Source of the DNA: Psammoneis japonica
Taxonomy: Eukaryota
Length of the DNA: 64,000 nucleotides
Assembly (NCBI GenBank): GCA_008632985.1
Contig: QPGO01000020.1
Span: 62,001 to 126,000 of the forward strand
Direction: 5' to 3'
The position numbers and the translations under genes were made by a program. Positions within the stretch are counted from its first letter, which is position 1. Every line of letters begins with the position of its first letter. Below are positions 1 through 64,000 of the stretch, piece by piece. The notes beneath the pieces are model-generated. The model made no database searches. It worked only from the letters and a program-made list of their open reading frames with translations, and was not told the origin of the DNA.

Positions 1-3000
1 GTTTCTTGTTTGTGCCGGCCCCGGCAATCAACAACAACCATCAACCCTTTTTCTTCCCCACTTGGAGGATGATGAAGTCATGCATTGAAGTTGATGCAAA
101 CATGAGCACAGCAACCACCTGAGCAACTTTGGGCAAGTCAGAGAAAGTCAAGCAAAAACAGAAATTCCTTTGGGATGTCTTCAGCTGTTGTTGCAATGGC
201 CAAAAACATGAGAAATGCAACAGGCCATGTACGAATTTGAAAGAGCATTGATTTTTCCTGCAAGAACAACAGCTGGAAATCATGGTGCTGCTGCCCCAGT
301 CATTTCCAGCTGCACTGTCAAACAGCTGCTGCTGTTTCTTCCACCCACATGTGCTCATTCTGTCAGCTCTTTTCAACCCAGTTTTGTTTTGTTTGTTGTC
401 AGAATCCTGCTGCTTTGTGCTTCTGTCATTTCTGTTTTGCTGCTTGGCTCTTTTTGCACCATCAAACTTGCAAAATTCTGTGGTGCAATCTTTGACTTGT
501 TGTTGGCTTGTTTCCCTTCCTTTGTCCTGTGCATGCTGTCTCTCATGCCCCAACATTGACCCTGCTCTCAAGGAATGCAGAGCTGTCAACCATGCAGCGG
601 CATTGAAACTTGCCATGCAGTTGGTCCACCAACAACACAGCATGTCCCCTGCCATCATTGTTGGGTTTAAATTTGCAACAAAACATGGCAAGATCAACAA
701 ACTTCATGAAAAAGTTGCAACGAGCAAGGCTCTCTGCAACACATCTTGTGCTGCAAGCAAAGGGTGCACTCTTTGCTTGAGCACTTCATTGACAGTTCTC
801 TGACATCCAAAAAACCCAAAAAATGTGCCTCTGTCATCACAATCTTTTTTCAACAGAGCAAAAGTTCCCAGCACACTTCCCACTGACCACAAAGCAAAAC
901 ATGGGAGCAGTTGTGTTGACAGAGCAATGGCTTTCTGCCCACTGGCACCCAATCTTTCATTGTTTTGCCACATCCAGATGGCTTGACAAAATGTGCAAAG
1001 AGAGTTCAAGGGCAGTGTGTGTCACCAAAAAGGCAGCACTGGGATGGTCTCTGCAAGCAGGGCAGAAGAAAAGACAATGGCTGCCAAACAATTGGCTTCT
1101 CCTTTGGCAGGAACAAATCTGGGCACAAAAAGAGGAGATGTGGAGACAGGTTTAGACTGCATTGACACAGCACACGCCAGTGTCAAATGTTGGAGCTTGC
1201 CCCCTTCATTTGCACCAATCATTGTTGAAAACATGCTGCACTGTCAATCAAAGACATTGTCTGCACACTGAAACTACATCATGCAGCACAATGCAAGCAA
1301 ATGTGCACCAAATGCACACTGCCACCATGTGTTGGCTGAGATGAGATGCTGGGCAGCTTGTGCATTTGCTGTTTTTTTATGCTGAAGAGTGTGCTGGCAT
1401 TTTCACAAAAAAGTGATGCATCACAGAAAATTGCTTCAATGTGTGAGCCATCACCAATGGCAGCAAAAGCAACAGCACATAGACTCTTTTTAGCCACACA
1501 GGAGAGTCTGTGAGAGTGTCACTTCCTTCAAGGATTTTGAGTCAAGTGCCGGCTTGCATGCCACACTGGGCATGGCTTTCTTTGCCACTCCACCAAAAAG
1601 AGCACAGAGGGTCATGCACCAACAAACAGTGAGTGAAAAAACTCAATTCAGACAAGCCACAGATGCCCAACAAGATTTGGTGTTCAGAACAACAAATCAG
1701 TGATTTTCCCATTCTAGATTGGCTGCAAGCTCACAAACACATGCTCCTCAATCTCTGTCTCTGCTCAAGACAAAGAAGCTGCACTGTGTGCTGCTGCCCC
1801 ATCACAAACTTGGTGAGGATGAGACTCTTGTCAACAACATTGAACATTGTTTGGTCTTGACAAAACTTGTGCACACAAAAGCTGCTGCACTCACTCTTTT
1901 CTCTTTTCACTGGCAAGGTTCACCAAGTCTCTGGGCTCTTGGTAAAAAAAAAAGCAGGAGAGAGCCACAGCATTGACCTCAGCTTTAGTGTGCAAAATCT
2001 CCAGCCAAAAACCCTTGACAAAAAGCTGCCATCAACTGAGCTGTGAAAGCATCTAAAGACAGCACACCAAAGAGGCAAAGCACCTGGCACTTTGCAGCAC
2101 TTGCACAATCATCAGCTGCTTTTGTCAGGCTTCACCTTCTGGTGATGCCAGCTCAGGCCAACCTGCCTCAACTCTGCCACACACACTGTTTTGGTGTGTT
2201 GGAAGTGTGGGTTGCTGGCCTTCTGGCACAGCTGCACCCAAAAATGGGTTTGTGTTTTTTTTAAACTGTGAGAAAATCCAGAGGAGATGCATGCCCACTT
2301 GCCAGTGATGCCATTCTTGGTTTGACAATTTTGGTGCAAGGCACTCTCTGGCCTGATGGCAACCACACATGCACCTGATTTGCACTTGCAAGTCTTTTTT
2401 TGTAACTGCAACATGGATTTAAAATCTTTGGTCAACAGCTGATGTGGCTGGAGTTTGTGTCAACTTGACTGCTGAATGCCTTGAAATTTTTGGAGATCTC
2501 TTGCTCTCTCAGTGTTGGTGTTTTCATGGGCTTGTTTTGGTTGCTGGTGTGGCAGCAACCAGCCATTCTTTGGTGCAATGGACAGCTTGTTGAGTTTCAT
2601 TTTCAGCATGCCAGTGCAAATGTGGGGCTCTGGGTGCTTGTTTCTGTGCAGCTTCATGCTTCATGTGGCAATCTCAAAGATCTGCCAAGCCTGCACATTG
2701 GAGATCACATGACACAACAACAGGCTGCAGTTTGAAGCTTCTTCCATTCAATGTCAACTGCAACATTGTCTTCACGTGGGTGCCACAATGTCTCAAGATT
2801 CCAACTTACACACAAAACCAACCCATTGCTCAATTTTCATCATCACCATCACACCTGTTGTTTGACTGTGGCTGGTTCACAACAAGAAGTGTTTTGGCCA
2901 GCAGCATTGCTGTCATTGCTCAGATTCTTTGCACAAAGGCACCAGCCATCATCCTTTTTGAAGCAGCACAAAGGGCCCAGCTGTCCTCCCACAGCACTGG

Positions 3001-4180
3001 CACAAAGAGGCTCTGACCATCCTTCTGCAGCAGCACAAAGGCTCCCAACCACCACAAGTGGCAGTGCTGGTGCAAAGACTCTAACCACCACAGGTGGCAG
3101 CAGTGCAAAGGTTCCAACTGTCCTTTCTGGAAAAGTGCAAAGGCTCTGACGGTTCTTTTGCAGTGGCACAAAAGGCTTCAACCATCCGCACAAATGCTCC
3201 CGACCACCACAAGTGGCAGCAATGCAAGACTTTGATCACCACAGGTGGCAGCAGTGCAAAAGCTCCAACTTTCCTTTTGGCAGCAGTGCAAAGACTCCAG
3301 CAGTTGTTCTGCAGTGGCACAAAGGCTCTGGCCATCCTTCTGCAGCAGCACCAAGACTCCCAACCACCACAAGTGGCAGCAACACAAAGACTCTAACCAC
3401 CACAGGTGGGGGCAGCACAAAAGCTCCAACCATCCTTTCTGAAGTGGCGCAAAGGCTCCAACAGTCCTTTTGCAGTGGTGCAAAAGGATCCAACCATCCT
3501 TTTGCAGCAGCGCAAAGACTCTGCACTGCCACAAATGGCGGCAGTGCAAACACTCTAATTGCCGAAGGGCAGCGGCGCAGAGCAGCACAAAGTCTTCAAC
3601 CATTCTTTCTGAAACGGTTCAAAGACTGCAATGCTCTTTTTGCAGTGGTGCAAAAGCTCCCAGCCATTGAAAGTGACAGCAGCACAAAGGCTTTAACTGC
3701 TGCAGGCGGCGGCACAAAGGCAAAACGTGCCATTCATGCATGGGCACAGAAATGAAGCCATGAGAACAAGCTCTGTCAGGCCAACCATGTGTCATGCATG
3801 CATCAACAAAACTCCCATGGCTCATGCAAAATGGGCCATTCTCCTGAACCAGCTGTCAATGCAGACTCTGTCATTGCATTAAGAAAGATGTGCTGCATGA
3901 CATGGCTTTGGGAAAGTTCTGGCGCCACCGCCGCCCTGCCATGTCAACATGATTGTGAAATTGCCATTGGCTTTGTGCAAATTTTTGAATGAGCTAATGG
4001 GGCAACTGCCATTTTGGCATGTTCCCAATTGAAATTGTGTGCTGGAGCTGTGCACGAGTTTCTGGCAGCACTCCAAAAATGAGCTGGACAAGCTGTCTCT
4101 CTGTTGACTTTCCTGCACATTTTGGCACAGGGCTTTCAGGTTGCTTCAGGATGTTGATGTTGCTGTTTGTTTTTGTTTTG
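1..4180. repeat. Degenerate repeat/TE-derived block, depleted of TpA and CpG
   Basis: Very few TA or CG dinucleotides and a large excess of TG/CA. Only spurious Cys/His/Gln-rich ORFs. Normal composition resumes at ~4180. The family cannot be recognised by eye. Confidence 0.6.
2940..3720. repeat. Degenerate minisatellite, ~30-33 bp units
   Basis: Recurrent motifs accaccacaagtggcagcagtgcaaag(g/a)ctc and ccatcctt(c/t)tgcagcagcacaaag. Confidence 0.7.
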
Positions 4181-4677
4181 TATTGCGAATGCATCGGTGG
4201 CTGCAGCAAGGTCCGATTTAAGCATCAATTCATTTGTAGGACGAGTGTCGAAAGTGCGGGTTCGAACGGATGCGAGAATGGAGTGTTTTTGTTCTTTGCA
4301 GACGGCAATGTTCTACTAGCTAGAGTAGGTACTGTTCTTACACCGACAGCATCCTTCATTCAATGACCTCTCCAACAGAAAAAATGATGACCTTTCCACC
4401 CAGTTACCTAGCAGTTACCAAGCCACAGTGTACAATTCTACAGAAGTCACGTGACCGCGACAACTGGAATATAACAGAGAGGCATTTACGCCTCACATTT
4501 TCCCCCGCAACAATACATACGGTACCCATACCTCCCAAAGTCTTTCGATTTGTGGCCAAACATCTAACAATACCGGATGAGTTAGCACAAAAGCATCGAA
4601 TTCGTCTGGTGGATAAAAGAGCACAACTTGCGTAAGGAATACTTTCACGCCATCTTCCTTGAATCAACCCTCGAATC

Positions 4678-5451
4678 ATGTCCAACATTTTTATTTCCAG
4701 CCGAAGCGACTACCTCGTAGCTACCGAATTGAACAACATCGGTGTTGAACTACTCGAGGCGGGATCATTTCGTCGTGCCATGCAAACACTGAAGGAGGCG
4801 ATTGAGGTTATGAAGGTCGCTCTTCGTCCCGTTCCCTCAAATCTGGACTACAGATCATCGAATGATGCTGGAACAAACATCGATATTAGGATCTTCAAGG
4901 CGAAGCGAAGGCTAGAAGAGCTTGAATTTAGCTATCCAACATCAAATGCGTTTCTTTACAAGACAGGGGAAGGTTTCATCAACCAATACCTCGACGAAAG
5001 AGACAGAGAAATCTCCCAGGATCAACAAAATCCCATTTTCATTCAAGTGTCAGACCTTAACGAGTTTGAGTGCATCAACCCTGACGTCGAGAGCGCCGTC
5101 ATATTTTATAACTTAGCGCTTGTTCATTTGCAAATGAGCGCAGAAGCGCTAAATGGGTCTATCTTTGTGCAGGGGGCTCACGATCTGTTCGACATGGCGT
5201 ATTCGATTGCGCTTTCCGACACAACTACCATTATGGATATGTCGCTTGAGGACATTCGGGAACTCAACCAGACACGAGTACTCTTTGCAATTGTCATACT
5301 CAACAACATGATAAGAGTGAAGCGAGCTCTTGGAAAGCATGACGACGCCAGGAATGCGATGCAACGGTTAATCCGACTTGGATTAGCCGTCAATAACCCA
5401 GAAGGAAATCCTGACTATGTGAACGTCTCCTCAGCAGCACCAGCGGCGTGA
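4678..5451 (+). CDS. Hypothetical helical (TPR-like) protein of a diatom-type family, 257 aa
   Basis: Intact single-exon ORF with normal composition. Motifs LNNIGVELLEAG and SAVIFYNLALVH, and a C-terminal AAPAA. Confidence 0.8.
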   Translation: MSNIFISSRSDYLVATELNNIGVELLEAGSFRRAMQTLKEAIEVMKVALRPVPSNLDYRSSNDAGTNIDIRIFKAKRRLEELEFSYPTSNAFLYKTGEGFINQYLDERDREISQDQQNPIFIQVSDLNEFECINPDVESAVIFYNLALVHLQMSAEALNGSIFVQGAHDLFDMAYSIALSDTTTIMDMSLEDIRELNQTRVLFAIVILNNMIRVKRALGKHDDARNAMQRLIRLGLAVNNPEGNPDYVNVSSAAPAA

Positions 5452-5553
5452 CCATTCGAAACCATAAGCTGTACCTACTTTAGTAACAAGATGGCATATT
5501 TTTCTTTGCAGAATTCCTTTTTTTTCGTTGAACGTGGAATCATCATTGTTCTC

Positions 5554-6359
5554 TCACACCTCGAGATCCAGCAAGCGTATTACAGTTCCGAGGCTGTCGT
5601 GTGCTCTCTCTACGTTTTTCCTCGACCGCTCCAGGAACAGCGCAACCCGGTCCTTTCCGCCACCTGGATTGGCTTCTCCCCAACTCGAAACATACGCCAC
5701 GCCATTCGCTTCGTCCGCCTGCTCCACCCACTTGTCGAAGGCTTCTCCATATTCAAAGTCCTTGTCGGCGGACACTAGATCTCGCAATCTGAGCAAGGTC
5801 TTGTCAGCTCGAAACAATGGATCAGCCGTACTCTTGTATCCCATGTACTGATCACAAGAAGAGTGACAACGAATGTGAAAAAGCCATCCGAAGCTGTAAT
5901 TCAAGGCGGTCGCGTCAGAAAAACCAACAAGGCATCAGCATCGACCAACATACCTCCATAACTTTCTCGGGGGTTCGCTGTGACAACGAATGTGAAAAAA
6001 GCCGTCAGAAGTCAGAAGCTGTAAGACAAGGCAGCGCGTCAGAAAAAACAACGAAGACATCATACCTCACAGCCCGAGTCGAAAGCCTGGCCTTTAGTGC
6101 ATGAGGTGGTTTCATCTTCCCAATTCTTCAATAAATAGTCAAGTCGTTGGTAGCCCTTGACAATGTTCGCTTTGTCTATATCTTCCTGAGAAGATTTTGC
6201 TTGCGCTGGAACAGAATTCGTCGAAAAAAAAACACAAGAAACGACTGATCCACTAGCCAGCCTCAAGAAATCTCTTCGAGCAGCAGCTGTTGAACCAGAT
6301 GCTAAAGCAGATGATAGGACAACTGGCGCCAGCAAAATCGTCAACCGAAACAACACCAT
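5554..6359 (-). CDS. Plastid, probably thylakoid-lumen, protein. Three exons: 6359-6066, 5977-5954 (24-nt microexon RTPEKVME), 5847-5554; ~203 aa
   Basis: Signal peptide, twin-arginine RRDFL and AQA cleavage-like site. Two phase-0 GTATG...CAG introns (6065-5978, 5953-5848) join the ORF pieces in frame: ...SGCE-RTPEKVME-YMGYKS... Confidence 0.85.
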
Positions 6360-6574
6360 GGTGACGACGGGAGACCGGAGGGTGTGCGGAGTTCAGATTT
6401 GGATCGGGTCACTCCCGGCTTGGAGGTCTGTAGGATCGGGTGAGAGGGCACGTCGACCGCACCGCGCGCGCTTCGCACACCCCTCACGAGAATGGAAGAG
6501 GCGGATTTTGCACCGAAGATGACAGACGGAAAATCAAAAAATGGGATGCGCGGATTTTTTTCCTACCGTGCTTC

Positions 6575-6738
6575 TGCAGTGACTCACTCGCACGCTTCTG
6601 ACACATAATGTTAATTTTGGACATTAGATTAACGTAGCCGTTTGAGAGGGCTCGCCAGCGCTCGCTGACGCTTAGGCTCTCCCTCTCTTCGGTCTGCTCA
6701 CTTCCTTGTTTTGACACCAACCTCAGCTTGAGCTTGCA
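6575..6738 (+). repeat. 5' LTR of Gypsy element
   Basis: Direct repeat of 11829-11992, with 13 differences in my manual alignment, all transitions. Confidence 0.95.
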
Positions 6739-6972
6739 CTGCAGTTGCAGTCGATTGTAAAGAGCTGAATGAGAAACAACGATGCAACTGACAGGCTTGC
6801 GAAACAAGAGAAAAGAACTTTGAGAGCGAAGGCAGTGAACTGGGCTTTGGAACAAAAATGAGAAAAGGAGATACGAAAACAACGCGAACAGAATGTTTGG
6901 CGATTCGAGTGGCACAACTCGAGTCGAAGGTGGAGCACTTGAAACAGTTCCTTGGTGGACCAACTTGGCCTG

Positions 6973-9900
6973 ATGAGTGATCGCGAGAGCCTCAAGGAAC
7001 CGTGCATCTTGCATGCTGCGAAATTTGCCCATTCGGATTTGGAACTCGCAAAACTGACCCAATCGTATGATGATGGTGGCACGCGCACAAAAAAGTGCCC
7101 TTGTTTTGATGGAAGCAATGGGATTGAAGCGTTGTTGTTTGTGGAAGACCGTTTTCGTAAACTGGCTGCAAAACTTGAGTTCACTGCAGGAGAAGAATTG
7201 TTTGATGATTTTGAAGAAGTGTTGACAGACACAGCCGAAGACAAATGGTCCGCGCAGAAGATGGCAGCTCGTTTTGACCAAGAGTTGGCTCGTTTTTGTT
7301 TGTCGCATTGTGAAACTGAAGCTCGTGACACGATGATTGAATGCTTGCTTGCTCTCAAAAAGCCGTGTGACGTTGAAGTGCAGGCACACGCAGATCGAAT
7401 GGAAACTTTGGCACAACACACAAACAAGTTGCCGGGAAATGATCCAGTTGTCACTCAGAACCAGAAGAAGAAGATGATTTTTGACAGCTTCCCTCTGTCG
7501 TGGCGCGAGATGCACACAAGAGCAGGACGCACGATTGGAAATGACACACTGGCGGAGATTGTCACGTGTGTGAGCATGGAGAAATTGTTTGCGGATGGGA
7601 ACAAGAAGACGTCAAAAAAGCGCAAAGATGGACAGTCTAAAGGTGGCTCCAATGAGAAGAAAGGCAACCACATTGACCCAGAAACCCAATGTCCATTGCA
7701 CACTCACAATCACAAGTGGAAAGATTGCATCATGAATCCCGACTCCAACAACTGCCATCCAAGAACTGATCGTGGCGGTCGCGGGTGTGGTGGCCATGGT
7801 GGTTGAGGTGGCAGTCGCAGTGGAGGTCGTGGTCATGGCAGAAATCAAGGTCGTGGTTGGCAAGGCCGTGGCTGTCAAGGTCGTGGCAGTGGCCGAGGAA
7901 ATTGTGGCGGTCAAGGAAACTGCAACTCTGGTGGCAATGGCGGCGAGCATCATGAAGATGGTGGCTCCCACGTGCAATGTCAAAACGACACCCGAGCCAA
8001 TGCAGATGGCGGCGGTCATGGTGATCCGGCCAGAATGGCTCCTCCTGATGATTGGTCTGCTGAAAGCCATCATCTTGATTCGATGGGAGGGCCTCGTGAG
8101 TGTCGAGGTGGAGCAGGAAGTTTTCGACCTGGTGGTCGCTTCTCGGGACGCCATCGACACTGACCCAATGAGCTTGAAGAGCTGCAGTCCGAGTGTGTCG
8201 CTCATGATTCCCACATGTTTGATGATTGCACTGATTGCACTGATGATTGTCACGCACATGCTGCTGATTTGTTTGATGATGACGATTTCAAAAATTGCAC
8301 TGTGAATGACGAAGACGATGTGGGACTTGAGCACGCTGCACCAACCCCAAAAACAAAACCAACCAAACCTTTGAACGTGGTCCCTGCAACCTCATTCGCA
8401 GCGCGATTTGTGCAAGACAAGGAAAGCAAGCGCGTGATGCGGGTGTTGCTCGACTCTGGTGGAACCCATTCAATGATTCATGCTCGGGTGTTGCCAATTG
8501 GAGCAGTGCCAGCATTGGAGGAAACAGGGCCAATTGTTGTGAAGTTTTGGACGTCAGCGGGAGAATTCAAATCTGCTCGTTACGTTCGACTGCGGGACAT
8601 GGTGCTCCCTGAATTTGACAAGACAAAACGCATTGATGGCATGCATGCACATGTGTTTGACTCACCTTGCCAGCATGACATGATCCTTGGACAGGACTTC
8701 TTGGCGAGAGCAGGTGTCACGTTAGATTTTGAACACGGGATTGTCAAGTGGCTTGATTCAAGCATTGCAATGAAGCCAAGAAACCATCGGATTGGCATCC
8801 AGCAGTGGCTTGACGACTTGACTGATGAGCCAGCTGACGATGATGATGTGTGGGACAGCTGCATCCTCGATGCAAAGCATGAGGAAACGTCCCCTTCTGA
8901 AGCAGCGTCGGCTCAGAAGCACCTCACTGCCAAACAACAAGAAAAATTACGCCTTGTGTTGGAAAAACACACCACTCTTTTTGATGGCACTCTCGGCAAG
9001 CATGCTGGCAAAAAAGTTCACCTTGACATTGATCCTGACGCTGTTCCTTGCCATTCTCGAGCGCATGCAGTGCCGCACAATGATCTCGAGACTTTCAAAC
9101 GAGAACTGGATCATTTGGTGATTCTTGGCGTTCTTGAAGAGGCCGGAACAACGGAATGGGCTGCTGGCACTTTTGTTTGGCCAAAGAAGGATGGTCGAGT
9201 GCGGTGGCTCAGCGATTTTTGGGAACTCAACAAAGCCCTCAAGCACAAGGTTTGCCCTTTGCCGATCATTCAAGATGTGCTGCAGAAGAGAGCCGGGCGC
9301 AAGTTTTTGACTAAATTGGACCTCTCAATGATGCACCATGCACTCGAATTGGATGACGATTCCAAGGACTTGATGACAATCGTGACACCCTTTGGAAAGT
9401 GCCGATGCTGCCGTTCAGCAATGGGTCTGAAGCCGGCTCCAGACATTGTGCAATGTTCAATTGAGAAAACTGTGCACGACTTGGACGTTGACGCGTGTGT
9501 TGATGATCTTGCTCAATTTGATGACGACTTTGACATTCACCTTGACCGTCTTGACAAACTTTTACAACGCCTGGAGGAAGCTGGATTCAAAGTAAATCCC
9601 TTGAAATGCGAATGGTGTGTGCAGGAAACGGATTTCCTTGGGCATTGGCTGACTCCGACTGGAATTCGTCCGTGGAAGAAAAAGGTGGAGGCTGTCCTGC
9701 GGATGCAACCTCCGGAAAACATCAAGCAGCTTCGTTCGTTCCTTGGTGCTGTGACGCATTGTCGCAGTGTGTGGCCTCGGCGTTCTCACCTGTTGAAACC
9801 CTTGACAGATCTCACAGGCAAAGGCTCATGGACATGGACAGCGGAATGTCAGGCGGCATTCGATGAGATGAAAGCAGTCCCAGCGGCTGAAACATTGATG

Positions 9901-11706
9901 GCACACCCGAATCACAACAAACCCTTCCACATCTGCACCGATGCAAGTGATTGCCAGATGGGTGCAGTGATTGTGCAGGATGGAAAGCCCACTGCACACT
10001 GGTCTCGAAAGCTCAATGCGGCGCAACAAAACTGTTCGACAATCGAAAAAGAACTGCCAGCCATTGTCATGTGCTTCCGAGAATGCCGAACAATGCTCCT
10101 TGGCGGCGACTTGCATGCATTCACTGACCACAAGAACCTTGCCTTTCGCACCTTGAATTCACAGCGCGCACTTCGTTGGCGACTCTTTCTGGAAGACTTT
10201 GCCCCTCAATTTCATTGCATTGAAGGCCGATTGAATGTCTTGGCTGATTGTTTTTCTCGTTTGCCTCGCATGGATCCTCCCTCTGAAGGGAAGAGCTTGG
10301 CTCCGGGCAAAGGAACTGTTGTCGATTTTGCCCCGCTCAATTCGAAGTTGGTGCCGAGTGAGGAACCATCCGAAGTCGAGGATTTCCACGATGAGGACTT
10401 GGAGCTCGGCGCATGCCGATTCAAGTGTTGTCGCAACATTGAAAATGAAGGCCACTCACACTTCTTCTCTTTCTTTGTGGATGAGCCGGAACTGTTCGAT
10501 TCCTTCTTGAATTGCCCTGCTGTGCAGGAGATGCAGAATCCAATGACGTTGCAACACATTCAGGAGCATCAGTTCGAGGACCAACAGTTGAACCAGATGC
10601 GCATTGCTCACCCTGATCATTTCCTCGTGGAATGTGTGAATGATCGACCGCTTGCATGTTGTCGTGCGCGACCGAATGATCCTCCAGGACAGTGGAAAAT
10701 CTGTTTGCCGACTGCGCTTGTGCCCGACATCTTACGGTGGTGTCATCTCGTCCTTGGCCATGCCGGAAGCCAGCGCATGCGTGAGATGATCCAGGCTCAT
10801 TGTCATCATCCTGGGTTGTGTTGCATGTGTGATGAATGCTCTTGTGCTGATTGTCAACGTAACAAAACATTGGGTCCTGGCTGTGGAGAGTTGCCCGAGC
10901 AAGAAGCTGCATTAACTCCCTGGTCGGAAGTGGCGGTTGATCTCATTGGCCCATGGAAAATCAAAGCACCAGATGGAGAGATTGAGTTTCGGGCATTGAC
11001 CTGTGTTGATCCTGTCTCTGATCTTGTTGAGCTGGTGAGAATTGAAAATAAAACTGCCCGACATGTTGCCAACCAATTTGAAAACTGCTGGCTTGCACGC
11101 TGTCCCAGACCGAATCGATGCATCCACGATGACGGTGGCGAGTTCACCGGGTGCGATTTTCAGATGCTGTTGCAACGAGCCGGAATTGATGATGTGCTGA
11201 CTGCTTCGTACAATCCTCAAGCCAACGCCATTTGCGAACAAATGCACCAGACCGTCGGCAATGTGTTGCGAACGCTCATTGCTTCCAATCCACCTCAAAA
11301 TCTTCAAGATGCAGCCAGCCTCGTGGACGATGCTTTGGCAACTGCAATGCATGCAACTCGCTGTGCTGTTTCCCATTCTTTGCAGATTTCACCAGGTGCC
11401 ATGGTGTTCAGACGTGACATGATCCTAGACATCCCTGTGCTGGCAGACTCATTGACGATCCAAGGCCATCGCCAGACGCTGATCAACAATGATTTGCAAA
11501 GAGCTGATGCCAAGAGAAGATCCTGCGATTGTCAAGTGGGTGATCAAGTTCCAATCAAGTCGGTTAACCCGTCCAGCCTCGAGCCTCGTGCTCATGGCCC
11601 TCATCCTGTTGTTCAAGTGCATGTGAATGGCATGCTTTTGCTTCGTCGAGCTCCTCATGTGGTTGAGCGCCTCAACATTCGGCGCCTGATTCCTTTTCGT
11701 GGTTGA
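6973..11706 (+). pseudogene. Gypsy gag-pol in a single frame, with two in-frame TGA stops (7804-7806, 8161-8163)
   Basis: ORF pieces 6952-7806, 7972-8163 and 8215-11706 share one frame. Motifs: CPLH..HKW..C (gag), LLDSGG (protease), LDLS and ACVDD (RT, from YxDD), CTDASDCQ (RNase H, from YTDASDY), H..GH...C..C and VDLIGP (integrase). Confidence 0.93.
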
Positions 11707-11828
11707 TCAGGGGGGTTTCTTCCCAACACCTGGGTTTCCTCCTGCCGTTGTGATTTCTTTGGGTTTTGGCAACTGGTTTTGGCCCTTTGCATGATCCTCC
11801 AGTTCTTTTGGATCATGGAAGGGAAGAG

Positions 11829-11992
11829 TGCAGTGACTCACTCGCACGCTTCTGACACACAGCACCAATTTTGGACATTGGATTAATGCAGCCATTTGAG
11901 AGGGCTCGCCAGCGCTCGCTGATGCTTGGGCTCTCCCTCTCTTCGGTCTGCTCACTTCCTTGTTTTGACATCAACCTCAGCTTGAGCTTGCA
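11829..11992 (+). repeat. 3' LTR of Gypsy element
   Basis: Follows the PPT and is followed by TSD GCTTC. Confidence 0.95.
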
Positions 11993-12018
11993 GCTTCTCC
12001 CGTGCAATTCAACACTTG

Positions 12019-15000
12019 CAGCTTTCCCTGCAATCAAACAAAACGCCGCAGAATTTGTGTGGGACACACCAGCTTTTTGTGACATGTCCGCTTTGACGTC
12101 ATCGCAACAATCTTGAAGCACGAGAAAAAGCATGAGACAATGGCGCTGGTGGAATCGGCTTTTTTGTGGTTTTGCTGCTGAGTCCTCTCTGATCCCCCTG
12201 CACAGCTTGACAGCAAACACCCGTCAAAATGTCACAAGGCAATGCAATCAGAGCGTCTCGGTCGACACCGACTGGCATCATCACTTTGCATTTCAGGGAT
12301 GCATGCAAGATGCCGAAGTTCCAGTGCAGATGGATCAAGGCGAACTGTTTTGTGCATGTGACAAAAGAGGCCTGTGCAATTGACAAAGATTTGAACTTCA
12401 ATGCCAAGAAGTTGAACAGTGCATTGAGTGGAGTTGGATCTCCATTTCCAGAAATTGACAAGGACACGTCTGAGAACGATGGCGGGGTTTTCCGAAAGCA
12501 GTTCCGACCGAAGGGAGAGCCGTCTGTTGTGGCACACTGTGCCTGCAAAGAGCAAGAATTGCCAAGGTGTGTGCCCTCAACAATCAATGATCTCAGGTGT
12601 GTGATGTTGACTGTTGAAGAGTGCAACAAGAAAGTAGAAACTCGAGCCGGCTCCAGCAAGAGAACAGCGGGGTACGACGCAAACGAGTGCGCACAGACGT
12701 TGCAGGAAACAAGCAAAGAAAAAGAAAAGGAAAGAACCACTAGAGTCCTCTGCAACAGAGGAGAAATCATCCAATGATGGTGGTGCTGATGAAGACAACA
12801 CTCCTGAGAATGATGCCACGCCTGCCAATGATTTGACCGCTGTTGTTGGCATCTTCTGGGATGACACGACCGTGCGGAACCTGTTCAATGCAGATGATGG
12901 AGAGGATGCAAAAAAGACAATTGAGAAACAGACAGATAAATTGACTTCTGGATTTGCTTTTCATGATGGATGGAAAGAAGTGATCAAAGGAGGTGACCCT
13001 GACAACCTGTGCACACCCAACGACGCTCATGTGTGATTCGATTGAGATGCCAGCATCTTGCGATCGCGCTTGACCATGCGTTGAAGAAGCTGCCAAAAAG
13101 GAACACTGCATGGCTTGACTGCTGTCAGCATGCAATCGATGACCTCAGCGGTGCAGGTGTTAACTTTATGAAAAGTTGCCAAACCGCAGCTGCTTGGCAT
13201 CGCATCTTTAGGAATCTCAGTTCCTTTCCTCATCCCCGACCAAAAGGAAAAGGAGACCCACCGACATTTGAAGCACATCCAAAGATGAAGCGGAAATTCA
13301 TTGAGTTTGTGACAGCAAACCTTTCTCGACTTTCTGCTGAGGTGGCCACAGACCACTTCCACGAAGTGCTTGTCCCGGAATTCTTAAAGAGAGAGAACAA
13401 TGACCATCGCAAGAACGGGGAAGACATCTTGTAGTCAGAACGGGAGTTCCTGAATCAGCATGGATTGCTCACCGGGGAAAACCAACCATGCATTTCTTCC
13501 AATGCAGTTTCCAACTGGATGAATCTATTTGGTTTCTGGCATGGGCCAAACAAAAAGATGCACCATGTTGACAATCATGAATGTCCCGACAATGTGAGGT
13601 GTCGGAATGCGATGGTCCGTCGATGCTTGATGATGGAAGAACGATGCCCACGTTGGATGCAACTTCCAAAAGCCACTGCCATGGACCTTGTCAAAGCTGA
13701 AGCTCTCCCAGCAAAAATGGGGCATGAATGCCAAGTCGATGGAGAAGATTTTGTCGAGCATCATGTCAACACTGTCATCGACCCGGAGCATCCAAGCCTT
13801 GTGCCCAAGCTGTCCGTGCAATTTGGAGGAAGTGAAAGTGTGAGAAAGGATCCGAATGTAAAGCCTGTCATGACATTTGGACAGGACGAGGCCATTTTTA
13901 AGCAACACTTGCTAAGCACAAGCAGCTGGTCGGGTCCCAAAGGTGAGTGGCCGCTGCTGCCCAAAGATGATGGAGAAGGCGTGATGCAGTCTGTGTTTCA
14001 ATGTCGAGAGGTCGGCCTCATTCAAGATGGAGACATTTCGGAAGAGCAACTCCAAGAGACAAATGAAACTCGAGCAGGCAAACACTGCACTGATGAAGAT
14101 GCTGCAGAAACAGCATTCAGCAAGAAGCAGCACAAGCCGAAGTTGAAGAAAAGTCCATTCATCCGCGAGTTCAAGCATGGAGCAAACAGCGACAGACACT
14201 GGAATTGTGACCACATGTTGGTGCAATTGGAGGATTGCGTGGATTGCTTGAAAGTGCTGCATCCTCAATTTGACTGTCATTTCCTTTTTGATCATTCTTG
14301 CGGGCACGACAAGCAGAGAGCAGACGGACCAATCTGCAACAAGCGCACGATGAATGCAGGAGTCGGCAGCAGTCAGAACAAGATGCACCCCACTGAGATT
14401 CTTCAGGCAGAGGGCTTTCTAGGTCCTCATGCTGAAGCAGTTGGCATGTTGTCTGCAGGACAAGTGCAAACAATGGCATTCAGTGAGGAAGACCAGGGAC
14501 CATGCTGGATGATGCCGGAAGAACGAGAAGCTGAGAAATGTGACGCACCTGTCGAGGGTCAAACTGAAACTCGGAAGTTCCTGCGTGATGAAATTTTTGA
14601 CAAGCTTCTACAAAAGAACATCAAGAACATCAGGGGCAAGAAAAAGGATGAATTGATTGACACAGCAAAGAGCAACAACATGCCTGTCAAAGAAACCATT
14701 CAAAAGGTGAAGCACGGATGGGTCAACAAGCCGAAAGGATCAAAGCAAATTTTGCATGAGCAAGGATGGATTGATCCCAATGACCCTGGAAAATGCACTG
14801 TGGATGGCACAAAGGGCAAAGATGGAGAGATCGACAAGTCAACATCTCTTCTTCACTTGATGGCCACTTGCGATGATTTCGTCAACGAAGAGACGTTGTT
14901 GCAAACCATGGGTCGCAAAATGGGTGTGACCATTGACAGAACGCCAAAGTGTCACCCACAATGGCTGGGGAGGGCATTGAATGTTCTTGGGGACTCGCAA

Positions 15001-15464
15001 AGCAGCATTGTTGTTTGCAACCTTTGTCAAGAAAGAGGGGAAAGCAAAACTTTAGAGAGTTGGCACGAGAATCAATGTCATCAAGCGCACTCACGACTGA
15101 CAGGATGCAAAAGTTCTCGCGACGAGCACGACGATGCATTTGTGCTTGCATGGTTCTTTCACAACCTGATGTGTCTCAAGAGGTTCAGCATGAAGCCTTG
15201 TCTCTTGAGACCATTGAAAAGCTTGTCAAAGAGTTCAAAACGCACCGCAGTGCCACTGATTTTGACAAGGGTTTCATTGTGAGGACGCTTTTCGCAGGGT
15301 GAAAAGATGTTTTTTTTGCAGGCAAATAAAAAACTTTAGAATGTGGACAAGTTTTATGTGCAACGCTGCTGGCGATTTTACTTTGGCTTTTTGCATGAAA
15401 AACAAATTTTCCCACCAGTGGCGTGGGATCAATGCGACGTTTGGGTTGGTTGCAGGGAAAGCTG
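12019..15464 (+). mobile_element. Tc1/mariner(ITm)-like TIR DNA transposon, degenerate
   Basis: ~32-bp TIRs: cagctttccctgcaatcaaacaaaacgccgca (12019-12050) and the reverse complement of 15433-15464, with 4 mismatches. Flanks read TG and CA where a TA TSD is expected. Contains a DDE transposase remnant. Confidence 0.85.
12229..15302 (+). pseudogene. DDE transposase pseudogene with stops and frameshifts
   Basis: Motifs FGQDEAIF, PLLPKDDGEG, FLFDHSCGH and TPKCHP/AGEGIECSWG (frameshift near 14960). Tyr positions are replaced by Cys/His. Confidence 0.8.
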
Positions 15465-18400
15465 CAATGGCGAATGACAATCAGACATTGCAAAACCTCA
15501 AAGCACATGTGTCAAAGCTGTCTCCACATGAGCAAGGTTCTGGGAAAGCATTTTGGTGTCAACAAGTGCTCTCGAGCACCACTCGCCATTCAGGCGGGAA
15601 ATCGTGGCACTGGTTTGATGCAGAAACTGCGCAGAAAGGAAGGAATGTTGTGGAACTCAATGAACAGACCAACCTGACAAATCAGTGTTTAGAACTTGTC
15701 TTTTGCACCTGAAGAGCACATGACATGTTTGGATGACTTGCTCACATTGTTTCGGGGGGCGGCAGGAGAGACATTGGCTGAATTGCATGTGGCTTGGGGG
15801 GGGAATCTTTTGCACGCACCCCATTTCATCTGGCCATCTTCCACATGGAATGGGTCAATTGTCAAGAAACAAATGACCTCACACTTGACTTTACATCATG
15901 TGAATGTGTTCAGTCATGAGGACATTGCAGACACCTTGCAATGGCCCCCTGTCGATTGACCCAGTCTGCAGCAATTTGAGATGATTGCAAAATTTTCAGA
16001 GCCCCTCGTCCTTTGAGCATTGAAAGTGATTTGTCCAGTGCTCTGTGCAAATGGAGAATTGCTCCACTGCACACTCACAATTTGAGAATTTGTTTCTTTG
16101 CAACAACTGAGCTCTTCATCAGCCCAAAAGCTTGGCGGACGTCATCAGGAGATGACTCTGACAGCACACGCTTCCTCTGTGCTGAGTGAGACAAAAGAGA
16201 CAACCAGCCACAATGTCATTTTCTCTAAAACCTGCTCAGGCCATCACAGGCATTTTTGACTTTGTGGAGAAAAGCTCACAAAGCCATCTGCAACAAGGCA
16301 GTTGAGAAGCTCAAGGAGAGTGGCCTTGGCTGCACACAGCAGGAGAAACTGCTTCAGCTCCTCAAGACCCTTAGCGATGGAGCTGCCAAGAATGGATGGA
16401 ACAAAGCTGATGGAATGTTGATGATTCCTGATGATCCAGTGGACATCATGTCTGATGTCACCAATTTGTTGACACACTGTGTTCAAATCAAGGCGGAGCT
16501 CATGTCTTTGTTTGTGAGCACATTTGCATTGATCAAATGGCAAGGCCAGCACACGATGCAAGGATGCTGTGCCACCTGCTCATGATTGCACTTTCTGAAG
16601 AAGAAAAGACTGGAATTGTGGTCTGGGAAAAGCAATGCAAAATTCTCAAGAATGACAAGATGAGTCTGTTGGGAAACATTCTGTTGAAGGTGACAATCCA
16701 AGAAAGACACCAATGGAGCTGCAATGAGCATCAGGAGGATGAAAAACTTGGCAATGTTGACAAGTGCATTGACCCAGCATTGAGCAATGTTGCCAAATTC
16801 ACTCAATGCATGCTGCTCTTGGCACCTGATGCAAGCTCTCAAGTCCCATGATGAGACAACAGAAGGTCATCCAATTGAACTTGTTTGAAGGATGCACTGC
16901 AGTGTCCGACAAGACATTTGTTGATTGCATCCATTGCAAGCACAATGAGTGTGATGAAGGACATGACATGGACCCCCAATGAACTTGCAAACCTCATTGT
17001 CAATGAGTGCAAGAAGATGGTTGAGAGGGAGGAATGGAGTGCATCATCCCTTGAGGAGGAAAAGATTCTGGCTCTAGAAGTGAAGGTTGATGTCCTTAAA
17101 CCATCTCAAGGCAAAAAGACCAATCCAAAAATGAGGGAAATCCAAAGAGTCAGAAGAAAGGAGAGAAGAAGACGCATGGACCCAAGCCTGCTTGGTTGGA
17201 GAAGGACAAAAGACACACAAACAATCAACTTCACAAGCCCCAGCATTGGAGCAACAAGCCATGACACTGTTGTTGTCACAAGGACACATGCGGAAAGTGT
17301 GGTGGAAAGTGGTGGATCCATGAACCACGCATGTGAAGGAAAAGCCTTCCTTGCTTGGAAACCATGCGGTGCAAAAAGTCCTTCAGAGAAAAACAATCAG
17401 TCAACATCAACCAAGAAAGTCCAAAAGGACCTCAAGTCACTCAAGCTGTCAGAAGCACTCACTGCTCTTGCAGACAAGATTGAGACCTCAGATGAAGAAT
17501 GGCTGGTGGCAGAGCAAGGCAACGAGCCCAACTGTGATTGGGAAAATCATGGCATTGCAGTCTGCATGATGTCCTTTGCAACATGGTGCACAACTGCAAT
17601 TTGCAGCTCTCTGCTGCTGCTGTTGCTGCCACCAATGCAATTCATGTAGATGGCTGTGTCCTGCAATTGGATCTCCATCACAGTCTGGGGAAAAAATTGC
17701 CAAGAGATGCAACCGCAAATGCTGCTCCAAACAAATTTGTTGCTGGAGCTCACACATCACTGGCAATTGCTGTTTTCTGTCTCATTGTTTTTGTTGGCAA
17801 GGACCCCAACAATCCCAATCTGTGCTTCATTTCACAGTTGCAGTGTTGGAGGAAATGCTGAAGATTGATGCAGCAGGCCCAGTGAAGCATGCAATGGACA
17901 GAAAACAGACTGGTTGATTTGTTGTTTGTTGAAAGTGGGGTCAATTGACTGTCCACAGTCAAGCAATCCCAAACGGGGCAAGAGTCAGGCAAGTTCAAGA
18001 GTCACTGAGCAAGATCAACAACGAGCATCAAAGAAGGCATTCAACACAAATGACAGCAGCACTGGCCATCCTGGCAGTGTGCATGATGGCCCAGAATGAT
18101 GCCCTCAAGTGAGACAAAACATGACTCAATTTGACACAGATTCAGGGCCTGCAGGCATGGACAACTGATGATGCAGGGGATGTGTGTCCAGTGCAGCCAC
18201 AGACTTTGCAAGTGAGCTTGTTCTAAGCATTGAGCCACAAAAGGATTCAGAGGGTCAAGAACAATGGAAGTCATGATGGGCACATTGACAATGGTGCAAT
18301 GACAACAGGGCTGCTCACTTGTTGTTTAAAACCCCAAACTTGCACTGTGCACCCAATGGCAAAGTCCGCCTGTTGAGTCCCCAGCACATCTGTGACATGT

Positions 18401-20379
18401 TTCCATGCTTGACAAGAGCACAACTTGTCAATGATTGAAATTTGTCACATGCATGCTGATTGCATCCACAGATCTTCCCAACACACACAATTGTCAATTT
18501 TGTTTCTTTGCAGTTGTCAAGTCACAACAAATGAATCTTTTTTGCTCATTTTAAGCCACCTGTGTGGCTCATTCTGTCCACATTGTAAACACTTGTTAAG
18601 AACAGTTTCATTTGTTTTTTCCTTCCATTTGTTGTCAGATCTCTGCCTTTGTTTAAAATGCCTGTGTGGCTCACATGAGTGTTTTCTCTGTGTGCAGCAG
18701 TTTGCTGGTTCAGTCTGTTGTGGCAAAGGAAAGTGAGCATGGCAACATGTTTCTAAAAGGCACTCGAGTGATGTGTTTCCCATCACAAAAACATCAAACC
18801 AAACATGAAGATTGTGGAGGCCACAATGCTTCTCATCACTGCATTTCCAGCTGGCTTGCAAGGTGTGTGGATGAATCCTCACATTGCACATGAGGCACCA
18901 CAGTGTGGTGGCTTTTCCAGGACTTCATAAGTCCAGAATCTTGTCTGGCCTCTGAGGTGCCTCAAATTGAAAAAATTTGGTGTCAGTCCCTCCCATGCAC
19001 AGGCAACTGCTGCAAGGGATTTGGGAAGTGCTGCCGTGCTGTTGCTTGGTCAGTTGAAAAATCCAGCACAGCTGCTGTGAAGCACAGGAGTCCAAAGTGT
19101 TTGCTTTTTAAGGATGTGATGATTTCCAGAGCATTTTCATTCAATGATGATCAGAAAAAATCAATCTGAGAAAACACAATGTGATGAGCATGTTGGGCAT
19201 TTTGCCACATGGGAGTTGCTCAAGAAGCAACGACCTTTCAAGACATCAACACAATGCTTTGCAGAGCATTTCTTTTAAAACAAACCCAGAATCAAGAGTT
19301 TTAGAATAAAAACCTGGAACACTCCAGAGCTGTGGCAAATGCTCTTTCATGCCAACAAGAAACAGCAGTGCTTCTAGTCACAGCACAGTTGCCCCAGCTC
19401 TGACCATTTTTGCACTGCTCCTTGCCCTTGCCATTCTCTGGTGGGCAGGCATTGCGAATGTCCAAAAAGGATTCTTTGGTTTCCGTTGCCTCTGGCAATG
19501 CATGTGTGGCATTTGTTTGACACCACCAATCCATGCAAGACACCGTTTGTGGTTCTTTCCACATTCAAAACTTCTCCATCAACAAAGGGACAGCCGCAAG
19601 GGCATTCCATGTCTCCCGCTTGTGCCTCTTCCTTCATTTCTTTCATCATTTTGGTGCCCATGGCAGAGGCATTTGTTGTGTTGCTTCTTGGCAATGGCAA
19701 CATTAATTTGAGACACACAATTCTTGTCACAACAAAAATGCTTCTGCTGTCGATCCTTTTGATCAAACCTTTTGATCAAACCTCACCAACAAAATCTTTG
19801 CATCTCATGAATCAAGCAATGGCTCTGCTGCTTGGAAAGCCACTGCCAGATGACAGAGACTGGGAAGATTGTTTCATTTTCTTCCCTGTCACCACTGCAA
19901 ATGAAGACAATGGCCAGAGTTCACGAGCCACACACCCTCAGTTCCAAGGGGTTCATTCTGGTGTTGAGTTTGATGACATGTCTTGGCATCTCCAATTTGA
20001 GCAACAGGCTTGCCAGGTGGATGGTGCATGATGCACAGGTCAAAGCCAATTGAGAAGCAAAAATGGAGCATGTGGTGGTGTCCCCATGTCCCAGCACACA
20101 TTTGCCAAATGCCAAGCCAGATCATCATCATCGCTGCAAATGCACATTGGTTTGAGTTGCGGCCTGCATGACACGCACCCCAGATGCACTCAATCTGCAT
20201 TTGTTGAGCAGGTTGGCCCAATTGTGGTGTCTTTGCACTCTTGATTTGGGAAGCTGCAATCCTTCTTGTCTTGGTGGGCAGCAGCAGCCCTGTCACACGA
20301 TTCCTTCACAAACAAGAAGATGCCCGGCTGCACAAAGTGTGGAAGCATGAGGCCCACAGATGTGGCAAAGGAGGTGTGC

Positions 20380-21600
20380 AGCCATCTTGAGATGGCATTG
20401 GAGGACTCCAGTGGGTTGCCAGGGACATGCCAACAACCATGGTTGGGGAGCAAATGCCTTGTCTTGTGTCAATGCAGCACCTTGTCTCTCTGACATGACT
20501 GGCTTTGGCCCAGCCAGCCAACCTGCAGAAAGAAGAAAACCATCTGTGTGACAGGGCAAGTGCTCCATTGTCTTGGGATGGCATTGGATGACTCCATTGG
20601 GTCCCTGAAGATGCAACAACAACAAAGGTTGCAAAGCAAAGGCCTTGTCTTTTGTCAATGCAGCACCCAGTCTCTTTGACATGACTGGGCTGTTTGGCCC
20701 AGCCACCCCACCTGCAAGGACAAGAAAACCATCTGTGTGACAGTGCAAGTGCTCCGTTGTCTTGGGATGGCATTGGATGACTCTGTTGGTTCCCAGAGGA
20801 TGCAATGACAACTGTGGTTGGGAAGCAAAGGCCTTGTCTTGTGGCAACACAGCACACTGTCTCTCTGAGGCTGACATGACTGTGTTCTTTTGCCCAGCAA
20901 CCCCACCCACAGAGAGACAAGAAAACCATCTGTGTGACAGTGCAAGTGCTCTGTTGTCTTCTTGGGATGGCTTTTGGCAACTCCATTGGATCCCAGAGGA
21001 GCTAACAACAACCATGGTTGGGAAGCAAATGTCTTGTCTTGTGTCAATGCAGCACATTGTGTCTCTGACATGATTGGGTTTGGCCCAGCCAGCCTGCCCG
21101 CCCACCCACAGAGGTGAGAAAACCATCTGTGCAACAGCACAAGTGCTCAGTTGTCTTGAGATGGCTTTTGGTGACTCCATTGGATCCCAGAGCAGCCAGC
21201 AACAACAATGGTTGGGAAGAAAAGGCCTTGTCTTGTGTCAGCGCAGGACCTTGTCTCTCTAACATGACTGGGCTTGGCCCAGCCATCCCACCCACAGAGA
21301 CAAATCTGTGCAACAGTGCAAGTGCTCAGTTGTCTTGGGATGGCTTGGTGACTCCATTGGATCCCAGAGGATCCAACAACAACAATGGTTGGGAAGAAAA
21401 GGCCTTGTCTTGTTGGGAAGGAAAAGCCTGGTCTTGGGCCAATGCAGCCTTTTTTCTGTCTGACATGATTGGCTTGCTTTGGCCCAGCCACCTTTCCCAA
21501 AGAGACAAGAGAGCTTTCTGTGCTGTGTGACAGTGCAAGTGCCCAGTTGTCTTTGGATGGCCTTGGGTGCCTCCATTGTGACCCAGGGGAGCCAACAACA
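20380..21600. repeat. Tandem array of ~190-bp units, ~6 copies
   Basis: Motif aaaaccatctgtg(tg/ca)acag..caagtgct recurs at ~20537, 20726, 20922, 21120, 21302 and 21520. Confidence 0.85.
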
Positions 21601-24600
21601 GCTGGGGCCGGGAGTCAGTGAATGGAAATTCATGGTGTTCCCTGTCTCTTGTTTGGATGGAAAGCCAAGAGAGAGCAGAACAGCAAGACCCACTGTCAAT
21701 TGCTCACTTTCTTTACAAGGTGGGTCTCCAAAGTTGTCATTTTGCTGGCATGAAGGGTCTGTTTCTGAGCTTTCTGGAGAGAGGCAATTGTCTTGTTGGC
21801 AGCAGCAATTTTTGAACACACCAAATGGCAAAAAGGTGTTGATTGAGGTCCCAGAGCTGGGAGTGGGAGTGTGCAGGCAGAAGTGTGAATTTCCAATCTC
21901 AACAAGAACACTTTGGTGTGATGAAGTCAAACCTGTTGAATGCATGCCTGATGTCAATGAACAAATGATTCATCAAGGCTCACAGTTTGGCCAAAAACAT
22001 GAATTGTCCCTCCCTCACAAGACACCAAAAATGCAAACTCAAGTCACAAGCATTGCATGAAAATGAGAGCGGCAGTGACAGGCAGTGGCATTGCAGATGG
22101 GACAGAATGGAATGCAGGACACAAGATGAGAAAGAGAAAACAAGTGGCAAATGCACAGAGATTGGGTGCACAATGCAAACAACTGACACTTGCACACATC
22201 TTTGCACACAGACATCTGGACAGTGACCTGAGATGCAAAGGAAGACGGCAACCGGGAAGGGCACAAAGGTGAGCAAAAGCAGCACATGAGACAAGATTGT
22301 GGGAAACGCAAGACATGTGTAAAAACTGATCATTGGCACAAAGTTTTCTCCAGTTGCATGCAACATTTTGGCCAATCAAACAGAAGGAACAACCATCAAA
22401 CCAAATTGGAAGGTTCTGGTGATTGTTGCACACCCTTTGTTGACAATTGTCAAGAACTTGTTGTGAACACAGGATTCTGAACAAGAGAGTGTGAATTCTG
22501 AACAAGAGCAAATGTGTTTTCCAGATGCATTGTGGGCAAAGACACAAAAGGTCTGCAAGCTGGCTGAAGGTGCAGGGGGAAGCATGGGTTGCAAGCAGTG
22601 CACACTGCACCGGAGTCAAAAGAGAAATAAACTCACTCTTCTCCTGAGTCCAGAGACCAATGTGGCAATGTTCAACCTTGCTCCTGGTTGCCAGAAGTTT
22701 GAGGCCTTCCATGATGAATGTGGAATCAACAACACTGCTGAAAACAATGATCCTGTTGAAGCAAACAAAGCAAACATTGTGAGCAACAAATGGGAGGAAG
22801 AAGACAAGGAAATCCAATGACTCAGGGTTGGTCAGATGCACCTGGACCTTGAACCCAATGAAGGCTGTGTTGCACCATGCAAAGCATGACAAGCATGCCT
22901 CAGGGTTCTTGGAGAGCAATGCTTCAGTTGCTGCTCCACTCAATTTGGATGGACCACCTGAGGGCATGAGTGAAACAAGTTCACTCTAAGTTGTGACAGA
23001 TGAGGAAGGTTGGCAGAAAAAAATGCATCACCACAATTGTTGAGACTTCACCAAAAATGTGGGAACATCTCATTCCTGAAACTGCAAGAAATGGTGGAGC
23101 AGGGAGTCATCCCAAAGCATTTGGCAAAACACAATGCACCTGCATGCTCCTCCTCATGCATGTTTGCAAAAGCAACCAAGCACAAGTGGCAAATTCTGCA
23201 ACAAGAAGGAACACAATTCACAGAAGCCAACATGACCGGGTCAAGTGATTTCAGCAGATCAGACAGTGTCGCTGACTCCGGGGCTGACTGTGCGCCAGAT
23301 GGCGGGGTTCTGACAACCAAGCTGAGATGCAAGTGCGCAACAGCATGTGTTGATCAACACTCCCACTTCAACCATGCGCACCTGCAAAAGACAGCAAGCA
23401 TGGAAGAGATGTCAGAAGGAAAGAAAGCCTTTGAGCTCATGGCAATGAATTGCTGGGTCAAGGCACCAACTTGCCATGCAGACAATGGGGCATCTAAGGT
23501 GAGGCAATGGATGCAAGCATGTTGTGACCAAGGACAAGGATTGCACATGCAGGCATCAATGCACACCACATGAATGGCTTTGCAGAGCACTGCATGTGCA
23601 AGCTGCAGGAACATGATGCATGAAGTGTGCTCATGCGTGCAAATGGATGATGGCCTTCAAGCAAAAACACAGCCAACTTGTGACCACATGCTGTCCAAAA
23701 AGCAAACAATGCAATCAATGAAACATCCAGCTTCCAGAATCCTGGGTGCAAGACTCCTCTGACTCAGTTGCAAATGCAAACAGACATCTTGAGCAACCCC
23801 AAATCATGTGCCAGACAACCAGCTCCAAACAAACTGCCCATTTCACAAGTGGAGGCAATGATCAAGGGTTGGAACATGCTTGAGGGTGAGTCCAATGTGT
23901 GTGGCAGCCATGCGGACAAGCCCAGTGCATGGCAGGAATGTTGCCTTGGCGCCAAACAGAGCAACAGTGCACACAAGTCCCCAGCTCCATGTGCAATGTG
24001 ACCCCAGCTCCCAGCTTCCATGTGACAAAACAGGACAAGTTTGACTCAACATGGCAAATGAAAGCCAGAACTGTGAGTCAGAGGGAGGTCAACAAACCAG
24101 CCAAAGGCAAGAACAAGATGCTGCTCATGCTTGAAGCTGCCAACAAGCAGAGCATTTGTCAGCAAAAAGAGGTGGCTGATGCCTCCTTCAGAAAGAGCAT
24201 CAAAGAGGATGAGGTTCAAGAATGTGACAAACCATTTGCAAGATTTTTACAAAACACTGGGGTCACCTAAAGCCAGCAAGCAAGTTGTCAATGCTGCAGC
24301 AGCTGGGTTGCCTCTGGCACAGCCAGAATCTCCAGAAGGGACCTTGGCAGCAGGTGGGTGAGTCTGATCTGCCCAGAGTGCCAAGGACATCAGAGACAAA
24401 CACAAGATCAGGGCAACAGAGCTGGTCAGTTGAGCAGCCAGCACTGGCAATGACAGCTGAACTTGGCACAGATGCAGATGGGAACATTGAGAGAGAGACA
24501 TCTTCACTGACAGCTGCTTCACCACACAATGAATCACACCCATCTCAAATGATGCCAACCCTCTTCCAGAACACAAAGTTTCAAAACAGACCCTGATGTG

Positions 24601-25529
24601 CCAGGCACACATGCACAAAGCAATGAAACAACAAGATTGCAAGGAATTCATCAAGGTGATGTGCAAAAAGGTCAAGGATCAAATGGGATCAAACAAAGAA
24701 TGGAAACTTTGCCACAGTTCCAAGATCAATGGCGGCTGACAAAAGAAAGATGCTTCCAGCTGCATGGCAGATGAAACAAAAATGGGATGTCCTGAGGGAC
24801 ATCCTGACCAGTGCTGTCAAGAAATGGAAGGCAAGATTGAATGCAGACAGATCAAAAATGAGAGAAGGGGTCAATCACAGCAAAACATGTGCTCCATTGG
24901 CATCCTGGAACTCAGCACACATGCTGCTTGCCATGGCAGCAGTGCACAATTGGCGCGCTGAGCACAACTGGATTGTGTCTTGGCTTTTAAAAACAGGCTC
25001 CTGCAGAGCATCAGATTTGCATGCAGACTCCAAAAGGATTTGAAGTCGACAAAGGAAATTTGAAGAACTTTGCACTGCACCTGAGTGAGAATCTTTCAAG
25101 ACCACAGAAACAAGCTGGACAAGCATGGAGCAAGTGCCTGGACCTTGGTGGGCAGAAACAAGCCAGACGAGCATGTGTGGAACAAGCACCTGTTCAACGA
25201 GTTTGCAAAGGAGCTGAGCTTTGCACAGCCCAAGTTCCAGCATGAGTGTGCACTCTGCCAAGGCAACACAGAGCACTTGCCATGTGCTGATGACAGCTTG
25301 TTGGCAGGGCCCAAAATGACAAAGAGAGATTTGGCGACAAAAGCTGAGCTCTGGAAATTGCAAAGACCCACAAGTGCCTTCCAAGAACCAAAAACTTGAA
25401 CGCACAGCTGCACCACTTCAGAGACTGTGTGTCCAGGGGAGAAATTTCCATCCATCCTGTATCCTGTCTGTGCAAAGGAGCAAGTCGCCGATGAAAGTCT
25501 TGACTTGACTTCTGACAGGCTGAAACACA

Positions 25530-25813
25530 TATGAAATGTATTCAGTCATGAGGACATCATACGGACATAAAGAAATGGCCCCCGTCGATTGATCCAATCG
25601 ACTGTAATTCGAAACGAGTACACGAAATGATCAGAATCCCTCCTTAGAGCGTTGAAAGTGTTCTGTTCAACGCTCTGTGCAAATAATGGAGAATACTCCA
25701 CTACACTCAAAATTTGTGAATTTACTTCACTGTAACAACTAAACTCTTTATCAGTCCAAATACTTGGTGAACGTCGCCAGGAGATTCGACGGACAGTAGT
25801 TAGGTATTCTAAC
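25530..25813 (+). repeat. Copia LTR-like segment that retains TpA
   Basis: Similar to 15895-16165 (ttcagtcatgaggacat, aatggcccc.gtcgattga, ttgaaagtg, ctctgtgcaaat). Ends ...ttctaaca. Confidence 0.6.
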
Positions 25814-26048
25814 ACACGATACATCGCGGAACGCATCGGTCGGTCGGCCGAACCCGTCCTTCCTTCGCTTGCGGTAGGCATCCATCTACCGGTAAATCAA
25901 CCTCTTTTCTCAAGTTTCGTCCGCCAAAGCTGGTTCTAAAAATAATGAAATCACTCTAACATAGGTATTTGGATGATTCTACGTATAAGATAATAAGGTA
26001 GTCCAAATCGAACAAAAATGAATGCGGTAGGAAGAACGACACCAGGAC

Positions 26049-27548
26049 TCATGTGCTTTCTTCTTCCTTCTGTTGCAGTCGCCTTCGTTTTTGTCTTGCA
26101 CGGTTTCGTGCTTTTGACTTTGTCTTCTTTGCTCTTGCCTTTGCCGTTTTTACAGAAGCTCGGCTTTGGCTTCCGTTCAAGAATTCGTCTAGCTTGTATC
26201 TCAATCGCTTCCGGGCGATATTTCGATTTTGAGACAGAGATCGTGTTTCTTGACACTCCACGCGGAGTTGAGTTGGCTTGTGCAACAGAACAACGCGGTT
26301 AGCTGTTTTGTTGATTTTCTGTCCACCCGCACCAGAGCCCCGGACAAAAGATTCTTCCAACTCACTTTCCTGGAGCATCGGTAGCTCTCCTTTCTTGGCA
26401 CCGCCACTGCTGCTGCTTCTTTCGAGTCGATTCATTTCCAGAGCAATCTCTTCCACAATCGACTGACGCAACGAGGAGTCTGGAAGCAGAGCAACCAACT
26501 CCGAAAACACATCTAATGCCAACAAATCCGTTGTTGGTACGAGGGATGGTTCCGGACACGAAATGGGATCCTGTCGCGCGTCGCGAAACAGTTGGAGAAC
26601 ACCTTTAACATACGACTCTAGCCGATGCTTTGAGACCAGACCTATAGCATTGTCGTTATCGACAGCCTCTTTCTGTAAATTTGATGATGCTTGTTTCAGA
26701 GAGAGAAATCGGTCTTGACCTAACGCTAACTGTATTTCTGATGACACCTGAGCTTGCCGTTGCCGATTCCATTCTAGGATACGATCACGCTCTTGCTTCC
26801 ACTCGTCATAAGTCTTGACAACGTCTTGAATTGTCTGACCTCCATTGTTCCTTCCGAAGACTCTGTCAATGCGACGGCTGCGATCCCATACAATGCGTTC
26901 TCGGTACCGGATTGCCACAATACGGTGCTCTGGCAATGCCATGACAAACATAGTTTGAGACCCAGCAACTGATTTGTTGGGCAAGTCCATTGGTGCTTCC
27001 ATGACCTTGTCATCTACTCGATCATAATAGAGAATAACAAAATCTTCTTCCGACAAATGTGGATCATATTGGATGCGTCGCAACACCTCCGCTGCCGGAA
27101 CTAGTTTGTCTCGCGCCCCGCCTGTGGTTGAAGCTTCGCTTTCCGCTGTTCCTTTGCTGTCGCTAAACAGGCGTTCATACGCTGGACTATTCACATCATT
27201 TAGCTTTTCCAAGCGACGTTCTACACCCCCGAGTCCACGTCCCAAGAGACAAGATAGTTCTGGCAAGCTGTCCTCTCGGTGCTCCCACAAAAGGCGATCT
27301 TGCTCGATCGTCCATTCTCGATACACATTCTCCATCGGTTCGGGGTTGCTTGATGCTGTGATTGTGGCGAATAAGCGAGATGACGAAATGCCTTGAACCG
27401 ATGATTTGGAATATTGAAGAAAGGATGCATGCGGAGAATGGCTAGTGAGAGCCAATCGTGTGACTCGCCTTCCACCAAACCCCATCGTTCTACACACTAG
27501 TGTCATCATCATGGTCGTGACAACTAGAAACAACCACGCATTTGTCAT
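26049..27548 (-). CDS. Organelle-targeted protein fusing an MJ1316-like domain with a class I release-factor GGQ peptidyl-tRNA hydrolase domain (C12orf65/ArfB-like), 499 aa
   Basis: N-terminal signal peptide and Ser-rich transit-like region. EVLRRIQYDP...YYDRV...LPEHRI...IVWDR (MJ1316-like). FVRGSGAGGQKINKT...CQETRSL..NR plus a basic tail (RF-1 domain). Confidence 0.85.
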   Translation of the reverse strand: MTNAWLFLVVTTMMMTLVCRTMGFGGRRVTRLALTSHSPHASFLQYSKSSVQGISSSRLFATITASSNPEPMENVYREWTIEQDRLLWEHREDSLPELSCLLGRGLGGVERRLEKLNDVNSPAYERLFSDSKGTAESEASTTGGARDKLVPAAEVLRRIQYDPHLSEEDFVILYYDRVDDKVMEAPMDLPNKSVAGSQTMFVMALPEHRIVAIRYRERIVWDRSRRIDRVFGRNNGGQTIQDVVKTYDEWKQERDRILEWNRQRQAQVSSEIQLALGQDRFLSLKQASSNLQKEAVDNDNAIGLVSKHRLESYVKGVLQLFRDARQDPISCPEPSLVPTTDLLALDVFSELVALLPDSSLRQSIVEEIALEMNRLERSSSSGGAKKGELPMLQESELEESFVRGSGAGGQKINKTANRVVLLHKPTQLRVECQETRSLSQNRNIARKRLRYKLDEFLNGSQSRASVKTAKARAKKTKSKARNRARQKRRRLQQKEEEST

Positions 27549-28050
27549 GTGGAATCAAACTTTGTCGGCAGATTTTTTTTTAGTAAACCAATTGAAAGAT
27601 TGGCATGGCATAAGGAAAATAGAAAGAGCTCACCATAAAATGGAATAAGAAAGGAGAAAGCACAACCAAAGGTAGGAGAGTGGCGGAGCAGTTGGAGTGT
27701 GTCGGCGGACTAGAGTAAAGGTCGGCGGTTTGCGGTTTCTCATTCGCTTCGAACCCGCTCTCGATGACGTGGCTGGTCGCGCAGACACCAGGTACCCACG
27801 ACTAAACGGTCATCAATGCAGACCTTGAAGCACGTGCTACCGATTCCTCTGTAGATTTCTACGGCAAGGCCGACGTCATCCGTTGAAACTGACGGCCACA
27901 GAACGAAACGCGCACTGAACTCTCTTCTTCCTTCTTCCTCTCCATCACATTCATTTTCTCTGGGCTGTTGGAGACCGGAGGCGCTCTAACAAGAAGGAAG
28001 CTTATTCAACGCATACGGTGTATGTATTGTGTTGAGAAATAAAAGCCGCG

Positions 28051-31000
28051 ATGGCGACACTGTATATTTTGTACGGCTCTGCGACAGGCAACGCGGAGCA
28101 CATTGCAAAGGACTTGGCCGCAAAAACACCGCCGGCGCCCTTTGCATCGATTGAATGCCACGCCATGGAGAAGTTTAAAAAGTTCTCTGACGCCTGGTTA
28201 GCCGAGCCAGCTCTGAAAAAGCATGGTTTGATTCTTGTCACTTCCACAACCGGTAACGGTGATCCTCCCGAGAATGCGTCTCGGTTTGTGCGCTATCTGA
28301 AAAGAAAGACGACTGTACAGCTGCAACCCTTTTCGAAATGCGCTTATGCTGTTTTGGGCTTGGGAGATACAAATTACGATCAGTTCTGTGCCACAGGTTA
28401 CATGGTAGATCGTAAAATGCAAGAGTTGGGCGGGACACGTGCCAAAACGATTGCCGCCGCTGACGAAGCGACGGGGTTGGAAGATGTTGTCGAACCCTGG
28501 GTCGATTCGGTGTTTGCTGATATTGTTCGCACATGTACTCAAGACAACGCTGCTACGACGGAGCAAGAAGTAGAGAAAGACGTACTGGCAGATTCCCAAG
28601 TGAATGCCTCTGAAAAAGCTTCAATCCCCCCGCCGACTCTACCGACGAAATCGCCATCACCTCTTTTCATTCTCTATGGATCTGCTACTGGTAACGCCGA
28701 GCAAATTGCTAAGGATTTGGCAGCTACATACGAATTAATCCTGAAGAATCCGTTGAGCAAGTGCTATTTTGATTCTGTAATATGCTGTGAGGCCGATCAA
28801 TACAAAAAGAAAAATTGCTTGTCCATCTGGGAAAATGAGCCACCACCCGGTACAAAGCACGGCCTGATTCTTGTGTCATCAACCACGGGCAACGGAGATG
28901 CCCCAGAGAATGCGTCCAGATTTACACGATACATCAAGCGAAAGACTACGGCGGCTAGCATGCCCTTTCAACACGTGGCATACGCCGTCTTGTAAGCATG
29001 CTTCAGGAATACACTTTTCGCTATCTCTTTTCACCCCACCTTACTCTGAACCTGAATTTCTTTCTTTCCTACTCTCAGGGGACTGGGTGATACCAACTAT
29101 GACAATTTCTGTGCTACCGGGAAAACGTGGGACCGAAAACTAGCGGAACTAGGAGGTACCCGTGCCATGCCCTTGGCTGAGGCTGACGAGGCCACCGGTT
29201 TAGAGGATGTTGTAGAGCCTTGGACGAACAACATCCTGGAAAAAATCACCATGGTTTGTCAAGGATCTTCTTCTACAGAATCCAAAAAACGGTTGCCCAT
29301 GACACAGCAAGCGGAGTCCACCCCTATTGACCAAGACTTTGACGAGGAAAAGAAAGCTGAGCCAGACGTGGTTCACGATAGTTCCACTGTCTCAGTAGTT
29401 GAATCAAAATCCAGAGGAGTTGACACTGTTTGCTCTTTGCTGAATATGGGTGAATCCAACGCCATACCCAAGGTGGACCATTCGTTGCTCCCATCTCTTG
29501 GCGCCAGTTTATCATCCTGTGAATTGTACCGCGACGACGATCCTCCTTTGGTTGGTCGACGCAGGTCGCGGGGCATGTCTTTGGTGGAAATGGATCACAT
29601 GACAATATCTTCAGCGAGCAGCACGGCCATACATTACACACTTGCAAGGCCGTTTCAAACTACTATTGTCGGTGCACGATACTTAACCAACACTTCGACG
29701 GCCGCCGCGGAGGAAGTTTGTAAATCTTTGGAGGAAAAGAATGGCGCAATAGATACTGACGAAGCCATTGTTTCCTCCATTGGGGTTTTCAACAAGCATT
29801 TTCCTCTAAAAGCAGATTCTCAGGGCATGTCTTCAGACGCGGAAAAGGAGAAAATCGATCGAAACAGTAAGCGTGTCATTGAAATGTCCTTGGCGTTGCC
29901 AGACGACTACACCCTCGAATACAAGCCAGGCGATTCCCTAGGTTTGATTGTCCACAACACACCTGAGGCGGTCAGGTTCGTTCTTGAGATGTTGCGAAGA
30001 AACCACGGTATCCAGGCAACGCAGAAGGTGTCTGTAGATTCCAACCACCCAATCACCATCGCTGATGCGATTATCAATCACATCGATTTGTGTTCTCCGT
30101 TGAAGAACAAGCGTATTTTGCATTCGCTATCTCAGTTTGCAACTGACGCCGCCCAGGAATGCGCCTTGAGACTTCTTGCTTCGAAAACTCCACACGGAGA
30201 GCAACTGTTTGACAAGTATGTAGACGGCCAGCGCATGTCAGTAGTTGATATACTTCAGGACTTTCCGTCGTGTCAACGGATACCACTGGAAGGACTCTTG
30301 GGTATTTTGCCAGGGATCCCTCCTCGCTACTATTCGGTGAGCTCTAGCCCGCTTCACAAGCGCGAGCCGCTCAGTCTTACGGTTGCGTTTTCCGTTGTGG
30401 ATTATCTGACTCCTACGTTGGTAAACAGAGTTGGCAAGGAAATCGGTGGTCGGCGACGTATCGGCGGAATTGCGACACGGTATCTCGAAGTCTTGTGCTC
30501 TCCCTTTTTGTCGGGTCACTCACTCGATAACGCTCCAAAGCTGAAGATCTTCCCGAAACCGACCGCAGAGTTCCGCATGCCTGCGACAATATCGACGCCG
30601 CTCATATTGATTGGACCTGGCACGGGCATTTCTCCTTTTATGGGATTCCTGTCGCATCGTAAGGCAGAAATCAAATCTATGGAGTCAGCAGAACTTGCCA
30701 ATACATTGGTGGAGGGCACATGGCGTGGCGACTATGAGCTTGAACCCAATGAATTGCCCATCTCCAACAGCGATGCGAAAGGGTTGAACCTTGGGGTTGA
30801 TTTCAGGAGGCACCAAAGTGTCGGACCAATTCATGTATTCTTCGGTTGTCGTCACAAAGAGCACGATTGGCTGTACAGACAAGAAATGGAGCAATTGCAC
30901 GCAGAGGGCATCATTTCCAAATTACATACGGCCTTTTCTCGAGATAGTCCGCAACGAGTCTATGTACAGGATCTCATGAAGCAGTGCGGATCACAGTTGA

Positions 31001-31191
31001 CGGATCTTGTTTTGAAAATGAATGCGTCTGTTTACGTGTGTGGAGATGGAAACGCCATGGCGCGTGATGTTCAGTTTGCGTTAGTTGATTTGATTGCACA
31101 GTGCATGAAGGGCGACGAGGAGGGTGCCAAGGAATATCTTGAAAGAATGAAGCTGCAGAACCGATTTGTAATGGATATTTGGACTAGCTAG
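28051..31191 (+). CDS. MTRR: Diflavin reductase (methionine synthase reductase-like) with two tandem flavodoxin domains; intron 28992-29078; ~1017 aa
   Basis: Two copies of LYGSATGNAE...STTGNGD.PENA...LGLGDTNYD.FC. FAD-binding PRYYSVSSSP; NADPH-binding IGPGTGISPF, FFGCRH and YVCGDG; C-terminal DIWTS. An 87-nt GTAAG...CAG intron restores the frame. Confidence 0.88.
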
Positions 31192-33440
31192 TTAAAGGAA
31201 TGAAATACTTTGTCATCGCGAGAACTGACCTATTAGGACGTTAATACAAAGTATGCCAATCATGGGTTACCTACCTAACCGAGTTGCAGCCGCCGTAGCA
31301 ACCTGCCGTGTAGACCTGACCGAATACGGATCCCGTCCACTCCGACAACAGATTTATATACCGGTAGTGCTGTACAGTACTTTGACACAGAATGAGATTT
31401 CCTTGTGTACAAGTACCCAAAGTAGTAAGTGATCTCTTTCCGAGTGGTGGAATATTTTCTTTTCTTGCGTTGAAGCTTCGGCACCGTTATTAAGACAGTG
31501 GATTCTACTGCTGCTATGACTTATACTGCTACTACTGCGACTACGACCGCGACTACTACACGTGTCTCCGCAACTCCGCTGCCATGTCTTTGTTGGTAGA
31601 CCTGCTAGATGACAAGTAGAAGATCAATTCATTTTCCTAATATGTATTCCCTTGTTGTTCTATATATGAGATGTATTGTGATCCCAATCACATCATGCTC
31701 AACATGATGCTTGATCCCGTACAAGACAAGCAGTTTCCGATTCAAATTTCCAAACGTAGACACAGGAGAAACAGAGAACAAACCAAGGAGAAAGCGCATG
31801 GCTGACCAATGGCAATGATATTGGTATTATTGTTGCGCAGGATTTTTCACTCCTCGTCATCAATGCGCACAACATTGGTCGCAATCATGTGAGAATGGCG
31901 GGCAATGCCAGGGAACTGGCAAACGGCTTTCCCAGTGGCTGACATTTTGATAAAAGTTCCAATGCGCCCATTGTGGTCACATACACGGCAGCCTGCAACC
32001 AATGGAAGACGGTCGCCACCCCCAACATTGCCCACAGCCTCGGCGGGCGCCGCCTCCTCTTCCAATAAGCCGCCATTGTCCACAGCCTCGGCGGGCGCCA
32101 CTTCTAAGAGCTCTTCGATGGGTGNTTTTGGGGGGGTTAGTGACTCCAAGAGAGGGGGGGAGGGGAGAGGAGAAAGAAGGAGGAGGAGGAGAGAAAGGAA
32201 GGAGAGAGGAAGGGGTTGCGAGGGCAGCGAGCTTGATCTAAAAGGCAGAAGTGGTTTGAAGAGCCATCGTCAATTCTTTCTCCCGTTTCACCACCCGATG
32301 TGTCAGATCTCCGGGTGCTCCCATGTTGAAGTAATTTGGTGTGGTGACACAGATCGAGACATTGTAGTGTTGAAGTATCTCTAGTATGAATTTACGTAGA
32401 AATCTACGCAATTCAGGAGTTTCCCTCCGACACCACACAAAAAATCGACCATGAGACCTGCAAGAGCCGGTAGTCGAAATTGTCGCCGTCACTTGTGATA
32501 CTGTTGTGACAACAAAGCACGCATTAAAACTCTCTCTGATGAATGAATATACGAAAAGAGATGTATGAAAAACGTGAAAAATGGATAAGAAATGCTTGGT
32601 ACTTTTTCCATTTTTTGAACTCGTCTCTCACCGCTCTTGCGTTGCAATTTCTGTTCGTTCTTGACAGATTGAAGAGCCCTCCTTTAAGCATTGATCATTC
32701 ATGGCGTCTCTCATGCTGATGCTTTGTATTGTTGCCTTTTTGGCTTCAGCCGAGTGTTCACCCTTCGTTGACGAGGCTTTAGAAGTTGTTGGAGTGGTGG
32801 CTTTTCAGGGTTCATTGGAATTGCTGAGTGCGGCGGTACCACAAGCGCTGTTGACCGGGATATGATGGAATGGATGTCACATGTTGGTTGTGGGTGTGGT
32901 TTGTTTTGGCTGGTAATCTACAATCTACCACTTTTGGAAAAGTCCGTGTATAAGCGGCAGACGAGGTTGCCCTCGTCTTTAAATAACACGGGCTACTGCC
33001 GAGGTTGCTGACTGCAGCAGCGCCTCGGTAATTTTTTTTCTGCAATAATGTTCATGTGGCCCCACCTCTGAACATTGAGACGGCCAACGAGAGCCAAGGG
33101 GTTGCCCCCCGGTGAGGCGTTGACTGGTGCTTCCAAGGACGGGAGTGCCTTCAACCGCCGCAGACCCGAATCTCCGTTGCGATAGGGTTCACCTGCCCTT
33201 GAAAGGTGGCATTTGAGTGTGGTATTGTGATGAAGTATGTGGAGGACACAACAACCAATAGTTATAGAAGTGTGGTAGATAAGAAATAAAATAGTGAATT
33301 CGTAACTCATGGAAACTCAGCTCTGTTTCGAAAACACTACTGTGCGTCTCTAGGCTAGATCGCTTCTACGAGTAGTAGCTATCTCACGAGAATGTCAACA
33401 AAAGTAGTAATACATAAAGTATGCCTAGTAATGATAACAT

Positions 33441-36400
33441 CTACCTCCTTGACTGCTGTCTCTTTGGGCAATCCTTAGAATGCGCTGGTCGACCTCTTGG
33501 TCGGCACCCCGTCACACTGTAGCTTTGCTGCAGCTTGTATTGTAGGAAGACAGGACAACAGTATGGATCAATGTCTTGCTTCCTCTGATCCCGTATCAGA
33601 TCATTAAGATTTGAAAGAGCCGGTTGCACTTGATATGGAACAGATGGGAGGGATGCGCTCATGCTCGATGCAATGGCAACTTGTTGTGACAGGGCGCTTC
33701 TCACGGCTTGCAACATGTTGAACTGCTCCTCGACTCGAACGTGAGCCGCGTTAAGTAATGGTGTGTCATTCACACACATAGATTCAACCCCCACCTGAGG
33801 AGCCGCCACAATTTCCACAAAACCACTAGCCGGTCGAACGCTTGCCACTGCTGTAGTTTCTCCATCGTTGCCGTTTCCAACAACTGATCTTGTTGTTCGC
33901 TTGTATGGATTTGTCACTGGCTTTGTCCCACAGATATTGCACATACATCGATCCGTCTCCGGGTGTGGAGTAATTGTTTCATTTCTAGCATTCTGCTCCC
34001 GCAGGTACTTGGACAGAAAACGCTCGCCGGTGTCCGCCTCGAGTTCCCTTACATCTGGATAGGGCGCTTTCTTCCCCTTCTTTGTTGCTAGCTTGTTGAT
34101 TTCGATTAGATTGAGCACGTTCCGATGAGTAACCACACCCCGAAAATCGTATGGAATCTTTGCTCGAGTCTCTGGATTCATTCGTTCAACGCGTTCCTTT
34201 TCTTCAATTGTAGCGTTGTAGAGAACCAAACCTTCCAGAGTGATCAAATCCATCAATGAATCTCGCATCCCACAGTTCCCATAATGAGCCAGCGAATCAT
34301 GAGCCTTTTCCAACTTTGACTCCGGCCCGAGTAATGTCCGCCACTTCACCAGCTTCGCTCTTGAACGGAGCGATGGAGCCACTGGCCAGTACTGCTCTGA
34401 CTTTGGCACTGGAACGTCCAATCCCTTGGATGTTTCTCTTCCATTTGCCACGGCATCCTTTGTATCACTTGTAAAGAGTGTCAAACCACTGTTTGGATCA
34501 AGACGTCCCCCAGCGGGTCGCGATCCATCAGAAGCCGTACACTTATATCGGGCGTGCCAATCGTCAAGCAAGCTGATTCTCTTTTCCAGCGGATGCCTCC
34601 AAATGCGCATGTATTCTGAGTAGTGCTTCCACCTGGAAGAATGGATGATCTCATCTATTTCTGCATCCGTGTGCTTTTTGCCATTGAGAGTTCCATCCTT
34701 GAGGGCTTGTATTACTGCTTGGCGGTCCGACCACTCGGTGTATGAAACTGTAGCTCGAAGGTCCCGAACTGCTTGATGATAGTCGACGTGGTCTTTTCGA
34801 AGTGTCTGTACAATACGGTGCATCCAGTGAAAGAGACCCAAACGGCATACTATGTAACCTCCAAATAACACCTTCCATAACGATGACTTATTCGGCCAAG
34901 TGTCGCTGTAATGGATTTTTGGACGCACGTTCTTTCGCCTCGCGAACTGCTCGGCTGCGTGAGCAAAATCTTTTGCTTCCAACGTCGGTGTCAGACAAGC
35001 AACTCCAACCTGTCCCTTTTCGTTGCACATAGTAAATAGTCCTGCCGCCGCTCCACCACCTTTCTTTGTATAATTCTTGAGAATTTGAAAAGTGTGGTCA
35101 GAAGCCACGCTCATTGATGCTCCCACCATCTGGATCAATCTTGTACATCTGGAGTATGATGACGTATCAAGAGCTGTCAATTCTGATGCGCCAGATTCAT
35201 CATAAAGATCAAGAATCGCAGAACCTGATGGACTGTAGCTGCCAATCCACTCGTAGAAAGATATCCAGTCACCTGATTCATCGTTGGCTCGTTGATAATA
35301 CTCTTTCTGGAGATCCTCGAAATAGGCAGCTCGCATCTGGTGTAGCGTGTGAGAAAACTTATCGCCGTTTGCGTACGTGACAAGAAAGGATTCAAATAGC
35401 CTTGTGGTTTCCCTTGTAAGGTGCCATTTGTTGGTTGCGCTGGCATACTTTGGCTCAGTTGGATACGATGATTGAAGGCTTTTTGGTAACTTGTGTAGCA
35501 GTCGACCGTCGTTGCCCTTGCATCGCGTCTTGCATTTGTTGCACTCATACCACATTGACACTGCCACATGAGTCTTACCGCTGATGCAATATATTGGCGT
35601 CGCCCCACCGTATCGAGTAAAGTCCATACGGTCATGAATCATCTCCCCGTCACACTCTCCGTCAATACAGGAAATGTAGATGTTAGGACAATTCAGCTCC
35701 CAACAAACGATGTATATTATCATACCCTGCAGCTGGTGGTAGTAATAATCAGGCGGTGAAGTGCAGTCATCCTTGGGAACTTGAAACGATATTGTACCAG
35801 GCGGAAAGGTACCATCCTTGACCTCCAGAATCTCTTTGAGCTTAGTGCTTTTTGCTGTAGCAACAGGATACGTGTTGCTGCCCTGATCAAATCTGGGCTT
35901 GACAGAATCCAACAGATAACTGATAAGAGCACTCACTGCAGCCGGGCACTTTGTCTTCTCCTCCGAGTTCTCATACTTTTTCACTCGTGCTCGAATCTCT
36001 TTTTTCAACGTCTCAACCGAGAATTTTGTATTCCTTGCGGCATCAAAAAGATTCGGGTTGCTTGCGACGGTAGAACTGGACGCTCCCAGATTCACGGGCT
36101 TGCAAAAGTTTGAATCACCGGGAGGAGGCAATGGAGCTCGACTGTTTGATTCTTTAATTTCAAAATGGTCTTCCATGGTAGAAACTCCTTTCTGTGGGGC
36201 GGCTGGGATCGTATTGTTCTTTTCATGGAGCTCTTTTTCCCGTCGCTCTGCATCTTTCGTAGCCGCGGTGACATTGATTTGCATGTATCGTTTCGAAAAC
36301 TTGCACGTGGGATCGTGACCATGATGGTATGTAGGCCCATTCTCACACCTCTTGCATTTCTTTGTTCCGTCGTCTACTCTTGGCACCTTGCGCCCACTTA

Positions 36401-36635
36401 AATCGCTCTGTTGCGTGCGCTTCTTACGTGTCTGCGCTTGACTTTTGCTCGTTTTAATGGAGCCTTTGCGCTTCTGGGATTGAATGCCCATGTTGATAAA
36501 GAAAGGATGCAGCTGCTGCTGTGTAGCCACTTTTAGTGGAGCTGATTCTTCTTCAACGTCGGTCATCATCGAAGCACCAGTAGAGATTGTACTTTTCTCT
36601 CTCGTGGGTTTTTTTTGTGAGAGAATTTTTCTCAT
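33441..36635 (-). CDS. Putative DNA-transposon transposase (DDE-type, DUF6729-like), intact, 1064 aa
   Basis: Zn-finger-like CKRC...H...C and C....C...YECNKC. Core motifs SDHTF, MCNEKGQV, YSDTWP and RLGLFHWMHRI resemble DUF6729-associated transposases, from recall. No TIRs found. Confidence 0.6.
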   Translation of the reverse strand: MRKILSQKKPTREKSTISTGASMMTDVEEESAPLKVATQQQLHPFFINMGIQSQKRKGSIKTSKSQAQTRKKRTQQSDLSGRKVPRVDDGTKKCKRCENGPTYHHGHDPTCKFSKRYMQINVTAATKDAERREKELHEKNNTIPAAPQKGVSTMEDHFEIKESNSRAPLPPPGDSNFCKPVNLGASSSTVASNPNLFDAARNTKFSVETLKKEIRARVKKYENSEEKTKCPAAVSALISYLLDSVKPRFDQGSNTYPVATAKSTKLKEILEVKDGTFPPGTISFQVPKDDCTSPPDYYYHQLQGMIIYIVCWELNCPNIYISCIDGECDGEMIHDRMDFTRYGGATPIYCISGKTHVAVSMWYECNKCKTRCKGNDGRLLHKLPKSLQSSYPTEPKYASATNKWHLTRETTRLFESFLVTYANGDKFSHTLHQMRAAYFEDLQKEYYQRANDESGDWISFYEWIGSYSPSGSAILDLYDESGASELTALDTSSYSRCTRLIQMVGASMSVASDHTFQILKNYTKKGGGAAAGLFTMCNEKGQVGVACLTPTLEAKDFAHAAEQFARRKNVRPKIHYSDTWPNKSSLWKVLFGGYIVCRLGLFHWMHRIVQTLRKDHVDYHQAVRDLRATVSYTEWSDRQAVIQALKDGTLNGKKHTDAEIDEIIHSSRWKHYSEYMRIWRHPLEKRISLLDDWHARYKCTASDGSRPAGGRLDPNSGLTLFTSDTKDAVANGRETSKGLDVPVPKSEQYWPVAPSLRSRAKLVKWRTLLGPESKLEKAHDSLAHYGNCGMRDSLMDLITLEGLVLYNATIEEKERVERMNPETRAKIPYDFRGVVTHRNVLNLIEINKLATKKGKKAPYPDVRELEADTGERFLSKYLREQNARNETITPHPETDRCMCNICGTKPVTNPYKRTTRSVVGNGNDGETTAVASVRPASGFVEIVAAPQVGVESMCVNDTPLLNAAHVRVEEQFNMLQAVRSALSQQVAIASSMSASLPSVPYQVQPALSNLNDLIRDQRKQDIDPYCCPVFLQYKLQQSYSVTGCRPRGRPAHSKDCPKRQQSRR

Positions 36636-37010
36636 CGCGACAGAAGTCTGTGTTGTTGTGTTTTTCCGTGGCGCGAAAAGAAGATGATTTCGGTCTCCGC
36701 ATCATTTTGATTCTTGTGTCTGATTTTGGAGAGTTGTCTCAGCCTCCTCATCTATAAATGATTGCGTCAGATTTTCCGAAAAAATGTTAATTAATTAGTC
36801 GGAAAGTCCTCGACTTTCCGAGGGCCCCCTATAAGTAGAAATCCCAAATGCTGAATTCTGATTGGCTCTCGTAGCGCCATTCCTAATCCTCCCTCGATGG
36901 GTGGGCCTTGTTTCGCTCCTAAAAATGGAAAGATAATGTAGAGTTAGAACAATCAAATAAACAGAGCAATTAAGACACGCTGTGGATGGTACAAACCTCC
37001 AGCAGTCTCT

Positions 37011-38930
37011 TCATCTCCCGCCAAGGTGTCGCCCTGCTTCTTCGGTTCTGAAAAATGAAAAGTTCACACAGAGTGCGCTCAGTAAGGTGAATGCTAAGCA
37101 CAAGCAAGGAGAGCTGCCGGCATGATTTTTACCTTCAGCGCCAGGAGAGAAAAACAAACGACTAGCCCGGGCAAGCCATCCTCCTTTGGTTGGCGCTTCT
37201 TCTTTTTTGACATCGTTGCTGGCCTCTACGGGTGGCACGGCATTGTCCTGTTCCTCCGCAGAAACAAAAGATGAAATCGATTCCGCATCGTCAGCACTCA
37301 CTTCCAGCTTCACACTGTCACCCGCGGATTCAGGCGAGGTCACCACGGTTTCAACTACGACAGCTCCAGCGCCGGCGTTGCTGTTGTTGGTCGGGGGAGA
37401 CGCATTTCCTGCAAAAGCGTTGTTGTTATTGTTGGCCATAGGAGTCGTAGTTCCAGCAACGACGTTGCCGTTGTAGGCCGCAGGTGCGTTGTAGGCCACA
37501 GGAGAGGCCGGAGGAGAATAGCTTGAAGAACGCCTGTCTTGTGGGGCCTTGTATGGAGTTGTATTTTCGATGATGACCTTCGGTTGGGCACTCACACTGT
37601 CGCCCGCGGATTCAGGCGAGGTCACTACGGTTTCAACTACGACAGCTCCAGCGCCGGCGTTGCTGTTGTTGGTCTGGGGAGTCGCATTTCCTGCAAAAGC
37701 GTTGTTGTTATTGGTGGCCGTAGGAGTCGTAGTTCCAGCAACAACGTTGCCGTTGTAGGCCGCAGGAGCGTTGTTGGCCGTAGGAGAGGCCAGAGGAGAA
37801 TCAAATGTAGGGCGTCCGCCTCGTGGGGCCTTGTATGGAGTTGTGTTCTTGACGATGAGGTCCTGCTTGGCGTCTATCTTCTTGACTGCAGCGTTCGTTT
37901 CACTGAGGAGCGTAGTATGTTGCGTCACAAGTGCAAGCAACGTCATCTCCTTTTCGTAATTCATCTTCCTCTCCTCTTGTTCCCTCTCCCTCTCCATCCT
38001 GTCCTTTTCGAGTCGCATCTCCTTCTCCTTGAACGCACGTTCTTCACGTGCACGCTCCTGTTCGCGTTGCATCTTCATCTCCTCGTGTGCACGTTCTTCA
38101 CGTAAATTCGCCTGTCGAAGCAGCTCCTGAACATTAAACTGCTGATCAGATGGATTGTGGAGCACCACGGCACCGCCCTCGTTGCTGCCATCATGGATGC
38201 TATCATCGTCCCCGTTGTCCGTTGGAGGAAGTAGAGCAGCACCCGTGCGGGTGTGCATTTCTTCGTTCGTCGGCTCCGTCAAGCACCACTGCTTGATGAT
38301 GTCATACTTGGCGTGCACGCGTTTGGGGATTGCGCTCTTGACAAACGCTTCTGCACCGTTGATGAGATCGTCATGCACAAGTGCCCTGCCGTTATCGAAC
38401 GACCCACCCACACAACGGTACAACCAACGGACGAGTTGAATCGGGTCCAGGAAGGGTATCCAGTGCCCCGCTTTCTTCCACATTACAGCCACCGTCTCGT
38501 CACCCTCACCTTTCCTGGTTACTTTGACTGCTGACTGCAGAAGATAGAAGTGGTCAACATCTGGCAGAGCAGCCAGAGCAGCAGGAGCAAATCCGTGGTT
38601 GACTTGACGGTCAGTCAAAGTTGCTCCACCTCGAGCCTCCACCTGCTCCTTGGTTAGAACAATGGTGACTGATCTCAACTGATACATGTGCTCGTGAAAT
38701 TCAAAGTGTCCAGCCGCCTTCCGGTCGTCGTATTGTTCCTGGCTGACGACTCGGTCGTGCACGTCTACGATGAGTTCAGTCATTGTTTGGAATCGGGACT
38801 TCTCTTTTTTGGCTCGACCTTTTGCAAACGCCTCCTTCACCATGTAGTTTTGACCAATCTTGTAGTCATGGCCATGGTGCTTGGTAGTGTCAAAGGGCTT
38901 CGACATTGTCTTTCGTCGAGATGCAGTCAA
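37011..38930 (-). CDS. Hypothetical protein with a coiled coil and a 94-aa internal duplication; possible 3' intron 37132-37048
   Basis: 639-aa ORF with normal composition. E/R/K-rich coiled coil. 282-bp tandem duplication. Confidence 0.6.
   Translation of the reverse strand: MTASRRKTMSKPFDTTKHHGHDYKIGQNYMVKEAFAKGRAKKEKSRFQTMTELIVDVHDRVVSQEQYDDRKAAGHFEFHEHMYQLRSVTIVLTKEQVEARGGATLTDRQVNHGFAPAALAALPDVDHFYLLQSAVKVTRKGEGDETVAVMWKKAGHWIPFLDPIQLVRWLYRCVGGSFDNGRALVHDDLINGAEAFVKSAIPKRVHAKYDIIKQWCLTEPTNEEMHTRTGAALLPPTDNGDDDSIHDGSNEGGAVVLHNPSDQQFNVQELLRQANLREERAHEEMKMQREQERAREERAFKEKEMRLEKDRMEREREQEERKMNYEKEMTLLALVTQHTTLLSETNAAVKKIDAKQDLIVKNTTPYKAPRGGRPTFDSPLASPTANNAPAAYNGNVVAGTTTPTATNNNNAFAGNATPQTNNSNAGAGAVVVETVVTSPESAGDSVSAQPKVIIENTTPYKAPQDRRSSSYSPPASPVAYNAPAAYNGNVVAGTTTPMANNNNNAFAGNASPPTNNSNAGAGAVVVETVVTSPESAGDSVKLEVSADDAESISSFVSAEEQDNAVPPVEASNDVKKEEAPTKGGWLARASRLFFSPGAEGKNHAGSSPCLCLAFTLLSALCVNFSFFRTEEAGRHLGGR
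37311..37858. repeat. 282-bp tandem duplication inside the ORF
   Basis: cacactgtc.cccgcggattcaggcgaggtcac starts at 37311 and again at 37593. Confidence 0.9.
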
Positions 38931-39239
38931 TGAAATGGCCGTTCGCTGCTCGTTGCGAATGAAATGACCGTTCGCTGCTCGCTGCCTGCTACGAAGTCAG
39001 AAGATGGCTGCCGAAGATTTTTTCGAGTTCTTTTCGATCGGCTAATTTAGTCTACCATCGGCTAATTTAGTCGCAGTAGGAACTACGGTACGGCAGGATG
39101 CTGGTGCCGAATCAATGAAGTACAAGTATTATTGAGCAACTAAGCTACCTCTACTGTTACTCTCCGTTAGCTACTAGTTACTCTCTAGTATCTTCAGATT
39201 CGACTTGCATTTCTTGTCGTTCCTTGTCGCTGCTACTTC

Positions 39240-40964
39240 CCCAAAAATCTCCATTCGCATTGACTACAGCTTTTTGTACGTCTCTCATATAGCCATAACA
39301 TCACGCCGGGTCGCTTTGAAACTCGAAAAGTGGTAGACGGATCAAAAGTTCTTGGATAGATCTTCCTTGGGATCCCAATATGACTTGCAAAAGCTCTTGA
39401 GCAATCGGTATCTTGCAAAGCGATCACGTGCATTCTCGTCCCCGTTGAGTTCCACAAGTCCTCGTTTAAATCGCGGCGTCCTTGTTCAACTATCGGTAGG
39501 GCCTTGCGTTCCTCCGCCAATACTTCCATATCATCCTAGTCCTCCAAGGCCGTTTTGGTCTTCTGATTGAGCGCCTGAGCAACCTCCCATGATCCAATTC
39601 GTCTTGCAAGGCCGAATCGTTTGTCACGGCATCGAGCCACGCGGATTGGCAGTCGAACCATCCGGCAGGACGAGCCACTGCCGACCCGTCACCGACCCCC
39701 TCGTCGTCGTCGTTATCATCCACGGGATCCACGGCTTCATCAAAACCAATTTTAAGTTCTGTTCTCCCTCAAGAGCATCGGATGTCGCCAGCGTCGTGAG
39801 ACTTTCTCGCTTGGACGGATCCGACCGTCGTATTCCTCCTCTCTGGACTCATCCACGGCATTTGCCCTCTTTTGCTTGTGTCCAAGCGGACTTGGTGCTT
39901 CTTTGTACAGGCTTACAGGCAAACGTTCCCATGTGAGGAACGTGAACGAGAGAATTCACATTCCATGGGATGGAACCACGACAAAGCCCGTGAGTTGGAC
40001 AACTACAGTAGAAGTAGTTGCTCTGCATTGTACGTGGTTGCGTGCGAAACAAGGTACGTTCGTGGAGCTTCGGCAATCCGATTGGGTGGCGAAGCTGCCA
40101 TGTTGCAGAGCTTCCACACCAAAACAGTGGAGGACGACTGACTGCTTGTCGCGGTCGTGACAGCCGTGCTATCCTCATACATGTCATCCACGTCTTGATC
40201 CAAACTCGTCAAGTCAATTCTCATCACCTTGTCATGGTCTGGAACAACCTAGGTAGTCGCAAACCGCGACACGAATCGTTTGAGATCCATTTGTCGTTCA
40301 GTGCGGATCGTCGTACACTCTTCCTCGGTGGGTTCTTCTTCCTTGACCGCGTGCGCCAAGACGGTGATGAGAGTGGAAAGTCCCTGAGCCTTGACGCCGG
40401 TCAAGATGGAAACACCTCGTTCGCCAATCAATTGATCCCCGTTTCTTCCAATCGTCGTAGGTCCACACGATCCATCGCTGCTGTGCCCATGTTAATGGCG
40501 AAGCACTGCGGTGGCTTCAGTAACAACAATCCATCCACCCAAGTCGCAGCCTCTCTACTGCTCCTTTTCCGTCCTTTGAACATTGTACTATGCCGTAGTG
40601 GCGGTGCTATTGTCATCATTGTTGCCATGAGACGCAACCTTGTCAGCGACGTTCAATAAAAAGCGACTCGACAGTCCGTTCGATTTTGGTGTTCACAAAC
40701 GCACACTTCCAACCAGTCGCGGTGCCTGTGTTGTTGTTGCCGGACCAACAATGCCTCGCCTTTTATCCACCAGAGCATGGCGACTGGCTTGTCGTCGTTG
40801 TTGAATGCGACGACGACGATTGGCTTTGGTATTCTGAATCGCTTTGGAATGCTACAAAGACTTGGGTCTTCCGTTCTTTTTCCTACAATCGTTCCGGCAT
40901 TTGAGCGTTTGTCGCGCTTGTTGCTCTGCTTCAAACCACCGGCTCAATGATGATGAGACGGCAT
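39240..40964 (-). pseudogene. TSR1: Truncated pseudogene of pre-rRNA processing factor TSR1
   Basis: Minus-strand pieces: MPSHHH*AGGLKQSNKR, KAQGL, WNVNSLVHVPHMGTF and ARDRFARYRLLKSFCKSYWDPKEDL. These match TSR1/Bms1-family motifs. Stops and frameshifts are present and the C-terminal domain is missing. Confidence 0.8.
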
Positions 40965-41299
40965 GGCTGCGTCTCTTTCTTTTATGTCTGCAGCACACTC
41001 TACCTTTCGTCTCCATTGGCGCTGTAAAGTGCCGTAAGCTCAAAAATTGCCTCTTGCGCCTTGCGCTCTTGCTTTCTTTGGTTTTAAAGAACAATCCGCG
41101 TCGTAGTCGTGCATGTAGAGCGAGATTGTTGGCGTACTTCTAGAATCCCGATGGCGCCATGACCTGTTCCTTTTCCAGCCGGTCGAGTGACGGACGAACT
41201 TTTCAATGTTGCAATGACTAAAACAATCATGCATTCGTTCTGCGGAGAGCTTTCCGGCATTTGCTGCACCCCATGATGCTTTGCCAGTGGACGAGTTCC

Positions 41300-44200
41300 A
41301 GTGGCGCCACGTTGTCAGGAACAATTCCCACTTCCATGAGTTTGACTGCAATGAGCGAGACTCAATCTTTGCAATCAGACTTCTTTGGTGCTGTGTGCAG
41401 CGTGCCTGCACTCCTCCTCGGCAGCAAAAAAAATGCAGCCTCTTCTGGATCATGACATTCCAGCATTCCCACAATGTTGCACTTTTTTCTAAATGCACAA
41501 ATCCTTCCCTGCAAGCCTGCTTTTCTGTGAGACTCAATGGCTTTTTTTGCTCTTCTTTTGTCTCTCTTCTTTGGGCTTGCTCTCTTGTGGCAAGCAAACA
41601 GCCGGCATGGCACATTTCAACCCACAAAGACGTGGCACTCTGGCAGACAGGTTCACAAAAGTGACATCCCTTCCAAGCCTTGCAAACCCCACAAACTGTT
41701 CCAAATGATGCTGGGCTGGTTTTGTCCAGTCCATTGCACTGCACCAGCTCAGCCTCTGCCAAGAAGGGGTCTTTTCTGAGTGTTCTGCTTGGCACAGCAA
41801 AAAAGGCGTCTTTTTCATTTGTGCATGGTTGGGCACACTGACAAGACCTGCTGCAGCGCACCCAGACAAGCAGTTTTTCTCTTCATTTTCCATTTTCATT
41901 GTGCCAAAAAAGCGCCACAACCAGACTGAAACTCCTCAGTTCTTTCAACGTTCTTCGTTTTTTGCAAACCTGAGACAGAGTTTGAACAGGATTTCAGTTG
42001 TGCCCAAGTGTTCATGGTCTGTGGCTCAGTTTTTACATGCAGGTTGGTGTGCTGTGTCAGCTCCACACATGTTCACACTGTGTCTTGGTGGGCACGACAA
42101 TGCGCAGCTCTGCTTTTGAGCCATGCACAGCTCTTGCACTGCAAACAATTGTGCGAATCATGTCCATGAAGGGTGGTTGTTGCCCCAGGCACAAAATTCA
42201 AGCTTTGAGCATGAAGAGACTGCAGAAAATGCACCAGCCATCATGAATGCCCAGTTTGCATGGGTTGTGTGGCACAGTGTGCCACAGGGGTCATTTTGAT
42301 GAAAAGATGCTGGGGGGTGACTCAGATGACTGAAATGAGACTTTCAACACCACACACACCAAGCAGAGTGACACATGTGCAAAGAGAGAATGTTGCTTTG
42401 AGCAAAATGCTGCTGAACCTTTGCATGTGCAAATCACCTTTTGGCACCTGTGGGGCAGTTTCTGGTGCATGGAAAAACTCATCTGCTGTTTGACAGCAGC
42501 AAGGTGTGTTGTTTTCTTTGCTGCTGTTTTCAACCATTTTCTGTCAGATTGACAACAGCCTTGCTCATGTGCAAGTTTTTCCTTCTGAGCACATGAAGTG
42601 TCTCCACCATCAACATTTCTCTGATTTTGGTTTTTTTTGCCCCCAGTGGAAGTTCACTTGGATTTCTTCATTGCTGGGCACACCCAATCAGAGTGTCATC
42701 AGCAGGAGGTGTTCATCATTTGGGCACCCTTGTCACAGCACTTGTGTGCCAGATTGTTGGAACTTCACATCCATGCTGCTGGACATGGATGCATGACAGA
42801 CCAGCCAGCCCCATTTGCTTGGGCCAGCACAACCACTTCGCTTTTTGCATGCTTTGCATGCACACATGTTCACTCCAGCCCTGCCCTGTTGCGTGCTGAG
42901 CCCACACTGCTGCTGCCCCATGTCTGCCCCAGACCCAGATCTGGGCTGCTGGTCCTCTGCAGTTTCTGTTGGGTCCATGAGGACACCTGCTGTGGGGAGA
43001 AGCAAGAACCTTGGTTGCAGTCTGCATTGGGGGTTGACGGTGTTTTCCCTCATTTTTGTTTTTCTGTCCTCTTTTGTTCTCTGATCAGGTCATCCGGCCA
43101 GCACAAAAACTGAGAAAGGCTCAAGGGACTTGTTCACACCTGCCTCTTGTCAGCTTGCTTGTTGCAGGGGCCATCAACCCCCAAAGTGCAGCCAGCTGCA
43201 GATGGGCTGGCACAACCAAACTGGCCAGACAGGAAGCTCAGTGCTTGACTGTGAACAGAGCAGAACAGCCCAGTGGCTTCTGAGTTGTGGCATGGACCAA
43301 GATTCAAGTCAAGCCAAGCTTCAAGCCACATCTCTTTTCTGCCCCTTCTGCTGGTGCTGCCATGGCTTTCATCAACAACAGTCAATGGAGGGCTTTGAGC
43401 ACATGATTGGTGCCATGTGGGCCCAAGCATCTTTGCTCTGCCCTGGCCTTTGGCAGGTCTGGTTTCCATGAGGATCTGCTCTCATTTGCCCAAGCTGCTG
43501 TTGCTGCCCTGGTCTGCAATGATGGTGAAAATTGCTCCTCCCTGCTGCCATGTGGTTTCCAAGGCTTTGCTGGCCACCATGATCAGTCTTTGCACTGTGA
43601 AAGGTTGTGCCAGTGCCAACATGCAGAGTGGTTTGCTCATGACAAGCTTCAGGAGTGCCATCTGCAGGGCCCCCCTCTGTGCCCACTCCCAGTTCTTCAT
43701 TGCCACCCAAGCCTCAAGACCCTGTTCATGACTTCAAACACACGGCATCAAATGCGACCCAGTGCAGCAGGCATCCCTGCCGCAGCCACCAATGATGCTG
43801 CTTTCCTGCATCCGCAAGCTGTCTGCAGTGTTGCTGATCCTGCAGAAGTGCACATTGGAAAATGCAACTCCTCCTGTCACAAGACCCATGATGGGCTGCA
43901 GGAGTTCCACGCAACTGAGACCAGCGGGCAAGTGACTCACCTTGTGTGAAAAGTCTGCAGTCTGCGCAGGATGTGTGGAGTGCCAAGCATGACTGATTCT
44001 GTGCAAGGACTCAAGCTCCAGCGCATGTCTTGCTGTTGCGCGCACACATGCTCTGCACAAAACAATTCCACAAATGATTTTTCTGTGTGACCTGTGTAGG
44101 AACAGGGTCCAAGTGCTTGATCACAGAGTTTTTGGTGTTGTAAAAAATCATTTGTGAGATTGTTTTACACAGAGCATGTGTGTGCATGACAGCGAGACAT

Positions 44201-45750
44201 GTGGAGCTTGAGTCCTTGCATGGAATCAGCCACAGTTGGCACTGCTTGCATCCTGCACAAACCCTTCATGCAAGGTGAGTCACTTGCGTGATGGCAAGTT
44301 GTGCTCCCACAGCTCATCATGGGTCTCATGCTGGGAGTCATGTTCTCCAATGTGTGCACTGCTGTGAGATCAGCATTGCTGCAGACAGCCTGCAGACACA
44401 GGAAAGTGGCGTCATTGGTGGCTGCAGCAGGGGTGCCTGCTGCACCAGCTTCTGTCATGACCCTCAAGTCTGACTGGCAGTCAAGCCCATGCACAGGACA
44501 TCTGAAACATGATTCAAAGCACACAGCCCTTCTGCTGCTAAAGAGAAAGCCCTGTTCCAGGAACAGTGGGAGCACATGGTTGCTGCATTTGAGCACATCT
44601 TGCCAGTTGATGAAAAGCAAAGCCCTCACTCATGAACATGCCTCTTTGTCAGATGCTCAGGTTGTCCATGACCACAAGTCATCTCTGAGCATGCTCTTTC
44701 ATCTGCTTGTGCTTCTCTTGAGTCATCTGCTCAGCTCAGGCACCTCACCACTGTCCCCCATCTTGGAAATGGAGTGTGGAGGAAAGGCCCTCTGTGCAAG
44801 GCTTTGTTCTTTGCTGACAAGATCAGCTGCACAAGTGTGAAGCCTTGGTCCCTGTCTTGGACCGCTTTTCTCCAGGCCAGAAATGCATCATGCCAGAGAA
44901 TGCCGCCCATGCTGTCAAAGAGCACTGCACTGTCAAAAATCAAGCTGGCCAGTGCAGCACTTAGAATGGCCACACAGAGACACAGACACTCATGGCACAG
45001 AAATGACCACACAAAATGACTTTGATGAGGTGAGCTTGCGGCATCATTTTTGCATTGAAAATGACTTCAGAGCAGGTGCCAAAAGAGTGTGCTGGCTGGA
45101 AAAGATGTTGCAAAAGCTCTTGTGTGTTGAAGATTTTTGCTGAAATTGCTGCAAGTTTGCCACTGCTGAGCTGGGCAAAAGAGAAGTGTGGTGACTGCAG
45201 ACTGAGCAAAATGCGATCCGTGTGAGAGCTCAAATGGCTTCACCTTTGTCATGATGATGTGAAAAGTGGCAGCTGCTGCTGTGTGTGGTGGTGTGCTCAT
45301 GGAGGTTTGTGCTCAGGGCACCTCCAAATTTTTGTGCACCCAGTGCCTCAGATGAGTGTGCAAGAGTGCTGATGACACACACACACACACACACACACAC
45401 AAGTTGACAAGCTTGTTGCCACGCATGCTGTCTGGTGCCAGAAAGCATGCGTGGCTCAACATTGCAAGCAACATTCCCGGTCTCGAGGGGTGCAGCAGTC
45501 TTTGCACAGCTGGGCAGCATGCAGGGCACATGGCTGGCAAAAAGGCAAGCAACCTTGCCAGCCAATTGTGAAAACAGCAGCAGTGTGAGTGAAAATCATT
45601 CAGCCCCGATTTGGCTTGTGGCGGTGACGCCCCTTTGCCCAGCAATCAACCCAGCAGTTTGCTTGAAACAGTTTGCTGCCCCGCCAAAACCCAGAAAGTC
45701 TCTTCTTGTAAGAAATGATCAAAAGTGGCTGCGGGGGCACATTTGAACAT
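41300..45750. repeat. Degenerate repeat block, depleted of TpA and CpG
   Basis: Same composition as the other TE blocks. Contains a long inverted repeat and a (CA)n run at ~45375-45401. Confidence 0.6.
43763..44444. repeat. Long inverted repeat, arms ~43763-44082 and ~44143-44444
   Basis: gcaaggactcaagctcca vs tggagcttgagtccttgc; caagtgactcacctt vs aaggtgagtcacttg; cacaaatgattttt vs aaaaatcatttgtg. Confidence 0.88.
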
Positions 45751-46054
45751 TGGCGTGGACAAAATCCATGAATGTAATGTGGGGCCCAGCCAGTAGACAG
45801 CGGCAGCAGCACGTGTCCGCATCCTTCGGATCGAACTCTTCTCATGAGTCACCCCCATCAAGAGGCTGTTCCAGGCCTTGAACAGGCCCCATTTGAATTA
45901 GCCTTTTTGTCCTAACGACCCCTCCGCGCGCTCCAGAGCCACGCATTTCCAAAAAAGCCTTTTTAAGAGCCGTACAATAGGCTCCAAAGCGATCGGCATT
46001 TTGATTTGGCACACAGGGAGCAAAACGAGAGACAAAGCAAACCACAACTATACC

Positions 46055-46798
46055 ATGAAGCTTCTCAACTACTCTTACGCCGTACCGGCAATTGTCGCCT
46101 TGCTTACGATGGGGGCTGTCATCGTAAATGCTGAGGGCGACGATCATGTACATGAAAGTTGTGCTTGTGCCGCCAAAGAAGAAGGCTTCGCGATCAACTG
46201 CGGAAACCAAGCGGCCATGACTGCTGCTGAGGCGGCCCTTAGCGCGAACGATTGCTTGACGGACTGCAGCTCGGAGGTTTGTCACCGCAACTTTCTCATT
46301 ATTCAGTCTCATCACGACTACTGTCTTGAGGCGGAACTTCCGCCGACCCTTGAAGACGCCTTGCATATTTACGAAGACAACTGCGATCACTGTGAGATCG
46401 CGAGCAAGTTTGACCCCTCCCTTGAAACCTGCTCTGAAGTCACATGCTCAGATGAGGTGGGCGCTAATGCCCATACAGCCCTTACGGCCGCAGGTTGCGC
46501 CTCCAACTGCTCCAAAGAGGAATGCAGTGAAAACTATCGCATCCTCAAGGTCGTCCACGACTCTTGTCCGGAAGATACTCTAACGACTGTCTCTGAAACC
46601 AATTTCCACGACATGGAAGAAGTGTGCGATGAGTTCTGGGGCTGCAACTTGCCAGGAACGAATGAATCCACTAATGCGGAAGCTTTGGTATGTGACGAGT
46701 TGAACGATCCGACCGAAGCTCCCTCTGCTGGTGCAAAGACGTCCATCGCCTTGTCCGCGGCTGCCACTGGTGCTGCCTTGATGATGGCATTGTCCTAA
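46055..46798 (+). CDS. Secreted Cys/His-rich protein with two internal repeats and a probable GPI signal, 247 aa
   Basis: Signal peptide. Two C...C....C..N(F/Y).I....HD.C....L....E...H..E..C modules. Hydrophobic C-terminal tail. Normal TA/CG content. Confidence 0.85.
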   Translation: MKLLNYSYAVPAIVALLTMGAVIVNAEGDDHVHESCACAAKEEGFAINCGNQAAMTAAEAALSANDCLTDCSSEVCHRNFLIIQSHHDYCLEAELPPTLEDALHIYEDNCDHCEIASKFDPSLETCSEVTCSDEVGANAHTALTAAGCASNCSKEECSENYRILKVVHDSCPEDTLTTVSETNFHDMEEVCDEFWGCNLPGTNESTNAEALVCDELNDPTEAPSAGAKTSIALSAAATGAALMMALS

Positions 46799-47815
46799 GC
46801 TTTAAGGGAAGGTCTAAAGACAGGTGCAGTGCCTGTTCTTTGACAATACGTTGTAACATAGGGCTGCATCTATTTTTATAAATCGTTAGACTACGGCATG
46901 GCTAGGGTAGCCTGTACAGAATGCGTGTCCCGGAAATTGGCCGGCCATGGCGCAATGTGGAACCAACAAACTAGAATTGCTGCTTTCGGCAGCGACAATT
47001 TTGGAGCAGCTGCTTGTACCACGATGGCTCTGCTCACTCTGACATGCACAGGTCCACAGTTCTGCATGCCAGTGCCAAGCTCCGCAGCTGGTGTCAACAC
47101 AGCTGCTCTTTCAAGCTTTCAAGTTGCGTGGTGGTTGCAGCTTGCACCACACATCCAAATGTGAACTCATGCCATGACTGGCCAAAGTCAGGAGTGAGAC
47201 TTTCACAGTGATTTTGTCAGCAGCAGTGCTGGCTGTTGTTGTTGATGTGGCTGAAGCTGCTGTGTTAAAAAGATCCAAGGTTTGAAAATAAATGAGTTGA
47301 CTCAAATGACTGGTCAACTCTCTCTCTCTCTCTCCCCTTGCCATTCACACCACATGTGCCTCTCTTCTTGTCACCACAAAAGAGGGGCTCATTTCCACCT
47401 GCAAGAGACACTTCTTGCTGCAAGAGAGCTTCACATCACAACACACTCTCGTTGCTGGTGTGCAAAATGGTGCCGCACAATGCCAAATGTCACTCCAGTG
47501 CTGCAATCCTCCAACCCACAGAAGCACAACCCACACAAGTCCTGCTCTTTTTAATGGCACAAAAGAGAGGTGCCACCAAACAGAAAGGGTTCATTCTCGC
47601 TGCACCTGGGTCATTTGCCTGCTGCTGGGGCACCAGCATCATGAGCCCCTTGGCAACAGAGGAGGACACAACGAACAAAAATGCTTGAGAAAGCAGTGGG
47701 GGGCAGAGAGGGAGACAAAACATGTGTGCATCCAGATGCTGGCAGTGCAGTGCAGCAGCGCAGTGTGCTTTTCTTGCTGCTGCTCCCTTGCGATGCTTTC
47801 ATCACTCACAAAACG

Positions 47816-49768
47816 AGTTGGCATGGTGCTGTTTCTTGAAAGCATCTGCTTCAAACTGCTTTTCTGCTCTTGGCACCCAGAGCAAAAGTTGCTGGCCTTG
47901 TCCAAGCCTCACAACACCTGTTTGGCCCTGACCATTTCCCAGCTGTGTTGCTGGACAAAAACTTCTGACTCACTTTGCTCCTGTTGCTCACAAAGTCAAG
48001 TGTCTTTCTGTGCAAAGCCAAGCAGACTTGGCAAAGTCCTCATGGGCTGCAACCTGCTGCACTGTCTTGGCACAAATCACCAAGCACTGGCTCAATGTGT
48101 TCTTGGCCTGTTGCCTGCCATCTCCTGCAATGCCACTCACAAGCACCACAGTCAGAGAGCTTTTAATTCACTTGACAGCCGGGGCAATTTTCTCCTTCTC
48201 CCAGTGTTGCCATCAGCAGGATTCTGGCCTGATGCTCAGATGTCTTTTTTCATTTTTTGTGCATCTGTCCTTTGATGACATGTGGAGAAACTCACAAAAC
48301 AACATTTTCTCAAATCTTCTCTGCAAATTGTTTGTCTGCTGCAGAACAGAGAGGTTCTTGGGTGGACAACCTCCAAAACTGCTGCTCTCACCTTGCTTGT
48401 CCAAAGTTGCCACATGGTTTTGCCATGTTGCAAGTGCAGTGAAACATTTTGGATGTTTCCATTCTGGGGAGTCTGCTTTTTTGCCCATGACTTGGAGAAA
48501 CTGGGGTTTGCAGCAGGGCCTGCTGTGTGCAGAATGCAAAGTGTGCATGGTGCTGCAGAGGCTGGTTGTGCCCTGCCCATGTTTGCAGCTGCACGACCTT
48601 GATTGCGAAAGCGTGGCAATCAATTTCATGGTCATTGCCATGCAACATGCAGCACACATGGCACTCACACCAGTGCTCACAACCCCCTGCAACATGCACG
48701 CAGTCATGCACACACAAAAACCATCATGTGTGGCTCCTGAAAGTTGCTGAATGCTCAGCCACAGATGGCCATTGAAACCGTTGCTGTTGAATCTTGTGAA
48801 TGTGTGCAAGCCAAGATCATGACTTTTGTTTGAAAGAGGTCAACTCAGGTTCTCAAGATGTGTTTTGAGAGCCAGCTGAAGTTGTGTCAAATTTTTGCCC
48901 AGCCTGCACATCTGAGCACAGCAGCAACATTCTCCATGGCAATGGACTCTCTGCAAAGAACTCCAGAAAGAACTCCACAGAAAAGTGTTGTTGCAGCCCA
49001 CAGCTGCACAAAGTGCAACATCATTCATCAAATGCCAAAAGCAAAACTTTTTCCAGACATCAAATCTGCTGCACCTGTGGCACATGAAGAAAAACACTCG
49101 GAGCAGTGCACGACACCATGATGCCAGCACAAAGTCACGAGCTGTTTTTCCAGATCATGAGCCAGAAAAGCAGAAAGTGACCAACCTTGACAAGTTGCAA
49201 AATGACAGGCATGCTGCATTTTCGGCAATTGTCAGTGGATTTTGCAGGTTCTGACCCCCAGCAGGTCTTTTGTGAGAGATGGCCATTGTCACATTGGACC
49301 ATGGCAAAATTGCAAGAGCTTGTCACATTGGATCACAGCAAAAACACCAGAGCCAGGGGCTCATTTTCAGATTGTTGCCATCCATCTTTTGTGCCCAAGC
49401 CACATGATCTCTGTCACTGCTCAGAGCACTTGTGTGTGTTGAACGTTGAACAACAAGTGTTTGTCACAACAACTTGCTTGGTTGGGCTGGTGCAAGATGA
49501 GTGCTTCACTTGTCCTGCCNNNNNNNNNNNNCCCACCCACACACACACACACGCATGCGCGCACTTAATGAAATTCTGGTGTGAGCCTCACCCAAGGAAA
49601 TCTCAGAAGTTGGTGACTCACACTGGCAACACATGCAAAGATGGGTTGGCTGCACCCAGCTGCAAGGCAATTTTTCCTGGCAACAGCACCACATTGCTGA
49701 GAGTTCTCCTGTGGCTGGTGGCAAGATGACCAGAGCACACAACAAGCCATGTGACCAGCACTCTTTTG
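47816..49768. repeat. ~2-kb direct repeat, copy 1
   Basis: Highly similar to 52313-54318, from agttggcatg.tgctgtttct to gtgaccagcactcttttg. Confidence 0.92.
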
Positions 49769-52312
49769 AGGAAAATGTTGTTACAAAATTGAGCTCCAAA
49801 ACAATGAGAGTGAATTGCAGGAAGATGCTCAACATGAAACACTTGCCAGTGATGATGATGGGGTGGCTGTTGGGTCACTTGGCCAAGAACATGATCAAGA
49901 CAATGAATCGGTGCAATCCATGCAACTCACGCACCAGGATCTCAGCGCTCAAGCCTCCAACATCACAAGGCTTGCACAAGGAGATCAAGAAAAGATGGCA
50001 GCTTTGTCTTCTAGAAAACCCAGGGTCAGCTCCAATCCCTGGCATTCTGCAACCCATGCCACAGGCTGCTCACCAGAAGCACAAGGGATCAAGCCTTGAA
50101 ATTTGTTGAGATGCAACAGGAAGATCTCACTGTCCTCGTTTGTTGCTGATGGACAACAACGGCTCCAGCGGACAATGCATGACAGCTTCCACCAATGATG
50201 GTGAGCATCTTCTGCCCCCAAAGTTAAAGAACAACAACTGCAGTGCCTGTCAACAACCCAAGCACACAATGCACCATTGCCAAGGCTTCACAAGTGCAAG
50301 GCGAGACAGCTTGCACCAGGAGACAGGAGGGAGCAAGAGGAGTTGCAAGCCCATCTGTTGAACCCAAATGCATTCCCAGCACTGTTGAGAGATGGAGATG
50401 AAAGGCTCGTGTCACAGACAGTGCCAAAGAGCATGACTGGCATTGTGATTCACCGCTCCTCATGCTGTGCTGATGAGCGACAAGAAACATGCCTTGAGTG
50501 CACTTTTCTGGGACTGCACACTGAGCCTGATGAGCTCTTTGCCAACAAATTGTTTGTCACTGCCACCGTCGCCACATTTGCATCAAAAAGCAAGTCCAGC
50601 CATGTTGTTTGTGAGATGTCCTCCAATTTGGCATCCAGACTCAATCCATTGTCACAGAAATTGAGCCAACCTTTGGCATCAGATGGTGTCAGCATGCATG
50701 CTGCACAAGCCCTGTTTGGCACCTTCAATGTTCCATGGGTGGAGAATGGGTTGTTTCTGACAACAAATGTCAATGTTGACAATTTGGCGGAAAATGTGCC
50801 ACCACACCACAGTCCCAAGCAGCAGTTCCAGCAGCAGCAGGCACAGTGCAAAGTGCCTTTCTTGTGGCCCGACTGGTGCTGCACCCCCTTCTTGTCACCC
50901 GACTGTGGAAATTGCAGCAGCAGCAGCAGAGGCTCTCACAGCAGTGGCAGTCAGTGGCAGTTGTTGCCCCACCAGAGTCGCAAGTGACAACAGCCACAGC
51001 TGCAGTTGCAGCAGCATTCACAGCAGGAGTGCCGCAGTGGTGCCCTGTCCCCTTCTCGTCACCTGGCTCTGACAATTGGAGTGGCCGCAGGGACAAATGT
51101 CAATGCAAAACAAACAGGTTGAGAAAACAAAGAAAGAGATTTAACCCTGAGAATGTGTGTGGGACATCTGCCACAGCACTGCACCTTGTCCCCTTGTCGT
51201 CAACCAACTGAAGGAATTCCCATCCACAGCAGTTGCAGCTGCAGCAGTCTCAGTGACAGCAGTTGCAGTGACAGCAGTTTTCACCCACAAGAGTCACAAG
51301 TGAAAACAGCCACAGCAGCAGTTGTGGCAGCAGTTGCAGCAGCAGTCGCAGTGGCAGCACCGCATCCCCTTCTCGTCACCCAAACAGTGCCACACCCCCA
51401 GCAGCAGCAGCCACAGCAGCAGCGCTGCACCCCTGCACCCTCTTCTTTGTCACACAACCAGGCGTCATTTTTCTGTGGCACAAGGAACAGAAATTGTTGC
51501 AAAACAAAGAAGTTGAGAAACAACAAAATGAGTCAATGCAGAGAATGCACACTGGATGCACTCACCACAGAGCATGAGACAGCAATTCAGAGGCAACAAG
51601 CAATGAGCTGGGTGCGTGCACAAATTCTTGCAAGAAGAATTAAATGAATTGGACAAAAGGTGAGAAACACAGCAGTGCTGGAAGAGAGAAACAGCATCAA
51701 AGACAGCACACTCACTCACCAGAACTTGTTTCATCCCATGGTTGATCATTCAATGACATTGTTGGCAGTGGCAGGGAAAAATGCTCCAAACACACCAGCC
51801 ATCTAAAAGGAACAAAAATGCCAGAAACTTGGGAGGTGCCAACAAACAAACACCATCATCGTGCTCAGCGCACTCTTTTTTGTCCAACAACATTCAATTT
51901 GTGAACAGAGCCAAGTCTCCATGACACTGCAGTGCTGTTCTCAGCAAGCAATGACTTGGACAACGCTTCCAACTGCTGCACCATGTGTGCTGTGTGCTGT
52001 GCACTTAAGTTGACACACTCCTTGTTTGTTGTGCGGTGCTCGACAACACTGCATTGTGGCACACAAGCACAGATGAGTCTTGCACACATGATGCGATTTA
52101 CACTTTTGTGCAATTAACTCTGAAAATGTCAGGCAACGACAATGTTGTTTGCAATCTTCAGGACCTCACAAATCTGAGTGCACAATGCACTGACCAAGCA
52201 TCTGGCCGTGGGGAGTTTGGGGCGGGGAGGAGGGGTCGGGAAAATTTGAGAACACGATGGACGACAGATGTGGTGCGGATTTGGTGTGCGCGGAAGTCCG
52301 TGGTGCGGAGTT

Positions 52313-54318
52313 AGTTGGCATGATGCTGTTTCTCAAAAGCATCTGCTTCAAACTGCTTTTCTGCTCTTGGCACCCAGGGCAAAAGTTGCTGGCCTTGTCC
52401 AAGCCTCACAACACCTGTTTGGCCCTGACCATTTCCCAGCTGTGTTGCTGGACAAAAACTTCTGACTCACTTTGCTCCTGTTGCTCACAAAGTCAAGTGT
52501 CTTTCTGTGCAAAGCCAAGCAGACTTGGCAAAGTCCTCATGGGCTGCAACCTGCAGCACTGTCTTGGCACAATTCACCAAGCACTGGCTCAATGTGTTCT
52601 TGGCCTGTTGCCTGCCATCTCCTGCAATGCCGCTCACAAGCACCACAGTCAGAGAGCTTTTAATTCACTTGACAGCCGGGGCAATTTTCTCCTTCCCAGT
52701 GTTGCCATTGGCAGGATTCTGGCCTGATGTTCAGATGTCTTTTTTTCATTTTTTGTGCATCTGTTCTTTGATGATGTGTGGAGAAACTCATGGAACAACA
52801 TTTTCTCAAATCTTCTCTGCAAATTGTTTGTCTGCTGCAAAATGGAGAGGTTCTTGGGTGGAAACTCTCGTCCAAAACTGCTGCTCTCACCTTGCTTGTC
52901 CAAAGTTGCCATGGTTGCCATGTTGCAAGTGCAGTGAAACATTTTTGGATGTTTCCAACCTGGGGAGTCTGCTTCTTTGCCCATGACTTAGAGAAACTGG
53001 GGTTTGCAGCAGCAGGGCCTGCTGTGCGCAGCAGAATGCAAAGTGTGCATGGTGCTGCAGAGGCTGGTTGTGCCCTGCCCATGTTTGCAGCTGCATGACC
53101 TTGATTGCAAAAGTTTGGCAATCAATTTCATGGTCATTGCCATGCAACATGCAGCACACATGGCACTCACCAGTGCTCACAACCCCTTGCAACATGCACG
53201 CAGTCATGCACACACAAAAACCATCATGTGTGGCTCCTGAAAGTTGCTGAATGCTCAGCCACACATGGCCATCGAAATTGTTGCTGTTGAATCTTGTGAA
53301 TGTGTGCAAGCCAAGATCATGACTTTTGTTTGAAGGAGGTCAATGCACAAGAAACAGAACTCAGGTTCTCAAGATGTGTTTTGAGAGCCAGCTGAAGTTG
53401 TGTCAAATTTTTGCCCAGCCTGCACATCTGAGCACAGCAGCAACATTCTCAATGGCAATGGACTCTCTGCAAAGAACTCCAGAAAGAACTCCACAGAAAA
53501 GTGTTGCAGCCCATTCATCAAATGCCAAAAGCAAAACTTTTTCCAGACATCAAATCTGCTGCACCTGTGGCACATGAAGAAAAACACTCAGAGCAGTGCA
53601 TGACACCATGATGCCAGCACAAAGTCATGAGCTGTTTTTCCAAAACATGAGCCAGAAAAGCAGAAAGTGACCAACCTTGACAAGTTGCAAAATGACAGCA
53701 GGCATGGACAGCATGCTGCATTTTTGGCAATTGTCAGCGGATTTTGCAGGTTCTGACCCCTGGCAGGTTTTTTGTGAGAGATGGCCATTGTCACATTGGA
53801 CCATGGCAAAATTGCAAGAGCTTGTCACATTGGATCACAGCAAAAACACCAGAGCCAGGGGCTCATTTTCAGATTGTTGCCATCCATCTTTTGTGCCCAA
53901 GCCACATGATGTCTGTCACTGCTCAGAGCACTTGTGTGTGTTGAACGTTGAACAACAAGTGTTTCTCACAACAACTTGCTTGGTTGGGCCAGTGCAACAT
54001 GAGTGCTTCACTTGTCCTGCCTCCCCCCCCCCCCCCCCCCCCCCCCACACACACACACGCATGCACACACTCAATGAAATTCTGGTGTGAGCCTCACCCA
54101 AGGAAATCTCAGAAGTTGGTGGCTCACACTGGCAACACATGCAGAGATGGGTTGGCTGCACCCAGCTGCAAGAGAAATTTTCATGGCAACAGCGCCACTC
54201 CACTCACTGACAGAAACTTGGGCAAGACTTGCGTGGCACCACATTGCTGAGAGTTCTCCTGTGGCTGGCGGCAAGATGACCAGAGCACACAACAAGCCAT
54301 GTGACCAGCACTCTTTTG
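52313..54318. repeat. ~2-kb direct repeat, copy 2
   Basis: Highly similar to 47816-49768, with small indels. Confidence 0.92.
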
Positions 54319-54957
54319 TCAGTGTGCAAAGTGCACGATGTCACACATGGCAGTGCTCCCCCTGTCTCGGATGTGACTGCGAAAAGAGCACTCAGGAGGA
54401 TGGCCCATCTGTGGTTTGGCAGCAGGCAGCTCTGCAGCAGAAAGAGAAGGTGTTGACACCTGCAGGGGGGAGGGCAGCAAAACAGCTAGAGAGAAAGTGC
54501 TGTGCCACCAGCAGCGCCACTTGAAAGTGAGGCACAGGAGCAAAGGTGAGGGATCATCTGGGCTGCTGTGTGCTGTGCCCCCCNNNNNNNNNNNNNNNNN
54601 NNNACACACACACACATGCGCAGCAAACACAAAAAGTGGTGAGAAGAGGAAAGCCATCAGCGGTTGTCAACTCACGGGCTGATTTGATGGGGCCAGCCAT
54701 GTTTTCTCTGCTTGCTGCCAAAAGAGGATGCTGTTGTGCATCAACCCGTTCCGCTTTTGAGGTTCTGAGTCATCTTGCAAATTTGTGGGCAGGTGCAAAA
54801 TGACACACAGAGGCATGCTGTGCTGATGAAGTTTCACCAGCCAGCGGTGCAAGTGTTCAGATCCGGACAGCTGCGAACTGCAATCCACTTGGTCGCCCAA
54901 TGTCAATGTGCACATGCATGTGCACATTGCACAAGCAAAAATTCCCATTCCACAGCT

Positions 54958-56873
54958 CCCCTGAAACTCTGACCACCAAAAACCGAGGGTGCGGAAGCGC
55001 ACTTTTTGGAAGACTGTGCACACACCAAAACATCACGCGTTTCAACAACTCGACCATGACGACCTCCCGTTCTTCACCCCCCACACCACCCGACATGTGC
55101 CTGCCTGCCATTTCTGATGCGGCAGTCTCTGCTGTGTTGGTCGGTGCCATTGAACCCACTGTTGTAACCCAAACACAGCAGATTTGCGATCCTGAAGTTT
55201 GGGCCAATTTTCACCGGATCCAAAATTGACCGTGGACGACATTGCCGCCATTTGTCATTGAGTGCTGCAATCAAGCACAATGCAACAACAAGGCGAAACA
55301 ATCCCACTCATGCTCCAACTGCTGTGGATGCGGCCTGGTGGCGGCAGAGCAAGGCAATTTTGCTTGGAACAACAAAGGCATGGGATCAACGAGCACTGAT
55401 GTGCTGGTCGATGCTCCTTGTGTGGGCGTGGGCATGGCAGAGGAGCATCTGTGACAGGAGGCATGGTGACAACTTTTCTCAGGATGATTGTTCCCAAGCA
55501 GAACCTCCTCCGACTCACCCAGAGCCCAGTGGAGCCAATCGGAGCCAACAACAGGTGTCAAGATGAGCCGCAGCAACATGTGAAGGAGGATGCAGCCAAT
55601 GGAACACGGGCAGAGAAGGTGCCAGCATGCAAAGTGGCAGCACAGCTGTTGACATGGCACTGGTTTTGAAGGTCTGACAGTGACAAACACAGTGAGCATT
55701 TGCCAAAAGCACGTTGCTGCCTGCCTCCATTTTGGCAACTTGCAAAAACAGCATGTTGTGCATCACATGCAGAACTCAAATGGTGAGAGTGGCGTCTTGT
55801 GGAATTGCACACAATGACCCAGTCCTGGAAAATGGAGCAGTGTCCAAGTCACATGCACAACTTGAAACCTTGCCAAGTCACCTGCAAACAAACACCAATT
55901 CGCTGACCTCTCCAACTTGAAACTGAAAAACTGTGAAAGCATGCCTGCCATCCAACTGTTGTCGCTCAGGTGTCTGCACATTCTAAAGATTGGACCACAC
56001 TCGAGAGCTGGCCAAGAGGCACTGTTCACATCTGTGATGTTGCAGGCCAGCAAAGGGCAGGCAAAGAGCCCACTGAACGCTTGTGCAGCACGGGTGTTGA
56101 TGCTTGCAATGTCTGAAAAATTGGTCGCCATGTCTTTGCCCGATGGGCTGCAAGTGCTTCAGAAGTTTCCTTGAACCGAAACCAGAAAACCATGAACAAA
56201 CACAGAAAGCACAAGAGCCACAACACCAACACTCGTCCATCGGCAGGCCATGGTTGCATGGGTTTCCTGGTCGGCCATCATCCATTGTGCTCCTTCCAAA
56301 GCAAAAACAACAACAGCGTCAACAGCACCTGCAGCAGCAATGGTGAGATTGACAGTGTCGGGCATGCCAGGGGACCGAAATGCAGGTGAGGCATTGGAGT
56401 TCGCAGTGGCATCTGTGGGAGGCAGTGGGTCGAGAATGAAAGAAGTGTGAGTTGTCAGCATTTCATTGTGGATGTCATTGGCAAAAGCCAATGACAGTGC
56501 CAACAGTGCCTGCAGCAGCAAGGGCACAGGAGCAACAGTGTTGGGCATGCCAGGGGCCCGAAACGCAGGTGCAGCGTTTGCATTCGTGACAGCATCTGTG
56601 GGAGGCAGTGGAGCGTGCAAACAACAGTGTGAGTTTGCAGCATCTTGTTTTGCATGTGTCACAACCACGAGAACTGGAACAATGACATCACCCGCTGCAT
56701 CAGTGTCATTGGCAACGGAGTCAGTGGGATTGGCATCCTGGGAAGGCGATGGGGAAGAACCACGAGGCATCATCATGGTCGAGTCGTCAAAACTCGTGTT
56801 TTTTGTGCGAAGAAAAGAGCTGCCAAAAGTGCGTTTCCGCACCCTCGGTTTTTGGTGGTCAGAGTTTTAGGGG
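54958..56873. mobile_element. Non-autonomous TIR element, ~1.9 kb
   Basis: TIRs cccct(g/a)aaactctgaccaccaaaaaccgagggtgcggaa.cgcactttt, with weaker similarity out to ~120 bp. No clear TSD and no recognisable transposase. Confidence 0.75.
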
Positions 56874-57260
56874 AGAACATGGTTCAGGATTTTTCCTGTT
56901 GCTGTTAAGCACGTGTGTACGAATAAGATATAAAACTGCCACGTGCACTGGGGTGATGTGGGAAGCGAGCGGAAACGTCGTGTTCAGTGTGCCTGCCCGC
57001 CCGCCCGGGTGCGTGAGACGAGACCCTGCTGACGTCATTTTGTCGCAGCTCAGGCATTGCCAGCGCGCGCCAGATAAGGTATGATAGAACAAGCTGGAAG
57101 ACGAGCGAAAATTCTCTCATCTCGTGAAAACCAAAACGTGGCATTGTGCTCTTTGCTCTATCTAGTAGTGCGTTCTTACTTGTTGTCGACGAGCGAGAGG
57201 TACCGGTAGGTCGATACACAGCATTATATTTCACAACACAACCCTCACACCACCAACACG

Positions 57261-57973
57261 ATGTCGTCAACGCCCAACGGAAAAGCCAGTGATCTTTTGA
57301 GAGCATTCCTTCAAGACTCGTCAGTGACGTCGGAGGACAAGGCCGACTGCGTAAGTTTCGCATCCCTACCCGTGTGGTGCGTGGTAGGTCTAGTTGCGTA
57401 CTGTTCGAGCGTCCTTTGCTTACACGATTGCGTGCCTGTTTTTAGTTGAAACTACTTTGCATCATTGTCAAGAACTTGACAGCGACTCCTGTAGACGAAA
57501 AGCATTGCAAGCTGAAGCTCGACAATGCAAAAGTTCAGAAACGATTGGTTCCGTATTCTGACGCTATGCTCTTTCTGGAGTCGATTGGCTTTACAAAGGT
57601 TGACAACGAATTACTAATTCTTCAACCAGAACTAGTCGACACGACAGCAATGGAATCTTGTTTTCTCCAAGTTTCGAACGGTGTGAAAGAATTGCAGCAG
57701 CAGCAGCAACAACAGAAGCAGTCGTCGTCGTGGATGAACGAGAAACCGAGGGGAAAGCTTACAGAAAAGCAAAAGCAGCGCTTACTCATGGAAGAGAAGG
57801 AGATGCAGGAACGAAAGAGAGATCGTGCAGCTCGCAAGCGGAACTTGGCCATGCTGAAACAAGACAAATACGTCAGAGAAAACGACGAGAATTGGGAGTC
57901 TGGTGCATCTGCGGCTTGTACCAAAAGCGGTGACGGGATTTCCACGTTTCGCGACAAGTATGGCGAACACTGA
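57261..57973 (+). CDS. PUB-domain protein; exons 57261-57350 and 57446-57973; 205 aa
   Basis: GTAAGT...TTTAG 95-nt phase-0 intron. IVKNL...EKH.KLKLDN.KVQ.RL...FLESIGF is a PUB-like signature. C-terminal coiled coil. Confidence 0.8.
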
Positions 57974-58046
57974 GCAGTTCTCAAAATGGGGGTACACTTC
58001 AAAAGATTACTAGTTTTTGCTTTAGATGAAATTGTACTGTATACCC

Positions 58047-59312
58047 TCAGTAGCTGCTCTGCCAGGGACGTTGATTGACTGAAGCATCTCGTGTACTTGT
58101 TTTTGGTTGATGATGATTCACTGCTTGCACAAGTGTGTAGCTGGCATCGCGTTGAGGAGGGACAAAGCCGTCCATTCCGGGACCTATCGGGCTGTCAATC
58201 ACAGAGGTGGAGAGTGCAAGAGGAGTGAAGCCGTCAGGGCCAAAGATAAGGTGAGGTCGTTCGCGTCTATAAAAAGAACGTAAGGTGCCGTCCACAAAAG
58301 GAACGCTAGTCCGCGGAAAGGCGCACCCCCCTCCCTCAAGTGGAGCCGCTACCCACGTTCCCGCCCTTCCAGACTCAGAGAATAGGTGTCGACCGCATTC
58401 ACTGTGCGACAAAATGTGAAAGCGTCCCTTGCGATCCACCCATAAGGATGGATCCTCACCTTCCCACATGCCGTTGGGATCGTTCCAGTTTGGCGCTTGG
58501 CCGTCGACGTGGTAGGTGGAAACGTTACGCCAGTCGGAAGCCATCCAAATGTCCCATCTTGTCCAGGCCAGCAAAGAATGATTTGCAAACAAGAGTGGGG
58601 CTAGATTCAAATCCACTCGGGACAAATCAGGAGCAACAGACTCGAGGGATTGAAGAGGCGACCACGATCCGTTATTTGGGTGCTTTGAATGACTCAGGTA
58701 GCTGTAAAACGTCTTGTTTTTGCCCAAGCCAACTTCGTGGGCACAGCGGGCTTCTGGCGACGAGGCAGAGTTCCCATCAGCACAGTAGCATATTGGATCG
58801 TCAGTTGCTGTTCCGTTGGAATGCGTAACAAAGAGCACGTAGTCTCTTGATGAGGGATCGTACGAAACAATGGGCTCGTGTGTAAAGAGACTAAACAATT
58901 GATTTGTTTTCCTGAACTTCCAGTTGTCACTGGGTCCATCGCTAATGGCGTGAGAGACTACCGAGTTTGATACCCATCGATGAATACCGCAGTGGTGTTC
59001 CATTTCGGAAAGCCACATGTGGTATTTTTTGTCAAGAGGTGAATACACAACCGAACCACCCCATGTAGATATTGCTTCTTCGTGCAACAGATACGACAGT
59101 CCACTCCCATTACGAGCTGGTAACAAGTCGAGTGATTCACAGAACCTTCCTCTCCAGCCAAGATCGCAACAACACACCGTTCCACAACACACGCCATTGA
59201 AACTGCAGGTCATGTCATCTATACAGTACCCTGAAACCACTGCTAGTGCTACCAACAGAGATATCGGCCGCATAAGGCTCAAAGCCAACATAGTAATATT
59301 CATAGAGCACAT
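58047..59312 (-). CDS. Secreted glycoside-hydrolase-like beta-propeller protein with an N-terminal EGF-like Cys motif, 421 aa
   Basis: Signal peptide; CSFNGVC....CCCDLGWRG..C; STWGGSV, HEP, EDPSLW and RRERP motifs. Confidence 0.7.
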   Translation of the reverse strand: MCSMNITMLALSLMRPISLLVALAVVSGYCIDDMTCSFNGVCCGTVCCCDLGWRGRFCESLDLLPARNGSGLSYLLHEEAISTWGGSVVYSPLDKKYHMWLSEMEHHCGIHRWVSNSVVSHAISDGPSDNWKFRKTNQLFSLFTHEPIVSYDPSSRDYVLFVTHSNGTATDDPICYCADGNSASSPEARCAHEVGLGKNKTFYSYLSHSKHPNNGSWSPLQSLESVAPDLSRVDLNLAPLLFANHSLLAWTRWDIWMASDWRNVSTYHVDGQAPNWNDPNGMWEGEDPSLWVDRKGRFHILSHSECGRHLFSESGRAGTWVAAPLEGGGCAFPRTSVPFVDGTLRSFYRRERPHLIFGPDGFTPLALSTSVIDSPIGPGMDGFVPPQRDASYTLVQAVNHHQPKTSTRDASVNQRPWQSSY

Positions 59313-59987
59313 GGACAGTACCGCTGATTATGATCTCCATCCTGTCTGATTGCTGATGGATCGCCATCAAACCGCCCGTTTGGGCGCAGTGAAGTAAGAA
59401 GTAAGTCTTGCTTTCAGCCTTCATCTTATTGCATCGCTCACGCCTGTAGCCCTAGCTCTGCTCCGCATTCCACAAGTAGTTCCCCTAACCATTAAAAACA
59501 CTGAGTGACTCTAGTAGAGTAGCTCTAGCTAGTAGTAGCTACAGTAGCAGTGCTACCAGCTACTTCAAAGTGTTAAAGACACTTTATCTAGAGTCAATAA
59601 TGTAAAAATACATCTACAGTATGCTGTATCAAAAGGCCAACAACGCCGCTCTACAGTACAGAGGGAGAGAGAGAGAGCGAAGTTTGGAAACCTTGCGACG
59701 GGACTTAGCAGGCGACTCACTCTCTGGAGAGCTTGTGTCGGTTTGAAGTCGCAGCATTGTATCCTCCTTTTCTTTGGCAGTTATCGCATGCAGTGTGCGG
59801 TATGGCTTACCAAGAGGATGCCCGTTCATAAACCGGTTCTTTTGGCACACTTATCTCTGCACTAGAGATGATGATGACGCACCGCAAAATGATTGAGATT
59901 ACATTTTTGAAGTGGCCCTCTTCAGAGAACGTTCGTCTGTATCAATAGTGACTAAGACGTCAGTGTTTCAAGAAAAAATAACGACGG

Positions 59988-61406
59988 CTACGCATCTTTT
60001 CCTGATGCTATTCGCTCCACGTGTTGTTTTCCAGAGAAGGACTGCAGTATGGCACTCAGGACCTTTACGTTCGCAATGAAGAATCCAACCGAGGCAACAA
60101 AGACCAGTCTGTGTACAGCAATACCCTGCATCTCCAAACAGTAGGCACACGCTAGCCAAAAGGCTACAGACATGAGCAAGACGGCGATCGCTCGCCCGAG
60201 CCTCTTATCAAGGGTTACAGTCTGACTGCACAAAGGTAGTAAACATAGATACCAGGTAAAGTACTGAGCCGTAATAACCTTGTTGAAAGCCACAAACAGG
60301 TATGTTTGCACAAATAGACAAAAGCACAAATCGTGCGGTCCAATACCCAGACTGCTGTACAGCAATAATGTCGCTTGTGGCAACAGCAAGAGGCGTCCTA
60401 CCCATGACAAGACTTGGCTGTCGGTGCCTTTCCCTCGAATCAAATAGATGGAGTACCAAAAGATGGAGTAGTTGTGGCGGTGATCAATCCGTGACAAATG
60501 ATAAACCGTACCCTCCTGGAAAGCTTGGAACCCATACATTGCCACAGACAACCAAGTAAGAAATGAAGCGGTGACAACAAATGACACAAAGAAGAGCAGC
60601 GGCAAAGGTGAAGTCATTCGTTTGAACCAAAGCAGACCGAAATCCCACAAACACATTGCCAATGGCCTCTGTTGATGCTTTCCTCTTTGTTGTCTTTGGC
60701 TTGGCTGTGTTGGTAAGGGTAAATCACCCCCGAAGAATGCCATGTACGATAAGGAGTAAATGATGGGGTAGAGCTTGGAATGGACGGCAATGCCATGCCA
60801 CACGCCAGCTAGCACGGCTCTGATGAAGGAAGATCGTTTTCCTTGAGAGGAGGTCGCAGTGTTACCATGAGTTGTAACGAGTGCCACCGTCAAGAGAACC
60901 GGTAACAGCACAATCAGACTTTCGGCAGAGCCTCGCGTACAAATATTAATGGCGAAGGGATTGAACATCCACCATAGCAAGTCTCGAAACTGAAGCTCGG
61001 TTTGCTTGTCCTGTCCTTCACCTTTCGCTCGTTGCTTCTGCTTTCGTTGTTTCTGTCTCAGCTTGCAGATTATCCATCCACACACGGCATCGGCAAAGCA
61101 GATCAAATACCGACCACCGTTGTCGGAGCGAACTGCTCGATTCACCTTCGAAATGCCCAGGGCCAAAAACGGGGTGTACCGATAGGTGTGCCGTTCAAAG
61201 GGAGATTTTCCCGCGGCAACCAGATTTGCAGCATCGGTAAAGACATGGTAATCAATATCAGTATAGGCGACCCCAGGAATCCAGAGACCGTCATCGAGCA
61301 ACCACGGTAGGAACCAAGCCAAGAAGAGTCGAAGTACAACGCCAGCAAGAAACCCGTGCTTCACAAGCAACCTGGCTGCTTCCTTTTGCACCGCAACAAG
61401 CGGCAT
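59988..61406 (-). CDS. PIGM: GPI mannosyltransferase I (PIG-M/Gpi14), 472 aa
   Basis: YTDIDYHVFTDAA, SPFERHTYRYTP, TRGSAES, HSKLYPIIY, RIDHRHNYS and FNKVITAQYFTWY motifs; multi-pass membrane protein. Confidence 0.95.
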   Translation of the reverse strand: MPLVAVQKEAARLLVKHGFLAGVVLRLFLAWFLPWLLDDGLWIPGVAYTDIDYHVFTDAANLVAAGKSPFERHTYRYTPFLALGISKVNRAVRSDNGGRYLICFADAVCGWIICKLRQKQRKQKQRAKGEGQDKQTELQFRDLLWWMFNPFAINICTRGSAESLIVLLPVLLTVALVTTHGNTATSSQGKRSSFIRAVLAGVWHGIAVHSKLYPIIYSLSYMAFFGGDLPLPTQPSQRQQRGKHQQRPLAMCLWDFGLLWFKRMTSPLPLLFFVSFVVTASFLTWLSVAMYGFQAFQEGTVYHLSRIDHRHNYSIFWYSIYLIRGKGTDSQVLSWVGRLLLLPQATLLLYSSLGIGPHDLCFCLFVQTYLFVAFNKVITAQYFTWYLCLLPLCSQTVTLDKRLGRAIAVLLMSVAFWLACAYCLEMQGIAVHRLVFVASVGFFIANVKVLSAILQSFSGKQHVERIASGKDA

Positions 61407-61914
61407 GGTTTAGAATCTCCTCGCCTCTCAAAGTACCACAAAGAAGCCAGTCCTACACTATTATGTATACGGTAATCGAGACAGTCCCGTACTGTATCCA
61501 ATTGATTCGAGCAATGCTATGAATAGCTTGTTGATGTTGATTTTGAATTTGATGGCTGCTGCAATTTGAATTCAGTCGTAGTCGGTTGTGCTTTTTGTGT
61601 GGTGTGGTGATAATAATACCGCAGTACCGCAGTAATAGACTTGATCTACCAGAAGGGGTGGCTTTTTCAGTTGTTGTTACTGCAACATCCTGCCTTGTGT
61701 TGAGCCTTTGTTTTTTGTTATTTTGTGTTCTGGATGGCCGCGCGGGGAAATGGCGTAACGAACAAGTGGGGTTGTTGCTTTTCCTAAGATTTTAGAAAAG
61801 AGAAAAAGGAGTGTCGGAGGGAGTTTCGATATTCCAAATTTTCGGGTTTCGGGTTGTCAATCTCCCCATGGCATGGAGGGCGTCACGAAACTGTAGTGCC
61901 AGTACTGTCATATA

Positions 61915-62301
61915 ATGCGAGCCTCTCCTAGTAGAAAGACGACTCGTCCTCTGATCCAAGAAATCGAGCCAACAACGTCGATTTTGACGATACCACAAGA
62001 ACGAACGCAGCGGTGGTGGAACTGGATTACAAATCCGAGCGATCATATCAATTTCGAAGTTGTCTGCGTGGTGTACTCTTTGGGAACTTTTCTGGCGCTA
62101 TTCTTGTATGGAGCGCAAGTTTATCGCACAAGGGTTGACCCATTGGCAGGTTATTCTCTTTCATTTCTTGATGGCAGTTATGTGGTTTTTGTCCCCTTTT
62201 GCCCGTCACTCGTGTGGAGCCTTGTCATGAGGCGACAGCAACGAGCGAATAACACCACAGGAGAAAAACTAAAAACCAAAGACGGGCTAAAGGATGAGTA
62301 A
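61915..62301 (+). CDS. Small hypothetical membrane protein, 128 aa
   Basis: ORF in a normal-composition block with two hydrophobic segments, divergent from PIG-M. Confidence 0.5.
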   Translation: MRASPSRKTTRPLIQEIEPTTSILTIPQERTQRWWNWITNPSDHINFEVVCVVYSLGTFLALFLYGAQVYRTRVDPLAGYSLSFLDGSYVVFVPFCPSLVWSLVMRRQQRANNTTGEKLKTKDGLKDE

Positions 62302-63042
62302 TTTTGTCTATCTGCATGAGGTATGAGATATCTATTGAGGACACCATATGCTGTACGATAAAGCAAGCCGAATCGTCCAGACTCGCCGACCTAGAGATGA
62401 GATTGCGGCTCGCAGCCATCATTTTGCTCCACAAGCTATCACTAACTTTCAAGCTGTTTTGCATCTAGAGAGTTGCTCTTCTTGTTCTCGCGTGCTTAAC
62501 CGCAATTCATGTCGTTTTACAGTGCTGATGTGGACTGTCTGTGTCTGCAGTGAGCTCGGGTCTTCATTTGGCATCCACCAGTCAATGCCGCTGAGGACGA
62601 TGAAGCGCTGTGCTCCTGCATCGTCGCCTCACCACACATGCCACTACATGGACTTTTCGTCTCTTCCAATAGGAGGCTAAGGTCAGACTGCGCCAACTCA
62701 CTGACAACGCAACTGTTCTATGAACCGCCATTTGGCCCTTAATTTTCCAGTTACTGTGCAGTCGAGTCCTGTTTAGGCAGAAATTGACCTGTACAATAGA
62801 TTTGGCCATCTCCTATCTATCGCGTACAGTGAATTACTTACCTCCACTGACATGAACTAGAGTTTAGCTAGTAGGCCCTACGCTCAGGATGACGGTCTCC
62901 TTTGTCTCCCTCTAGATTGCGCGACGTGTTGCATACTAGCGGAAACGATAGGGTAAGAAACATTTGCCACCATATCGAATTGACCTATGTAAGTGAATTT
63001 TATTCAGCGAAACCTACAGACTAGATCATTCAGGGATTGCAA

Positions 63043-63999
63043 CTACATGATGCTGGGAAAGTCCTGGTCCATGTTAGTGAAAGATGAAGCCATGCTGTCC
63101 ATCTCTCGATCAACACTTGTATCAACGGATGCGGCAGGTGGAGTTTGAGTTTCTTCTCGCTTCGTCGCAGCTGATGCTTTGCGCTTCTTGTTCACGTCCT
63201 TTTTGGGAAGCGCTCCCTTGAGCAACAATGTTTCCTTGTCTTTTCCTTCAATTCCTAGCGGTAAATGATACTGACGTCCTAGATAGTTCCATTCATTACC
63301 AGATAAGCCAAAGACTCGATCAATCGCTTTCAGCTTTCGTACAAAGACAGAGTCCTCGAGAGACCAGTCGCCTTTCTTCTGGTAAGTTCTTTTCTCCAAA
63401 TCATCTTGAGGCGGCGCTGCTTCAATCAATGGGAGTTTACAAAACTCGTCGCTCGTCAAATCAGCAGATGATGACAGAAAGAATAGTCCCGCCATGACGT
63501 ATTCTTTGCAATCCATGTGAGGAGGCACGTGTCTCGGACTAACGTTTCCGCAGCAACTTCTCAATAGCTGTCGAGTTGAGACGGGTGCTCCTTGCGAAAT
63601 GACTCGCAACAGGGAGACAAACAGACAATCATTGCTCTCACTGGTATCATTAGTCAATATGCTTTTGTCGAGGAATGGTTTCTTTCCAGTCTCTACATCC
63701 GAGTCCTCATGCTGGCGCAAGAGATTCTCTAAAAGAGATTTGGCAGCGGTACTCATCGTGGGGGACGATAAATGTGAGGCTGCGTATCCACTCCACTTTT
63801 TCCGTTTCTTCACGTTCGACAAGCTCTTGTAGCATTCAAGCTCTTGGGGAGTCCATGGGTATGGTGTCGCTAGTGGGAGATTGCCGCTCATGTCGGCCAT
63901 TTTGCTGCTTTGCTGTATCTCGTCTTCAATGTTGTCCTTTGTCCTCTCGAAATCGATTGGAGAGTGAATGTTGTTTTGACGAATTACAATTTCTGCCAC
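63043..63999 (-). CDS. Hypothetical protein; start uncertain (ATG ~63900 or beyond the window)
   Basis: 318-aa open frame with normal composition and an NLS-like KKRK. No family recognised. Confidence 0.6.
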   Translation of the reverse strand: MAEIVIRQNNIHSPIDFERTKDNIEDEIQQSSKMADMSGNLPLATPYPWTPQELECYKSLSNVKKRKKWSGYAASHLSSPTMSTAAKSLLENLLRQHEDSDVETGKKPFLDKSILTNDTSESNDCLFVSLLRVISQGAPVSTRQLLRSCCGNVSPRHVPPHMDCKEYVMAGLFFLSSSADLTSDEFCKLPLIEAAPPQDDLEKRTYQKKGDWSLEDSVFVRKLKAIDRVFGLSGNEWNYLGRQYHLPLGIEGKDKETLLLKGALPKKDVNKKRKASAATKREETQTPPAASVDTSVDREMDSMASSFTNMDQDFPSIM

Positions 64000-64000
64000 G

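Follow-up and report, generated by a model that had tools for sequence, protein, structure and literature searches.

In transposon DNA of the diatom Psammoneis japonica, nearly every TA step has been converted to TG or CA, and the survival of the remaining TA steps follows a graded and reproducible six-base rule with a rate range of about 20-fold. The window analysed is a stretch of 64,000 nucleotides (contig QPGO01000020.1, positions 62,001 to 126,000), and its features are collected in Table 1. TA erasure is near-complete across about a third of the 200 kb sampled from this genome. The depletion is confined to selfish DNA and spares host genes; block 1–4180 is repetitive but unclassified. 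We assign a probability of about 0.55 to the reading that TAs persist where they are slow substrates, as the tail of an A:T to G:C mutation process at TpA that an enzyme drives in silenced repeats.

Table 1. Features of the window, with positions counted from its first nucleotide.
Feature	Position	Strand	Remark
TA- and CpG-depleted old repeat block, family unassigned	1..4180	.	21 TA, 25 CG
TTTAAA survivors	666..671, 2260..2265, 2418..2423	.	slowest hexamer; fitted rate 0.34 vs background mean 2.64
TTTAGA survivor	1151..1156	.	among slowest 13% of background TA sites
TTTAGC, TCTAGA, TTTAGT and TCTAAA survivors	1491, 1715, 1986 and 2054, in that order		slow; among slowest 13% of background TA sites
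Degenerate tandem array, unit about 33 bp	2969..3720	+	one homologous column tracked over units
TPR-repeat gene	4663..5451	+	normal TA content; just past the sharp edge of block 1–4180; internal control
Gypsy LTR retrotransposon	6575..11992	+	LTRs 6575–6738 and 11829–11992
Gypsy pol frame (protease, RT, RNase H, integrase)	8164..11706	+	2 Tyr in 1180 aa
TA-depleted DNA transposon	12016..15467	+	35-nt terminal inverted repeats; third family for the rule test
More TA-depleted repeat DNA	15468..25529	.	
TA-depleted block	41142..45774	.	9 TA
TA-depleted block	47018..56867	.	20 TA

Surviving TA steps in an old repeat block

Block 1–4180 extends about 460 bp further upstream, past the window start, and retains 5.0 TA per kb (21 in 4180 bp) compared with 35–44 per kb in normal segments. 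The earlier note had described its surviving TAs as lying mostly in TTA or TAA contexts. All nine sites listed there are present (TTTAAA at 668, 2262 and 2420; TTTAG at 1153, 1491 and 1986; GGTAAA at 1943; CTAAA at 2054; TGTAAC at 2403), as are the five contexts listed for the Gypsy element (8723, 8948, 9312, 9563 and 9593), and the description holds: 17 of the 21 block TAs are TTA or TAA, a context shared by 38.7% of the TAs of normal DNA (binomial p=9.7e-5) and by 423 of the 973 TG/CA steps of the block itself (Fisher p=6.6e-4). Four of the 21 (3082, 3394, 3556 and 3694) belong to one column of the tandem repeat and are therefore not independent; of the 22 units listed, 4 have TA in this column, and almost all of the rest have CA or TG there, most often CA. 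The bias recurs in the four depleted blocks of the window together (99/121 TAs vs 371/1035) and in 20 further stretches of 10 kb, which contribute 68 kb of depleted DNA (167 of 224 TAs; p=1.4e-27). Survival is far from equal over the NTAN contexts, with density ratios ranging from 0.44 for TTAA to 0 for ATAT.

A composition or assembly artefact is the least credible source of this pattern. TTA and TAA are common anyway (36–44% of TA or TG/CA steps), but the enrichment is seen against both backgrounds, and columns that are Tyr in outside homologues polarise the change as TA loss. The contigs assembled from one public run, which may itself be the source of the assembly, are identical over 1–3045 and show three differences over 3037–6500, none of them at a TA.

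Relatives of the block occur at 21 other genomic places, with matching parts at about 70–88%. Pfam returned no family for two frames of the block or nine frames of its relatives, and Pfam and Atlas searches together did not find the family of the block. It is very improbable that the TAs of old blocks are newly created, by C>T changes or slippage in T/A runs, and held at a balance of creation and erasure. Block 1–4180 is old, its CpG also being gone and its relatives only about 70% identical; none of the 21 places holds an unmutated copy, so the ancestry of the 21 TAs is not directly shown; and the fit of exponential survival is equalled by that of a steeper power law. A steady state proportional to 1/rate, however, fits worse than exponential survival both in the block (−89.8 vs −83.1) and for the 224 survivors elsewhere (−954.5 vs −900.3), and young families keep the same contexts at sites that are TA in real copies.

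TA loss strikes inserted DNA on both strands

Conversion of TA acts on DNA after insertion, on both strands, and independently in each copy and at each site. At the 174 positions that are TA in a TA-rich genomic copy, the Gypsy element of the window reads TA at 15, TG at 66, CA at 86, CG at 2 and other steps at 5, and 23 homologue-Tyr columns of its pol frame read Cys (12), His (9) or Arg (2). A:T>G:C transitions are restricted to TpA and yield TG or CA, as in the type seen in Bigelowiella natans. In every copy the two outcomes have about the same frequency, with no strand coordination in Gypsy or Copia and no same-strand runs. The two LTRs of a single insertion differ at TA/TG/CA sites, and across 15 LTR pairs 94 of the 158 non-gap differences are TA/TG, TA/CA or TG/CA. 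The load of TA loss varies from copy to copy, which is no more than suggestive of a rate far above background in a subset of lines. A CA>CG signal against the Gypsy reference was rejected as largely reference-specific; it falls to 0.2–2% after restriction to minor alleles.

Transposon transcripts might instead have been edited as RNA, with reverse transcription making the changes permanent, or the changes might come from patches made by an error-prone polymerase; polymerase eta, for example, makes WA>WG changes. ADAR-type editing does prefer a 5' U in the data described (PMC4817773). Either origin is scarcely plausible, and the results on both strands and on LTR pairs already refute it for the most part: TG and CA are about equal in every copy, and the LTRs of one insertion differ. 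A DNA transposon with terminal inverted repeats is also affected, and AA steps, non-CpG C>T changes and transversions are hardly raised.

Tyr depletion was seen in one of 120 homologous proteins (P0193). None of 78 metagenome Gypsy loci is TA-depleted (lowest TA observed/expected 0.46), which is not evidence of absence since no more than the 80 best of 465 were retained and such assemblies may collapse copies.

A six-base rule sets the rate of loss

Rates were fitted strand-resolved on pooled Gypsy and Copia copies (358 sites, 7784 observations), all element families analysed being multicopy. One Gypsy row (L042, 99.6% identical to L041) and three Copia rows (L165, L167 and L170, below 83% identity) were dropped, together with 13 of the 174 Gypsy reference TAs that had too few copies or were possibly reference-specific. 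Relative to the mean, the rates for the base 3' of the TA (+1) are 0.49 for A, 1.52 for C, 0.87 for G and 1.56 for T, and at +2 0.69 for A and 1.41 for C; the base 5' of the T gives 1.35 for A, 0.81 for G and 0.87 for T, and the base before it 0.64 for T and 1.35 for A. Gypsy-only and Copia-only fits agree closely (r=0.97). Rate intervals were bootstrapped by site only, and the pooled counts are partly pseudo-replicated because copies share ancestry.

The earlier note had proposed that the context is wider than the dinucleotide and that TpA next to T/A tracts is a poor substrate. The first proposal is borne out, since survival depends on two bases on each side in three element families. The second is only half right because the rule is orientation-specific: a T before or an A after the TA slows loss, whereas an A before or a T after speeds it, so that TTTAAA is the slowest hexamer and ATAT-type hexamers are the fastest, with AATATT also among the fastest.

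The rule predicts survivors out of sample. All 21 block survivors fall within the slower 42% of background sites; their log-likelihood gain is 21.2 with the fitted rates and 7.8 with a plain TTA/TAA rule, and for the 224 survivors elsewhere the gains are 201 and 59. In the DNA transposon, whose count leaves out a more distant copy (C1), the predicted faster strand was hit 127 times vs 86 (p=0.006), with a Spearman correlation of 0.47 (up to 68 sites). Its transposase may be DDE_3-like, which is a lead only.

Resolved by strand, the main brake is an A 3' of the mutated A: NTAA becomes mostly NCAA (52 vs 13 sites). The +1 effect differs strongly between the strands (0.57 for A and 1.89 for C, own relative to partner strand), and the outer flanks are nearly palindromic, tying them costing 20 log-likelihood units compared with 217 for the inner pair. 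An own-strand TYTA term has a small effect (beta −0.39, interval −1.03 to −0.08). Terms for A-tract contact, local GC and local CpG count brought no gain, and survivors are weakly clustered below 300 bp.

Hot zones and off-target mutation

In young Copia copies, TA loss begins inside the element and extends 3'-ward, accompanied by raised CpG loss. Between hot and cold zones of these copies, TA is lost at 767/929 vs 40/2221 sites, CpG at 69/1239 vs 23/2732 (about 7-fold), and A>G occurs at 59/8547 vs 37/21518 non-TA sites; non-CpG C>T and transversions are unchanged, and AA steps are hardly raised. The rare off-target A>G sites of mutated zones carry a 3' pyrimidine far more often than a 3' purine (41 vs 5; p=5e-9), and their frequency by 5' base is 3.4% for C, 2.8% for A and 1.4% for G. 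TA is selected over CAY about 50-fold. Per strand, TA loss is about 30 times faster than CpG loss in the same zones, and CpG decay in the same copies has a smaller context effect, about 1.7-fold at one position.

These data bear on the claim of the earlier note that the context implies an enzyme. The context effect is real, but it does not amount to proof, since CpG decay is also context-dependent and repair or DNA shape could contribute; an enzyme is made more likely by the spatial front and by the signature of off-target A>G changes. It is quite unlikely that a TpA-specific lesion acquires most of its flank rule downstream, through repair efficiency, nucleosome positioning or DNA shape. The almost palindromic outer flanks, the flank effect on CpG decay and the weak clustering of survivors would fit such an origin; a +1 effect that is strand-specific and recurs at off-target A's, and the lack of gain from the A-tract, GC and CpG terms, speak against it.

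Proposed mechanism and candidate enzymes

On the best reading, TA is mutated by an enzyme, probably an adenine deaminase, that is targeted through chromatin and works on A:T pairs of duplex DNA. A host enzyme would be recruited to CpG-methylated chromatin, the methylation of the hot zones being suggested by their CpG loss, and, across many cell divisions, would attack a single A of each TpA in the duplex, or the T paired with it. The likeliest chemistry would be that a deaminase of the TadA/ADAT or editase type turns adenine into hypoxanthine; a lesion on A and a lesion on T are indistinguishable from sequence. Contacts with the strand under attack would explain the inner flank (+1), and how readily the duplex bends or flips a base would explain the outer flanks, which are nearly symmetric. 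The absence of strand runs and the near-symmetry of the outer flanks point to duplex DNA or to repeated single hits. A more specific version can be put forward tentatively, as a possibility to which we give less than even odds: a natural diatom adenine base editor for genome defence, in which a duplex-acting host deaminase with an A-A-T-[A]-Y-C-like preference would be guided to CpG-methylated transposon chromatin, nucleate inside the element and spread as a front.

Several points weigh against the deaminase reading: the deaminase-fold genes found in the genome resemble an ordinary set, the stringency for TA goes well past that of the engineered TadA editor, and TadA-type enzymes act on single strands whereas same-strand runs are absent. 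Named by motif and Pfam, the genes comprise a dCMP deaminase, a TadA-like and an ADAT2-like gene, two guanine-deaminase-like genes, RibD and two editase-domain genes; a MafB19-deam search of the genome returned only loci already found.

Alternatively, a writer could place a modified base (oxidised thymine or methyl-adenine) on heterochromatic TpA that miscodes or slowly decays as 5-methylcytosine does at CpG. The flank rule would then be the preference of the writer and, read from the T side, would make R-T-A fast and T-T-A slow. A persistent mark of this kind fits the absent strand coordination, the independence of site outcomes and the co-location with CpG loss, and a duplex substrate agrees with the near-symmetry of the outer-flank effects. 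We nevertheless consider it unlikely: the rate of TA loss relative to CpG loss is fast for passive decay, and Tet_JBP and MT-A70 searches of the genome gave no match, a weak argument as they gave none in any control genome either.

A natural DNA adenine deaminase acting on duplex chromatin, if true, would matter for genome defence and for base editing. The hexamer rule, replicated in three element families, and the off-target signature provide a testable fingerprint with which candidate proteins, knockouts and the mutations listed for B. natans can be compared. TA loss also removes TAA and TAG stops and Tyr codons, so that the open frames of dead diatom transposons stay long, with a risk of mis-annotation and mis-dating.

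Comparison with known systems

Repeat-induced point mutation (RIP) of ascomycete fungi is premeiotic, homology-triggered and RID-dependent. Like RIP, the diatom process makes dinucleotide-specific transitions in repeats, in DNA after insertion. RIP, as described, makes C:G>T:A changes mostly at CpA and thereby creates TpA (PMC2621366), whereas the diatom process runs in the opposite direction and destroys TpA, without raised non-CpG C>T and without strand-coordinated runs. Diatom transposons are reported to carry DNA methylation (PMC9998398). Decay of 5-methylcytosine at CpG resembles TA loss in its products (TG and CA) and its zones, and differs in substrate, in being about 30-fold slower and in having a weaker and different flank effect.

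TadA-type enzymes act on single strands, and ABE7.10 acts on a displaced single strand. In the reported preferences of this TadA-derived, engineered editor, the 5' order is TA>CA>AA>GA (24.5% for TA vs 6.3% for GA), TAC is favoured and the 3' effect is small (PMC8065034). The diatom process shares A>G change in DNA, the 5' order T, C, A, G (with C and A not separated in the diatom) and a favoured TAC; unlike ABE7.10 as reported, it is far more TA-selective, takes TAT as fast as TAC and depends on the outer flanks of both strands. A-to-I RNA editing by ADAR and in fungi, so far as described, likewise strongly prefers a 5' U and is influenced beyond the nearest neighbours. Its 3' preference is G first for human ADAR and A about equal to G, then U, then C for the ADAR-independent mRNA editing of Fusarium (PMC4817773). 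The diatom process prefers 3' C or T, acts on both strands, shows in LTR pairs and affects a DNA transposon, and its flank rule already speaks against a specificity like that of ADAR or of fungal mRNA editing.

Our literature search, with subscription journals mostly outside its coverage, found no description of a TpA mutation process in diatoms. The closest parallel is Bigelowiella natans, in which integrated viral DNA undergoes TpA hypermutation: TpA>TpG/CpA changes occur on both strands and arise de novo in lines at a rate about 1000-fold that of the background (Mettrop et al., bioRxiv 10.64898/2026.01.13.699255). According to this preprint, TpA-depleted genes of B. natans are enriched for transposase and RT domains, and ADAT2 is proposed, not shown, as the enzyme. 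Both systems confine T/A>C/G change to TpA, in foreign or selfish DNA and on both strands. As the preprint describes it, B. natans, a rhizarian, has two single-copy viral insertions that mutate in lines and a main region in which TpA is mildly depleted; in the diatom, LTR and DNA transposons are affected and erasure is near-complete. The main text of the preprint, which has no flank analysis and makes no mention of trinucleotides or diatoms, describes neither the hexamer rule nor the off-target signature nor the spatial front. If B. natans shares the flank rule, this would indicate one system across Stramenopiles and Rhizaria.

Survivor bias in depleted DNA

The bias among surviving TA steps is real and sharper than the earlier note had stated, comprising a replicated strand-resolved six-base rule and an off-target signature. 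The TA- and CpG-depleted repeat block at the start of the window (1–4180) holds 21 TA steps in total, whereas 35–44 per kb is normal for the window. The contexts listed in that note are all present in the sequence, and its claim that survivors are mostly TTA or TAA holds for 17 of the 21 (four of the 21 being a single column of one tandem array), compared with 38.7% in normal DNA (p=9.7e-5) and with 423 of the 973 TG/CA steps of the block itself in a TTA/TAA-type context (p=6.6e-4). The four depleted blocks of the window (37.5 kb) contain 121 TAs, 99 of them TTA or TAA. Twenty further 10-kb stretches, of which two adjoin the window and 18 were placed arbitrarily on large contigs, are depleted over 68 of their 200 kb, and 167 of 224 survivors there are TTA or TAA, again above background.

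Contigs assembled from one public sequencing run, from which the assembly itself may derive, reproduce block 1–4180. Three bases (3746, 3942 and 4371) disagree between these contigs and the window, two being CG versus CA/TG alleles. A Pfam family search and genomic relatives gave no family identity for the block. Named homologues of one window gene are from diatoms.

Features in the window and in retrieved loci
Feature	Coordinates	Remark
Gypsy element	window 6575-11992	within depleted blocks
TIR DNA transposon	window 12016-15467	within depleted blocks
Gene with MJ1316 and RF-1 domains	window 26049-27554 (-)	
Flavodoxin/FAD/NAD reductase	window 28036-31191	adjoins MJ1316/RF-1 gene
PIG-M gene	window 59988-61409	
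Guanine-deaminase-like domain and 2OG-Fe(II) dioxygenase	L087:313-1785 (-)	one open frame
Editase-domain (A_deamin) genes, two	L184, L185	

Mutation in DNA on either strand

At 23 columns of the Gypsy pol where Tyr is carried by at least 28 of 40 related proteins, the window copy has Cys (12), His (9) or Arg (2); the outside homologues thereby fix the direction of change. When 29 other Gypsy copies or pieces are read against a TA-rich real copy (174 TAs), TG and CA are about equally frequent, and none of the 29 has more than three CG. Among 15 LTR pairs, TA/TG, TA/CA or TG/CA make up 94 of 158 non-gap differences, some TG/CA pairs possibly deriving from CG. Together, the equal outcomes and the LTR differences indicate that the change occurs in DNA, after insertion and on either strand. 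Agreement between Gypsy copies on TG versus CA is close to the 67% expected of independent hits (most pairs 55–72%); in one subfamily some pairs reach 80%. No same-strand runs of TG or CA outcomes were found in Gypsy or Copia copies.

Where other copies of the TIR transposon carry a terminal TA, the two ends of the window copy (12016-12050, 15433-15467) have TG in one case and CA in the other. TA-rich distant relatives of its transposase (loci L067, L068, L076 and L082; L068 and L082 are 99.5% identical) are unmutated or spared. Mutated elements retain long open frames (8164-11706, 13435-15282) because TA loss removes TAA and TAG stops; the stops that lie within matches are mostly TGA.

A six-base rate rule

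As TA is palindromic, rates were fitted per strand from TA, TG and CA outcomes, and intervals were obtained by resampling sites in a bootstrap (Gypsy, 161 sites in 28 copies or pieces; Copia, 197 sites in 26). The separate fits gave nearly equal coefficients (r=0.97), in line with the proposal of a context wider than the dinucleotide.

Pooled relative rates by flanking base
Position	A	C	G	T
+1 from mutated A	0.49 (0.41-0.58)	1.52	0.87	1.56
+2 from mutated A	0.69	1.41	0.94	1.09
Base 5' of T in TA	1.35	1.06	0.81	0.87
Two bases 5' of T in TA	1.35	0.92	1.26	0.64

Summed over both strands, hexamer rates run from 0.34 (TTTAAA) to 7.5 (GATATC). The inner flank effect is strand-specific, the majority outcome at NTAA-type sites being NCAA at 52 and NTGA at 13 (p=1.2e-6), and the outer effect is nearly palindromic in the pooled fit. 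The suggestion that survivors lie next to T/A tracts is therefore true in one orientation only; ATAT has no survivors against 390 background sites, and an A-tract term brings no gain to the fit.

Rates from Gypsy and Copia predict survivors in other DNA. In block 1–4180 they raise the log-likelihood by 21.2, whereas a plain TTA/TAA rule gains 7.8 and a TYTA rule 9.2; every one of the 21 survivors belongs to the slower 42% of background sites. Gains for the 224 survivors outside the window are 201, 59 and 119, respectively. Of the events in four close DNA-transposon copies, 127 lie on the strand predicted to be faster and 86 on the other (p=0.006), and 11 TAs, mostly in T-before or A-after contexts, are retained in all four. 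An exponential survival model gives a better fit than a 1/rate balance; because a steeper power law fits equally well, some TAs may be newly created rather than survivors.

Off-target changes and spatial pattern

Zones of 300 bp that had lost at least 60% of their TAs were set against those with a loss of at most 10%, across 19 Copia copies or pieces of low divergence. Non-TA A>G changes rose 4-fold in the former (59/8547 vs 37/21518), and other C>T changes and transversions did not change. The 46 distinct off-target sites are followed by a pyrimidine in 41 cases and a purine in five (p=5e-9), at rates of 3.4%, 2.8% and 1.4% after C, A and G. The pattern suggests the same activity under a relaxed 5' requirement. 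CpG loss was about 7-fold higher where TA was lost (69/1239 vs 23/2732; loci L143-L169), which suggests that both losses depend on one chromatin state; the 5' base affects CpG decay only about 1.7-fold in the same copies.

In part-mutated Copia copies, TA loss is high about 0.9–2.5 kb into the element and drops toward the 3' end (63/63 vs 1/67 and 53/63 vs 2/67, for example), also where TA content in the 5' flank is normal; in heavily mutated copies it is evened out. The off-target signature, CpG loss, spatial pattern and lack of same-strand runs fit repeated single hits in silenced and, we infer, probably methylated chromatin. Young Copia copies (L142-L171, L172-L183) show front-like loss whatever the flanking DNA. 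On its upstream side, the zone where loss starts borders directly on a GC-rich, TA-poor stretch.

Candidate enzymes and known systems

We put the chance that the mutator is a deaminase-type writer slightly above even; the sequence by itself would fit a lesion at A or T, and either writer preference or repair bias. The deaminase-fold genes of the genome form an ordinary set, including an ADAT2-like and a TadA-like gene, the deaminase-dioxygenase fusion of L087 and the two editase-domain genes, some names being presumptive assignments from motifs. Among the genes found, no deaminase-fold or editase-domain gene could be linked to TA mutation. The L087 fusion probably serves nucleobase metabolism but counts as a candidate to be ruled out. 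The frames scanned in the two editase-domain genes gave no RNA-binding domain match, and genome searches for Tet_JBP and MT-A70, which were uninformative, gave no match.

A metagenomic Gypsy pol protein (P0193), about 50% identical to that of the window, reads Cys 9, His 4, Tyr 3 and Phe 2 in 18 aligned Tyr columns, probably reflecting the same process in another organism. TA depletion was seen in none of 78 metagenome Gypsy loci (the best 80 of 465 taken). One such locus, L231, shows CpG decay without TA erasure (CpG O/E 0.29, TA O/E 0.54) in another organism.

The worth of the six-base rule is as a fingerprint that renders the enzyme testable. For a TadA-derived editor, the order is TA, CA, AA, GA, with TAC favoured (PMC8065034); its selectivity is much weaker than the diatom rule and its 3' effect small. 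The 3' preferences described for human ADAR (G) and Fusarium editing (A or G) are the reverse of the diatom rule (PMC4817773). No description of TpA hypermutation in diatoms was found in the literature searched. According to a 2026 preprint, viral DNA integrated in Bigelowiella natans lines undergoes TpA>TpG/CpA hypermutation, with ADAT2 proposed as the mutator; the words flank, trinucleotide, context and diatom do not occur in the preprint's main text, and its mutation list is in supplements that may bear on novelty (10.64898/2026.01.13.699255). The diatom process is a variant of this recently described mutator type rather than a new type.

Follow-up and report, generated by a model that had tools for sequence, protein, structure and literature searches.

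Segmentation of the window into TA-poor and gene-bearing DNA

The window, i.e., the whole 64-kb stretch of DNA analyzed here, belongs to a diatom as judged by the homology of its genes. A two-state segmentation on dinucleotide content (o/e, observed/expected ratio) found four LOW-TA blocks interleaved with four normal segments, with boundaries sharp to ~100 bp. The blocks, the segments, and the features needed to place them are as follows, a strand being given where a feature has one.

1–4180: LOW-TA block 1, TA o/e 0.07, CG o/e 0.11, continuing past the window start
3031–3521: 151/161-bp tandem array within LOW-TA block 1
4181–6673: spared segment, TA o/e 0.56, its right limit ~100 bp into the 5' LTR of a Gypsy element
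4663–5451, forward strand: ORF with TPR repeats within this spared segment
6674–25529: LOW-TA block 2, the site of the main finding, TA o/e 0.06, CG o/e 0.41 overall
25530–41141: normal segment, TA o/e within 0.56–0.64
41142–45708: LOW-TA block 3, TA o/e 0.03, CG o/e 0.19, no recognizable domains
45709–47017, forward strand: spared island of 1.3 kb flanked by two blocks, TA o/e 0.57
45902–46798, forward strand: ORF in the spared island with a signal-peptide-like start; the nearest Atlas cluster, a diatom hypothetical-protein cluster (score 0.94), is a lead only
47018–56867: LOW-TA block 4, TA o/e 0.03, CG o/e 0.25, with assembly gaps (N) at 49520–49531 and 54584–54603
56868–64000: normal segment, TA o/e within 0.56–0.64

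In the blocks, TA o/e is 0.03–0.07 and the o/e of TG and CA is 1.6–1.9, whereas the gene-bearing segments between them have a TA o/e of 0.56–0.64; as densities, these are 3.2 vs 39.3 TA per kb. TpA is down 12-fold and CpA/TpG are up, and the sum of TA, CG, TG, and CA stays constant (0.244 of dinucleotides in the blocks vs 0.240 in the host segments), as expected where transitions turn TA and CG into TG and CA. Across 6575–25400, 76 TA were counted vs ~1250 expected by base composition, the minimum among 200 shuffles being 1183. The manual counts of the preliminary description of this DNA (1 TA in 8401–8700, 13 in 4681–4980) are exact, and the coordinates it gave for the signature, with the genes excluded, agree with our segmentation limits within ~100–150 bp. 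TA is mildly under-represented throughout the window, host segments included.

The blocks have also lost CpG, to a varying extent (CG o/e 0.11–0.41 vs 0.87–1.07 outside), which the preliminary description did not mention. Block 2 is uneven in this respect, with a CG o/e of 0.5–0.83 at 7–15 kb and 0.05–0.18 at 16–25 kb.

A Gypsy element with open frames and almost no tyrosine

At the left edge of block 2 lies an LTR retrotransposon with the following parts.

6575–11992, forward strand: complete Gypsy LTR retrotransposon, LTRs at 6575–6738 and 11829–11992 with TG..CA ends
6943–7806, forward strand: Gag-like ORF in the frame shared with pol, 1 Tyr in 287 residues
8164–11706, forward strand: Pol ORF (protease, RT, RNase H, integrase), 1180 codons open, with 2 Tyr, 51 Cys, and 58 His

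The insertion is flanked by a perfect 5-bp target-site duplication, GCTTC, and its 3' LTR is preceded by a polypurine tract. The coding frame of the element holds six stops, each of them TGA, whereas the two remaining frames hold 55 and 116. A change of TA to TG or CA never makes a stop and removes TAA and TAG, so that inactivation is by missense and the frames stay open. The TA loss is saturated (~92–94%; TA o/e 0.07) yet CG o/e is 0.77, and 78 related metagenomic Gypsy loci have a TA o/e of 0.45–1.08. The integrase gives an rve Pfam match of 22.8 bits, under the cut-off of 32.6.

We defined a conserved Tyr column in pol as one with Tyr in at least 70% of 40 homologues. Tyr is kept at none of the 23 such columns, which now read TGY/Cys (12), CAY/His (9), and CGY/Arg (2); in the same alignment, all 14 conserved His and all 15 conserved Trp are kept. 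The YVDD form of the RT YxDD motif has become CVDD. Tyr makes up 2.6–4.6% of every one of the 120 Gypsy pol homologues listed. No Tyr- or TA-depleted relative was found among these 120 listed protein matches or the 78 metagenomic loci, with the note that one of the two DNA search patterns for the latter demanded YY, such that depleted copies could be missed and absence is not implied.

Other affected sequences in block 2

Further features in the remainder of the block are as follows.

13435–15282, forward strand: second TE-type ORF, 615 aa, 0 Tyr, from a multi-copy family of ~1000-aa proteins
20385–21413: 189-bp satellite array of 5.4 copies, with high summed depth in the public run described below
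24660–25040, forward strand: Copia-type RVT_2 fragment, E 4.8e-6, under the Pfam cut-off

Homologues of the second TE (34) contain 4.2% Tyr, whereas the ORF itself has lost Tyr at all 19 Tyr columns, with His at 7, Cys at 6, and other residues at 6. Profile search found no PDB relative of this family and no Pfam domain except SAP in four of 21 members; a language-model match to DDE_3 clusters (score 0.86–0.89) is only a lead to a possible DDE_3-like nature. Pfam was also run on another 169 stop-to-stop ORFs, 90 aa or longer, located within the blocks or next to them; the RVT_2 fragment was the sole TE-related match. Three more weak Pfam matches (E 0.003–0.007) resemble chance. The satellite units show 43 transition vs 25 transversion columns, with only seven mixed Y-R columns, too weak a signal to be used.

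The preliminary description had placed three TE classes here: Gypsy is confirmed, Copia is reduced to the sub-threshold fragment, and Tc1/mariner-like to the DDE_3 lead. Its reading of Tyr codons turned into Cys or His codons holds in both proteins, with 2 Tyr among the 1180 residues of Gypsy pol and 0 among the 615 of the second ORF. It had also considered that such TEs might be natively TA-free with Cys or His at these sites; the relatives of both TEs have normal Tyr.

The substitutions are TpA-specific and strand-symmetric

When polarized on homologues, the 526 conserved columns of Gypsy pol show 87 changes, 69 of them single-step; please note that the reference is a protein consensus of relatives 45–65% identical (~40% for the second TE) and that only nonsynonymous changes are covered. 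Among the single-step changes, A>G (strand-collapsed) makes up 39.3, and in 38.3 of these the A follows a T; C>T is the next class with 11.8, 10.5 of them at CpG. In the second TE, which is more diverged, 16 of the 23 A>G changes are at TpA. A TpA-context excess, the lack of which the preliminary description had considered as evidence against its reading, is thus present, the polarized A>G substitutions being nearly all at TpA.

The two products are balanced in the blocks (TG 4008 vs CA 4179). Their local over-dispersion (chi2/df 1.5–2.7) is no greater than that of host DNA (1.9–2.2), and we saw in this comparison no sign of long single-strand processive tracts. The change of TAY codons to TGY and CAY, and the Gypsy TA o/e of 0.07 with a CG o/e of 0.77, are not explained by CpG decay, which is a second process in the same blocks, slower and variable.

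The TA that survive are not a random sample: 98 of 120 lie in TAA/TTA vs 9590 of 22,027 in the TE baseline (odds ratio 5.8, p 2e-17), indicating that TAY is preferred over TAR. Rates by 3' neighbor are T 2.95 > C 1.91 > G 1.22 > A 0.67 (likelihood-ratio statistic 132.7, 3 df), as measured against proxy baselines (host DNA; metagenomic Gypsy DNA), and a model with a single rate per 3' neighbor per strand fitted all 10 contexts. ATAT contexts are lost most fully and TTAA least; the 5' LTR has two TTAA, one of which is converted in the 3' LTR, i.e., the sparing of TTAA is partial.

Mutation occurred after insertion and followed position

Two further pairs of related sequences are used below together with the LTRs.

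15903–16153, forward strand: 250-bp repeat, copy inside block 2, with TG, CA, or CG at all 13 TA positions of the outside copy
25535–25785, forward strand: 250-bp repeat, copy just outside block 2, TA and CpG retained
47816–49768, forward strand: 2-kb duplicate, first copy, in block 4
52313–54318, forward strand: 2-kb duplicate, second copy, in block 4

The two Gypsy LTRs, 164 bp each, differ at 13 sites only, all of them transitions. Five are TA in the 5' LTR vs TG/CA in the 3' LTR, three are CG vs TG/CA, one TG/CA double takes up two sites, and three are other differences. The 5' LTR, at the block edge, retains six TA and the 3' LTR, in the block interior, retains one. Since the two LTRs were alike at integration and now read TA in one and TG/CA in the other, mutation came after insertion. 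The 250-bp repeat gives a similar picture: where the outside copy has its 13 TA, the inside copy reads TG seven times, CA five times, and CG once, and no site shows the opposite change. The preliminary description had called the process repeat-targeted, and this part needs revision: like sequences differ by location in the LTRs and in the 250-bp repeat, which points to targeting by position, possibly a domain or chromatin address, rather than by sequence homology.

The 2-kb duplicates in block 4 show 71 differences over 1907 aligned bases, eight of them CA<->TG double differences, and have most TG/CA in common, indicating that part of this sequence was duplicated after mutation. CA<->TG doubles may also derive from ancestral CpG.

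We also compared the window with one public run (X1), available as Logan contigs rather than raw reads and possibly from the assembly's own sample. Its contigs match the unique parts of the window with 0–3 differing letters per piece. Summed depth is ~1400–2500 across the Gypsy element vs ~65–80 for unique DNA. Among its Gypsy copies, the 40 best-supported of 310 differences form 32 events once adjacent sites are merged, and 23 of the 32 are interconversions of TA, CG, TG, and CA, including seven TG<->CA doubles. No RNA dataset containing 20001–30000 was listed.

Taken as a whole, the loss of TA is mutational, occurred on DNA after insertion, and is TpA-specific, strand-symmetric, and limited to domains. 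The core of the preliminary description, a TpA-specific A:T->G:C process that affects both DNA strands of TE/repeat blocks, spares the genes, and ruins TE proteins, is therefore upheld.

Possible mechanisms

We consider it probable that TE and satellite blocks of the diatom nuclear genome were hit in place, after integration, by TpA->TpG/CpA hypermutation of the type seen in the chlorarachniophyte Bigelowiella natans. The elementary event is an A:T->G:C transition on either strand of the palindromic TA step, in a process that has gone nearly to its end and halts within ~100 bp of the neighboring genes, taking with it all Tyr codons, that of RT YxDD included. By analogy, it may be the same kind of process as in the B. 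natans mutation-accumulation lines. The lesion could be adenine deaminated by an enzyme to inosine in 5'-TA-3', with TAY attacked more rapidly than TAR, and the address could be a chromatin state, i.e., silent, CpG-methylated TE domains, and not homology. The slower parallel loss of CpG to TpG/CpA would then be the usual decay of 5-methylcytosine within these domains.

Because TpA is palindromic, sequence alone cannot separate an attack on A from an attack on T. A thymine lesion, in which a TET/JBP-type enzyme oxidizes or hypermodifies T in TpA to 5-hydroxymethyluracil or to a J-like base and the product is read or repaired as C, would leave the targeting unchanged, and T->C on one strand being A->G on the other, TG and CA would be balanced as they are here. 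Base J in kinetoplastid telomeres is found on T preceding A, and thymine-modifying TET/JBP enzymes are widespread among protists; oxidized thymine opposite A is, however, weakly mutagenic, and nothing in the window favors a modified T. We regard this route as unlikely, also considering that the sole experimental precedent proposes, without testing it, adenine deamination (bioRxiv 10.64898/2026.01.13.699255).

Still less probable to us is a passive origin, with a TpA lesion arising everywhere (a UV thymine-adenine photoadduct, or a spontaneous event at the weakly stacked TA) and repaired only in transcribed or open chromatin. This would agree with limits that track gene vs TE domains and not sequence, and with the readily unstacked ATAT being lost most and TTAA least. 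However, the Gypsy LTRs differ at only three of 164 sites outside TA/CG and CG o/e is 0.77 in the element, and TA is ~92–94% gone: with TA saturated, LTRs near-alike, and CpG mostly kept, TpA loss far outpaces any background process. In B. natans, the process is episodic between lines and ~1000-fold over background, which fits regulated activity (bioRxiv 10.64898/2026.01.13.699255). The block edges, sharp to ~100 bp, also argue against passive damage.

Could the changes have been made in RNA or cDNA, by ADAR-like A-to-I editing of double-stranded retrotransposon RNA or by deamination of cDNA during reverse transcription, and fixed at re-integration? The best-analyzed element is a retrotransposon, and ADAR favors a 5' U. 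The Discussion of the preprint likewise notes this preference (bioRxiv 10.64898/2026.01.13.699255). The data already contradict this explanation, which we hold to be very improbable: the LTRs of one insertion come from a single template, yet read TA vs TG/CA; A>G and T>C are near-equal on the coding strand (12 Cys vs 9 His; TG 4008 vs CA 4179); the satellite, the non-retroviral ORF, and unclassified DNA are affected as much as the retrotransposon; and a block edge falls within an LTR.

We give very little probability to the pattern being native to this DNA, a product of selection against TA, of foreign origin, or an artefact of sequencing or assembly. We found no support for these readings beyond TA being mildly low everywhere, and against them stand the normal Tyr and TA of the relatives of both TEs, the loss of catalytic Tyr (hence no purifying selection), paralogous copies that differ by position, and the public-run contigs that reproduce the unique parts with 0–3 differing letters per piece. 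GC-biased gene conversion and selection against TA were considered and rejected, since the changes are context-exclusive and catalytic residues are destroyed.

On a wider scale, and tentatively, diatoms and chlorarachniophytes might share, by SAR descent or by convergence, a chromatin-addressed defense enzyme that edits A (or T) of duplex DNA in 5'-TAY-3' and erases Tyr codons, TATA-type signals, and TAA/TAG from silent-chromatin DNA in ~10^5–10^6 generations; we find this conceivable but doubtful.

Significance

A saturated case in a diatom means that the pattern is not peculiar to one species or to integrated viruses, and diatoms are a group with transformation and gene-editing tools for studying the process. 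The window also constrains the mechanism, which acts on integrated duplex DNA, has a positional address with ~100-bp edges, and follows a 3'-neighbor rate of T > C > G > A. In practice, hypermutated elements keep long frames and would be annotated as tyrosine-free, Cys/His-rich genes, profile searches lose sensitivity on them (the rve match is an example), and dating by LTR divergence is inflated because 10 of the 13 LTR differences are at TA/CG steps. If real, an enzyme making A:T->G:C changes in double-stranded DNA would be of interest to base-editing research as a natural dsDNA editor.

Comparison with known systems

APOBEC3 also hypermutates retroelements, but by C->U on minus-strand cDNA, i.e., with strand-asymmetric G>A, before integration, and on retroelements only, none of which applies here.

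TadA and ADAT2-ADAT3 (tRNA A34), ADAR (dsRNA), and the engineered TadA base editors share with the proposed lesion the A->I->G route and a preference for 5' U/T, tRNA A34 sitting after the invariant U33. Unlike the case here, their natural substrates are RNA, and ADAR prefers a 3' G in contrast to the TAY preference of the blocks. No polynucleotide adenosine deaminase gene is found within the 64-kb window.

The decay of methylated CpG gives the same products in the same blocks (CpG->TpG/CpA, CG o/e 0.11–0.41), methylation being presumed here, but it is unable to remove TpA and is slower and variable.

Fungal (ascomycete) RIP is similar in that it also hypermutates by transitions in a particular sequence context, disables repeats and TEs for good, and makes the genome bimodal, with mutated blocks beside intact genes. 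Its direction is opposite: RIP turns CpA into TpA (TpA excess), raises AT, and makes stops, whereas here TpA becomes CpA/TpG, GC rises, and stops are impossible. RIP depends on duplication and leaks into flanks, whereas here the LTR twins differ and the element at the block edge is spared over its first ~100 bp. RIP is further characterized by its dependence on a RID/DIM-2-type methyltransferase and by premeiotic timing. The homology recognition of duplicates that characterizes RIP is not seen, with six vs one TA in the LTRs and an unmutated outside copy of the 250-bp repeat, although for short sequences at block edges this is weak evidence.

The closest counterpart is in B. natans. The preliminary description knew of no such system; a 2026 preprint, however, shows the same hypermutation arising de novo, TpA->TpG/CpA in integrated giant-virus and virophage DNA (Mettrop et al., bioRxiv 10.64898/2026.01.13.699255). 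Of 231 de novo mutations that it reports for two viral insertions, 230 are A>G/T>C, these all at TpA; 1-kb windows that are TpA-poor and CpA+TpG-rich are clustered, and TpA-depleted coding sequences are enriched in reverse-transcriptase and DDE domains (bioRxiv 10.64898/2026.01.13.699255). Both cases thus consist of A:T->G:C almost exclusively, at TpA only, on both strands, in certain non-host regions embedded in otherwise normal genomic sequence. They differ in host, a rhizarian chlorarachniophyte vs a stramenopile diatom (the word "diatom" is absent from the preprint text available to us), in degree, with a Rho of 0.45 in the hypermutable viral region vs a saturated TA o/e of 0.03–0.07 here, and in target, being here LTR elements, another TE ORF, and satellites, with CpG co-lost in the diatom blocks. 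The preference of TAY over TAR, the partial sparing of TTAA, and the address by position and not homology are absent from what the preprint's main text, in its available part, describes; on the other hand, the preprint gives de novo rates, whereas the window gives the end state only. A full-text search, whose coverage leaves out most subscription journals, turned up no earlier account of TpA being lost from diatom TEs. The diatom window is a new and saturated instance, in a second lineage, of a mutation type so far reported once, in an unrelated alga.

Extent of TA loss and content of the window

Per-kilobase dinucleotide ratios place TA at 0.00–0.14 of expectation (observed/expected, o/e) across most of 1–4 kb, 7–25 kb, 42–45 kb and 47–56 kb, with TG and CA reaching up to 1.3–2.3 in these kilobases, whereas the gene-bearing stretches between them have a TA o/e of 0.35–0.87. 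Two-state segmentation gave four LOW-TA blocks, 1–4180, 6674–25529, 41142–45708 and 47018–56867 (blocks 1 to 4), with TA o/e of 0.03–0.07, together covering 37,453 of the 64,000 bases; TA density is 3.2 per kb inside and 39.3 per kb outside. The preliminary description had counted 1 TA in 8401–8700 and 13 in 4681–4980, both exactly, and the depletion it reported for 6575–25400 was reproduced, i.e., 76 TA against 1250 predicted from base composition (minimum of 200 shuffles, 1183). CpG depletion is restricted to the same blocks (CG o/e 0.11–0.41 vs 0.87–1.07 outside). The combined share of TA, CG, TG and CA is 0.244 in the blocks and 0.240 outside, as expected if transitions made TG and CA from TA and CG. 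Runs of N are found at 49520–49531 (12 bases), 54584–54603 (20) and 32125 (1), the first two being assembly gaps inside block 4. The features are as follows:

6575–11992 (+), complete Gypsy LTR retrotransposon; 164-bp LTRs (6575–6738 and 11829–11992), TG..CA ends, perfect 5-bp target-site duplication GCTTC, polypurine tract
8164–11706 (+), Gypsy pol, one 1180-codon frame with protease, reverse transcriptase (RT), RNase H and integrase domains
13435–15282 (+), second transposable element (TE) ORF, 615 codons; multi-copy family, proteins of ~1000 residues
20385–21413, 189-bp satellite
24660–25040, Copia-type RVT_2 fragment, under the Pfam cut-off
26049–27554 (−), host ORF with an MJ1316 RNA cyclic-end recognition domain and a C-terminal RF-1 (peptidyl-tRNA hydrolase) domain
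33441–36701 (−), host ORF, 1086 aa
37011–38996 (−), host ORF, 661 aa
59988–61409, host gene for a PIG-M mannosyltransferase

The family of the second TE ORF is represented in metagenomes and by a single diatom record; its members have no Pfam domain except SAP in a few, and profile search found no PDB relative. A language-model search put this ORF near DDE_3 transposase clusters (scores 0.86–0.89), which is a lead only. Other ORFs in the blocks have no TE-related Pfam match. The PIG-M mannosyltransferase is 42–56% identical to its relatives, the named ones all being diatoms (Cylindrotheca, Seminavis, Nitzschia, Fistulifera, Pseudo-nitzschia), and by these sequence relatives the host is a diatom. 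The ORFs at 33441–36701 and 37011–38996 have normal Tyr content and lack a Pfam domain; a 282-bp tandem duplication (37310–37858, 89% matches) lies inside the latter.

Protein-level evidence that TA loss is mutational

Of the 1180 residues of Gypsy pol two are Tyr (0.2%), and Cys and His make up 4.3% and 4.9%; Tyr is 2.6–4.6% in all 120 homologues among the matches listed. Of the 23 columns in which Tyr is conserved (in 70% or more of 40 aligned homologues), none is Tyr in this copy: 12 are TGY (Cys), nine CAY (His) and two CGY (Arg), and the RT active-site motif is CVDD. Conserved His (14/14) and Trp (15/15) are intact. Over 526 conserved columns there are 87 changes, 69 reachable by a single base change; with strands collapsed, A>G accounts for 39.3 of the 69, with a 5' T in 38.3, and C>T for 11.8, with 10.5 in CpG, the rest being scattered. 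Asn>Asp and Ile>Val changes, four of each, come without exception after a T-ending codon, hence the TpA context rule is valid across codon borders.

The second TE ORF, unrelated to Gypsy, agrees: Tyr is absent from its 615 residues (4.2% in 34 homologues), its 19 conserved Tyr columns have His (7), Cys (6) or other residues (6), and TpA is the context of 16 out of 23 A>G changes. In 78 related Gypsy loci from metagenomes TA o/e is 0.45–1.08, compared with 0.07 in the Gypsy of the window. The loss of TA in the blocks is thus mutational. Among the 78 loci TA o/e is lowest in the two closest relatives, L001 (0.47) and L004 (0.45), whose TG o/e is elevated (1.31 and 1.40); either their native composition or mild hypermutation in some other organism may account for this.

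TA disappears much faster than CpG: the Gypsy keeps a CG o/e of 0.77 although its TA o/e is 0.07, and its pol lost 23/23 conserved Tyr codons while conserved Arg changed in CpG fashion in 6/37. Silent diatom TEs carry CpG methylation, and putative methylation of this kind would fit the block-restricted CpG loss.

By the genetic code, a TA to TG or CA change never makes a stop from a sense codon, and it eliminates TAA and TAG; inactivation therefore proceeds through missense changes, and long tyrosine-free ORFs persist in inactivated elements. The Gypsy coding frame has six stops, all TGA, compared with 55 and 116 in its two alternative frames, and over the blocks TGA numbers 936 vs 95 for TAA plus TAG. 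A Gly/Arg-rich stretch of 118 codons (GGRG, GRGxG repeats; 7807–8160) lies between the gag and pol frames, flanked by in-frame TGA at 7804 and 8161 that may be the original gag stop or CGA-derived via CpG decay.

Mutation in DNA after insertion

The twin LTRs of a single insertion are identical at integration. In the Gypsy, 13 of the 164 LTR sites have since diverged, exclusively through transitions. At five, the 5' LTR has TA where the 3' LTR has TG or CA; another three pair CG with TG or CA, two form one TG/CA double, and the remaining three are other changes. A 250-bp repeat has one copy in block 2 (15903–16153) and another directly outside (25535–25785). Thirteen TA of the outside copy correspond to seven TG, five CA and one CG inside, and ten CG to four TG, four CA and two CG; changes in the reverse direction number zero between the copies. 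The hypermutation occurred in DNA, post-insertion.

Within the LTRs, a 7-bp cluster has A/G and T/C transitions at 6608 and 6611 vs 11862 and 11865 that are non-TpA in the present sequence. Such transitions, together with the two Tyr>Arg codons (TAY>CGY), hint at low-rate second hits in CpA/TpG context. In block 4, two 2-kb copies of a duplicate have most TG and CA in common and differ at 71 of 1907 bases, including eight CA<->TG doubles, so the duplication followed most of the mutation; such doubles can alternatively originate from ancestral CpG.

Contigs of public sequencing run X1 (Logan contigs) match unique parts of the window with 0–3 letters different per piece, which backs the sequence but not independently, as the run may be the assembly's own sample. 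Summed depth is ~65–80 for unique DNA vs ~1400–2500 for the Gypsy, indicating a family in many copies. These copies differ by transitions at 270 places and transversions at 40; the best-supported 40 of the 310 differences listed amount to 32 events, 23 of which interconvert TA, CG, TG and CA (seven of them as TG<->CA doubles). A single contig links 6535 to 15685, omitting 9149 bases (Gypsy and second TE ORF), with a shorter side of 21 letters; either an empty-site haplotype or a repeat junction arising by chance may explain it.

Context, targeting and mechanism

CA and TG are balanced in the blocks (4179 vs 4008), and their local scatter is not above that of host DNA, indicating no strand preference and no sign of long one-strand tracts. 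Surviving TA is concentrated in TAA/TTA contexts, which account for 98 of 120 survivors, as against 9590 of 22027 TA when related TE DNA is the baseline (p 2e-17, odds ratio 5.8); with a host DNA baseline the order of contexts is the same. A model in which the A loss rate per strand is set by the 3' neighbour alone fits 10 of 10 contexts (T 2.95, C 1.91, G 1.22, A 0.67; likelihood-ratio statistic 132.7, 3 df); please note that these rates depend on proxy baselines and small counts. ATAT has zero survivors vs ~190 expected, and about one-fourth of TTAA is retained.

The left edge of block 2 falls ~100 bp within the Gypsy 5' LTR, which retains 6/6 TA and nine CpG, whereas the 3' LTR, inside the block, has one TA left (a TTAA common to both LTRs) and six CpG. 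As the fate of identical sequences depends on where they lie, targeting by homology is less likely than a chromatin-domain address. A 1.3-kb island between two blocks (45709–47017) has normal TA; its ORF has a signal-peptide-like start, and its nearest Atlas cluster is diatom (score 0.94, lead only).

In-place, TpA-specific hypermutation is very probably what the blocks record. As the most likely mechanism we favour, with distinctly less assurance owing to the deaminase and chromatin parts, a fuller statement: an enzyme would deaminate adenine at TpA, with duplex DNA as its substrate, and would be addressed to domains. Thymine-directed modification at TpA would be equally symmetric, since TpA is a palindrome, and we consider it unlikely; weaker still, and improbable, is a TpA lesion passively left unrepaired in silent chromatin. 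Editing at the RNA or cDNA level conflicts with three observations: the twin LTRs differ, both strands are hit alike, and non-retroviral sequences are among the targets.

Comparison with known systems

Among well-known systems fungal RIP comes nearest, but its chemistry runs in the reverse direction and the window does not qualify as RIP; CpG decay occurs in the blocks, yet it is incapable of removing TA. The preliminary description knew of no system of this kind, a view now outdated by a report of TpA hypermutation in Bigelowiella natans (Mettrop et al., bioRxiv 10.64898/2026.01.13.699255), the one precedent found by full-text literature search. According to its main text, two integrated viral regions took 231 of 302 nuclear mutations in mutation-accumulation lines, 230 of the 231 being A>G or T>C and all 230 at TpA, at ~6e-7 per site per generation and in some lines only; RT and DDE domains are over-represented among TpA-poor coding sequences, and an ADAT2-like adenine deaminase is put forward as candidate. 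The main text mentions neither diatoms, flanking bases nor TTAA, although the supplements may have flanking-base data.

From the figures in that text we calculate 211/(6169 × 3132), i.e., ~1.1e-5 per TpA per generation, at which 99% of TA would be erased in roughly 4e5 generations, and this fits the all-or-none TA pattern of the window. As the process is described there, the window is of the same kind, in a second lineage, with the difference that its TA loss is at saturation and falls on transposons and satellites; to such a process it contributes information on context and targeting.

Follow-up and report, generated by a model that had tools for sequence, protein, structure and literature searches.

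Near-complete loss of TpA from mobile DNA of the diatom Psammoneis japonica, with spared element edges beside TA-normal DNA

RIP in ascomycetes is a premeiotic, RID-dependent process with homology targeting, in which C:G to T:A transitions create TpA in strand-coordinated tracts. Hypermutation that starts from TpA has been described in Bigelowiella natans, where integrated viral DNA is changed from TpA to TpG or CpA (Mettrop et al., bioRxiv 10.64898/2026.01.13.699255). According to the available part of that report, A:T to G:C changes occur at TpA only, on both strands of foreign or mobile DNA and about 1000-fold above background, the activity is limited to some lines, and ADAT2 is proposed as the enzyme; the words 'diatom', 'LTR', 'CpG', and 'boundary' do not occur in this part. 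TadA8e gives genomic off-targets with A-to-G/T-to-C changes at TA (available text of PMC13225742), and Phaeodactylum DNMT5a methylates the CG of transposons (PMC9998398, excerpt). No report of TpA erasure in a diatom was found in the literature searched, which mostly excluded subscription journals, and the accessible portion of PMC11884799 has no TpA content.

Here, we analysed a window of 64,000 nucleotides from the pennate diatom Psammoneis japonica that contains a Ty3/gypsy LTR retrotransposon (positions 6575–11992). The features of the window are listed in Table 1. The element is an ordinary member of its group, with LTRs, a 5-bp target duplication, a polypurine tract, and the typical order of the Pol domains all present, and it serves here as a recorder of the mutation process. 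The frame at the gag position gave no Pfam match. The pol frame has 2 Tyr residues among 1180. Gene-rich stretches have a TA observed/expected ratio of 0.33–0.87 per kb, far above that of the TA-poor block around the element.

Table 1. Features in and around the element (positions in the window)
Feature	Position	Strand	Remarks
Host gene	5554..6359	−	Two introns, ~203 aa, divergent from the element, TA-normal
Left target-site duplication GCTTC	6570..6574	+	5-bp repeat on both element sides
5′ LTR	6575..6738	+	164 bp, TGCA...TGCA; 6 TA, 9 CG; spared in part
gag-position open frame	6943..7806	+	287 aa; gag assigned by position only
pol frame	8164..11706	+	1180 aa; aspartyl protease, RT, RNase H, integrase (Ty3/gypsy order)
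Polypurine tract	11817..11828	+	Directly before the 3′ LTR
3′ LTR	11829..11992	+	164 bp; 1 TA, 6 CG; within TA-poor block
Right target-site duplication GCTTC	11993..11997	+	
Neighbouring element with terminal inverted repeats	12017..15466	.	Likewise TA-erased; 3 close copies elsewhere (92–94%)
TA-poor block around the element	6800..25400	.	TA observed/expected 0.00–0.14 per kb

The start codon of the host gene lies 216 bp from the 5′ LTR. Its splice joints (CT..AC at 5847/5954 and 5977/6066) were observed in sequence run X2, and the spliced frame is open. Run X2 has no cover over the element and is not counted as evidence there. Related short repeats on contigs C544 and C27 cross the insertion site with one copy of GCTTC; a joint in run X1 that was considered as an empty-site allele is best explained by these repeats, and the assembly holds no second allele of the insertion locus.

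The two LTRs differ at 13 of 164 positions, all by transitions, and our recount agrees with the first-pass annotation in this and in the TA counts of both copies, the single common TA lying within TTAA. Five differences are TA against CA or TG and three are CG against TG or CA, with the TA or CG always in the 5′ copy; one site (2 positions) reads TG in one copy and CA in the other. Three further transitions, at 6608, 6611, and 6717, had been left unclassified and lie outside TA and CG steps. The differences are enriched at TA (5 at 12 TA positions versus 8 at 152 others, Fisher p = 0.0008). The one-sidedness of the five TA differences (p = 0.06) makes a single pair weak on asymmetry, but the family data make the asymmetry firm. 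The sparing proposed for the 5′ LTR stands in part: six TA are kept, but these are only half (6/13) of the TA-class sites, which are positions at which TA, or CA as well as TG, occurs among the family copies. Six of the seven lost sites read identically in both LTRs, so that these losses may be inherited from the donor and are not datable from this pair.

The direction of change is recorded in Pol. Twenty-one columns are Tyr in at least 70% of 120 outside Pol homologs, and the window Pol has lost all 21, with Cys (11), His (9), or Arg (1) in their place. The ancestral state is TA, as had been supposed, and not TG/CA. Other conserved residues are mostly kept (for example, Trp 14/14 and Gly 36/37). 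The least-mutated of 40 LTR copies, scored from 47 candidates, carry 11–13 TA. Enrichment at TpA, first noted in the window pair, recurs in 15 independent LTR pairs, where 140 of 206 differing positions are exchanges among TA, CA, and TG, and the remainder comprise 42 CpG differences, 15 other transitions, and 9 transversions. About 90% of TA is lost, whereas A to G outside TA amounts to only 0.7–1.2%, AA being the next most changed context (1.2%). States other than TA, CA, or TG occupy 19 of 3931 TA-class sites. Both strands are affected nearly equally (TG 1814, CA 1610; sense-strand bias 1.11–1.15). Adjacent sites in TATA tend to change together, giving TGTG or CACA 155 times and CATG or TGCA 84 times (z 2.5 and 3.4 in a site-preserving permutation). 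Only these neighbours are concordant; beyond 2 bp, strand concordance (0.42–0.52) equals the permutation null. Runs in the LTR alignment had hinted at long processive single-strand tracts, but permutation tests on 19 copies and on low-dose copies rejected them. Host genes are TA-normal and the erasure is confined to mobile DNA, including a DNA-type element with terminal inverted repeats that has the same pattern as the LTR elements. Duplicated copies of a host methyltransferase gene are also TA-erased and form an exception in kind. All sequences compared were repeated.

The proposal that mutation followed integration has gained further support: the LTRs within one element differ, two target-site duplications in the 15-pair set differ between sides as CA versus TG, and twin copies of one insertion (C295 and C26) have diverged further. 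In the nested element, the twins differ at 40 of 136 TA sites by 32 one-sided and 8 opposite losses, with 2 transversions in 6369 bp, and in the flank plus the first 250 bp none of 38 TA sites has changed. The TA changes are post-insertion and recent. The CA/TG outcomes of the window copy agree with those of 22 others at 50–65% of sites, where 58% is expected from site bias; the copies acquired CA or TG nearly independently. Three estimates of the TA hazard over the transversion rate are 974, 983, and 1818; these values are relative only, and the twin estimate is based on just 2 transversions. Loss of TA is 5–11 times faster than that of CpG, and young copies have 0–5 transversions but 54–84 transitions per kb. 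In copy C160, CpG loss is ordinary but 118 of 193 inner TA (0.61) survive; therefore, the two losses are not simply coupled, and its TA retention could reflect youth or intermittency of the process. In 19 copies (sets that omit the intermediate C10a, the rearranged C70a, the truncated C97, and the twin C26), TA survival follows neither CpG loss (rho −0.24) nor private transversions (rho 0.00). The LTR pairs of C15 and C295, members of one young subfamily, differ by 0 and 17 transitions, and both interiors are largely erased; dating by LTR divergence thus fails in this genome.

Dependence on position was also proposed. It holds family-wide, in the 15 pairs and in the edge counts, but the determinant is the state of the flank and not 5′ versus 3′: a rule based on the latter gave a Wilcoxon p of 0.058 in the 15 pairs, and three elements show the reverse pattern. 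Within 100 bp of an element end, 72 of 91 TA are kept beside a TA-normal flank and 10 of 89 beside a TA-poor flank, although the sites of a given end are not independent of one another, and Fisher p-values therefore overstate the significance. Behind TA-normal flanks, 63 of 178 are kept at 100–250 bp and 165 of 1615 beyond. CG is kept at 156 of 166 sites in the first 250 bp beside TA-normal flanks and at 95 of 142 beside TA-poor ones. The spared edge is the outer 100–250 bp and is common to TA loss and CpG decay. C160 and C283 were left out of these counts (81 of 102 kept in the first 100 bp when both are included), C26 was left out as the twin of C295, and eight unpaired LTR matches were left out of the pair table. 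The TA content of LTRs follows the flank TA observed/expected ratio (rho 0.69, n = 30; within-element difference, rho 0.79, n = 15). This ratio, our proxy for gene proximity, itself reflects the mutation process and does not prove that a gene is present; only the host gene in Table 1 was shown to be spliced, and the LTR nearest to it is the partly spared one, as first described. There are counter-cases: of the 13 elements whose LTRs are unequal, 4 oppose the flank difference, and at each of five 3′ ends that adjoin TA-normal DNA no more than 4 of 15–17 TA survive.

Taken together, the direction, the DNA level, the recent post-insertion timing, the action on both strands, the edge gradient, and the edge common with CpG decay are nearly certain. 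Their best explanation is adenine deamination confined to a silent chromatin domain, to which we give a probability of roughly 0.55. A new transposon insertion would be packed into silent, CpG-methylated chromatin, where a host activity limited to this domain would act on the A of TpA and leave a base that is read as G, most likely inosine formed from adenine by a TadA/ADAT-like enzyme. Because TpA is palindromic, a top-strand change would yield TG and a bottom-strand change CA, and either would remove the target. The changes would be single and scattered across many generations. The domain would fade over the last 100–250 bp of an element on a side next to TA-normal DNA; the LTR adjoining a gene would therefore be partly spared, and one buried in repeats would not. 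The mutated domain is probably methylated heterochromatin. Deamination of adenine is somewhat favoured as the chemistry, although the sequence cannot separate a change of A from one of the paired T, and the odds that TA erasure is a selected defence appear about even.

A profile search of the genome (PF00383, 9 matches; PF14437, 5; PF02137, 4 at 2 loci; PF00145, 27) singled out no special deaminase; the set looks ordinary and has no chromatin-binding fusion. A second editase (C79) has many homologs in diatoms and is diatom-wide. The genome contains an ADAT2-like gene that carries the Asn motif, and to our knowledge this Asn is general in ADAT2. Also present are a DNMT5-type locus with Tudor, C5-methyltransferase, and SNF2 domains and a chromodomain-bearing methyltransferase. 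TadA8e, an adenine base editor, has the same signature at TA but is engineered and not domain-restricted (PMC13225742, available text); it shows only that such an enzyme fold is able to produce the signature.

The same domain logic would apply if the T of TpA were modified in silent chromatin to 5-hydroxymethyluracil (5hmU) or a further oxidised base, which would mispair with G and change T to C; erasure could then be a side effect of a silencing mark and not the work of an editor. As TpA is palindromic, all sequence observations are accommodated equally well. However, 5hmU pairs mostly with A. The genome gave no match to Tet_JBP (PF12851), but the control was equally silent, so that this negative carries little weight. 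A dinoflagellate TET/JBP makes 5hmU, which is enriched in repeats, but TpA specificity is absent from the available part of that account (PMC11572971), and we regard a modified T as possible but doubtful. The common edge of TA loss and CpG decay would also be accounted for by error-prone patch repair, in which a T:G from deaminated methyl-CpG is excised as a mismatch and resynthesised by a polymerase-eta-like enzyme erring at WA. In somatic hypermutation, Pol eta leaves patches of mutation at WA hotspots, with A:T mutation likewise centred on TA (PMC7884765, in part). Moreover, AA ranks next after TA among the changed contexts, and TA events in the twins cluster at 300 bp (p 0.003) and, within 100 bp of a CpG loss, fall 15 times in the same lineage and 6 times in the other. 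Unlike the Pol eta pattern, however, AA is hit about a hundred times less often than TA, transversion-type states are almost absent, strand patches are absent beyond TATA, and TA loss outpaces CpG loss. A link between TA loss and nearby CpG loss was rejected as inconsistent across copies: in 19 copies it was not consistently raised (one of 8 tests, z −2.1) and had no strand relation, and a weak same-lineage excess remains in the twins. Patch repair, already disfavoured, is very unlikely.

Homology targeting between repeats, as in fungal RIP, would make the edge the end of pairing and not of a chromatin domain. All affected sequences compared are repeated, the methyltransferase duplicates are erased, and the genome has the chromodomain-bearing methyltransferase; diatoms also have DNMT4, which is related to RID (PMC9998398, excerpt). 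Yet the flank decides whether a given LTR sequence, which is the element's most repeated part, is spared or erased. Long strand-coordinated tracts are absent, RIP changes C to T, and hypermutation in Bigelowiella has a single-copy target (Mettrop et al., available part); we consider such targeting unlikely. Changes before integration, by ADAR-like RNA editing or reverse-transcriptase error, could explain the losses common to both LTRs and the CA/TG agreement of up to 60–73% within a subfamily, and a minority of changes may thus be inherited. However, editing of element RNA expects one strand and identical LTRs, neither of which is seen in the diatom copies; the target duplications differ, the twins keep diverging, and the DNA-type element has the same pattern. 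The conserved Tyr columns likewise speak against an ancestral CA/TG with gain of TA. Both accounts, refuted for the bulk of changes, are highly improbable. The TA changes do raise GC (0.47 in C160, 0.49–0.51 in more erased copies), as selection or GC-biased gene conversion might, but CpG is lost simultaneously, non-TA A/T sites change by ~1%, and the few transversions of young copies beside their many transitions argue against these and against an assembly artefact. Contigs of run X1, which may be the assembly's own sample, have the same CA/TG exchanges. Context specificity already excludes this group, which is scarcely credible.

Among 31 metagenome loci of related elements, none had a TA observed/expected ratio below 0.45, and 1 of the 120 Pol homologs is Tyr-poor. 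Because TA removal strips the conserved Tyr of Pol but leaves frames open, dead elements look intact to gene finders. The edge that TA loss has in common with CpG decay suggests that chromatin sets the address, and it makes a direct prediction for methylation and histone maps; knockouts are practical in the diatom lineage. Should the process prove to be the work of an adenine deaminase on chromosomal DNA, engineered adenine base editors would have a natural counterpart in this enzyme.

TpA hypermutation, reported in 2026 in one alga, is extended here to a second eukaryotic lineage, in which it has run nearly to completion. As far as the accessible text of Mettrop et al. allows comparison, the diatom resembles the chlorarachniophyte Bigelowiella in its TpA-restricted transitions, both outcomes, mobile-DNA targets, and ~1000-fold relative rate, the rate being measured in Bigelowiella and relative only in the diatom. 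On the same basis, it differs in the near saturation of LTR and TIR elements and gene duplicates, in being dated by LTR pairs and twin copies, and in the 100–250 bp spared edge shared with CpG decay. Ascomycete RIP (RID/DNMT4) likewise kills transposons permanently by repeat-restricted, dinucleotide-specific transitions, but its polarity is opposite: RIP creates TpA and the diatom process destroys it, without strand tracts and with sparing that follows the flank and not the repeat boundary. We tentatively suggest, as a less probable extension, that diatoms and chlorarachniophytes might have in common a natural editor of adenine in DNA. Recruited to silent chromatin, it would rid mobile DNA of TpA within a short span of evolution and would halt one to two nucleosomes before it reaches neighbouring genes. 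It would be a chromatin-guided, and not homology-guided, genome defence of opposite polarity to RIP, with a built-in promoter guard.

The Ty3/gypsy element in the window is complete: GCTTC flanks both LTRs on the outside, and the pol frame of 1180 aa has the domain order PR-RT-RH-IN. As the first-pass annotation had stated, comparison of the two 164-bp LTRs gives 13 differences, all of them transitions; these include five TA versus CA/TG differences, three CG versus TG/CA differences, one TG versus CA site, and three others. The excess of differences at TA is beyond chance (p = 0.0008), but the one-sidedness of TA loss in this pair alone is within chance (p = 0.06). Of the seven sites lost from the 5′ LTR, six have the same reading in both LTRs, so that these losses may be older than the insertion. 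The insertion site (6505–6574 and 11998–12016) is a short degenerate repeat, and relatives on contigs C544 and C27 span the site.

Across 40 genome copies, each LTR carries 0–13 TA, and the same columns read TA, CA or TG by copy. Polarity was examined at 21 columns in which at least 70% of 120 Pol homologs from other samples have Tyr. The window Pol has Cys at 11 of these columns, His at 9, Arg at 1 and Tyr at none, and its non-Tyr conserved residues are mostly retained. Because the conserved Tyr residues of the outside homologs settle polarity, the ancestral state is TA; the proposed direction, TA to CA/TG, holds, and a gain of TA is excluded.

The outcomes at TA-class sites are TG (1814), CA (1610), TA (455), CG (33), and other (19), while A to G changes outside TA amount to 0.7–1.2% per site and transversions to 0.1–0.3%. 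The hit rate of an A whose next base is A is about half that of an A before C, G or T, and this explains the TA that survive in TTAA, TAA and TTA. TATA yielded TGTG/CACA in 155 cases versus 84 mixed outcomes, and, TATA concordance apart, no strand tracts were found among the copies. TA erasure is distributive and highly specific, with coordinated hits at most very short.

The LTRs of 15 independent pairs differ at 206 positions in all, of which 140 are exchanges among TA, CA and TG, 42 are CpG differences, 15 are other transitions and 9 are transversions. Target duplications in 16 pairs are identical in 13, CA versus TG in 2 and mismatched in 1. Compared one by one with 22 other copies at 160 inner sites, the window copy shows the same outcome in 50–65%, where site bias predicts 58%; therefore, most TA losses are private. 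Agreement within a subfamily reaches 73%, which allows some losses to be inherited. Contigs C295 and C26 carry a single insertion in two nearly identical copies, and a younger LTR element sits inside it. Of the 136 TA sites in this nested element, 32 show one-sided and 8 opposite losses since the copies split; over its 6369 bp there were also 20 CpG losses (of 336) and 2 transversions, and the host flank plus the first 250 bp lost 0 of 38 TA. TA erasure was therefore still active recently. LTR pairs, target duplications (CA versus TG) and these twins agree with the annotation that mutation followed integration. The ratio of TA hazard to transversion rate comes to 974 in the window copy, 983 in the twin copies and 1818 in a young subfamily. 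If transversions are assumed to make up a third of the total mutation rate of Phaeodactylum (4.77e-10, from the available part of PMC6604790), a rough estimate of TA loss is on the order of 1e-7 per TA site and generation.

The position dependence first suggested by the window pair is found throughout the family. LTR TA count correlates with the observed/expected ratio (o/e) of TA in the flank (rho 0.69, 30 LTRs), and the within-element LTR difference with the flank difference (rho 0.79, 15 elements; same sign in 9, opposite in 4, ties in 2). At 36 ends of 19 copies, two lightly hit copies being excluded, ends beside TA-normal DNA kept 72/91 TA at 0–100 bp, 63/178 at 100–250 bp and 165/1615 beyond, whereas ends beside TA-poor DNA kept 10/89 at 0–100 bp. 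Farther inside the elements, TA survival is independent of the flank (rho 0.07). The edge of TA loss is shared by CpG decay: 156/166 CpG were kept in the first 250 bp beside TA-normal flanks versus 95/142 beside TA-poor ones. The C15 copy, TA-normal on both sides, has LTRs without any transition difference and kept 33/198 inner TA. Exceptions to edge sparing are mostly 3′ ends (C309, C4, C10b, C80 and C137).

In the window, TA o/e per kb is 0.00–0.15 in repeat blocks versus 0.33–0.87 in gene-rich stretches. The 3′ LTR lies 24 bp from a TIR element, within an 18-kb TA-poor block, and the start codon of a minus-strand host gene (5554–6359) lies 216 bp from the 5′ LTR. GT-AG splice joints of this gene were found in contigs of run X2, labelled DNA by guess and read here as RNA on the strength of those joints. 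A 24-nt exon separates the two introns of this gene, which are repeats of one another, and its signal-peptide-like start with an RR motif suggests thylakoid-lumen targeting. A convergent frame (4663–5451, plus strand) has weak TPR matches. The named homologs of one window gene are from pennate diatoms, at about 50–54% identity. CpG o/e is 0.02–0.3 in the TA-poor blocks at 1–3000, 16000–25000, 42000–45000 and 47000–54000, and still 0.5–0.8 in TA-poor 7000–15000; CpG decay serves as a slower clock of block age.

Features of the window, with positions and remarks
Feature	Position	Remarks
5′ LTR	6575–6738	TA 6, CG 9
3′ LTR	11829–11992	TA 1, CG 6
Polypurine tract	11817–11828	
RF-1 and MJ1316 domains	26049–27554	ordinary host gene
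Flavodoxin, FAD- and NAD-binding reductase	28036–31191	ordinary host gene
PIG-M mannosyltransferase	59988–61409	ordinary host gene
Tandem array, unit about 190 bp	20318–21613	in TA-poor block
Array of about 160 bp	3003–3687	in TA-poor block
4.5-kb tandem duplication, 91–99%	47816–54198	in TA-poor block
Long palindrome	43762–44445	in TA-poor block
Second element, 51-bp terminal inverted repeats	54956–56875	in TA-poor block

TA erasure thus consists of two-strand, TpA-specific transitions at the DNA level, spatially bounded together with CpG decay. The boundary would be that of methylated heterochromatin, because in diatoms transposon CG is methylated by DNMT5, in regions that carry H3K9/H3K27 marks according to the available part of PMC9998398, and this genome has a DNMT5-type locus. 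Across copies, TA survival does not follow CpG loss, and the C160 copy (16504–21927, L041) kept 118/193 inner TA (61%) over its whole length with ordinary CpG loss; both count against simple coupling of the two losses. Targeting by homology is doubtful, as identical LTR sequence behaves according to its flank.

For the chemistry, adenine deamination at TpA is favoured, with a probability of roughly 55%, by analogy with TadA8e, which leaves the same genomic signature in the portion of PMC13225742 available. Modification of thymine instead, which sequence cannot separate from adenine deamination, is a lesser and rather unlikely possibility. Patch repair by polymerase eta is highly improbable, being contradicted by the AA contexts, the transversions and the results on strand tracts.

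Among the deaminase, editase and methyltransferase matches in the genome, no enzyme stood out. On C79, one frame (L075:313–1785) contains both a zinc deaminase half-domain and a 2OG-Fe(II) dioxygenase. Two genes have adenosine-deaminase (editase) domains (L082 on C79 and L080 on C40), and no dsRNA-binding domain was found in either; homologs of the C79 type are numerous in diatoms. There are 27 PF00145 matches in all. At L131 (C34), a C5 methyltransferase lies next to a chromodomain, an architecture like that of DNMT4, and L142 (C76) is a DNMT5-like locus with Tudor, methyltransferase and SNF2 domains. Several C5 DNA methyltransferase gene copies (L128–L130; C301, C297) are TA-erased, with 0–7 TA/500 bp and 0–2 Tyr per frame; therefore, duplicated host genes can be targets.

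Among 31 metagenome loci that carry related elements, none is TA-erased. Related metagenome elements (L092, L094, L096, L100, L104 and L114) have CpG o/e below 0.2 with ordinary TA, that is, CpG decay without TA erasure. P0190, a JGI/IMG Gypsy Pol from another public sample, is 57% identical to the window Pol, contains 0.8% Tyr, and reads Cys or His at 13/18 conserved Tyr columns, a hint that the same process likely occurs in another organism. In the literature searched, no diatom report of TpA erasure was found. The diatom process is not RIP. TA erasure in this diatom is real, directional, post-insertion, recent and edge-sparing. In viral inserts of Bigelowiella natans, TpA-only hypermutation was measured and ADAT proposed (Mettrop et al., bioRxiv 10.64898/2026.01.13.699255). 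The diatom signature matches that process as described in the accessible part of the preprint, and by this analogy the two would work alike; the diatom case would then be a variant of a recently reported, still unexplained process, distinguished by its spared edge.

Follow-up and report, generated by a model that had tools for sequence, protein, structure and literature searches.

The analysed stretch of 64,000 nucleotides (the window) contains, at 6575-11992, a dead Ty3/Gypsy (Metaviridae) LTR retrotransposon of a nuclear genome in which TA dinucleotides have been replaced by TG and CA. This depletion belongs to four sharp-edged domains covering 37 of the 64 kb, for which dinucleotide maps give an observed/expected ratio (o/e) of 0.05 for TpA and 1.79 for CpA/TpG. 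The feature is real and represents a new instance of a kind first reported in 2026 in the unrelated alga Bigelowiella natans. TA-targeted hypermutation of the DNA in place is very probable; its spectrum, direction, in-place timing, action on both strands and domain limits are directly observed here. The full reading, in which TpA would be changed to TpG or CpA after integration by adenine deamination in silenced domains, is put forward with more reserve as the likelier one.

Tyrosine loss, substitution spectrum and reading frame

The Pfam domains of Pol follow the Ty3/Gypsy order of protease, reverse transcriptase (RT), RNase H and integrase (Table 1), and scores below the gathering cutoffs for protease and integrase are expected for a mutated copy. 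A preliminary description of this DNA had noticed only two tyrosines in the 1163 residues of Pol (SARYV, ASYNP), and these two, at SARYVR and TASYNP, are indeed the only ones. The pol ORF retains 13 TA dinucleotides in 3492 nt, with two TAC codons and neither TAT nor ATA, and Pol contains 4.3% Cys and 4.8% His. All 120 Pol homologues among the matches listed have a Tyr content of 2.6-4.6%, and none of these 120 is Tyr-poor.

Conserved columns were defined by an alignment with the 40 best Pol homologues. None of the 23 conserved Tyr columns is kept by Pol (12 are now Cys, 9 His and 2 Arg), compared to 22-23 of 23 in the control homologues (n=3). The loss includes the tyrosine of the RT motif YxDD at residue 428, where a TA>TG step has turned the codon at 9496-9498 into TGT for Cys, as the preliminary description had stated for this and other motifs. 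With this tyrosine and all other conserved tyrosines replaced, and an in-frame TGA in gag, the element has no capability for transposition.

Across 535 conserved Pol columns, 87 changes were counted, 23 at tyrosines and 64 elsewhere. A single TA>TG or TA>CA step explains 21 of the 23 Tyr changes, and the two Tyr>Arg changes require TA>CG. The non-Tyr changes include 17 single TA-site steps and 10 CpG-site steps. The former comprise I>V, N>D, T>A and M>V, all after T, as well as V>A, L>P and L>S via GTA, CTA and TTA. The remaining 36 non-Tyr changes consist of 17 transversions, 16 multi-step changes and 3 other transitions, a number similar to that of the intact control homologues, each of which departs from this consensus 22-30 times. 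This supports TA-site mutation near saturation without a measurable excess of background change. The comparison of TA-site with other replacements had been proposed beforehand as the one that could overturn the idea of TA mutation running far above background and hitting the RT motif; it did not do so, as other replacements are not in excess over the controls, next to 21 plus 17 single TA steps.

The direction of mutation was read from the protein consensus and from one pair each of LTRs and repeats, not from a DNA phylogeny of copies. The specificity is not absolute because of the two Tyr>Arg changes and three LTR differences outside TA and CG contexts (LTR positions 34, 37 and 143). The 38 inferred TA events comprise 23 TG and 15 CA outcomes. 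Strand-coordinated clusters are not claimed since the order of these outcomes gave P=0.40 in a runs test and the TG-versus-CA dispersion in 400-nt bins was alike in both DNA types (variance 1.96 in depleted and 1.78 in normal DNA).

gag and pol share one frame (6943-11703), with in-frame TGA codons at 7804 and 8161, whereas the remaining five frames contain 20-114 stops each. The preliminary description had considered the frame intact over about 4.7 kb of gag-pol. This stands for the absence of frameshifts and for the open pol frame, but not fully for gag, in which one TGA was probably acquired. In a relative (L002), gag, a TGA and pol likewise lie in a single frame, and the BLASTP alignment to its gag runs through the codon at 7804 (E 2e-9). 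For this reason, gag probably ends natively with the TGA at 8161-8163, and the TGA at 7804-7806 is probably an acquired nonsense codon. The open frame as a mere by-product of TAA and TAG loss was rejected, as the probability of a 1163-codon frame at 0.026 stops per codon is about 5e-14.

In the element, about 90% of the expected TpA is lost, whereas CpG shows only a mild reduction (o/e 0.66-0.83) and 19 CGA codons persist in frame. Not a single indel occurred over the 4.76 kb of gag-pol. Together with LTR differences that are all transitions, this supports the earlier proposal that TA mutation approached saturation before any indel arose. The changes are base substitutions and therefore do not shift the frame. 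They also create no new stops because TAA yields TGA or CAA, TAG yields TGG or CAG, and sense codons are never turned into stops. Tyrosine codons (TAY) turn into Cys or His codons, so the protein is ruined although its frame stays open.

A second ORF, at 13435-15279, shows the same loss and is a fragment of a protein family of roughly 1000 AA. It has 2488 homologues at E<=0.001, and 30 aligned homologues contain 2.6-5.8% Tyr. The ORF keeps none of 13 conserved tyrosines (5 His, 4 Cys and 4 other residues). No Pfam match was found for it or for 8 of its homologues, and no relationship to the ORF at 33441-36701.

Table 1: Coordinates of the features described in the window
Feature	Position	Strand	Basis and remarks
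TpA- and CpG-depleted domain	1..4200	none	Dinucleotide maps
Target-site duplication GCTTC, left	6570..6574	+	Identical 5 nt flank both LTRs
5' LTR, 164 nt, TG...CA, mostly spared by hypermutation	6575..6738	+	Direct repeat, alignment; 6 TA, 9 CG
TpA-depleted domain containing the Gypsy element	6801..25400	none	Dinucleotide maps; edges sharp to ~200-400 nt
gag, in the frame of pol	6943..8163	+	In-frame translation; BLASTP to gag of relative L002
pol ORF, 1163 AA, 2 Tyr, open from 8164	8215..11706	+	ORF, Pfam, alignment
Aspartic protease domain, AA 74-162	8434..8700	+	Pfam PF13650 (Asp_protease_2), E 1.6e-4, below gathering score
Reverse transcriptase domain, AA 323-478	9181..9648	+	Pfam PF00078 (RVT_1), 39.9 bits
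RNase H domain, AA 541-662	9835..10200	+	Pfam PF17919, PF17917 (RT_RNaseH(_2))
Integrase zinc-binding (AA 832-885) and catalytic core (AA 915-1001)	10708..11217	+	Pfam PF17921 (Integrase_H2C2), PF00665 (rve), below gathering scores
Putative polypurine tract adjoining the 3' LTR upstream	11817..11828	+	Read from the sequence; function suggested by position
3' LTR, hypermutated	11829..11992	+	1 TA, 6 CG remain
Target-site duplication GCTTC, right	11993..11997	+	Sequence flanking the 3' LTR
ORF, 615 AA, 0 Tyr, unrelated to Pol	13435..15279	+	Homologue alignment
250-nt repeat, mutated copy	15903..16153	+	Partner 25535-25785 at the edge of normal DNA
TpA- and CpG-depleted domain	41201..45600	none	Dinucleotide maps
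TpA- and CpG-depleted domain with 2-kb duplication (47816-49768, 52313-54318)	47001..56800	none	Dinucleotide maps, repeat comparison

Mutation in place and extent of the domains

Both LTRs stem from a single insertion, since the same 5-bp target-site duplication lies on each side, and they were therefore identical at the time of integration. At present, they are 92% identical, with 13 differences in 164 nt and neither indels nor transversions. Five of the six TA in the 5' LTR are altered in the 3' LTR (three to CA and two to TG). The unequal TA counts of the two LTRs thus indicate that DNA was mutated in place and on both strands, within bounds set by a domain rather than by the element. The less mutated 5' LTR adjoins an active-looking gene. 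Contigs of a second run (X2) skip GT..AG-type stretches at 5848-5953 and 5978-6065, which gives them a spliced look, and provide no cover over 6673-14000. In one contig of another public run (X1), position 6554 is joined to 11993 via 13 letters resembling a pre-insertion flank and a single GCTTC, at a depth of 53 versus 64. This one short contig suggests, too weakly for a conclusion, that the insertion is missing from another haplotype or a paralogous locus.

The 250-nt repeat pair shows the same direction, as TA and CG are kept in the copy at the domain edge and appear as TG or CA in the copy within the depleted domain. The domain edges are 200-400 nt wide at most; one of them lies inside the Gypsy element at about 6800, and a normal TA content is reached again within 200 nt. 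On the other side, the depleted state continues from the element into flanking non-Gypsy DNA up to 25400. LTRs and non-coding DNA of the domains are as depleted as coding DNA. In total, 120 TA remain in 37,000 nt of depleted DNA, compared to 1039 in the 27,000 nt of normal, genic DNA between the domains (TpA o/e 0.58), at an equal GC content of 0.488 and 0.485, respectively. CpG decay is also present in most depleted domains (CpG o/e 0.30 overall); in the domain with the element, CpG o/e is 0.5-0.8 until about 16000 and about 0.1 past that. Beyond what the preliminary description had claimed, the results thus support a domain-wide process with CpG decay alongside and one probably acquired TGA in gag.

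The surviving TA in depleted DNA are not random. Relative to normal DNA, the share of TTAA is raised 7.2-fold and that of CTAA/TTAG 3.4-fold, ATAC/ATAG fall to 0.15-0.17, and no ATAT survives. This pattern is compatible with an enzyme whose site preference extends beyond TA. Open frames of 180 AA or more number 30 in the depleted domains and together encode only 8 Tyr. Pfam matches were found for none of 26 frames searched, namely 24 further frames from the depleted domains plus two unknown ORFs of normal DNA. Stops occur at 0.026 per codon in depleted and 0.035 in normal DNA, with TGA rising as TAA and TAG drop.

Separately built contigs of the public run X1, which possibly comes from the same sample as the assembly and is therefore not fully independent, contain 62% of the 31-mers of the window, and of 2125 aligned contigs, 441 agree with it to at least 99%. 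Depth over the element region is 30-45 times that of single-copy DNA, compared to about 5 times in the 3' flank. Other copies (summed depth 1800-3000 versus about 64 for single-copy DNA) differ at 381 transition and 46 transversion places, and the 40 listed among these differences include 8 adjacent CA<->TG doublets. Among 21 metagenomic relatives of Pol, none has a TA o/e below 0.45, although the search patterns were derived from the query and may have missed distant hypermutated copies. Nine of the 21 have a CpG o/e of 0.36 or less. Therefore, TpA loss is separable from CpG decay.

Mechanism and alternative explanations

In the preferred reading, the element would have integrated and then been swept by hypermutation of TpA to TpG or CpA at the DNA level, with one transition per palindromic TA step on either strand. 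The target would be whole silenced, repeat-rich domains with sharp borders rather than single elements, and ordinary CpG decay would proceed alongside. An A after T may be deaminated enzymatically on either strand to inosine, which would be read as G, and the chromatin or methylation state of a domain would supposedly attract the enzyme. A model of this kind has been put forward for B. natans (bioRxiv 10.64898/2026.01.13.699255). The saturation on LTR elements, the domain borders and the CpG decay point to such guidance. We infer a deaminase, guidance by chromatin and a defensive role. For adenine deamination as the chemistry, the chances appear about even, and since TA is self-complementary and the products are identical, adenine- and thymine-centred chemistries are inseparable in these data.

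A thymine-centred process would likewise act in place on TA. Here, modification or oxidation of the TET/JBP type would produce 5-hydroxymethyl- or 5-formyluracil, and T>C changes would arise on either strand, as 5-formyluracil mispairs with G. The products at the palindromic TA would be the same as with adenine deamination, and a chromatin-linked base modifier would suit the targeting of repeat domains. However, the sole experimental precedent, from B. natans, proposes adenine deamination, albeit as a hypothesis (bioRxiv 10.64898/2026.01.13.699255), and thymine-centred chemistry is considered improbable, but the most serious of the alternatives. Much less likely is editing before integration, by which retrotransposon RNA (through ADAR/ADAT-like A-to-I editing) or cDNA would have been hyperedited and then inserted. 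ADARs are known to hyperedit preferentially after a 5' U, as noted in the same preprint (bioRxiv 10.64898/2026.01.13.699255), and the Gypsy family has many diverged copies. This reading conflicts with the two LTRs of one insertion, which carry 6 and 1 TA although reverse transcription makes LTRs identical, and with a depletion that begins inside the element and continues into non-Gypsy DNA, where the unrelated ORF at 13435-15279 is equally affected. In addition, both strands are changed, whereas editing of sense RNA would yield TA>TG only.

An artefact, in which modified bases in repeats would have caused systematic errors of base calling or assembly, is very hard to reconcile with the data. 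Methylated motifs give such errors in some long-read assemblies, and three runs of N in the window mark a draft assembly. Nevertheless, most words of the window recur in separately built contigs, a deterministic miscall would not read one ancestral site as CA in some copies and as TG in others, and TA content returns to normal within the same contig. Hardly more credible is selection or ancestral composition, that is, a functional element or foreign DNA avoiding TA (and CG), or GC-biased gene conversion between repeats. The frames are open and word avoidance is frequent in mobile DNA, but all conserved tyrosines including that of the RT active-site motif are gone, and Pol is therefore not under purifying selection. 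Furthermore, non-coding DNA and LTRs are depleted to the same degree, GC content is unchanged, CpG shifts in the direction opposite to that expected from gene conversion, and there is no TA-poor member among the 120 homologues listed or the 21 loci.

Relation to known systems and significance

TpA-targeted hypermutation of integrated viral DNA has been described in B. natans (Mettrop et al., bioRxiv 10.64898/2026.01.13.699255). According to this preprint, 230 of 231 mutations in viral regions (n=2) of mutation-accumulation lines were A>G or T>C, all of these on TpA, at a rate of about 6e-7 per site and generation, some 1000-fold above the background; low-TpA coding sequences were enriched for RT and DDE domains, and adenine deamination was put forward as a hypothesis only (bioRxiv 10.64898/2026.01.13.699255). 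The likeness lies in changes from TpA to TpG or CpA and almost nothing else in invading or silenced DNA, with CpA and TpG rising as TpA falls. In the window, too, changes are almost exclusively at TpA, apart from CpG decay as a second, separable component, and confined to repeat or foreign domains. However, B. natans is a chlorarachniophyte (Rhizaria), whereas the host here is most likely a diatom (Stramenopiles); the homologues with a named source found for one host gene come almost exclusively from diatoms. The NCLDV region of B. natans, at a TpA ratio of 0.45, keeps many TpA, while the present state is fossil and near saturation, and the targets here are an LTR retrotransposon and repeat domains, with one domain edge inside an element. 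CpG decay accompanies TpA loss here, whereas the main sections of the preprint report no link to CpG. They also do not mention the TTAA sparing seen here, which may be covered in the supplements. The two systems may therefore differ, given the many TpA kept in B. natans regions and the lack of a CpG link in those sections.

Repeat-induced point mutation (RIP) of ascomycete fungi also causes dinucleotide-specific transitions in repeated or foreign DNA, in distinct domains, and kills transposons. RIP, however, changes CpA to TpA, raises TpA and AT content and produces many stops, whereas here TpA is destroyed, GC remains constant and no stops are made. The enrichment of TpA by C>T at CpA that defines RIP is absent from the domains, where TpA is depleted and CpA/TpG raised. 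Moreover, repetition is not sufficient here, since both the 5' LTR and the copy of the 250-nt repeat at 25535 have escaped. Decay of CpG by 5-methylcytosine affects the same domains and gives the same products, TpG and CpA, with a CpG o/e of about 0.1 in the older parts, but it cannot remove TpA, and relatives elsewhere are CpG-decayed without TpA loss. ADAR and APOBEC3 resemble the present case as deaminase-type, context-dependent transition hypermutation that inactivates retroelements. Their action is on RNA or nascent cDNA before integration and on one strand, in contrast to changes after integration, on both strands and beyond the element. A literature search, whose scope excluded subscription journals and the supplements of the preprint, returned the B. 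natans preprint and no report of TpA hypermutation in diatoms.

Since TA mutation never creates stops, dead elements keep kilobase-long open frames and will be annotated as intact. Such pseudo-proteins can be recognised simply by a Tyr content close to zero. Compared to the single published case, the window adds saturation on LTR retrotransposons, borders of domains instead of elements, and CpG decay alongside. It is conceivable, if rather doubtful, that diatoms, or this one, possess a chromatin-guided TpA eraser of silenced repeat domains, an 'inverse RIP' that would inactivate transposons without new stops and in concert with CpG methylation, and which would be an ancient system common with Bigelowiella and a SAR-wide defence, with TTAA sparing and ATA preference as the fingerprint of its enzyme. 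A comparative route to the enzyme would be to search for genes common to this diatom and B. natans and missing from diatoms without the signature. If confirmed genome-wide, the finding would place TpA-directed hypermutation in a second eukaryotic supergroup, in algae that are ecologically dominant and genetically tractable.

Tyrosine loss in Pol and its codon-level basis

The preliminary description had read only two tyrosines in the 1163 aa of Pol, and the same number was counted in ORF 8215-11706, where 13 TA dinucleotides occur in 3492 nt, TAC is used twice, and TAT and ATA are absent. Cysteine and histidine make up 4.3% and 4.8% of the protein, and tyrosine accounts for 2.6-4.6% in all 120 homologues among the matches listed. 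In an alignment with the best 40 homologues, columns with at least 70% agreement among the homologues were taken as conserved, giving 535 columns, 23 of them tyrosine. The window copy keeps none of these 23, which have become Cys (12), His (9) or Arg (2); the intact control homologues P0001, P0002 and P0003 keep 23, 22 and 22. Each motif quoted in the preliminary description proved to be the replacement of a conserved tyrosine, including YxDD residue 428, changed to Cys via TA>TG.

All 87 changed conserved columns were classed by codon step. A single TA>TG or TA>CA step explains 21 tyrosine columns, and two require both (TA>CG). Non-tyrosine columns contain 17 single TA-site steps, in which I>V, N>D, T>A and M>V are always preceded by a codon ending in T, and V>A, L>P and L>S run via GTA, CTA and TTA, as well as 10 single CpG-site steps (R>Q, R>H, R>W, T>M, A>V, P>L). 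The remaining 36 changes comprise 17 transversions, 16 multi-step changes, a few of which would fit double TA or CG steps, and three other transitions. Since intact family members show 22-30 changes against the same consensus, about the level of these 36, changes at TA sites greatly exceed whatever surplus of other types there is. The comparison of TA-site with other replacements, proposed beforehand, therefore favours TA-targeted mutation, and the contrary outcome, non-TA changes as frequent as those at TA sites, was not observed.

Element structure, reading frame and other genes

The features are listed in the table. The Pfam domain order of Pol is that of Ty3/Gypsy elements: aspartic protease, reverse transcriptase, RNase H, integrase zinc domain and integrase core. 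The metagenomic relative L002 has the same gag-TGA-pol layout in a single frame, and its gag alignment spans the in-frame TGA at 7804. For this reason, gag probably terminates natively at the TGA at 8161, and the TGA at 7804 is probably an acquired nonsense codon, for which CGA>TGA would be the simplest origin.

Features of the window (window-relative positions)
Feature	Position	Strand	Basis or context
Complete LTR retrotransposon	6575-11992		LTRs, target-site duplication and gag-pol
5' LTR, 164 nt, TG...CA	6575-6738		repeat search and alignment
3' LTR, 164 nt, TG...CA	11829-11992		repeat search and alignment
Target-site duplication GCTTC, 5 bp	both flanks of element
Purine run	directly 5' of 3' LTR
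gag	6943-8160		single reading frame with pol
pol	8164/8215-11703		same frame as gag
Second ORF lacking Tyr, 615 aa, 0 Tyr	13435-15279	+	same block as element, unrelated to Pol
Methionine-synthase-reductase-like flavoprotein gene	28036-28995 and 29056-31188/31191	+	normal DNA
Long ORF, 1086 aa	33441-36701	-	normal DNA, ordinary Tyr content, without Pfam match
Long ORF, 661 aa	37011-38996	-	normal DNA, ordinary Tyr content, without Pfam match
TpA-depleted blocks	1-4200; 6801-25400; 41201-45600; 47001-56800		dinucleotide map

The absence of frameshifts reported earlier holds over 4761 nt of gag-pol, in which the coding frame contains two stops and the other five frames 20-114. An open Pol frame arising as a by-product of TAA/TAG loss can be rejected: a chance ORF of 1163 codons has P ~5e-14, and, as TGA becomes commoner in compensation, depleted DNA retains a stop density of 0.026 per codon. 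The frame survives because TA>TG/CA changes generate no stop from any sense codon and leave the reading phase unaltered. Stops could arise through only one of the two operating processes, CpG decay at CGA codons, of which pol still has 19 intact and in frame.

The ORF at 13435-15279 belongs to a family of 2488 members (E<=0.001) with a typical length of about 900-1100 aa; Pfam matched neither the query nor any of 8 homologues submitted to it. Tyrosine makes up 2.6-5.8% in 30 aligned members, and the window copy keeps none of 13 conserved tyrosine columns (His 5, Cys 4, other 4), against 12/13, 13/13 and 11/11 in controls. Its product probably belongs to a mobile element not yet described.

The window's ORFs are long and intron-poor, which fits a diatom. 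Homologues of 29056-31188, of about 1000-1100 aa, reach 57% identity at most; 12 of the 120 matches listed are organism-named, comprising 11 diatoms and one labelled as a dinoflagellate transcriptome. The window therefore most probably derives from a diatom rather than from Bigelowiella natans. The ORF at 28036-28995 carries an LYGSATGNAE...TGNGD...RF segment twice, so that the gene appears to have two flavodoxin-like N-terminal modules. Within ORF 37011-38996, 282 nt are duplicated in tandem (37310-37871, 90% identity), and the two copies show an ordinary spectrum of 18 transitions and 9 transversions, TA being kept.

Extent, timing and strands of TpA loss

The loss of TpA is domain-wide and not gene-specific. 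The blocks (37,000 nt) hold 120 TA (o/e 0.05) compared to 1039 (0.58) in the 27,000 nt of normal DNA, with CpA and TpG o/e at 1.79 and 1.17, CpG o/e at 0.30 and 0.95, and GC content at 0.488 and 0.485, respectively. Block edges are sharp to within 200-400 nt. GpC o/e is also higher in the blocks (1.29 vs 1.05), an expected by-product of GTA>GCA and TAC>TGC and an extra marker of the process. Among the 120 survivors, TTAA is over-represented 7.2-fold and CTAA/TTAG 3.4-fold, ATAT is absent, and ATAC/ATAG stand at 0.15-0.17; a susceptibility order of A > G > C > T for the base preceding T, computed from these counts, matches most survivor classes.

In the element and its 3' flank to ~16000, TpA is lost while CpG o/e is 0.5-0.8, so TpA loss precedes CpG loss; in other blocks CpG o/e is near 0.1. 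Among 21 metagenomic loci with Pol relatives, nine (L006, L008-L013, L015, L016) have a CpG o/e of 0.08-0.36 with normal TpA, and none has a TpA o/e below 0.45. Judged from these sequences, the Gypsy lineage in other hosts undergoes CpG decay alone, and TpA loss, although coexisting with CpG decay, is separable from it.

Tandem arrays with copies 60-85% identical lie inside depleted blocks at 20318-21600 (period ~190 nt) and 2931-3669 (~160 nt). A 2-kb direct duplication (47816-49768 / 52313-54318, 4.5 kb apart), also inside a block, shows 52 transitions, 19 transversions and 121 gap columns, with 8 CA<->TG doublets and 13 CG-versus-TG/CA sites; the two copies may be long LTRs left by an older element that is no longer recognisable.

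Two alternative sources of the pattern were considered, pre-integration editing (of RNA or cDNA) and a systematic miscall. As the target-site duplication on both sides marks one insertion, the LTRs were identical at integration. Of their 164 positions, 13 have since diverged, by transitions only and without indels. The 5' LTR keeps 6 TA and 9 CG, the 3' LTR 6 CG and a single TA, which lies in a TTAA; of the six TA of the 5' LTR, five are changed in the 3' LTR (CA 3, TG 2), and one site is TG in one copy and CA in the other, indicating independent mutation in each. The block edge falls within the element (~6800), and next to the spared 5' LTR lies a gene over which contigs look spliced; an active promoter of this gene may shield the LTR. 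Likewise, a 250-nt repeat reads TG/CA inside a block (15903-16153) and keeps TA and CG in its second copy, on the margin of normal DNA (25535-25785), so repetition alone is no trigger. Strand outcomes are balanced (23 TG, 15 CA), without clustering in a runs test (P=0.40). The LTR pair, block edge, repeat and strand balance argue against editing before integration: mutation acted in situ on both strands of the DNA once the element had inserted.

A miscall predicts no CA<->TG doublets between copies, yet at least 8 occur among the 40 rows shown for copies in X1, a public sequencing run whose contigs were built separately; they are what is expected if one ancestral TA (or CG) mutated independently in separate copies. 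Other copies differ from the window copy by A>G 99, C>T 100, G>A 92 and T>C 90, against 46 transversion places. X1 contigs hold 62% of sampled words from 4001-14000, a partly independent confirmation since X1 may be the same sample as the assembly. X1 depth is ~64 in single-copy flank, ~330 in the 3' flank of the element and 1800-3000 in the element, implying tens of family copies. A short X1 contig links 6533/6554 to 11993 via a single GCTTC with a few left-flank differences, and may represent an empty-site haplotype or a paralogous locus.

Possible mechanism and known systems

The feature is real, and its interpretation as TA-targeted mutation is supported: once the element had integrated, TA sites on either strand underwent transitions, within the blocks alone and at a higher rate than CpG decay or indels. 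An enzyme with an extended site preference could be responsible, recruited perhaps by the silenced state of the block. Adenine deamination at 5'-TA is the favoured chemistry, with about an even chance of being correct; tRNA adenosine deaminases target A34, which follows the near-universal U33. Thymine-centred modification, the main alternative, is unlikely, although A- and T-centred chemistry are indistinguishable here because TA is palindromic.

The feature belongs to a kind first described in 2026 in Bigelowiella natans. In mutation-accumulation lines of that species, two integrated viral regions took 231 of the 302 nuclear mutations; 230 of these were A>G or T>C, every GC-biased one at TpA, at about 6e-7 per site per generation, ~1000x background (Mettrop et al., bioRxiv 10.64898/2026.01.13.699255). 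The preprint also describes 324 low-TpA CDS enriched for RT and DDE domains, and proposes an ADAT2-like adenine deaminase as a hypothesis only. Fungal RIP is the nearest classical analogue, yet acts in the opposite direction (CpA>TpA). Full-text searches of the openly available literature gave this preprint as the one matching report, and none of TpA hypermutation in diatoms. The window would add a second supergroup to TpA hypermutation and adds, beyond B. natans, a near-saturated signal, an LTR retrotransposon and repeat domains as targets, CpG decay alongside, a block edge within an element and a survivor site preference.

Follow-up and report, generated by a model that had tools for sequence, protein, structure and literature searches.

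Among mutation processes with dinucleotide specificity, RIP in ascomycetes targets the CpA context; it is set off by the pairing of homologous sequences ahead of meiosis and involves the RID methyltransferase. The closest described system is Bigelowiella natans, in which TpA-restricted hypermutation affects integrated DNA of NCLDVs and virophages (Mettrop et al., bioRxiv 10.64898/2026.01.13.699255). According to the available portion of that paper, DDE and RT domains are enriched among TpA-poor coding sequences, an ADAT-type deaminase is proposed, and the process continues in some of the lines at a rate raised ~1000-fold; the same portion contains 0 mentions of diatom, stramenopile or context. 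Literature searches turned up published accounts of such a TpA process for the viral inserts of a single rhizarian alga only. Among adenosine deaminases, TadA8e prefers a TA motif, as stated in the accessible part of PMC11022790. The window analysed here is a 64,000-nucleotide stretch of the diatom Psammoneis japonica (GenBank assembly GCA_008632985.1, contig QPGO01000020.1, positions 62,001 to 126,000 of the forward strand). In it, a TpA to TpG/CpA process hit a transposon, the two TAs that make up its duplication and the repeats around it, for the most part independently from copy to copy. The reading that combines a TA target-site duplication with a TpA-directed process has a probability of about 0.97.

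The element, classed as an IS630-Tc1-mariner (ITm) transposon, spans 3,446 bp (12019-15464) and is bounded by 32-bp TIRs, the left one (12019..12050, forward strand) starting with CAG and the right one (15433..15464) lying on the reverse strand. Both are defined by genome copies and by the inverted repeat, which is the longest among 15 pairs in 11000-16500 (35 nt, 89%). At the left junction, TG (12017-12018) is followed from 12019 by CAGCTTTCCC; at the right junction, GGGAAAGCTG ends at 15464 and is followed by CA (15465-15466), so that the flanks given in a preliminary description of this DNA are borne out. An exact search of the genome for the TIR pattern returned eight ends, i.e., four full copies, with 0 control matches. 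Left and right flanks are TG/CA (the window copy), TG/TA, TA/TA (on G000:C65) and CA/TA, which amounts to TA at four ends and TG and CA at two each. Beyond this dinucleotide, the flanks of the four copies are unrelated, and the joint chance that all eight would be TA, TG or CA, given local dinucleotide frequencies, is 2e-6. The copy with TA on both sides is the least mutated one, with 52 TA steps remaining vs 20 in the window copy; the tabulation of flanks proposed earlier thus favours TA, and TG/CA flanks in young copies were absent.

The insertion interrupts an older repeat. Its left part (11993..12016, forward strand) runs straight into 15467 onward at paralogous empty sites, while its right part (15467..15800, forward strand) shows 66-82% identity to 10 other aligned loci. 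Empty sites in these paralogues hold one TG or CA, with a single dinucleotide in 4/5 aligned paralogues; the empty-site pattern gave 17 matches, of which 11 with other spacers were left out, and the C23 match was left out of the alignment. From the flanks of the four copies and the single TG or CA at empty sites, it follows that the duplication was TA, as first suggested, and that it changed after insertion, to TG on the left and to CA on the right. Across 30 loci, a CAG-anchored TIR search gave clear TIRs only in the window element's family and one relative family. The ends of other families were judged by alignment, are ambiguous and were excluded from the tally, save for the duplicated locus L044/L047/L049/L058, in which the dinucleotide next to one end of a related element is TA, TG, CA and CA in 4/5 duplicated loci, the fifth being masked there. 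In a related CAG family, the five flanks readable by eye are TG, TG, CA, CA and CA.

Between the TIRs lies a broken transposase gene (12229..15302, forward strand) of a family of ~1000-aa proteins, with a probable start at the first in-frame ATG of the open reading frame 12211-12777. Besides a TAG at 13432-13434, it carries indels near 12709, 13030 and 14958, and conserved Tyr codons are now read as Cys or His. A putative catalytic triad (13885..14981, forward strand) is formed by D (GQDE, 13885), D (FDHS, 14290) and E (GEGIE, 14979), whose catalytic roles would follow from conservation and the ITm fold. The spacer that separates the second D from the E is 229 aa in the C6 copy and 220-228 aa in 67/106 homologues. 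The fold comparison concerns homologue P0004 rather than the window protein, and the N-terminal ~350 aa lie outside the modelled part. This model (pLDDT 87) aligns with Metnase at Z 13.7 (rmsd 2.8, 190 aligned), followed by Mos1 at Z 13.4-13.6, Sleeping Beauty at 11.9 and integrases from 11.7 down. By its DDE/D RNase H-like fold, as modelled, and its motifs, the element is an ITm transposon, which supports the mariner-type identity initially proposed. Foldseek gave no match at E<=0.001, its top rows being Mos1 at E 0.04; Pfam returned no DDE family in the window transposase pieces or in eight homologues, and searching PDB sequences with a profile yielded no match. HTH_33 matched weakly (E 0.12) in 1/8 homologues, and a SAP-like domain is present in some. 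One lead was that the element may be of the fungal 'Ant1'-type mariner kind. The available text of PMC5751038 and PMC11544213 contains 0 mentions of 'Ant1', and searching the literature for ITm elements of diatoms that carry an insertion domain turned up no paper. The 229-aa spacer lies outside the 34-41 and 78-111 aa given in the accessible part of PMC8533490 for DD34E Tc1, DD34D mariner and DD78-111E Sailor.

The extent of the change can be read from the coding region. Counted over the four copies, the 17 conserved Tyr positions comprise 68 codons, of which 7 still read Tyr, beside 37 Cys, 23 His, 1 Asn and 0 Arg, and 7/52 CGN (Arg) codons have changed; from these two codon classes, TpA decay is ~16-fold faster than CpG decay. 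Copies differ at 13/17 Tyr sites, and both TG and CA are seen at 9/17. The same outcome is shared in 53/82 pairs vs 53% expected, so shared ancestry or context bias may explain part of the change (an in-copy concordance of 193/406 pairs, biased through site choice, was set aside for this unbiased count). Across the four copies, 248/316 variable ungapped columns fall within TA/TG/CA/CG units, and ~2.3 hits per TA compare with ~2% pairwise difference outside such units. Among 787 polarised TA sites, 396 became TG or CA, 352 are unchanged, 39 show other outcomes and 0 are CG.

This decay is regional. The element sits in a TA-depleted block (7001..25000), where TA rho per kb is 0.00-0.14 vs 0.34-0.78 at 25001-41000; across the window, rho is 0.00-0.15 in repeat blocks vs 0.33-0.87 in gene-bearing blocks. 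The same host repeat contains, next to the transposon, a Ty3/gypsy element (6575..11992, forward strand; LTRs 6575-6738 and 11829-11992; pol 8164-11706; 5-bp duplication GCTTC) that is also TA-depleted. The edges of depletion can fall within an element, as comparison of the four copies reveals for the AT-rich 3′ tail that includes the right TIR (15298..15464, forward strand): of its 18 TA sites, 15 are lost in the window copy, compared with 0, 0 and 2 in the remaining copies. In the left TIR, the window copy has lost two TA steps that other copies keep.

Sequence context influences both the frequency and the outcome of the change. Editing reached 238/622 sites with a pyrimidine 3′ of the A vs 158/874 with a purine, and TTAA is the most spared context. 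The duplicated sites stood as T-TA-C on the left and G-TA-A on the right; polarised TTAC sites went to TG 32 times and to CA 5 times, while GTAA sites went to CA 26 times and to TG 3 times. TG on the left and CA on the right are therefore the expected outcome rather than a coin toss. The proposal that two TA copies had mutated into the two possible products stands as regards origin and outcomes, but not in treating the products as equally likely. As for the strand, A>G at a neighbouring A was found in 11/305 cases with the TA edited on the same strand vs 1/339 on the other strand (background 27/4732), a small component of the kind that bystander editing would give; the test was made after examples in the window element's family had been seen, and the two other families alone give 5/196 vs 1/198 (p=0.12). 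One LTR difference in the window, inspected by eye, comprises two changes on opposite strands, against the bystander pattern. Long same-strand runs or long-range strand coordination appeared in 0/12 run tests at p<0.05, which argues against an agent that is processive across tens of bases.

Altogether, these findings show that an ITm cut-and-paste transposon entered an older repeat at a TA, duplicating it, and that A:T to G:C changes later occurred at A preceded by T, on either strand and confined to repeat domains. A TadA/ADAT-type (or ADAR-type) enzyme, drawn to the chromatin of silenced transposons, may have deaminated the adenine of TpA in DNA to hypoxanthine, which would then be fixed as G at replication. 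Such a process would kill transposases and remove TA landing sites, in the manner of a RIP-like defence of opposite polarity, although this role in defence is presumed from its effects. DNA adenosine deamination, linked to the locus by the mutation spectrum, would be the likeliest mechanism, at even odds, and the account as a whole, from TA insertion to defence, is just as finely balanced. Searches for deaminases (5 and 4 matches) found ADAT2-like and editase genes and no special candidate enzyme; since these are expected housekeeping genes, the ADAT2-like one being universal, their presence supports nothing. Tentatively, and with the odds slightly against it, diatoms could possess a natural adenine base editor, i.e., a deaminase of the host that, once guided to the chromatin or transcripts of transposons, would rewrite nearly all TpA soon after landing, kill the transposase with an occasional adjacent same-strand A edit and erase ITm landing sites. 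In three copies, the edge where the coding region ends would then mark the end of a guiding transcript, and the kind shared with Rhizaria would point to an old SAR genome defence, a mirror image of RIP.

Two other mechanisms have to be weighed, both unlikely. Error-prone repair synthesis by a polymerase-eta-like enzyme, called in when mismatch repair acts on T:G left by deaminated 5mC, would yield A>G in methylated repeats; the CpG decay that co-occurs in the same TA-depleted blocks, the tandem same-strand A>G and the WA hotspot of pol eta count for it. However, A>G singletons stand at background after A (5/2304, with 7/2048 after G) vs 25/312 after T, AA is undepleted (rho 1.24-1.26 vs 1.15), and 5mC lesions seem too few to drive the loss of TA, since about nine in ten TA (~90%) vs 13% of CpG are lost in the same elements. 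A TpA-directed base modification, e.g., methylated or oxidised A or T in repeat chromatin that is miscoded or mis-repaired to G:C, would make the mutations an epigenetic by-product. Domain confinement with sharp edges would suit such a modification, and so would hits that fall independently on the two strands and form no long runs, in the way of 5mC at CpG; the modification is nevertheless improbable: ApT, the usual eukaryotic 6mA context, is barely depleted (0.84-0.91 vs 0.92). The UV photoproduct of TA gives A to T products, and a UV origin was set aside on that ground.

The TA ancestry itself faces weaker objections. An artefact of base calling or polishing in the assembly is very improbable: a contig of public DNA run X1 agrees at every base with 15266-15568, a segment that takes in the right CA, TG/CA swaps between copies are seen in contigs, and the same Tyr to Cys/His scar is borne by 3/212 homologous transposases from other data sets. 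That run, the only one in which this stretch was found, may be the assembly's own sample, and its match covers the right junction, the left TG being absent from the contigs listed; run X2 gave no aligned contig, and no RNA run was among those listed for this stretch. It is hardly credible that the flanks arose from CG by ordinary 5mC deamination, or from TA via CG: the change from CG to TG/CA does occur in this DNA (CG is present in 73 variable units), but half of the flanks are still TA, CG occurs in 0/61 TA-holding columns and at none of the polarised sites, and conserved Tyr never became Arg although CG is long-lived in these copies, which contradicts CG ancestry for this site. That TG and CA belong to the TIR, as the outermost two bases of a 34-35 bp repeat, is the least credible reading, since, although the window alone leaves the TIR end ambiguous (TG and CA are mutual reverse complements, and the repeat-finder arms extend as TTG...CAA to 12016 and 15467), the flanks of the other copies, the base at -3/+3 that differs among copies and the single dinucleotide at empty sites speak against it, and the TA/TA copy refutes it.

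With a TA duplication altered by a TpA-directed process, the target site serves as a selection-free internal control, which fixes both the direction of the change (TA to TG/CA, not CG decay) and its timing after insertion. Transposons in such genomes would be mis-dated, and their target-site duplications and TIR ends mis-called by annotation tools that require TA. A four-copy family that displays all stages, a context rule and a sharp internal edge offers a locus suited to assays, in a group amenable to genetics; should a deaminase be behind the process, it would rank as a DNA adenine editor of natural origin and as a second RIP with the polarity reversed.

Compared with the ITm elements Mos1, Metnase/Hsmar1, Sleeping Beauty and Sailor (DD78-111E), the element shares short TIRs, TA duplication and a DDE catalytic fold, whereas its ~1000-aa transposase has a spacer twice the longest described, that of Sailor, in the part of PMC8533490 consulted. 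With RIP, the present process shares repeat-confined, dinucleotide-specific transitions that kill transposons, but the polarity is opposite: RIP changes C to T and creates TpA, whereas the dominant change here is A:T to G:C at TpA and not C:G to T:A. Homology alone is also argued against as the targeting signal, because the last ~170 bp, repeated four times at >90% identity, escape in 3/4 copies, which pure homology targeting, as in RIP, would not predict. TadA/ADAT and ADAR enzymes and TadA-derived adenine base editors turn A into I that is read as G, favour T/U 5′ of the A and make bystander edits, points on which the present process would resemble them. As far as the available text of the B. 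natans study (bioRxiv 10.64898/2026.01.13.699255) allows comparison, both systems show regional A:T to G:C change at TpA in foreign or selfish DNA, with TpG or CpA as the product according to strand. The rhizarian case concerns viral DNA, its rate has been measured, and TA rho is 0.45 in its NCLDV region; in the diatom, a stramenopile, multi-copy transposons are direct targets, the process is known from its scar alone, rho falls below 0.15, near saturation, and a flanking-base hierarchy and co-occurring CpG decay are features set against B. natans. The spectrum thus matches the TpA hypermutation of B. natans, while the diatom host, the transposon targets and the near-saturation are new.

The element is bounded on the left by TG (12017-12018), next to a TIR whose first bases, CAG, start at 12019, and on the right by CA (15465-15466), next to the reverse TIR ending at 15464. 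The TG/CA pair beside CAG-type TIRs pointed out in the preliminary description is real and is read directly from the window sequence. This TIR pair is the longest inverted repeat of 11000-16500 and extends out to TTG...CAA. TG and CA being reverse complements of each other, a mutated TA duplication and a longer TIR look the same in the window alone. An exact TIR pattern search of the genome returned eight TIR ends, i.e., four complete copies of 3,445-3,451 bp that are 94-96% identical. Tabulating their flanks, as the preliminary description had proposed, gave TG/CA for the window copy and TG/TA, TA/TA and CA/TA for the copies on contigs C6, C65 and C165, respectively. From local composition, the joint chance that all eight flanks fall in TA, TG or CA is 2e-6, and the DNA outside these dinucleotides is unrelated among the copies. 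On its right, the window copy adjoins an older repeat. Of the five paralogues of that repeat aligned across the insertion point, two carry one TG there, two carry one CA and the fifth carries TGTG; a pattern search added a further single TG in an unaligned match. The flanks of the other copies and the single dinucleotide at empty sites therefore indicate that two bases were duplicated and that the TIR starts at CAG, which rules out TG...CA as part of a longer TIR and upholds TA as the ancestral flank. In a related family, one insertion lying in duplicated segments could be read at four of five loci, the fifth being masked: the dinucleotide flanking the same end is TA, TG, CA and CA. The window TSD serves as a clean control for the change of TpA to TpG/CpA.

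The TGTG paralogue (L075, G000:C70:139992-140012) could reflect either slippage or the clean footprint of an independent visit. A contig of the public DNA run X1 joins 12019 to 15466 via five other letters, reading TG, five bases, TA. It is absent from the assembly, which was searched for it, and has a depth of 24.5, roughly half that of unique contigs nearby (53-71). One possibility is a second allele that carries an excision footprint and whose right TA is unmutated; another is a paralogue. On the question of an assembly artefact, a 303-bp contig from the one public DNA run with this stretch, which may derive from the assembly's own sample, matches 15266-15568 with 0 differences.

The coding region gives the direction and strength of TA loss. 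At 17 positions where at least 70% of homologues have Tyr, the codons of the four copies read Tyr 7 times, Cys (TGY) 37 times, His (CAY) 23 times and Asn once, and never Arg (CGY); of the 52 codons at 13 conserved Arg positions of CGN type, 7 changed. This amounts to about 2.3 hits per TA, some 16 times the 0.14 per CG; outside TA/TG/CA/CG units, the pairwise difference is about 2%. Since 13 of the 17 Tyr sites vary among the copies, most of the change postdates their separation; shared outcomes are in mild excess (53/82 copy pairs vs 53% expected). Among the repeats fetched, sites at which one copy has TA number 787: 352 read TA, 210 TG, 186 CA, 39 something else and none CG. A 7-kb segment that occurs four times (L044, L049, L051 and L058, on C42, C367, C440 and C443), with 98-99.5% identity, likewise has an excess of A>G singletons after T (9/695) and of C>T singletons before G (29/2076), and both processes have therefore been recently active.

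Outcome depends on neighbouring bases. Relative to undepleted DNA, residual TA in depleted DNA ranges from 0.002 for ATAT through 0.033 for GTAC to 0.39 for TTAA, and a 3′ pyrimidine is commoner at edited A (238/622 vs 158/874). The pre-insertion site would have been T-TA-A, the most resistant context, which would explain why TA was still present in an old repeat. After insertion, the two TA copies would have sat in TTAC, which yields TG over CA (32 vs 5), and GTAA, which yields CA over TG (26 vs 3); the TG on the left and CA on the right seen in the window would be exactly the favoured outcome.

TA loss is organised in domains, TA rho in the window being 0.00-0.15 in repeat blocks versus 0.33-0.87 in gene-bearing blocks. 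The window copy is embedded in repeats on both sides and lost 15 of 18 TA in the last ~170 bp of the element, compared with 0, 0 and 2 in the three remaining copies; in these, depletion stops within the element, close to the stop codon, and the right TSD is still TA. The depleted C6 copy forms an island in DNA that bears TA on either side, suggesting that the element itself can seed a depleted domain. Conversion is incomplete, since the left TSD of the C65 copy is still TA beside depleted DNA. Older blocks (16001-25000, 1-4000, 42001-56000) have lost CG along with TA (CG rho mostly <0.3), whereas block 7001-16000 has lost TA and kept most CG, so TA loss came first. The neighbouring gypsy element, of a many-copied family (40 matches), has LTRs (6575-6738 and 11829-11992) differing at 13 of 164 positions; by eye, there are 6 TA in the 5′ LTR, which lies at the depleted block's edge, and 1 in the 3′ LTR. 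Undepleted DNA holds ORFs of 1086 aa (33441-36701, minus strand; transposon-like by eye) and 661 aa (37011-38996, minus strand).

Mechanistically, a TadA/ADAT- or ADAR-type enzyme may deaminate adenosine in the DNA of silenced transposon chromatin, a reading to which we give a probability of about 0.5. Neighbouring A changed more often with a TA edit on its own strand than with one on the opposite strand (11/305 vs 1/339, in a post hoc test), an effect that is not significant in the two other families alone (p=0.12), and a search for long same-strand runs of edits found none. The genome holds an ADAT2-like gene and two editase loci, whose presence proves nothing on mechanism. Ranked below deamination, a mutagenic base mark is an improbable source of the TpA change. 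Error-prone repair is similarly unlikely: WA is the motif of the error-prone polymerase type, but A>G stays close to background where A or G precedes, a pattern better suited to a strict TpA agent than to a WA-type polymerase. One locus (L089:319-1791, minus strand; G000:C79:87000-90170) joins a guanine-deaminase-like zinc deaminase domain and a thymine-dioxygenase-like 2OG-Fe(II) oxygenase in one frame; it probably serves nucleobase metabolism, unconnected with hypermutation.

The element encodes a broken member of a ~1000-aa protein family with 82 matches at E<=0.001 (best 43% identity) and 1,825 representatives at E<=1e-30. Pfam recognised no DDE family in the transposase; a structural model of the homologue P0004 (pLDDT 87) matches Metnase (Z 13.7), Mos1 (13.6) and Sleeping Beauty (11.9), with integrases behind. 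That the host is a diatom is borne out by a neighbouring gene, whose hits bearing an organism name are from diatoms. Of 212 homologues in other data sets, 3 (P0057, P0078 and P0316) have at least 40% of the conserved Tyr replaced by Cys or His and 187 have no such replacement. This scar therefore probably exists in other organisms, though it is infrequent in ORF-called proteins. Related transposases at L042 (C59:228206-230698), L048 (C59:289740-291299) and L052 (C262) are only partially TA-depleted, one on C59 having a 1030-aa stop-free frame, and are usable as less-mutated references.

ITm elements are described as duplicating TA (PMC8533490); the longest D2-E spacing in the consulted part of that source is that of Sailor, 78-111, compared with 229 aa here (motifs GQDE, FDHS and GEGIE). 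Literature searches, at the level of listings, found no diatom report of TpA hypermutation. TpA to TpG/CpA hypermutation has been measured in Bigelowiella natans viral inserts, with an ADAT deaminase proposed (Mettrop et al., bioRxiv 10.64898/2026.01.13.699255); the available part of that text mentions neither diatoms nor flanking context. As far as that text goes, the mutation spectrum is identical to that of P. japonica, whereas lineage, targets and depth of hypermutation differ, and the process described here has one published precedent.
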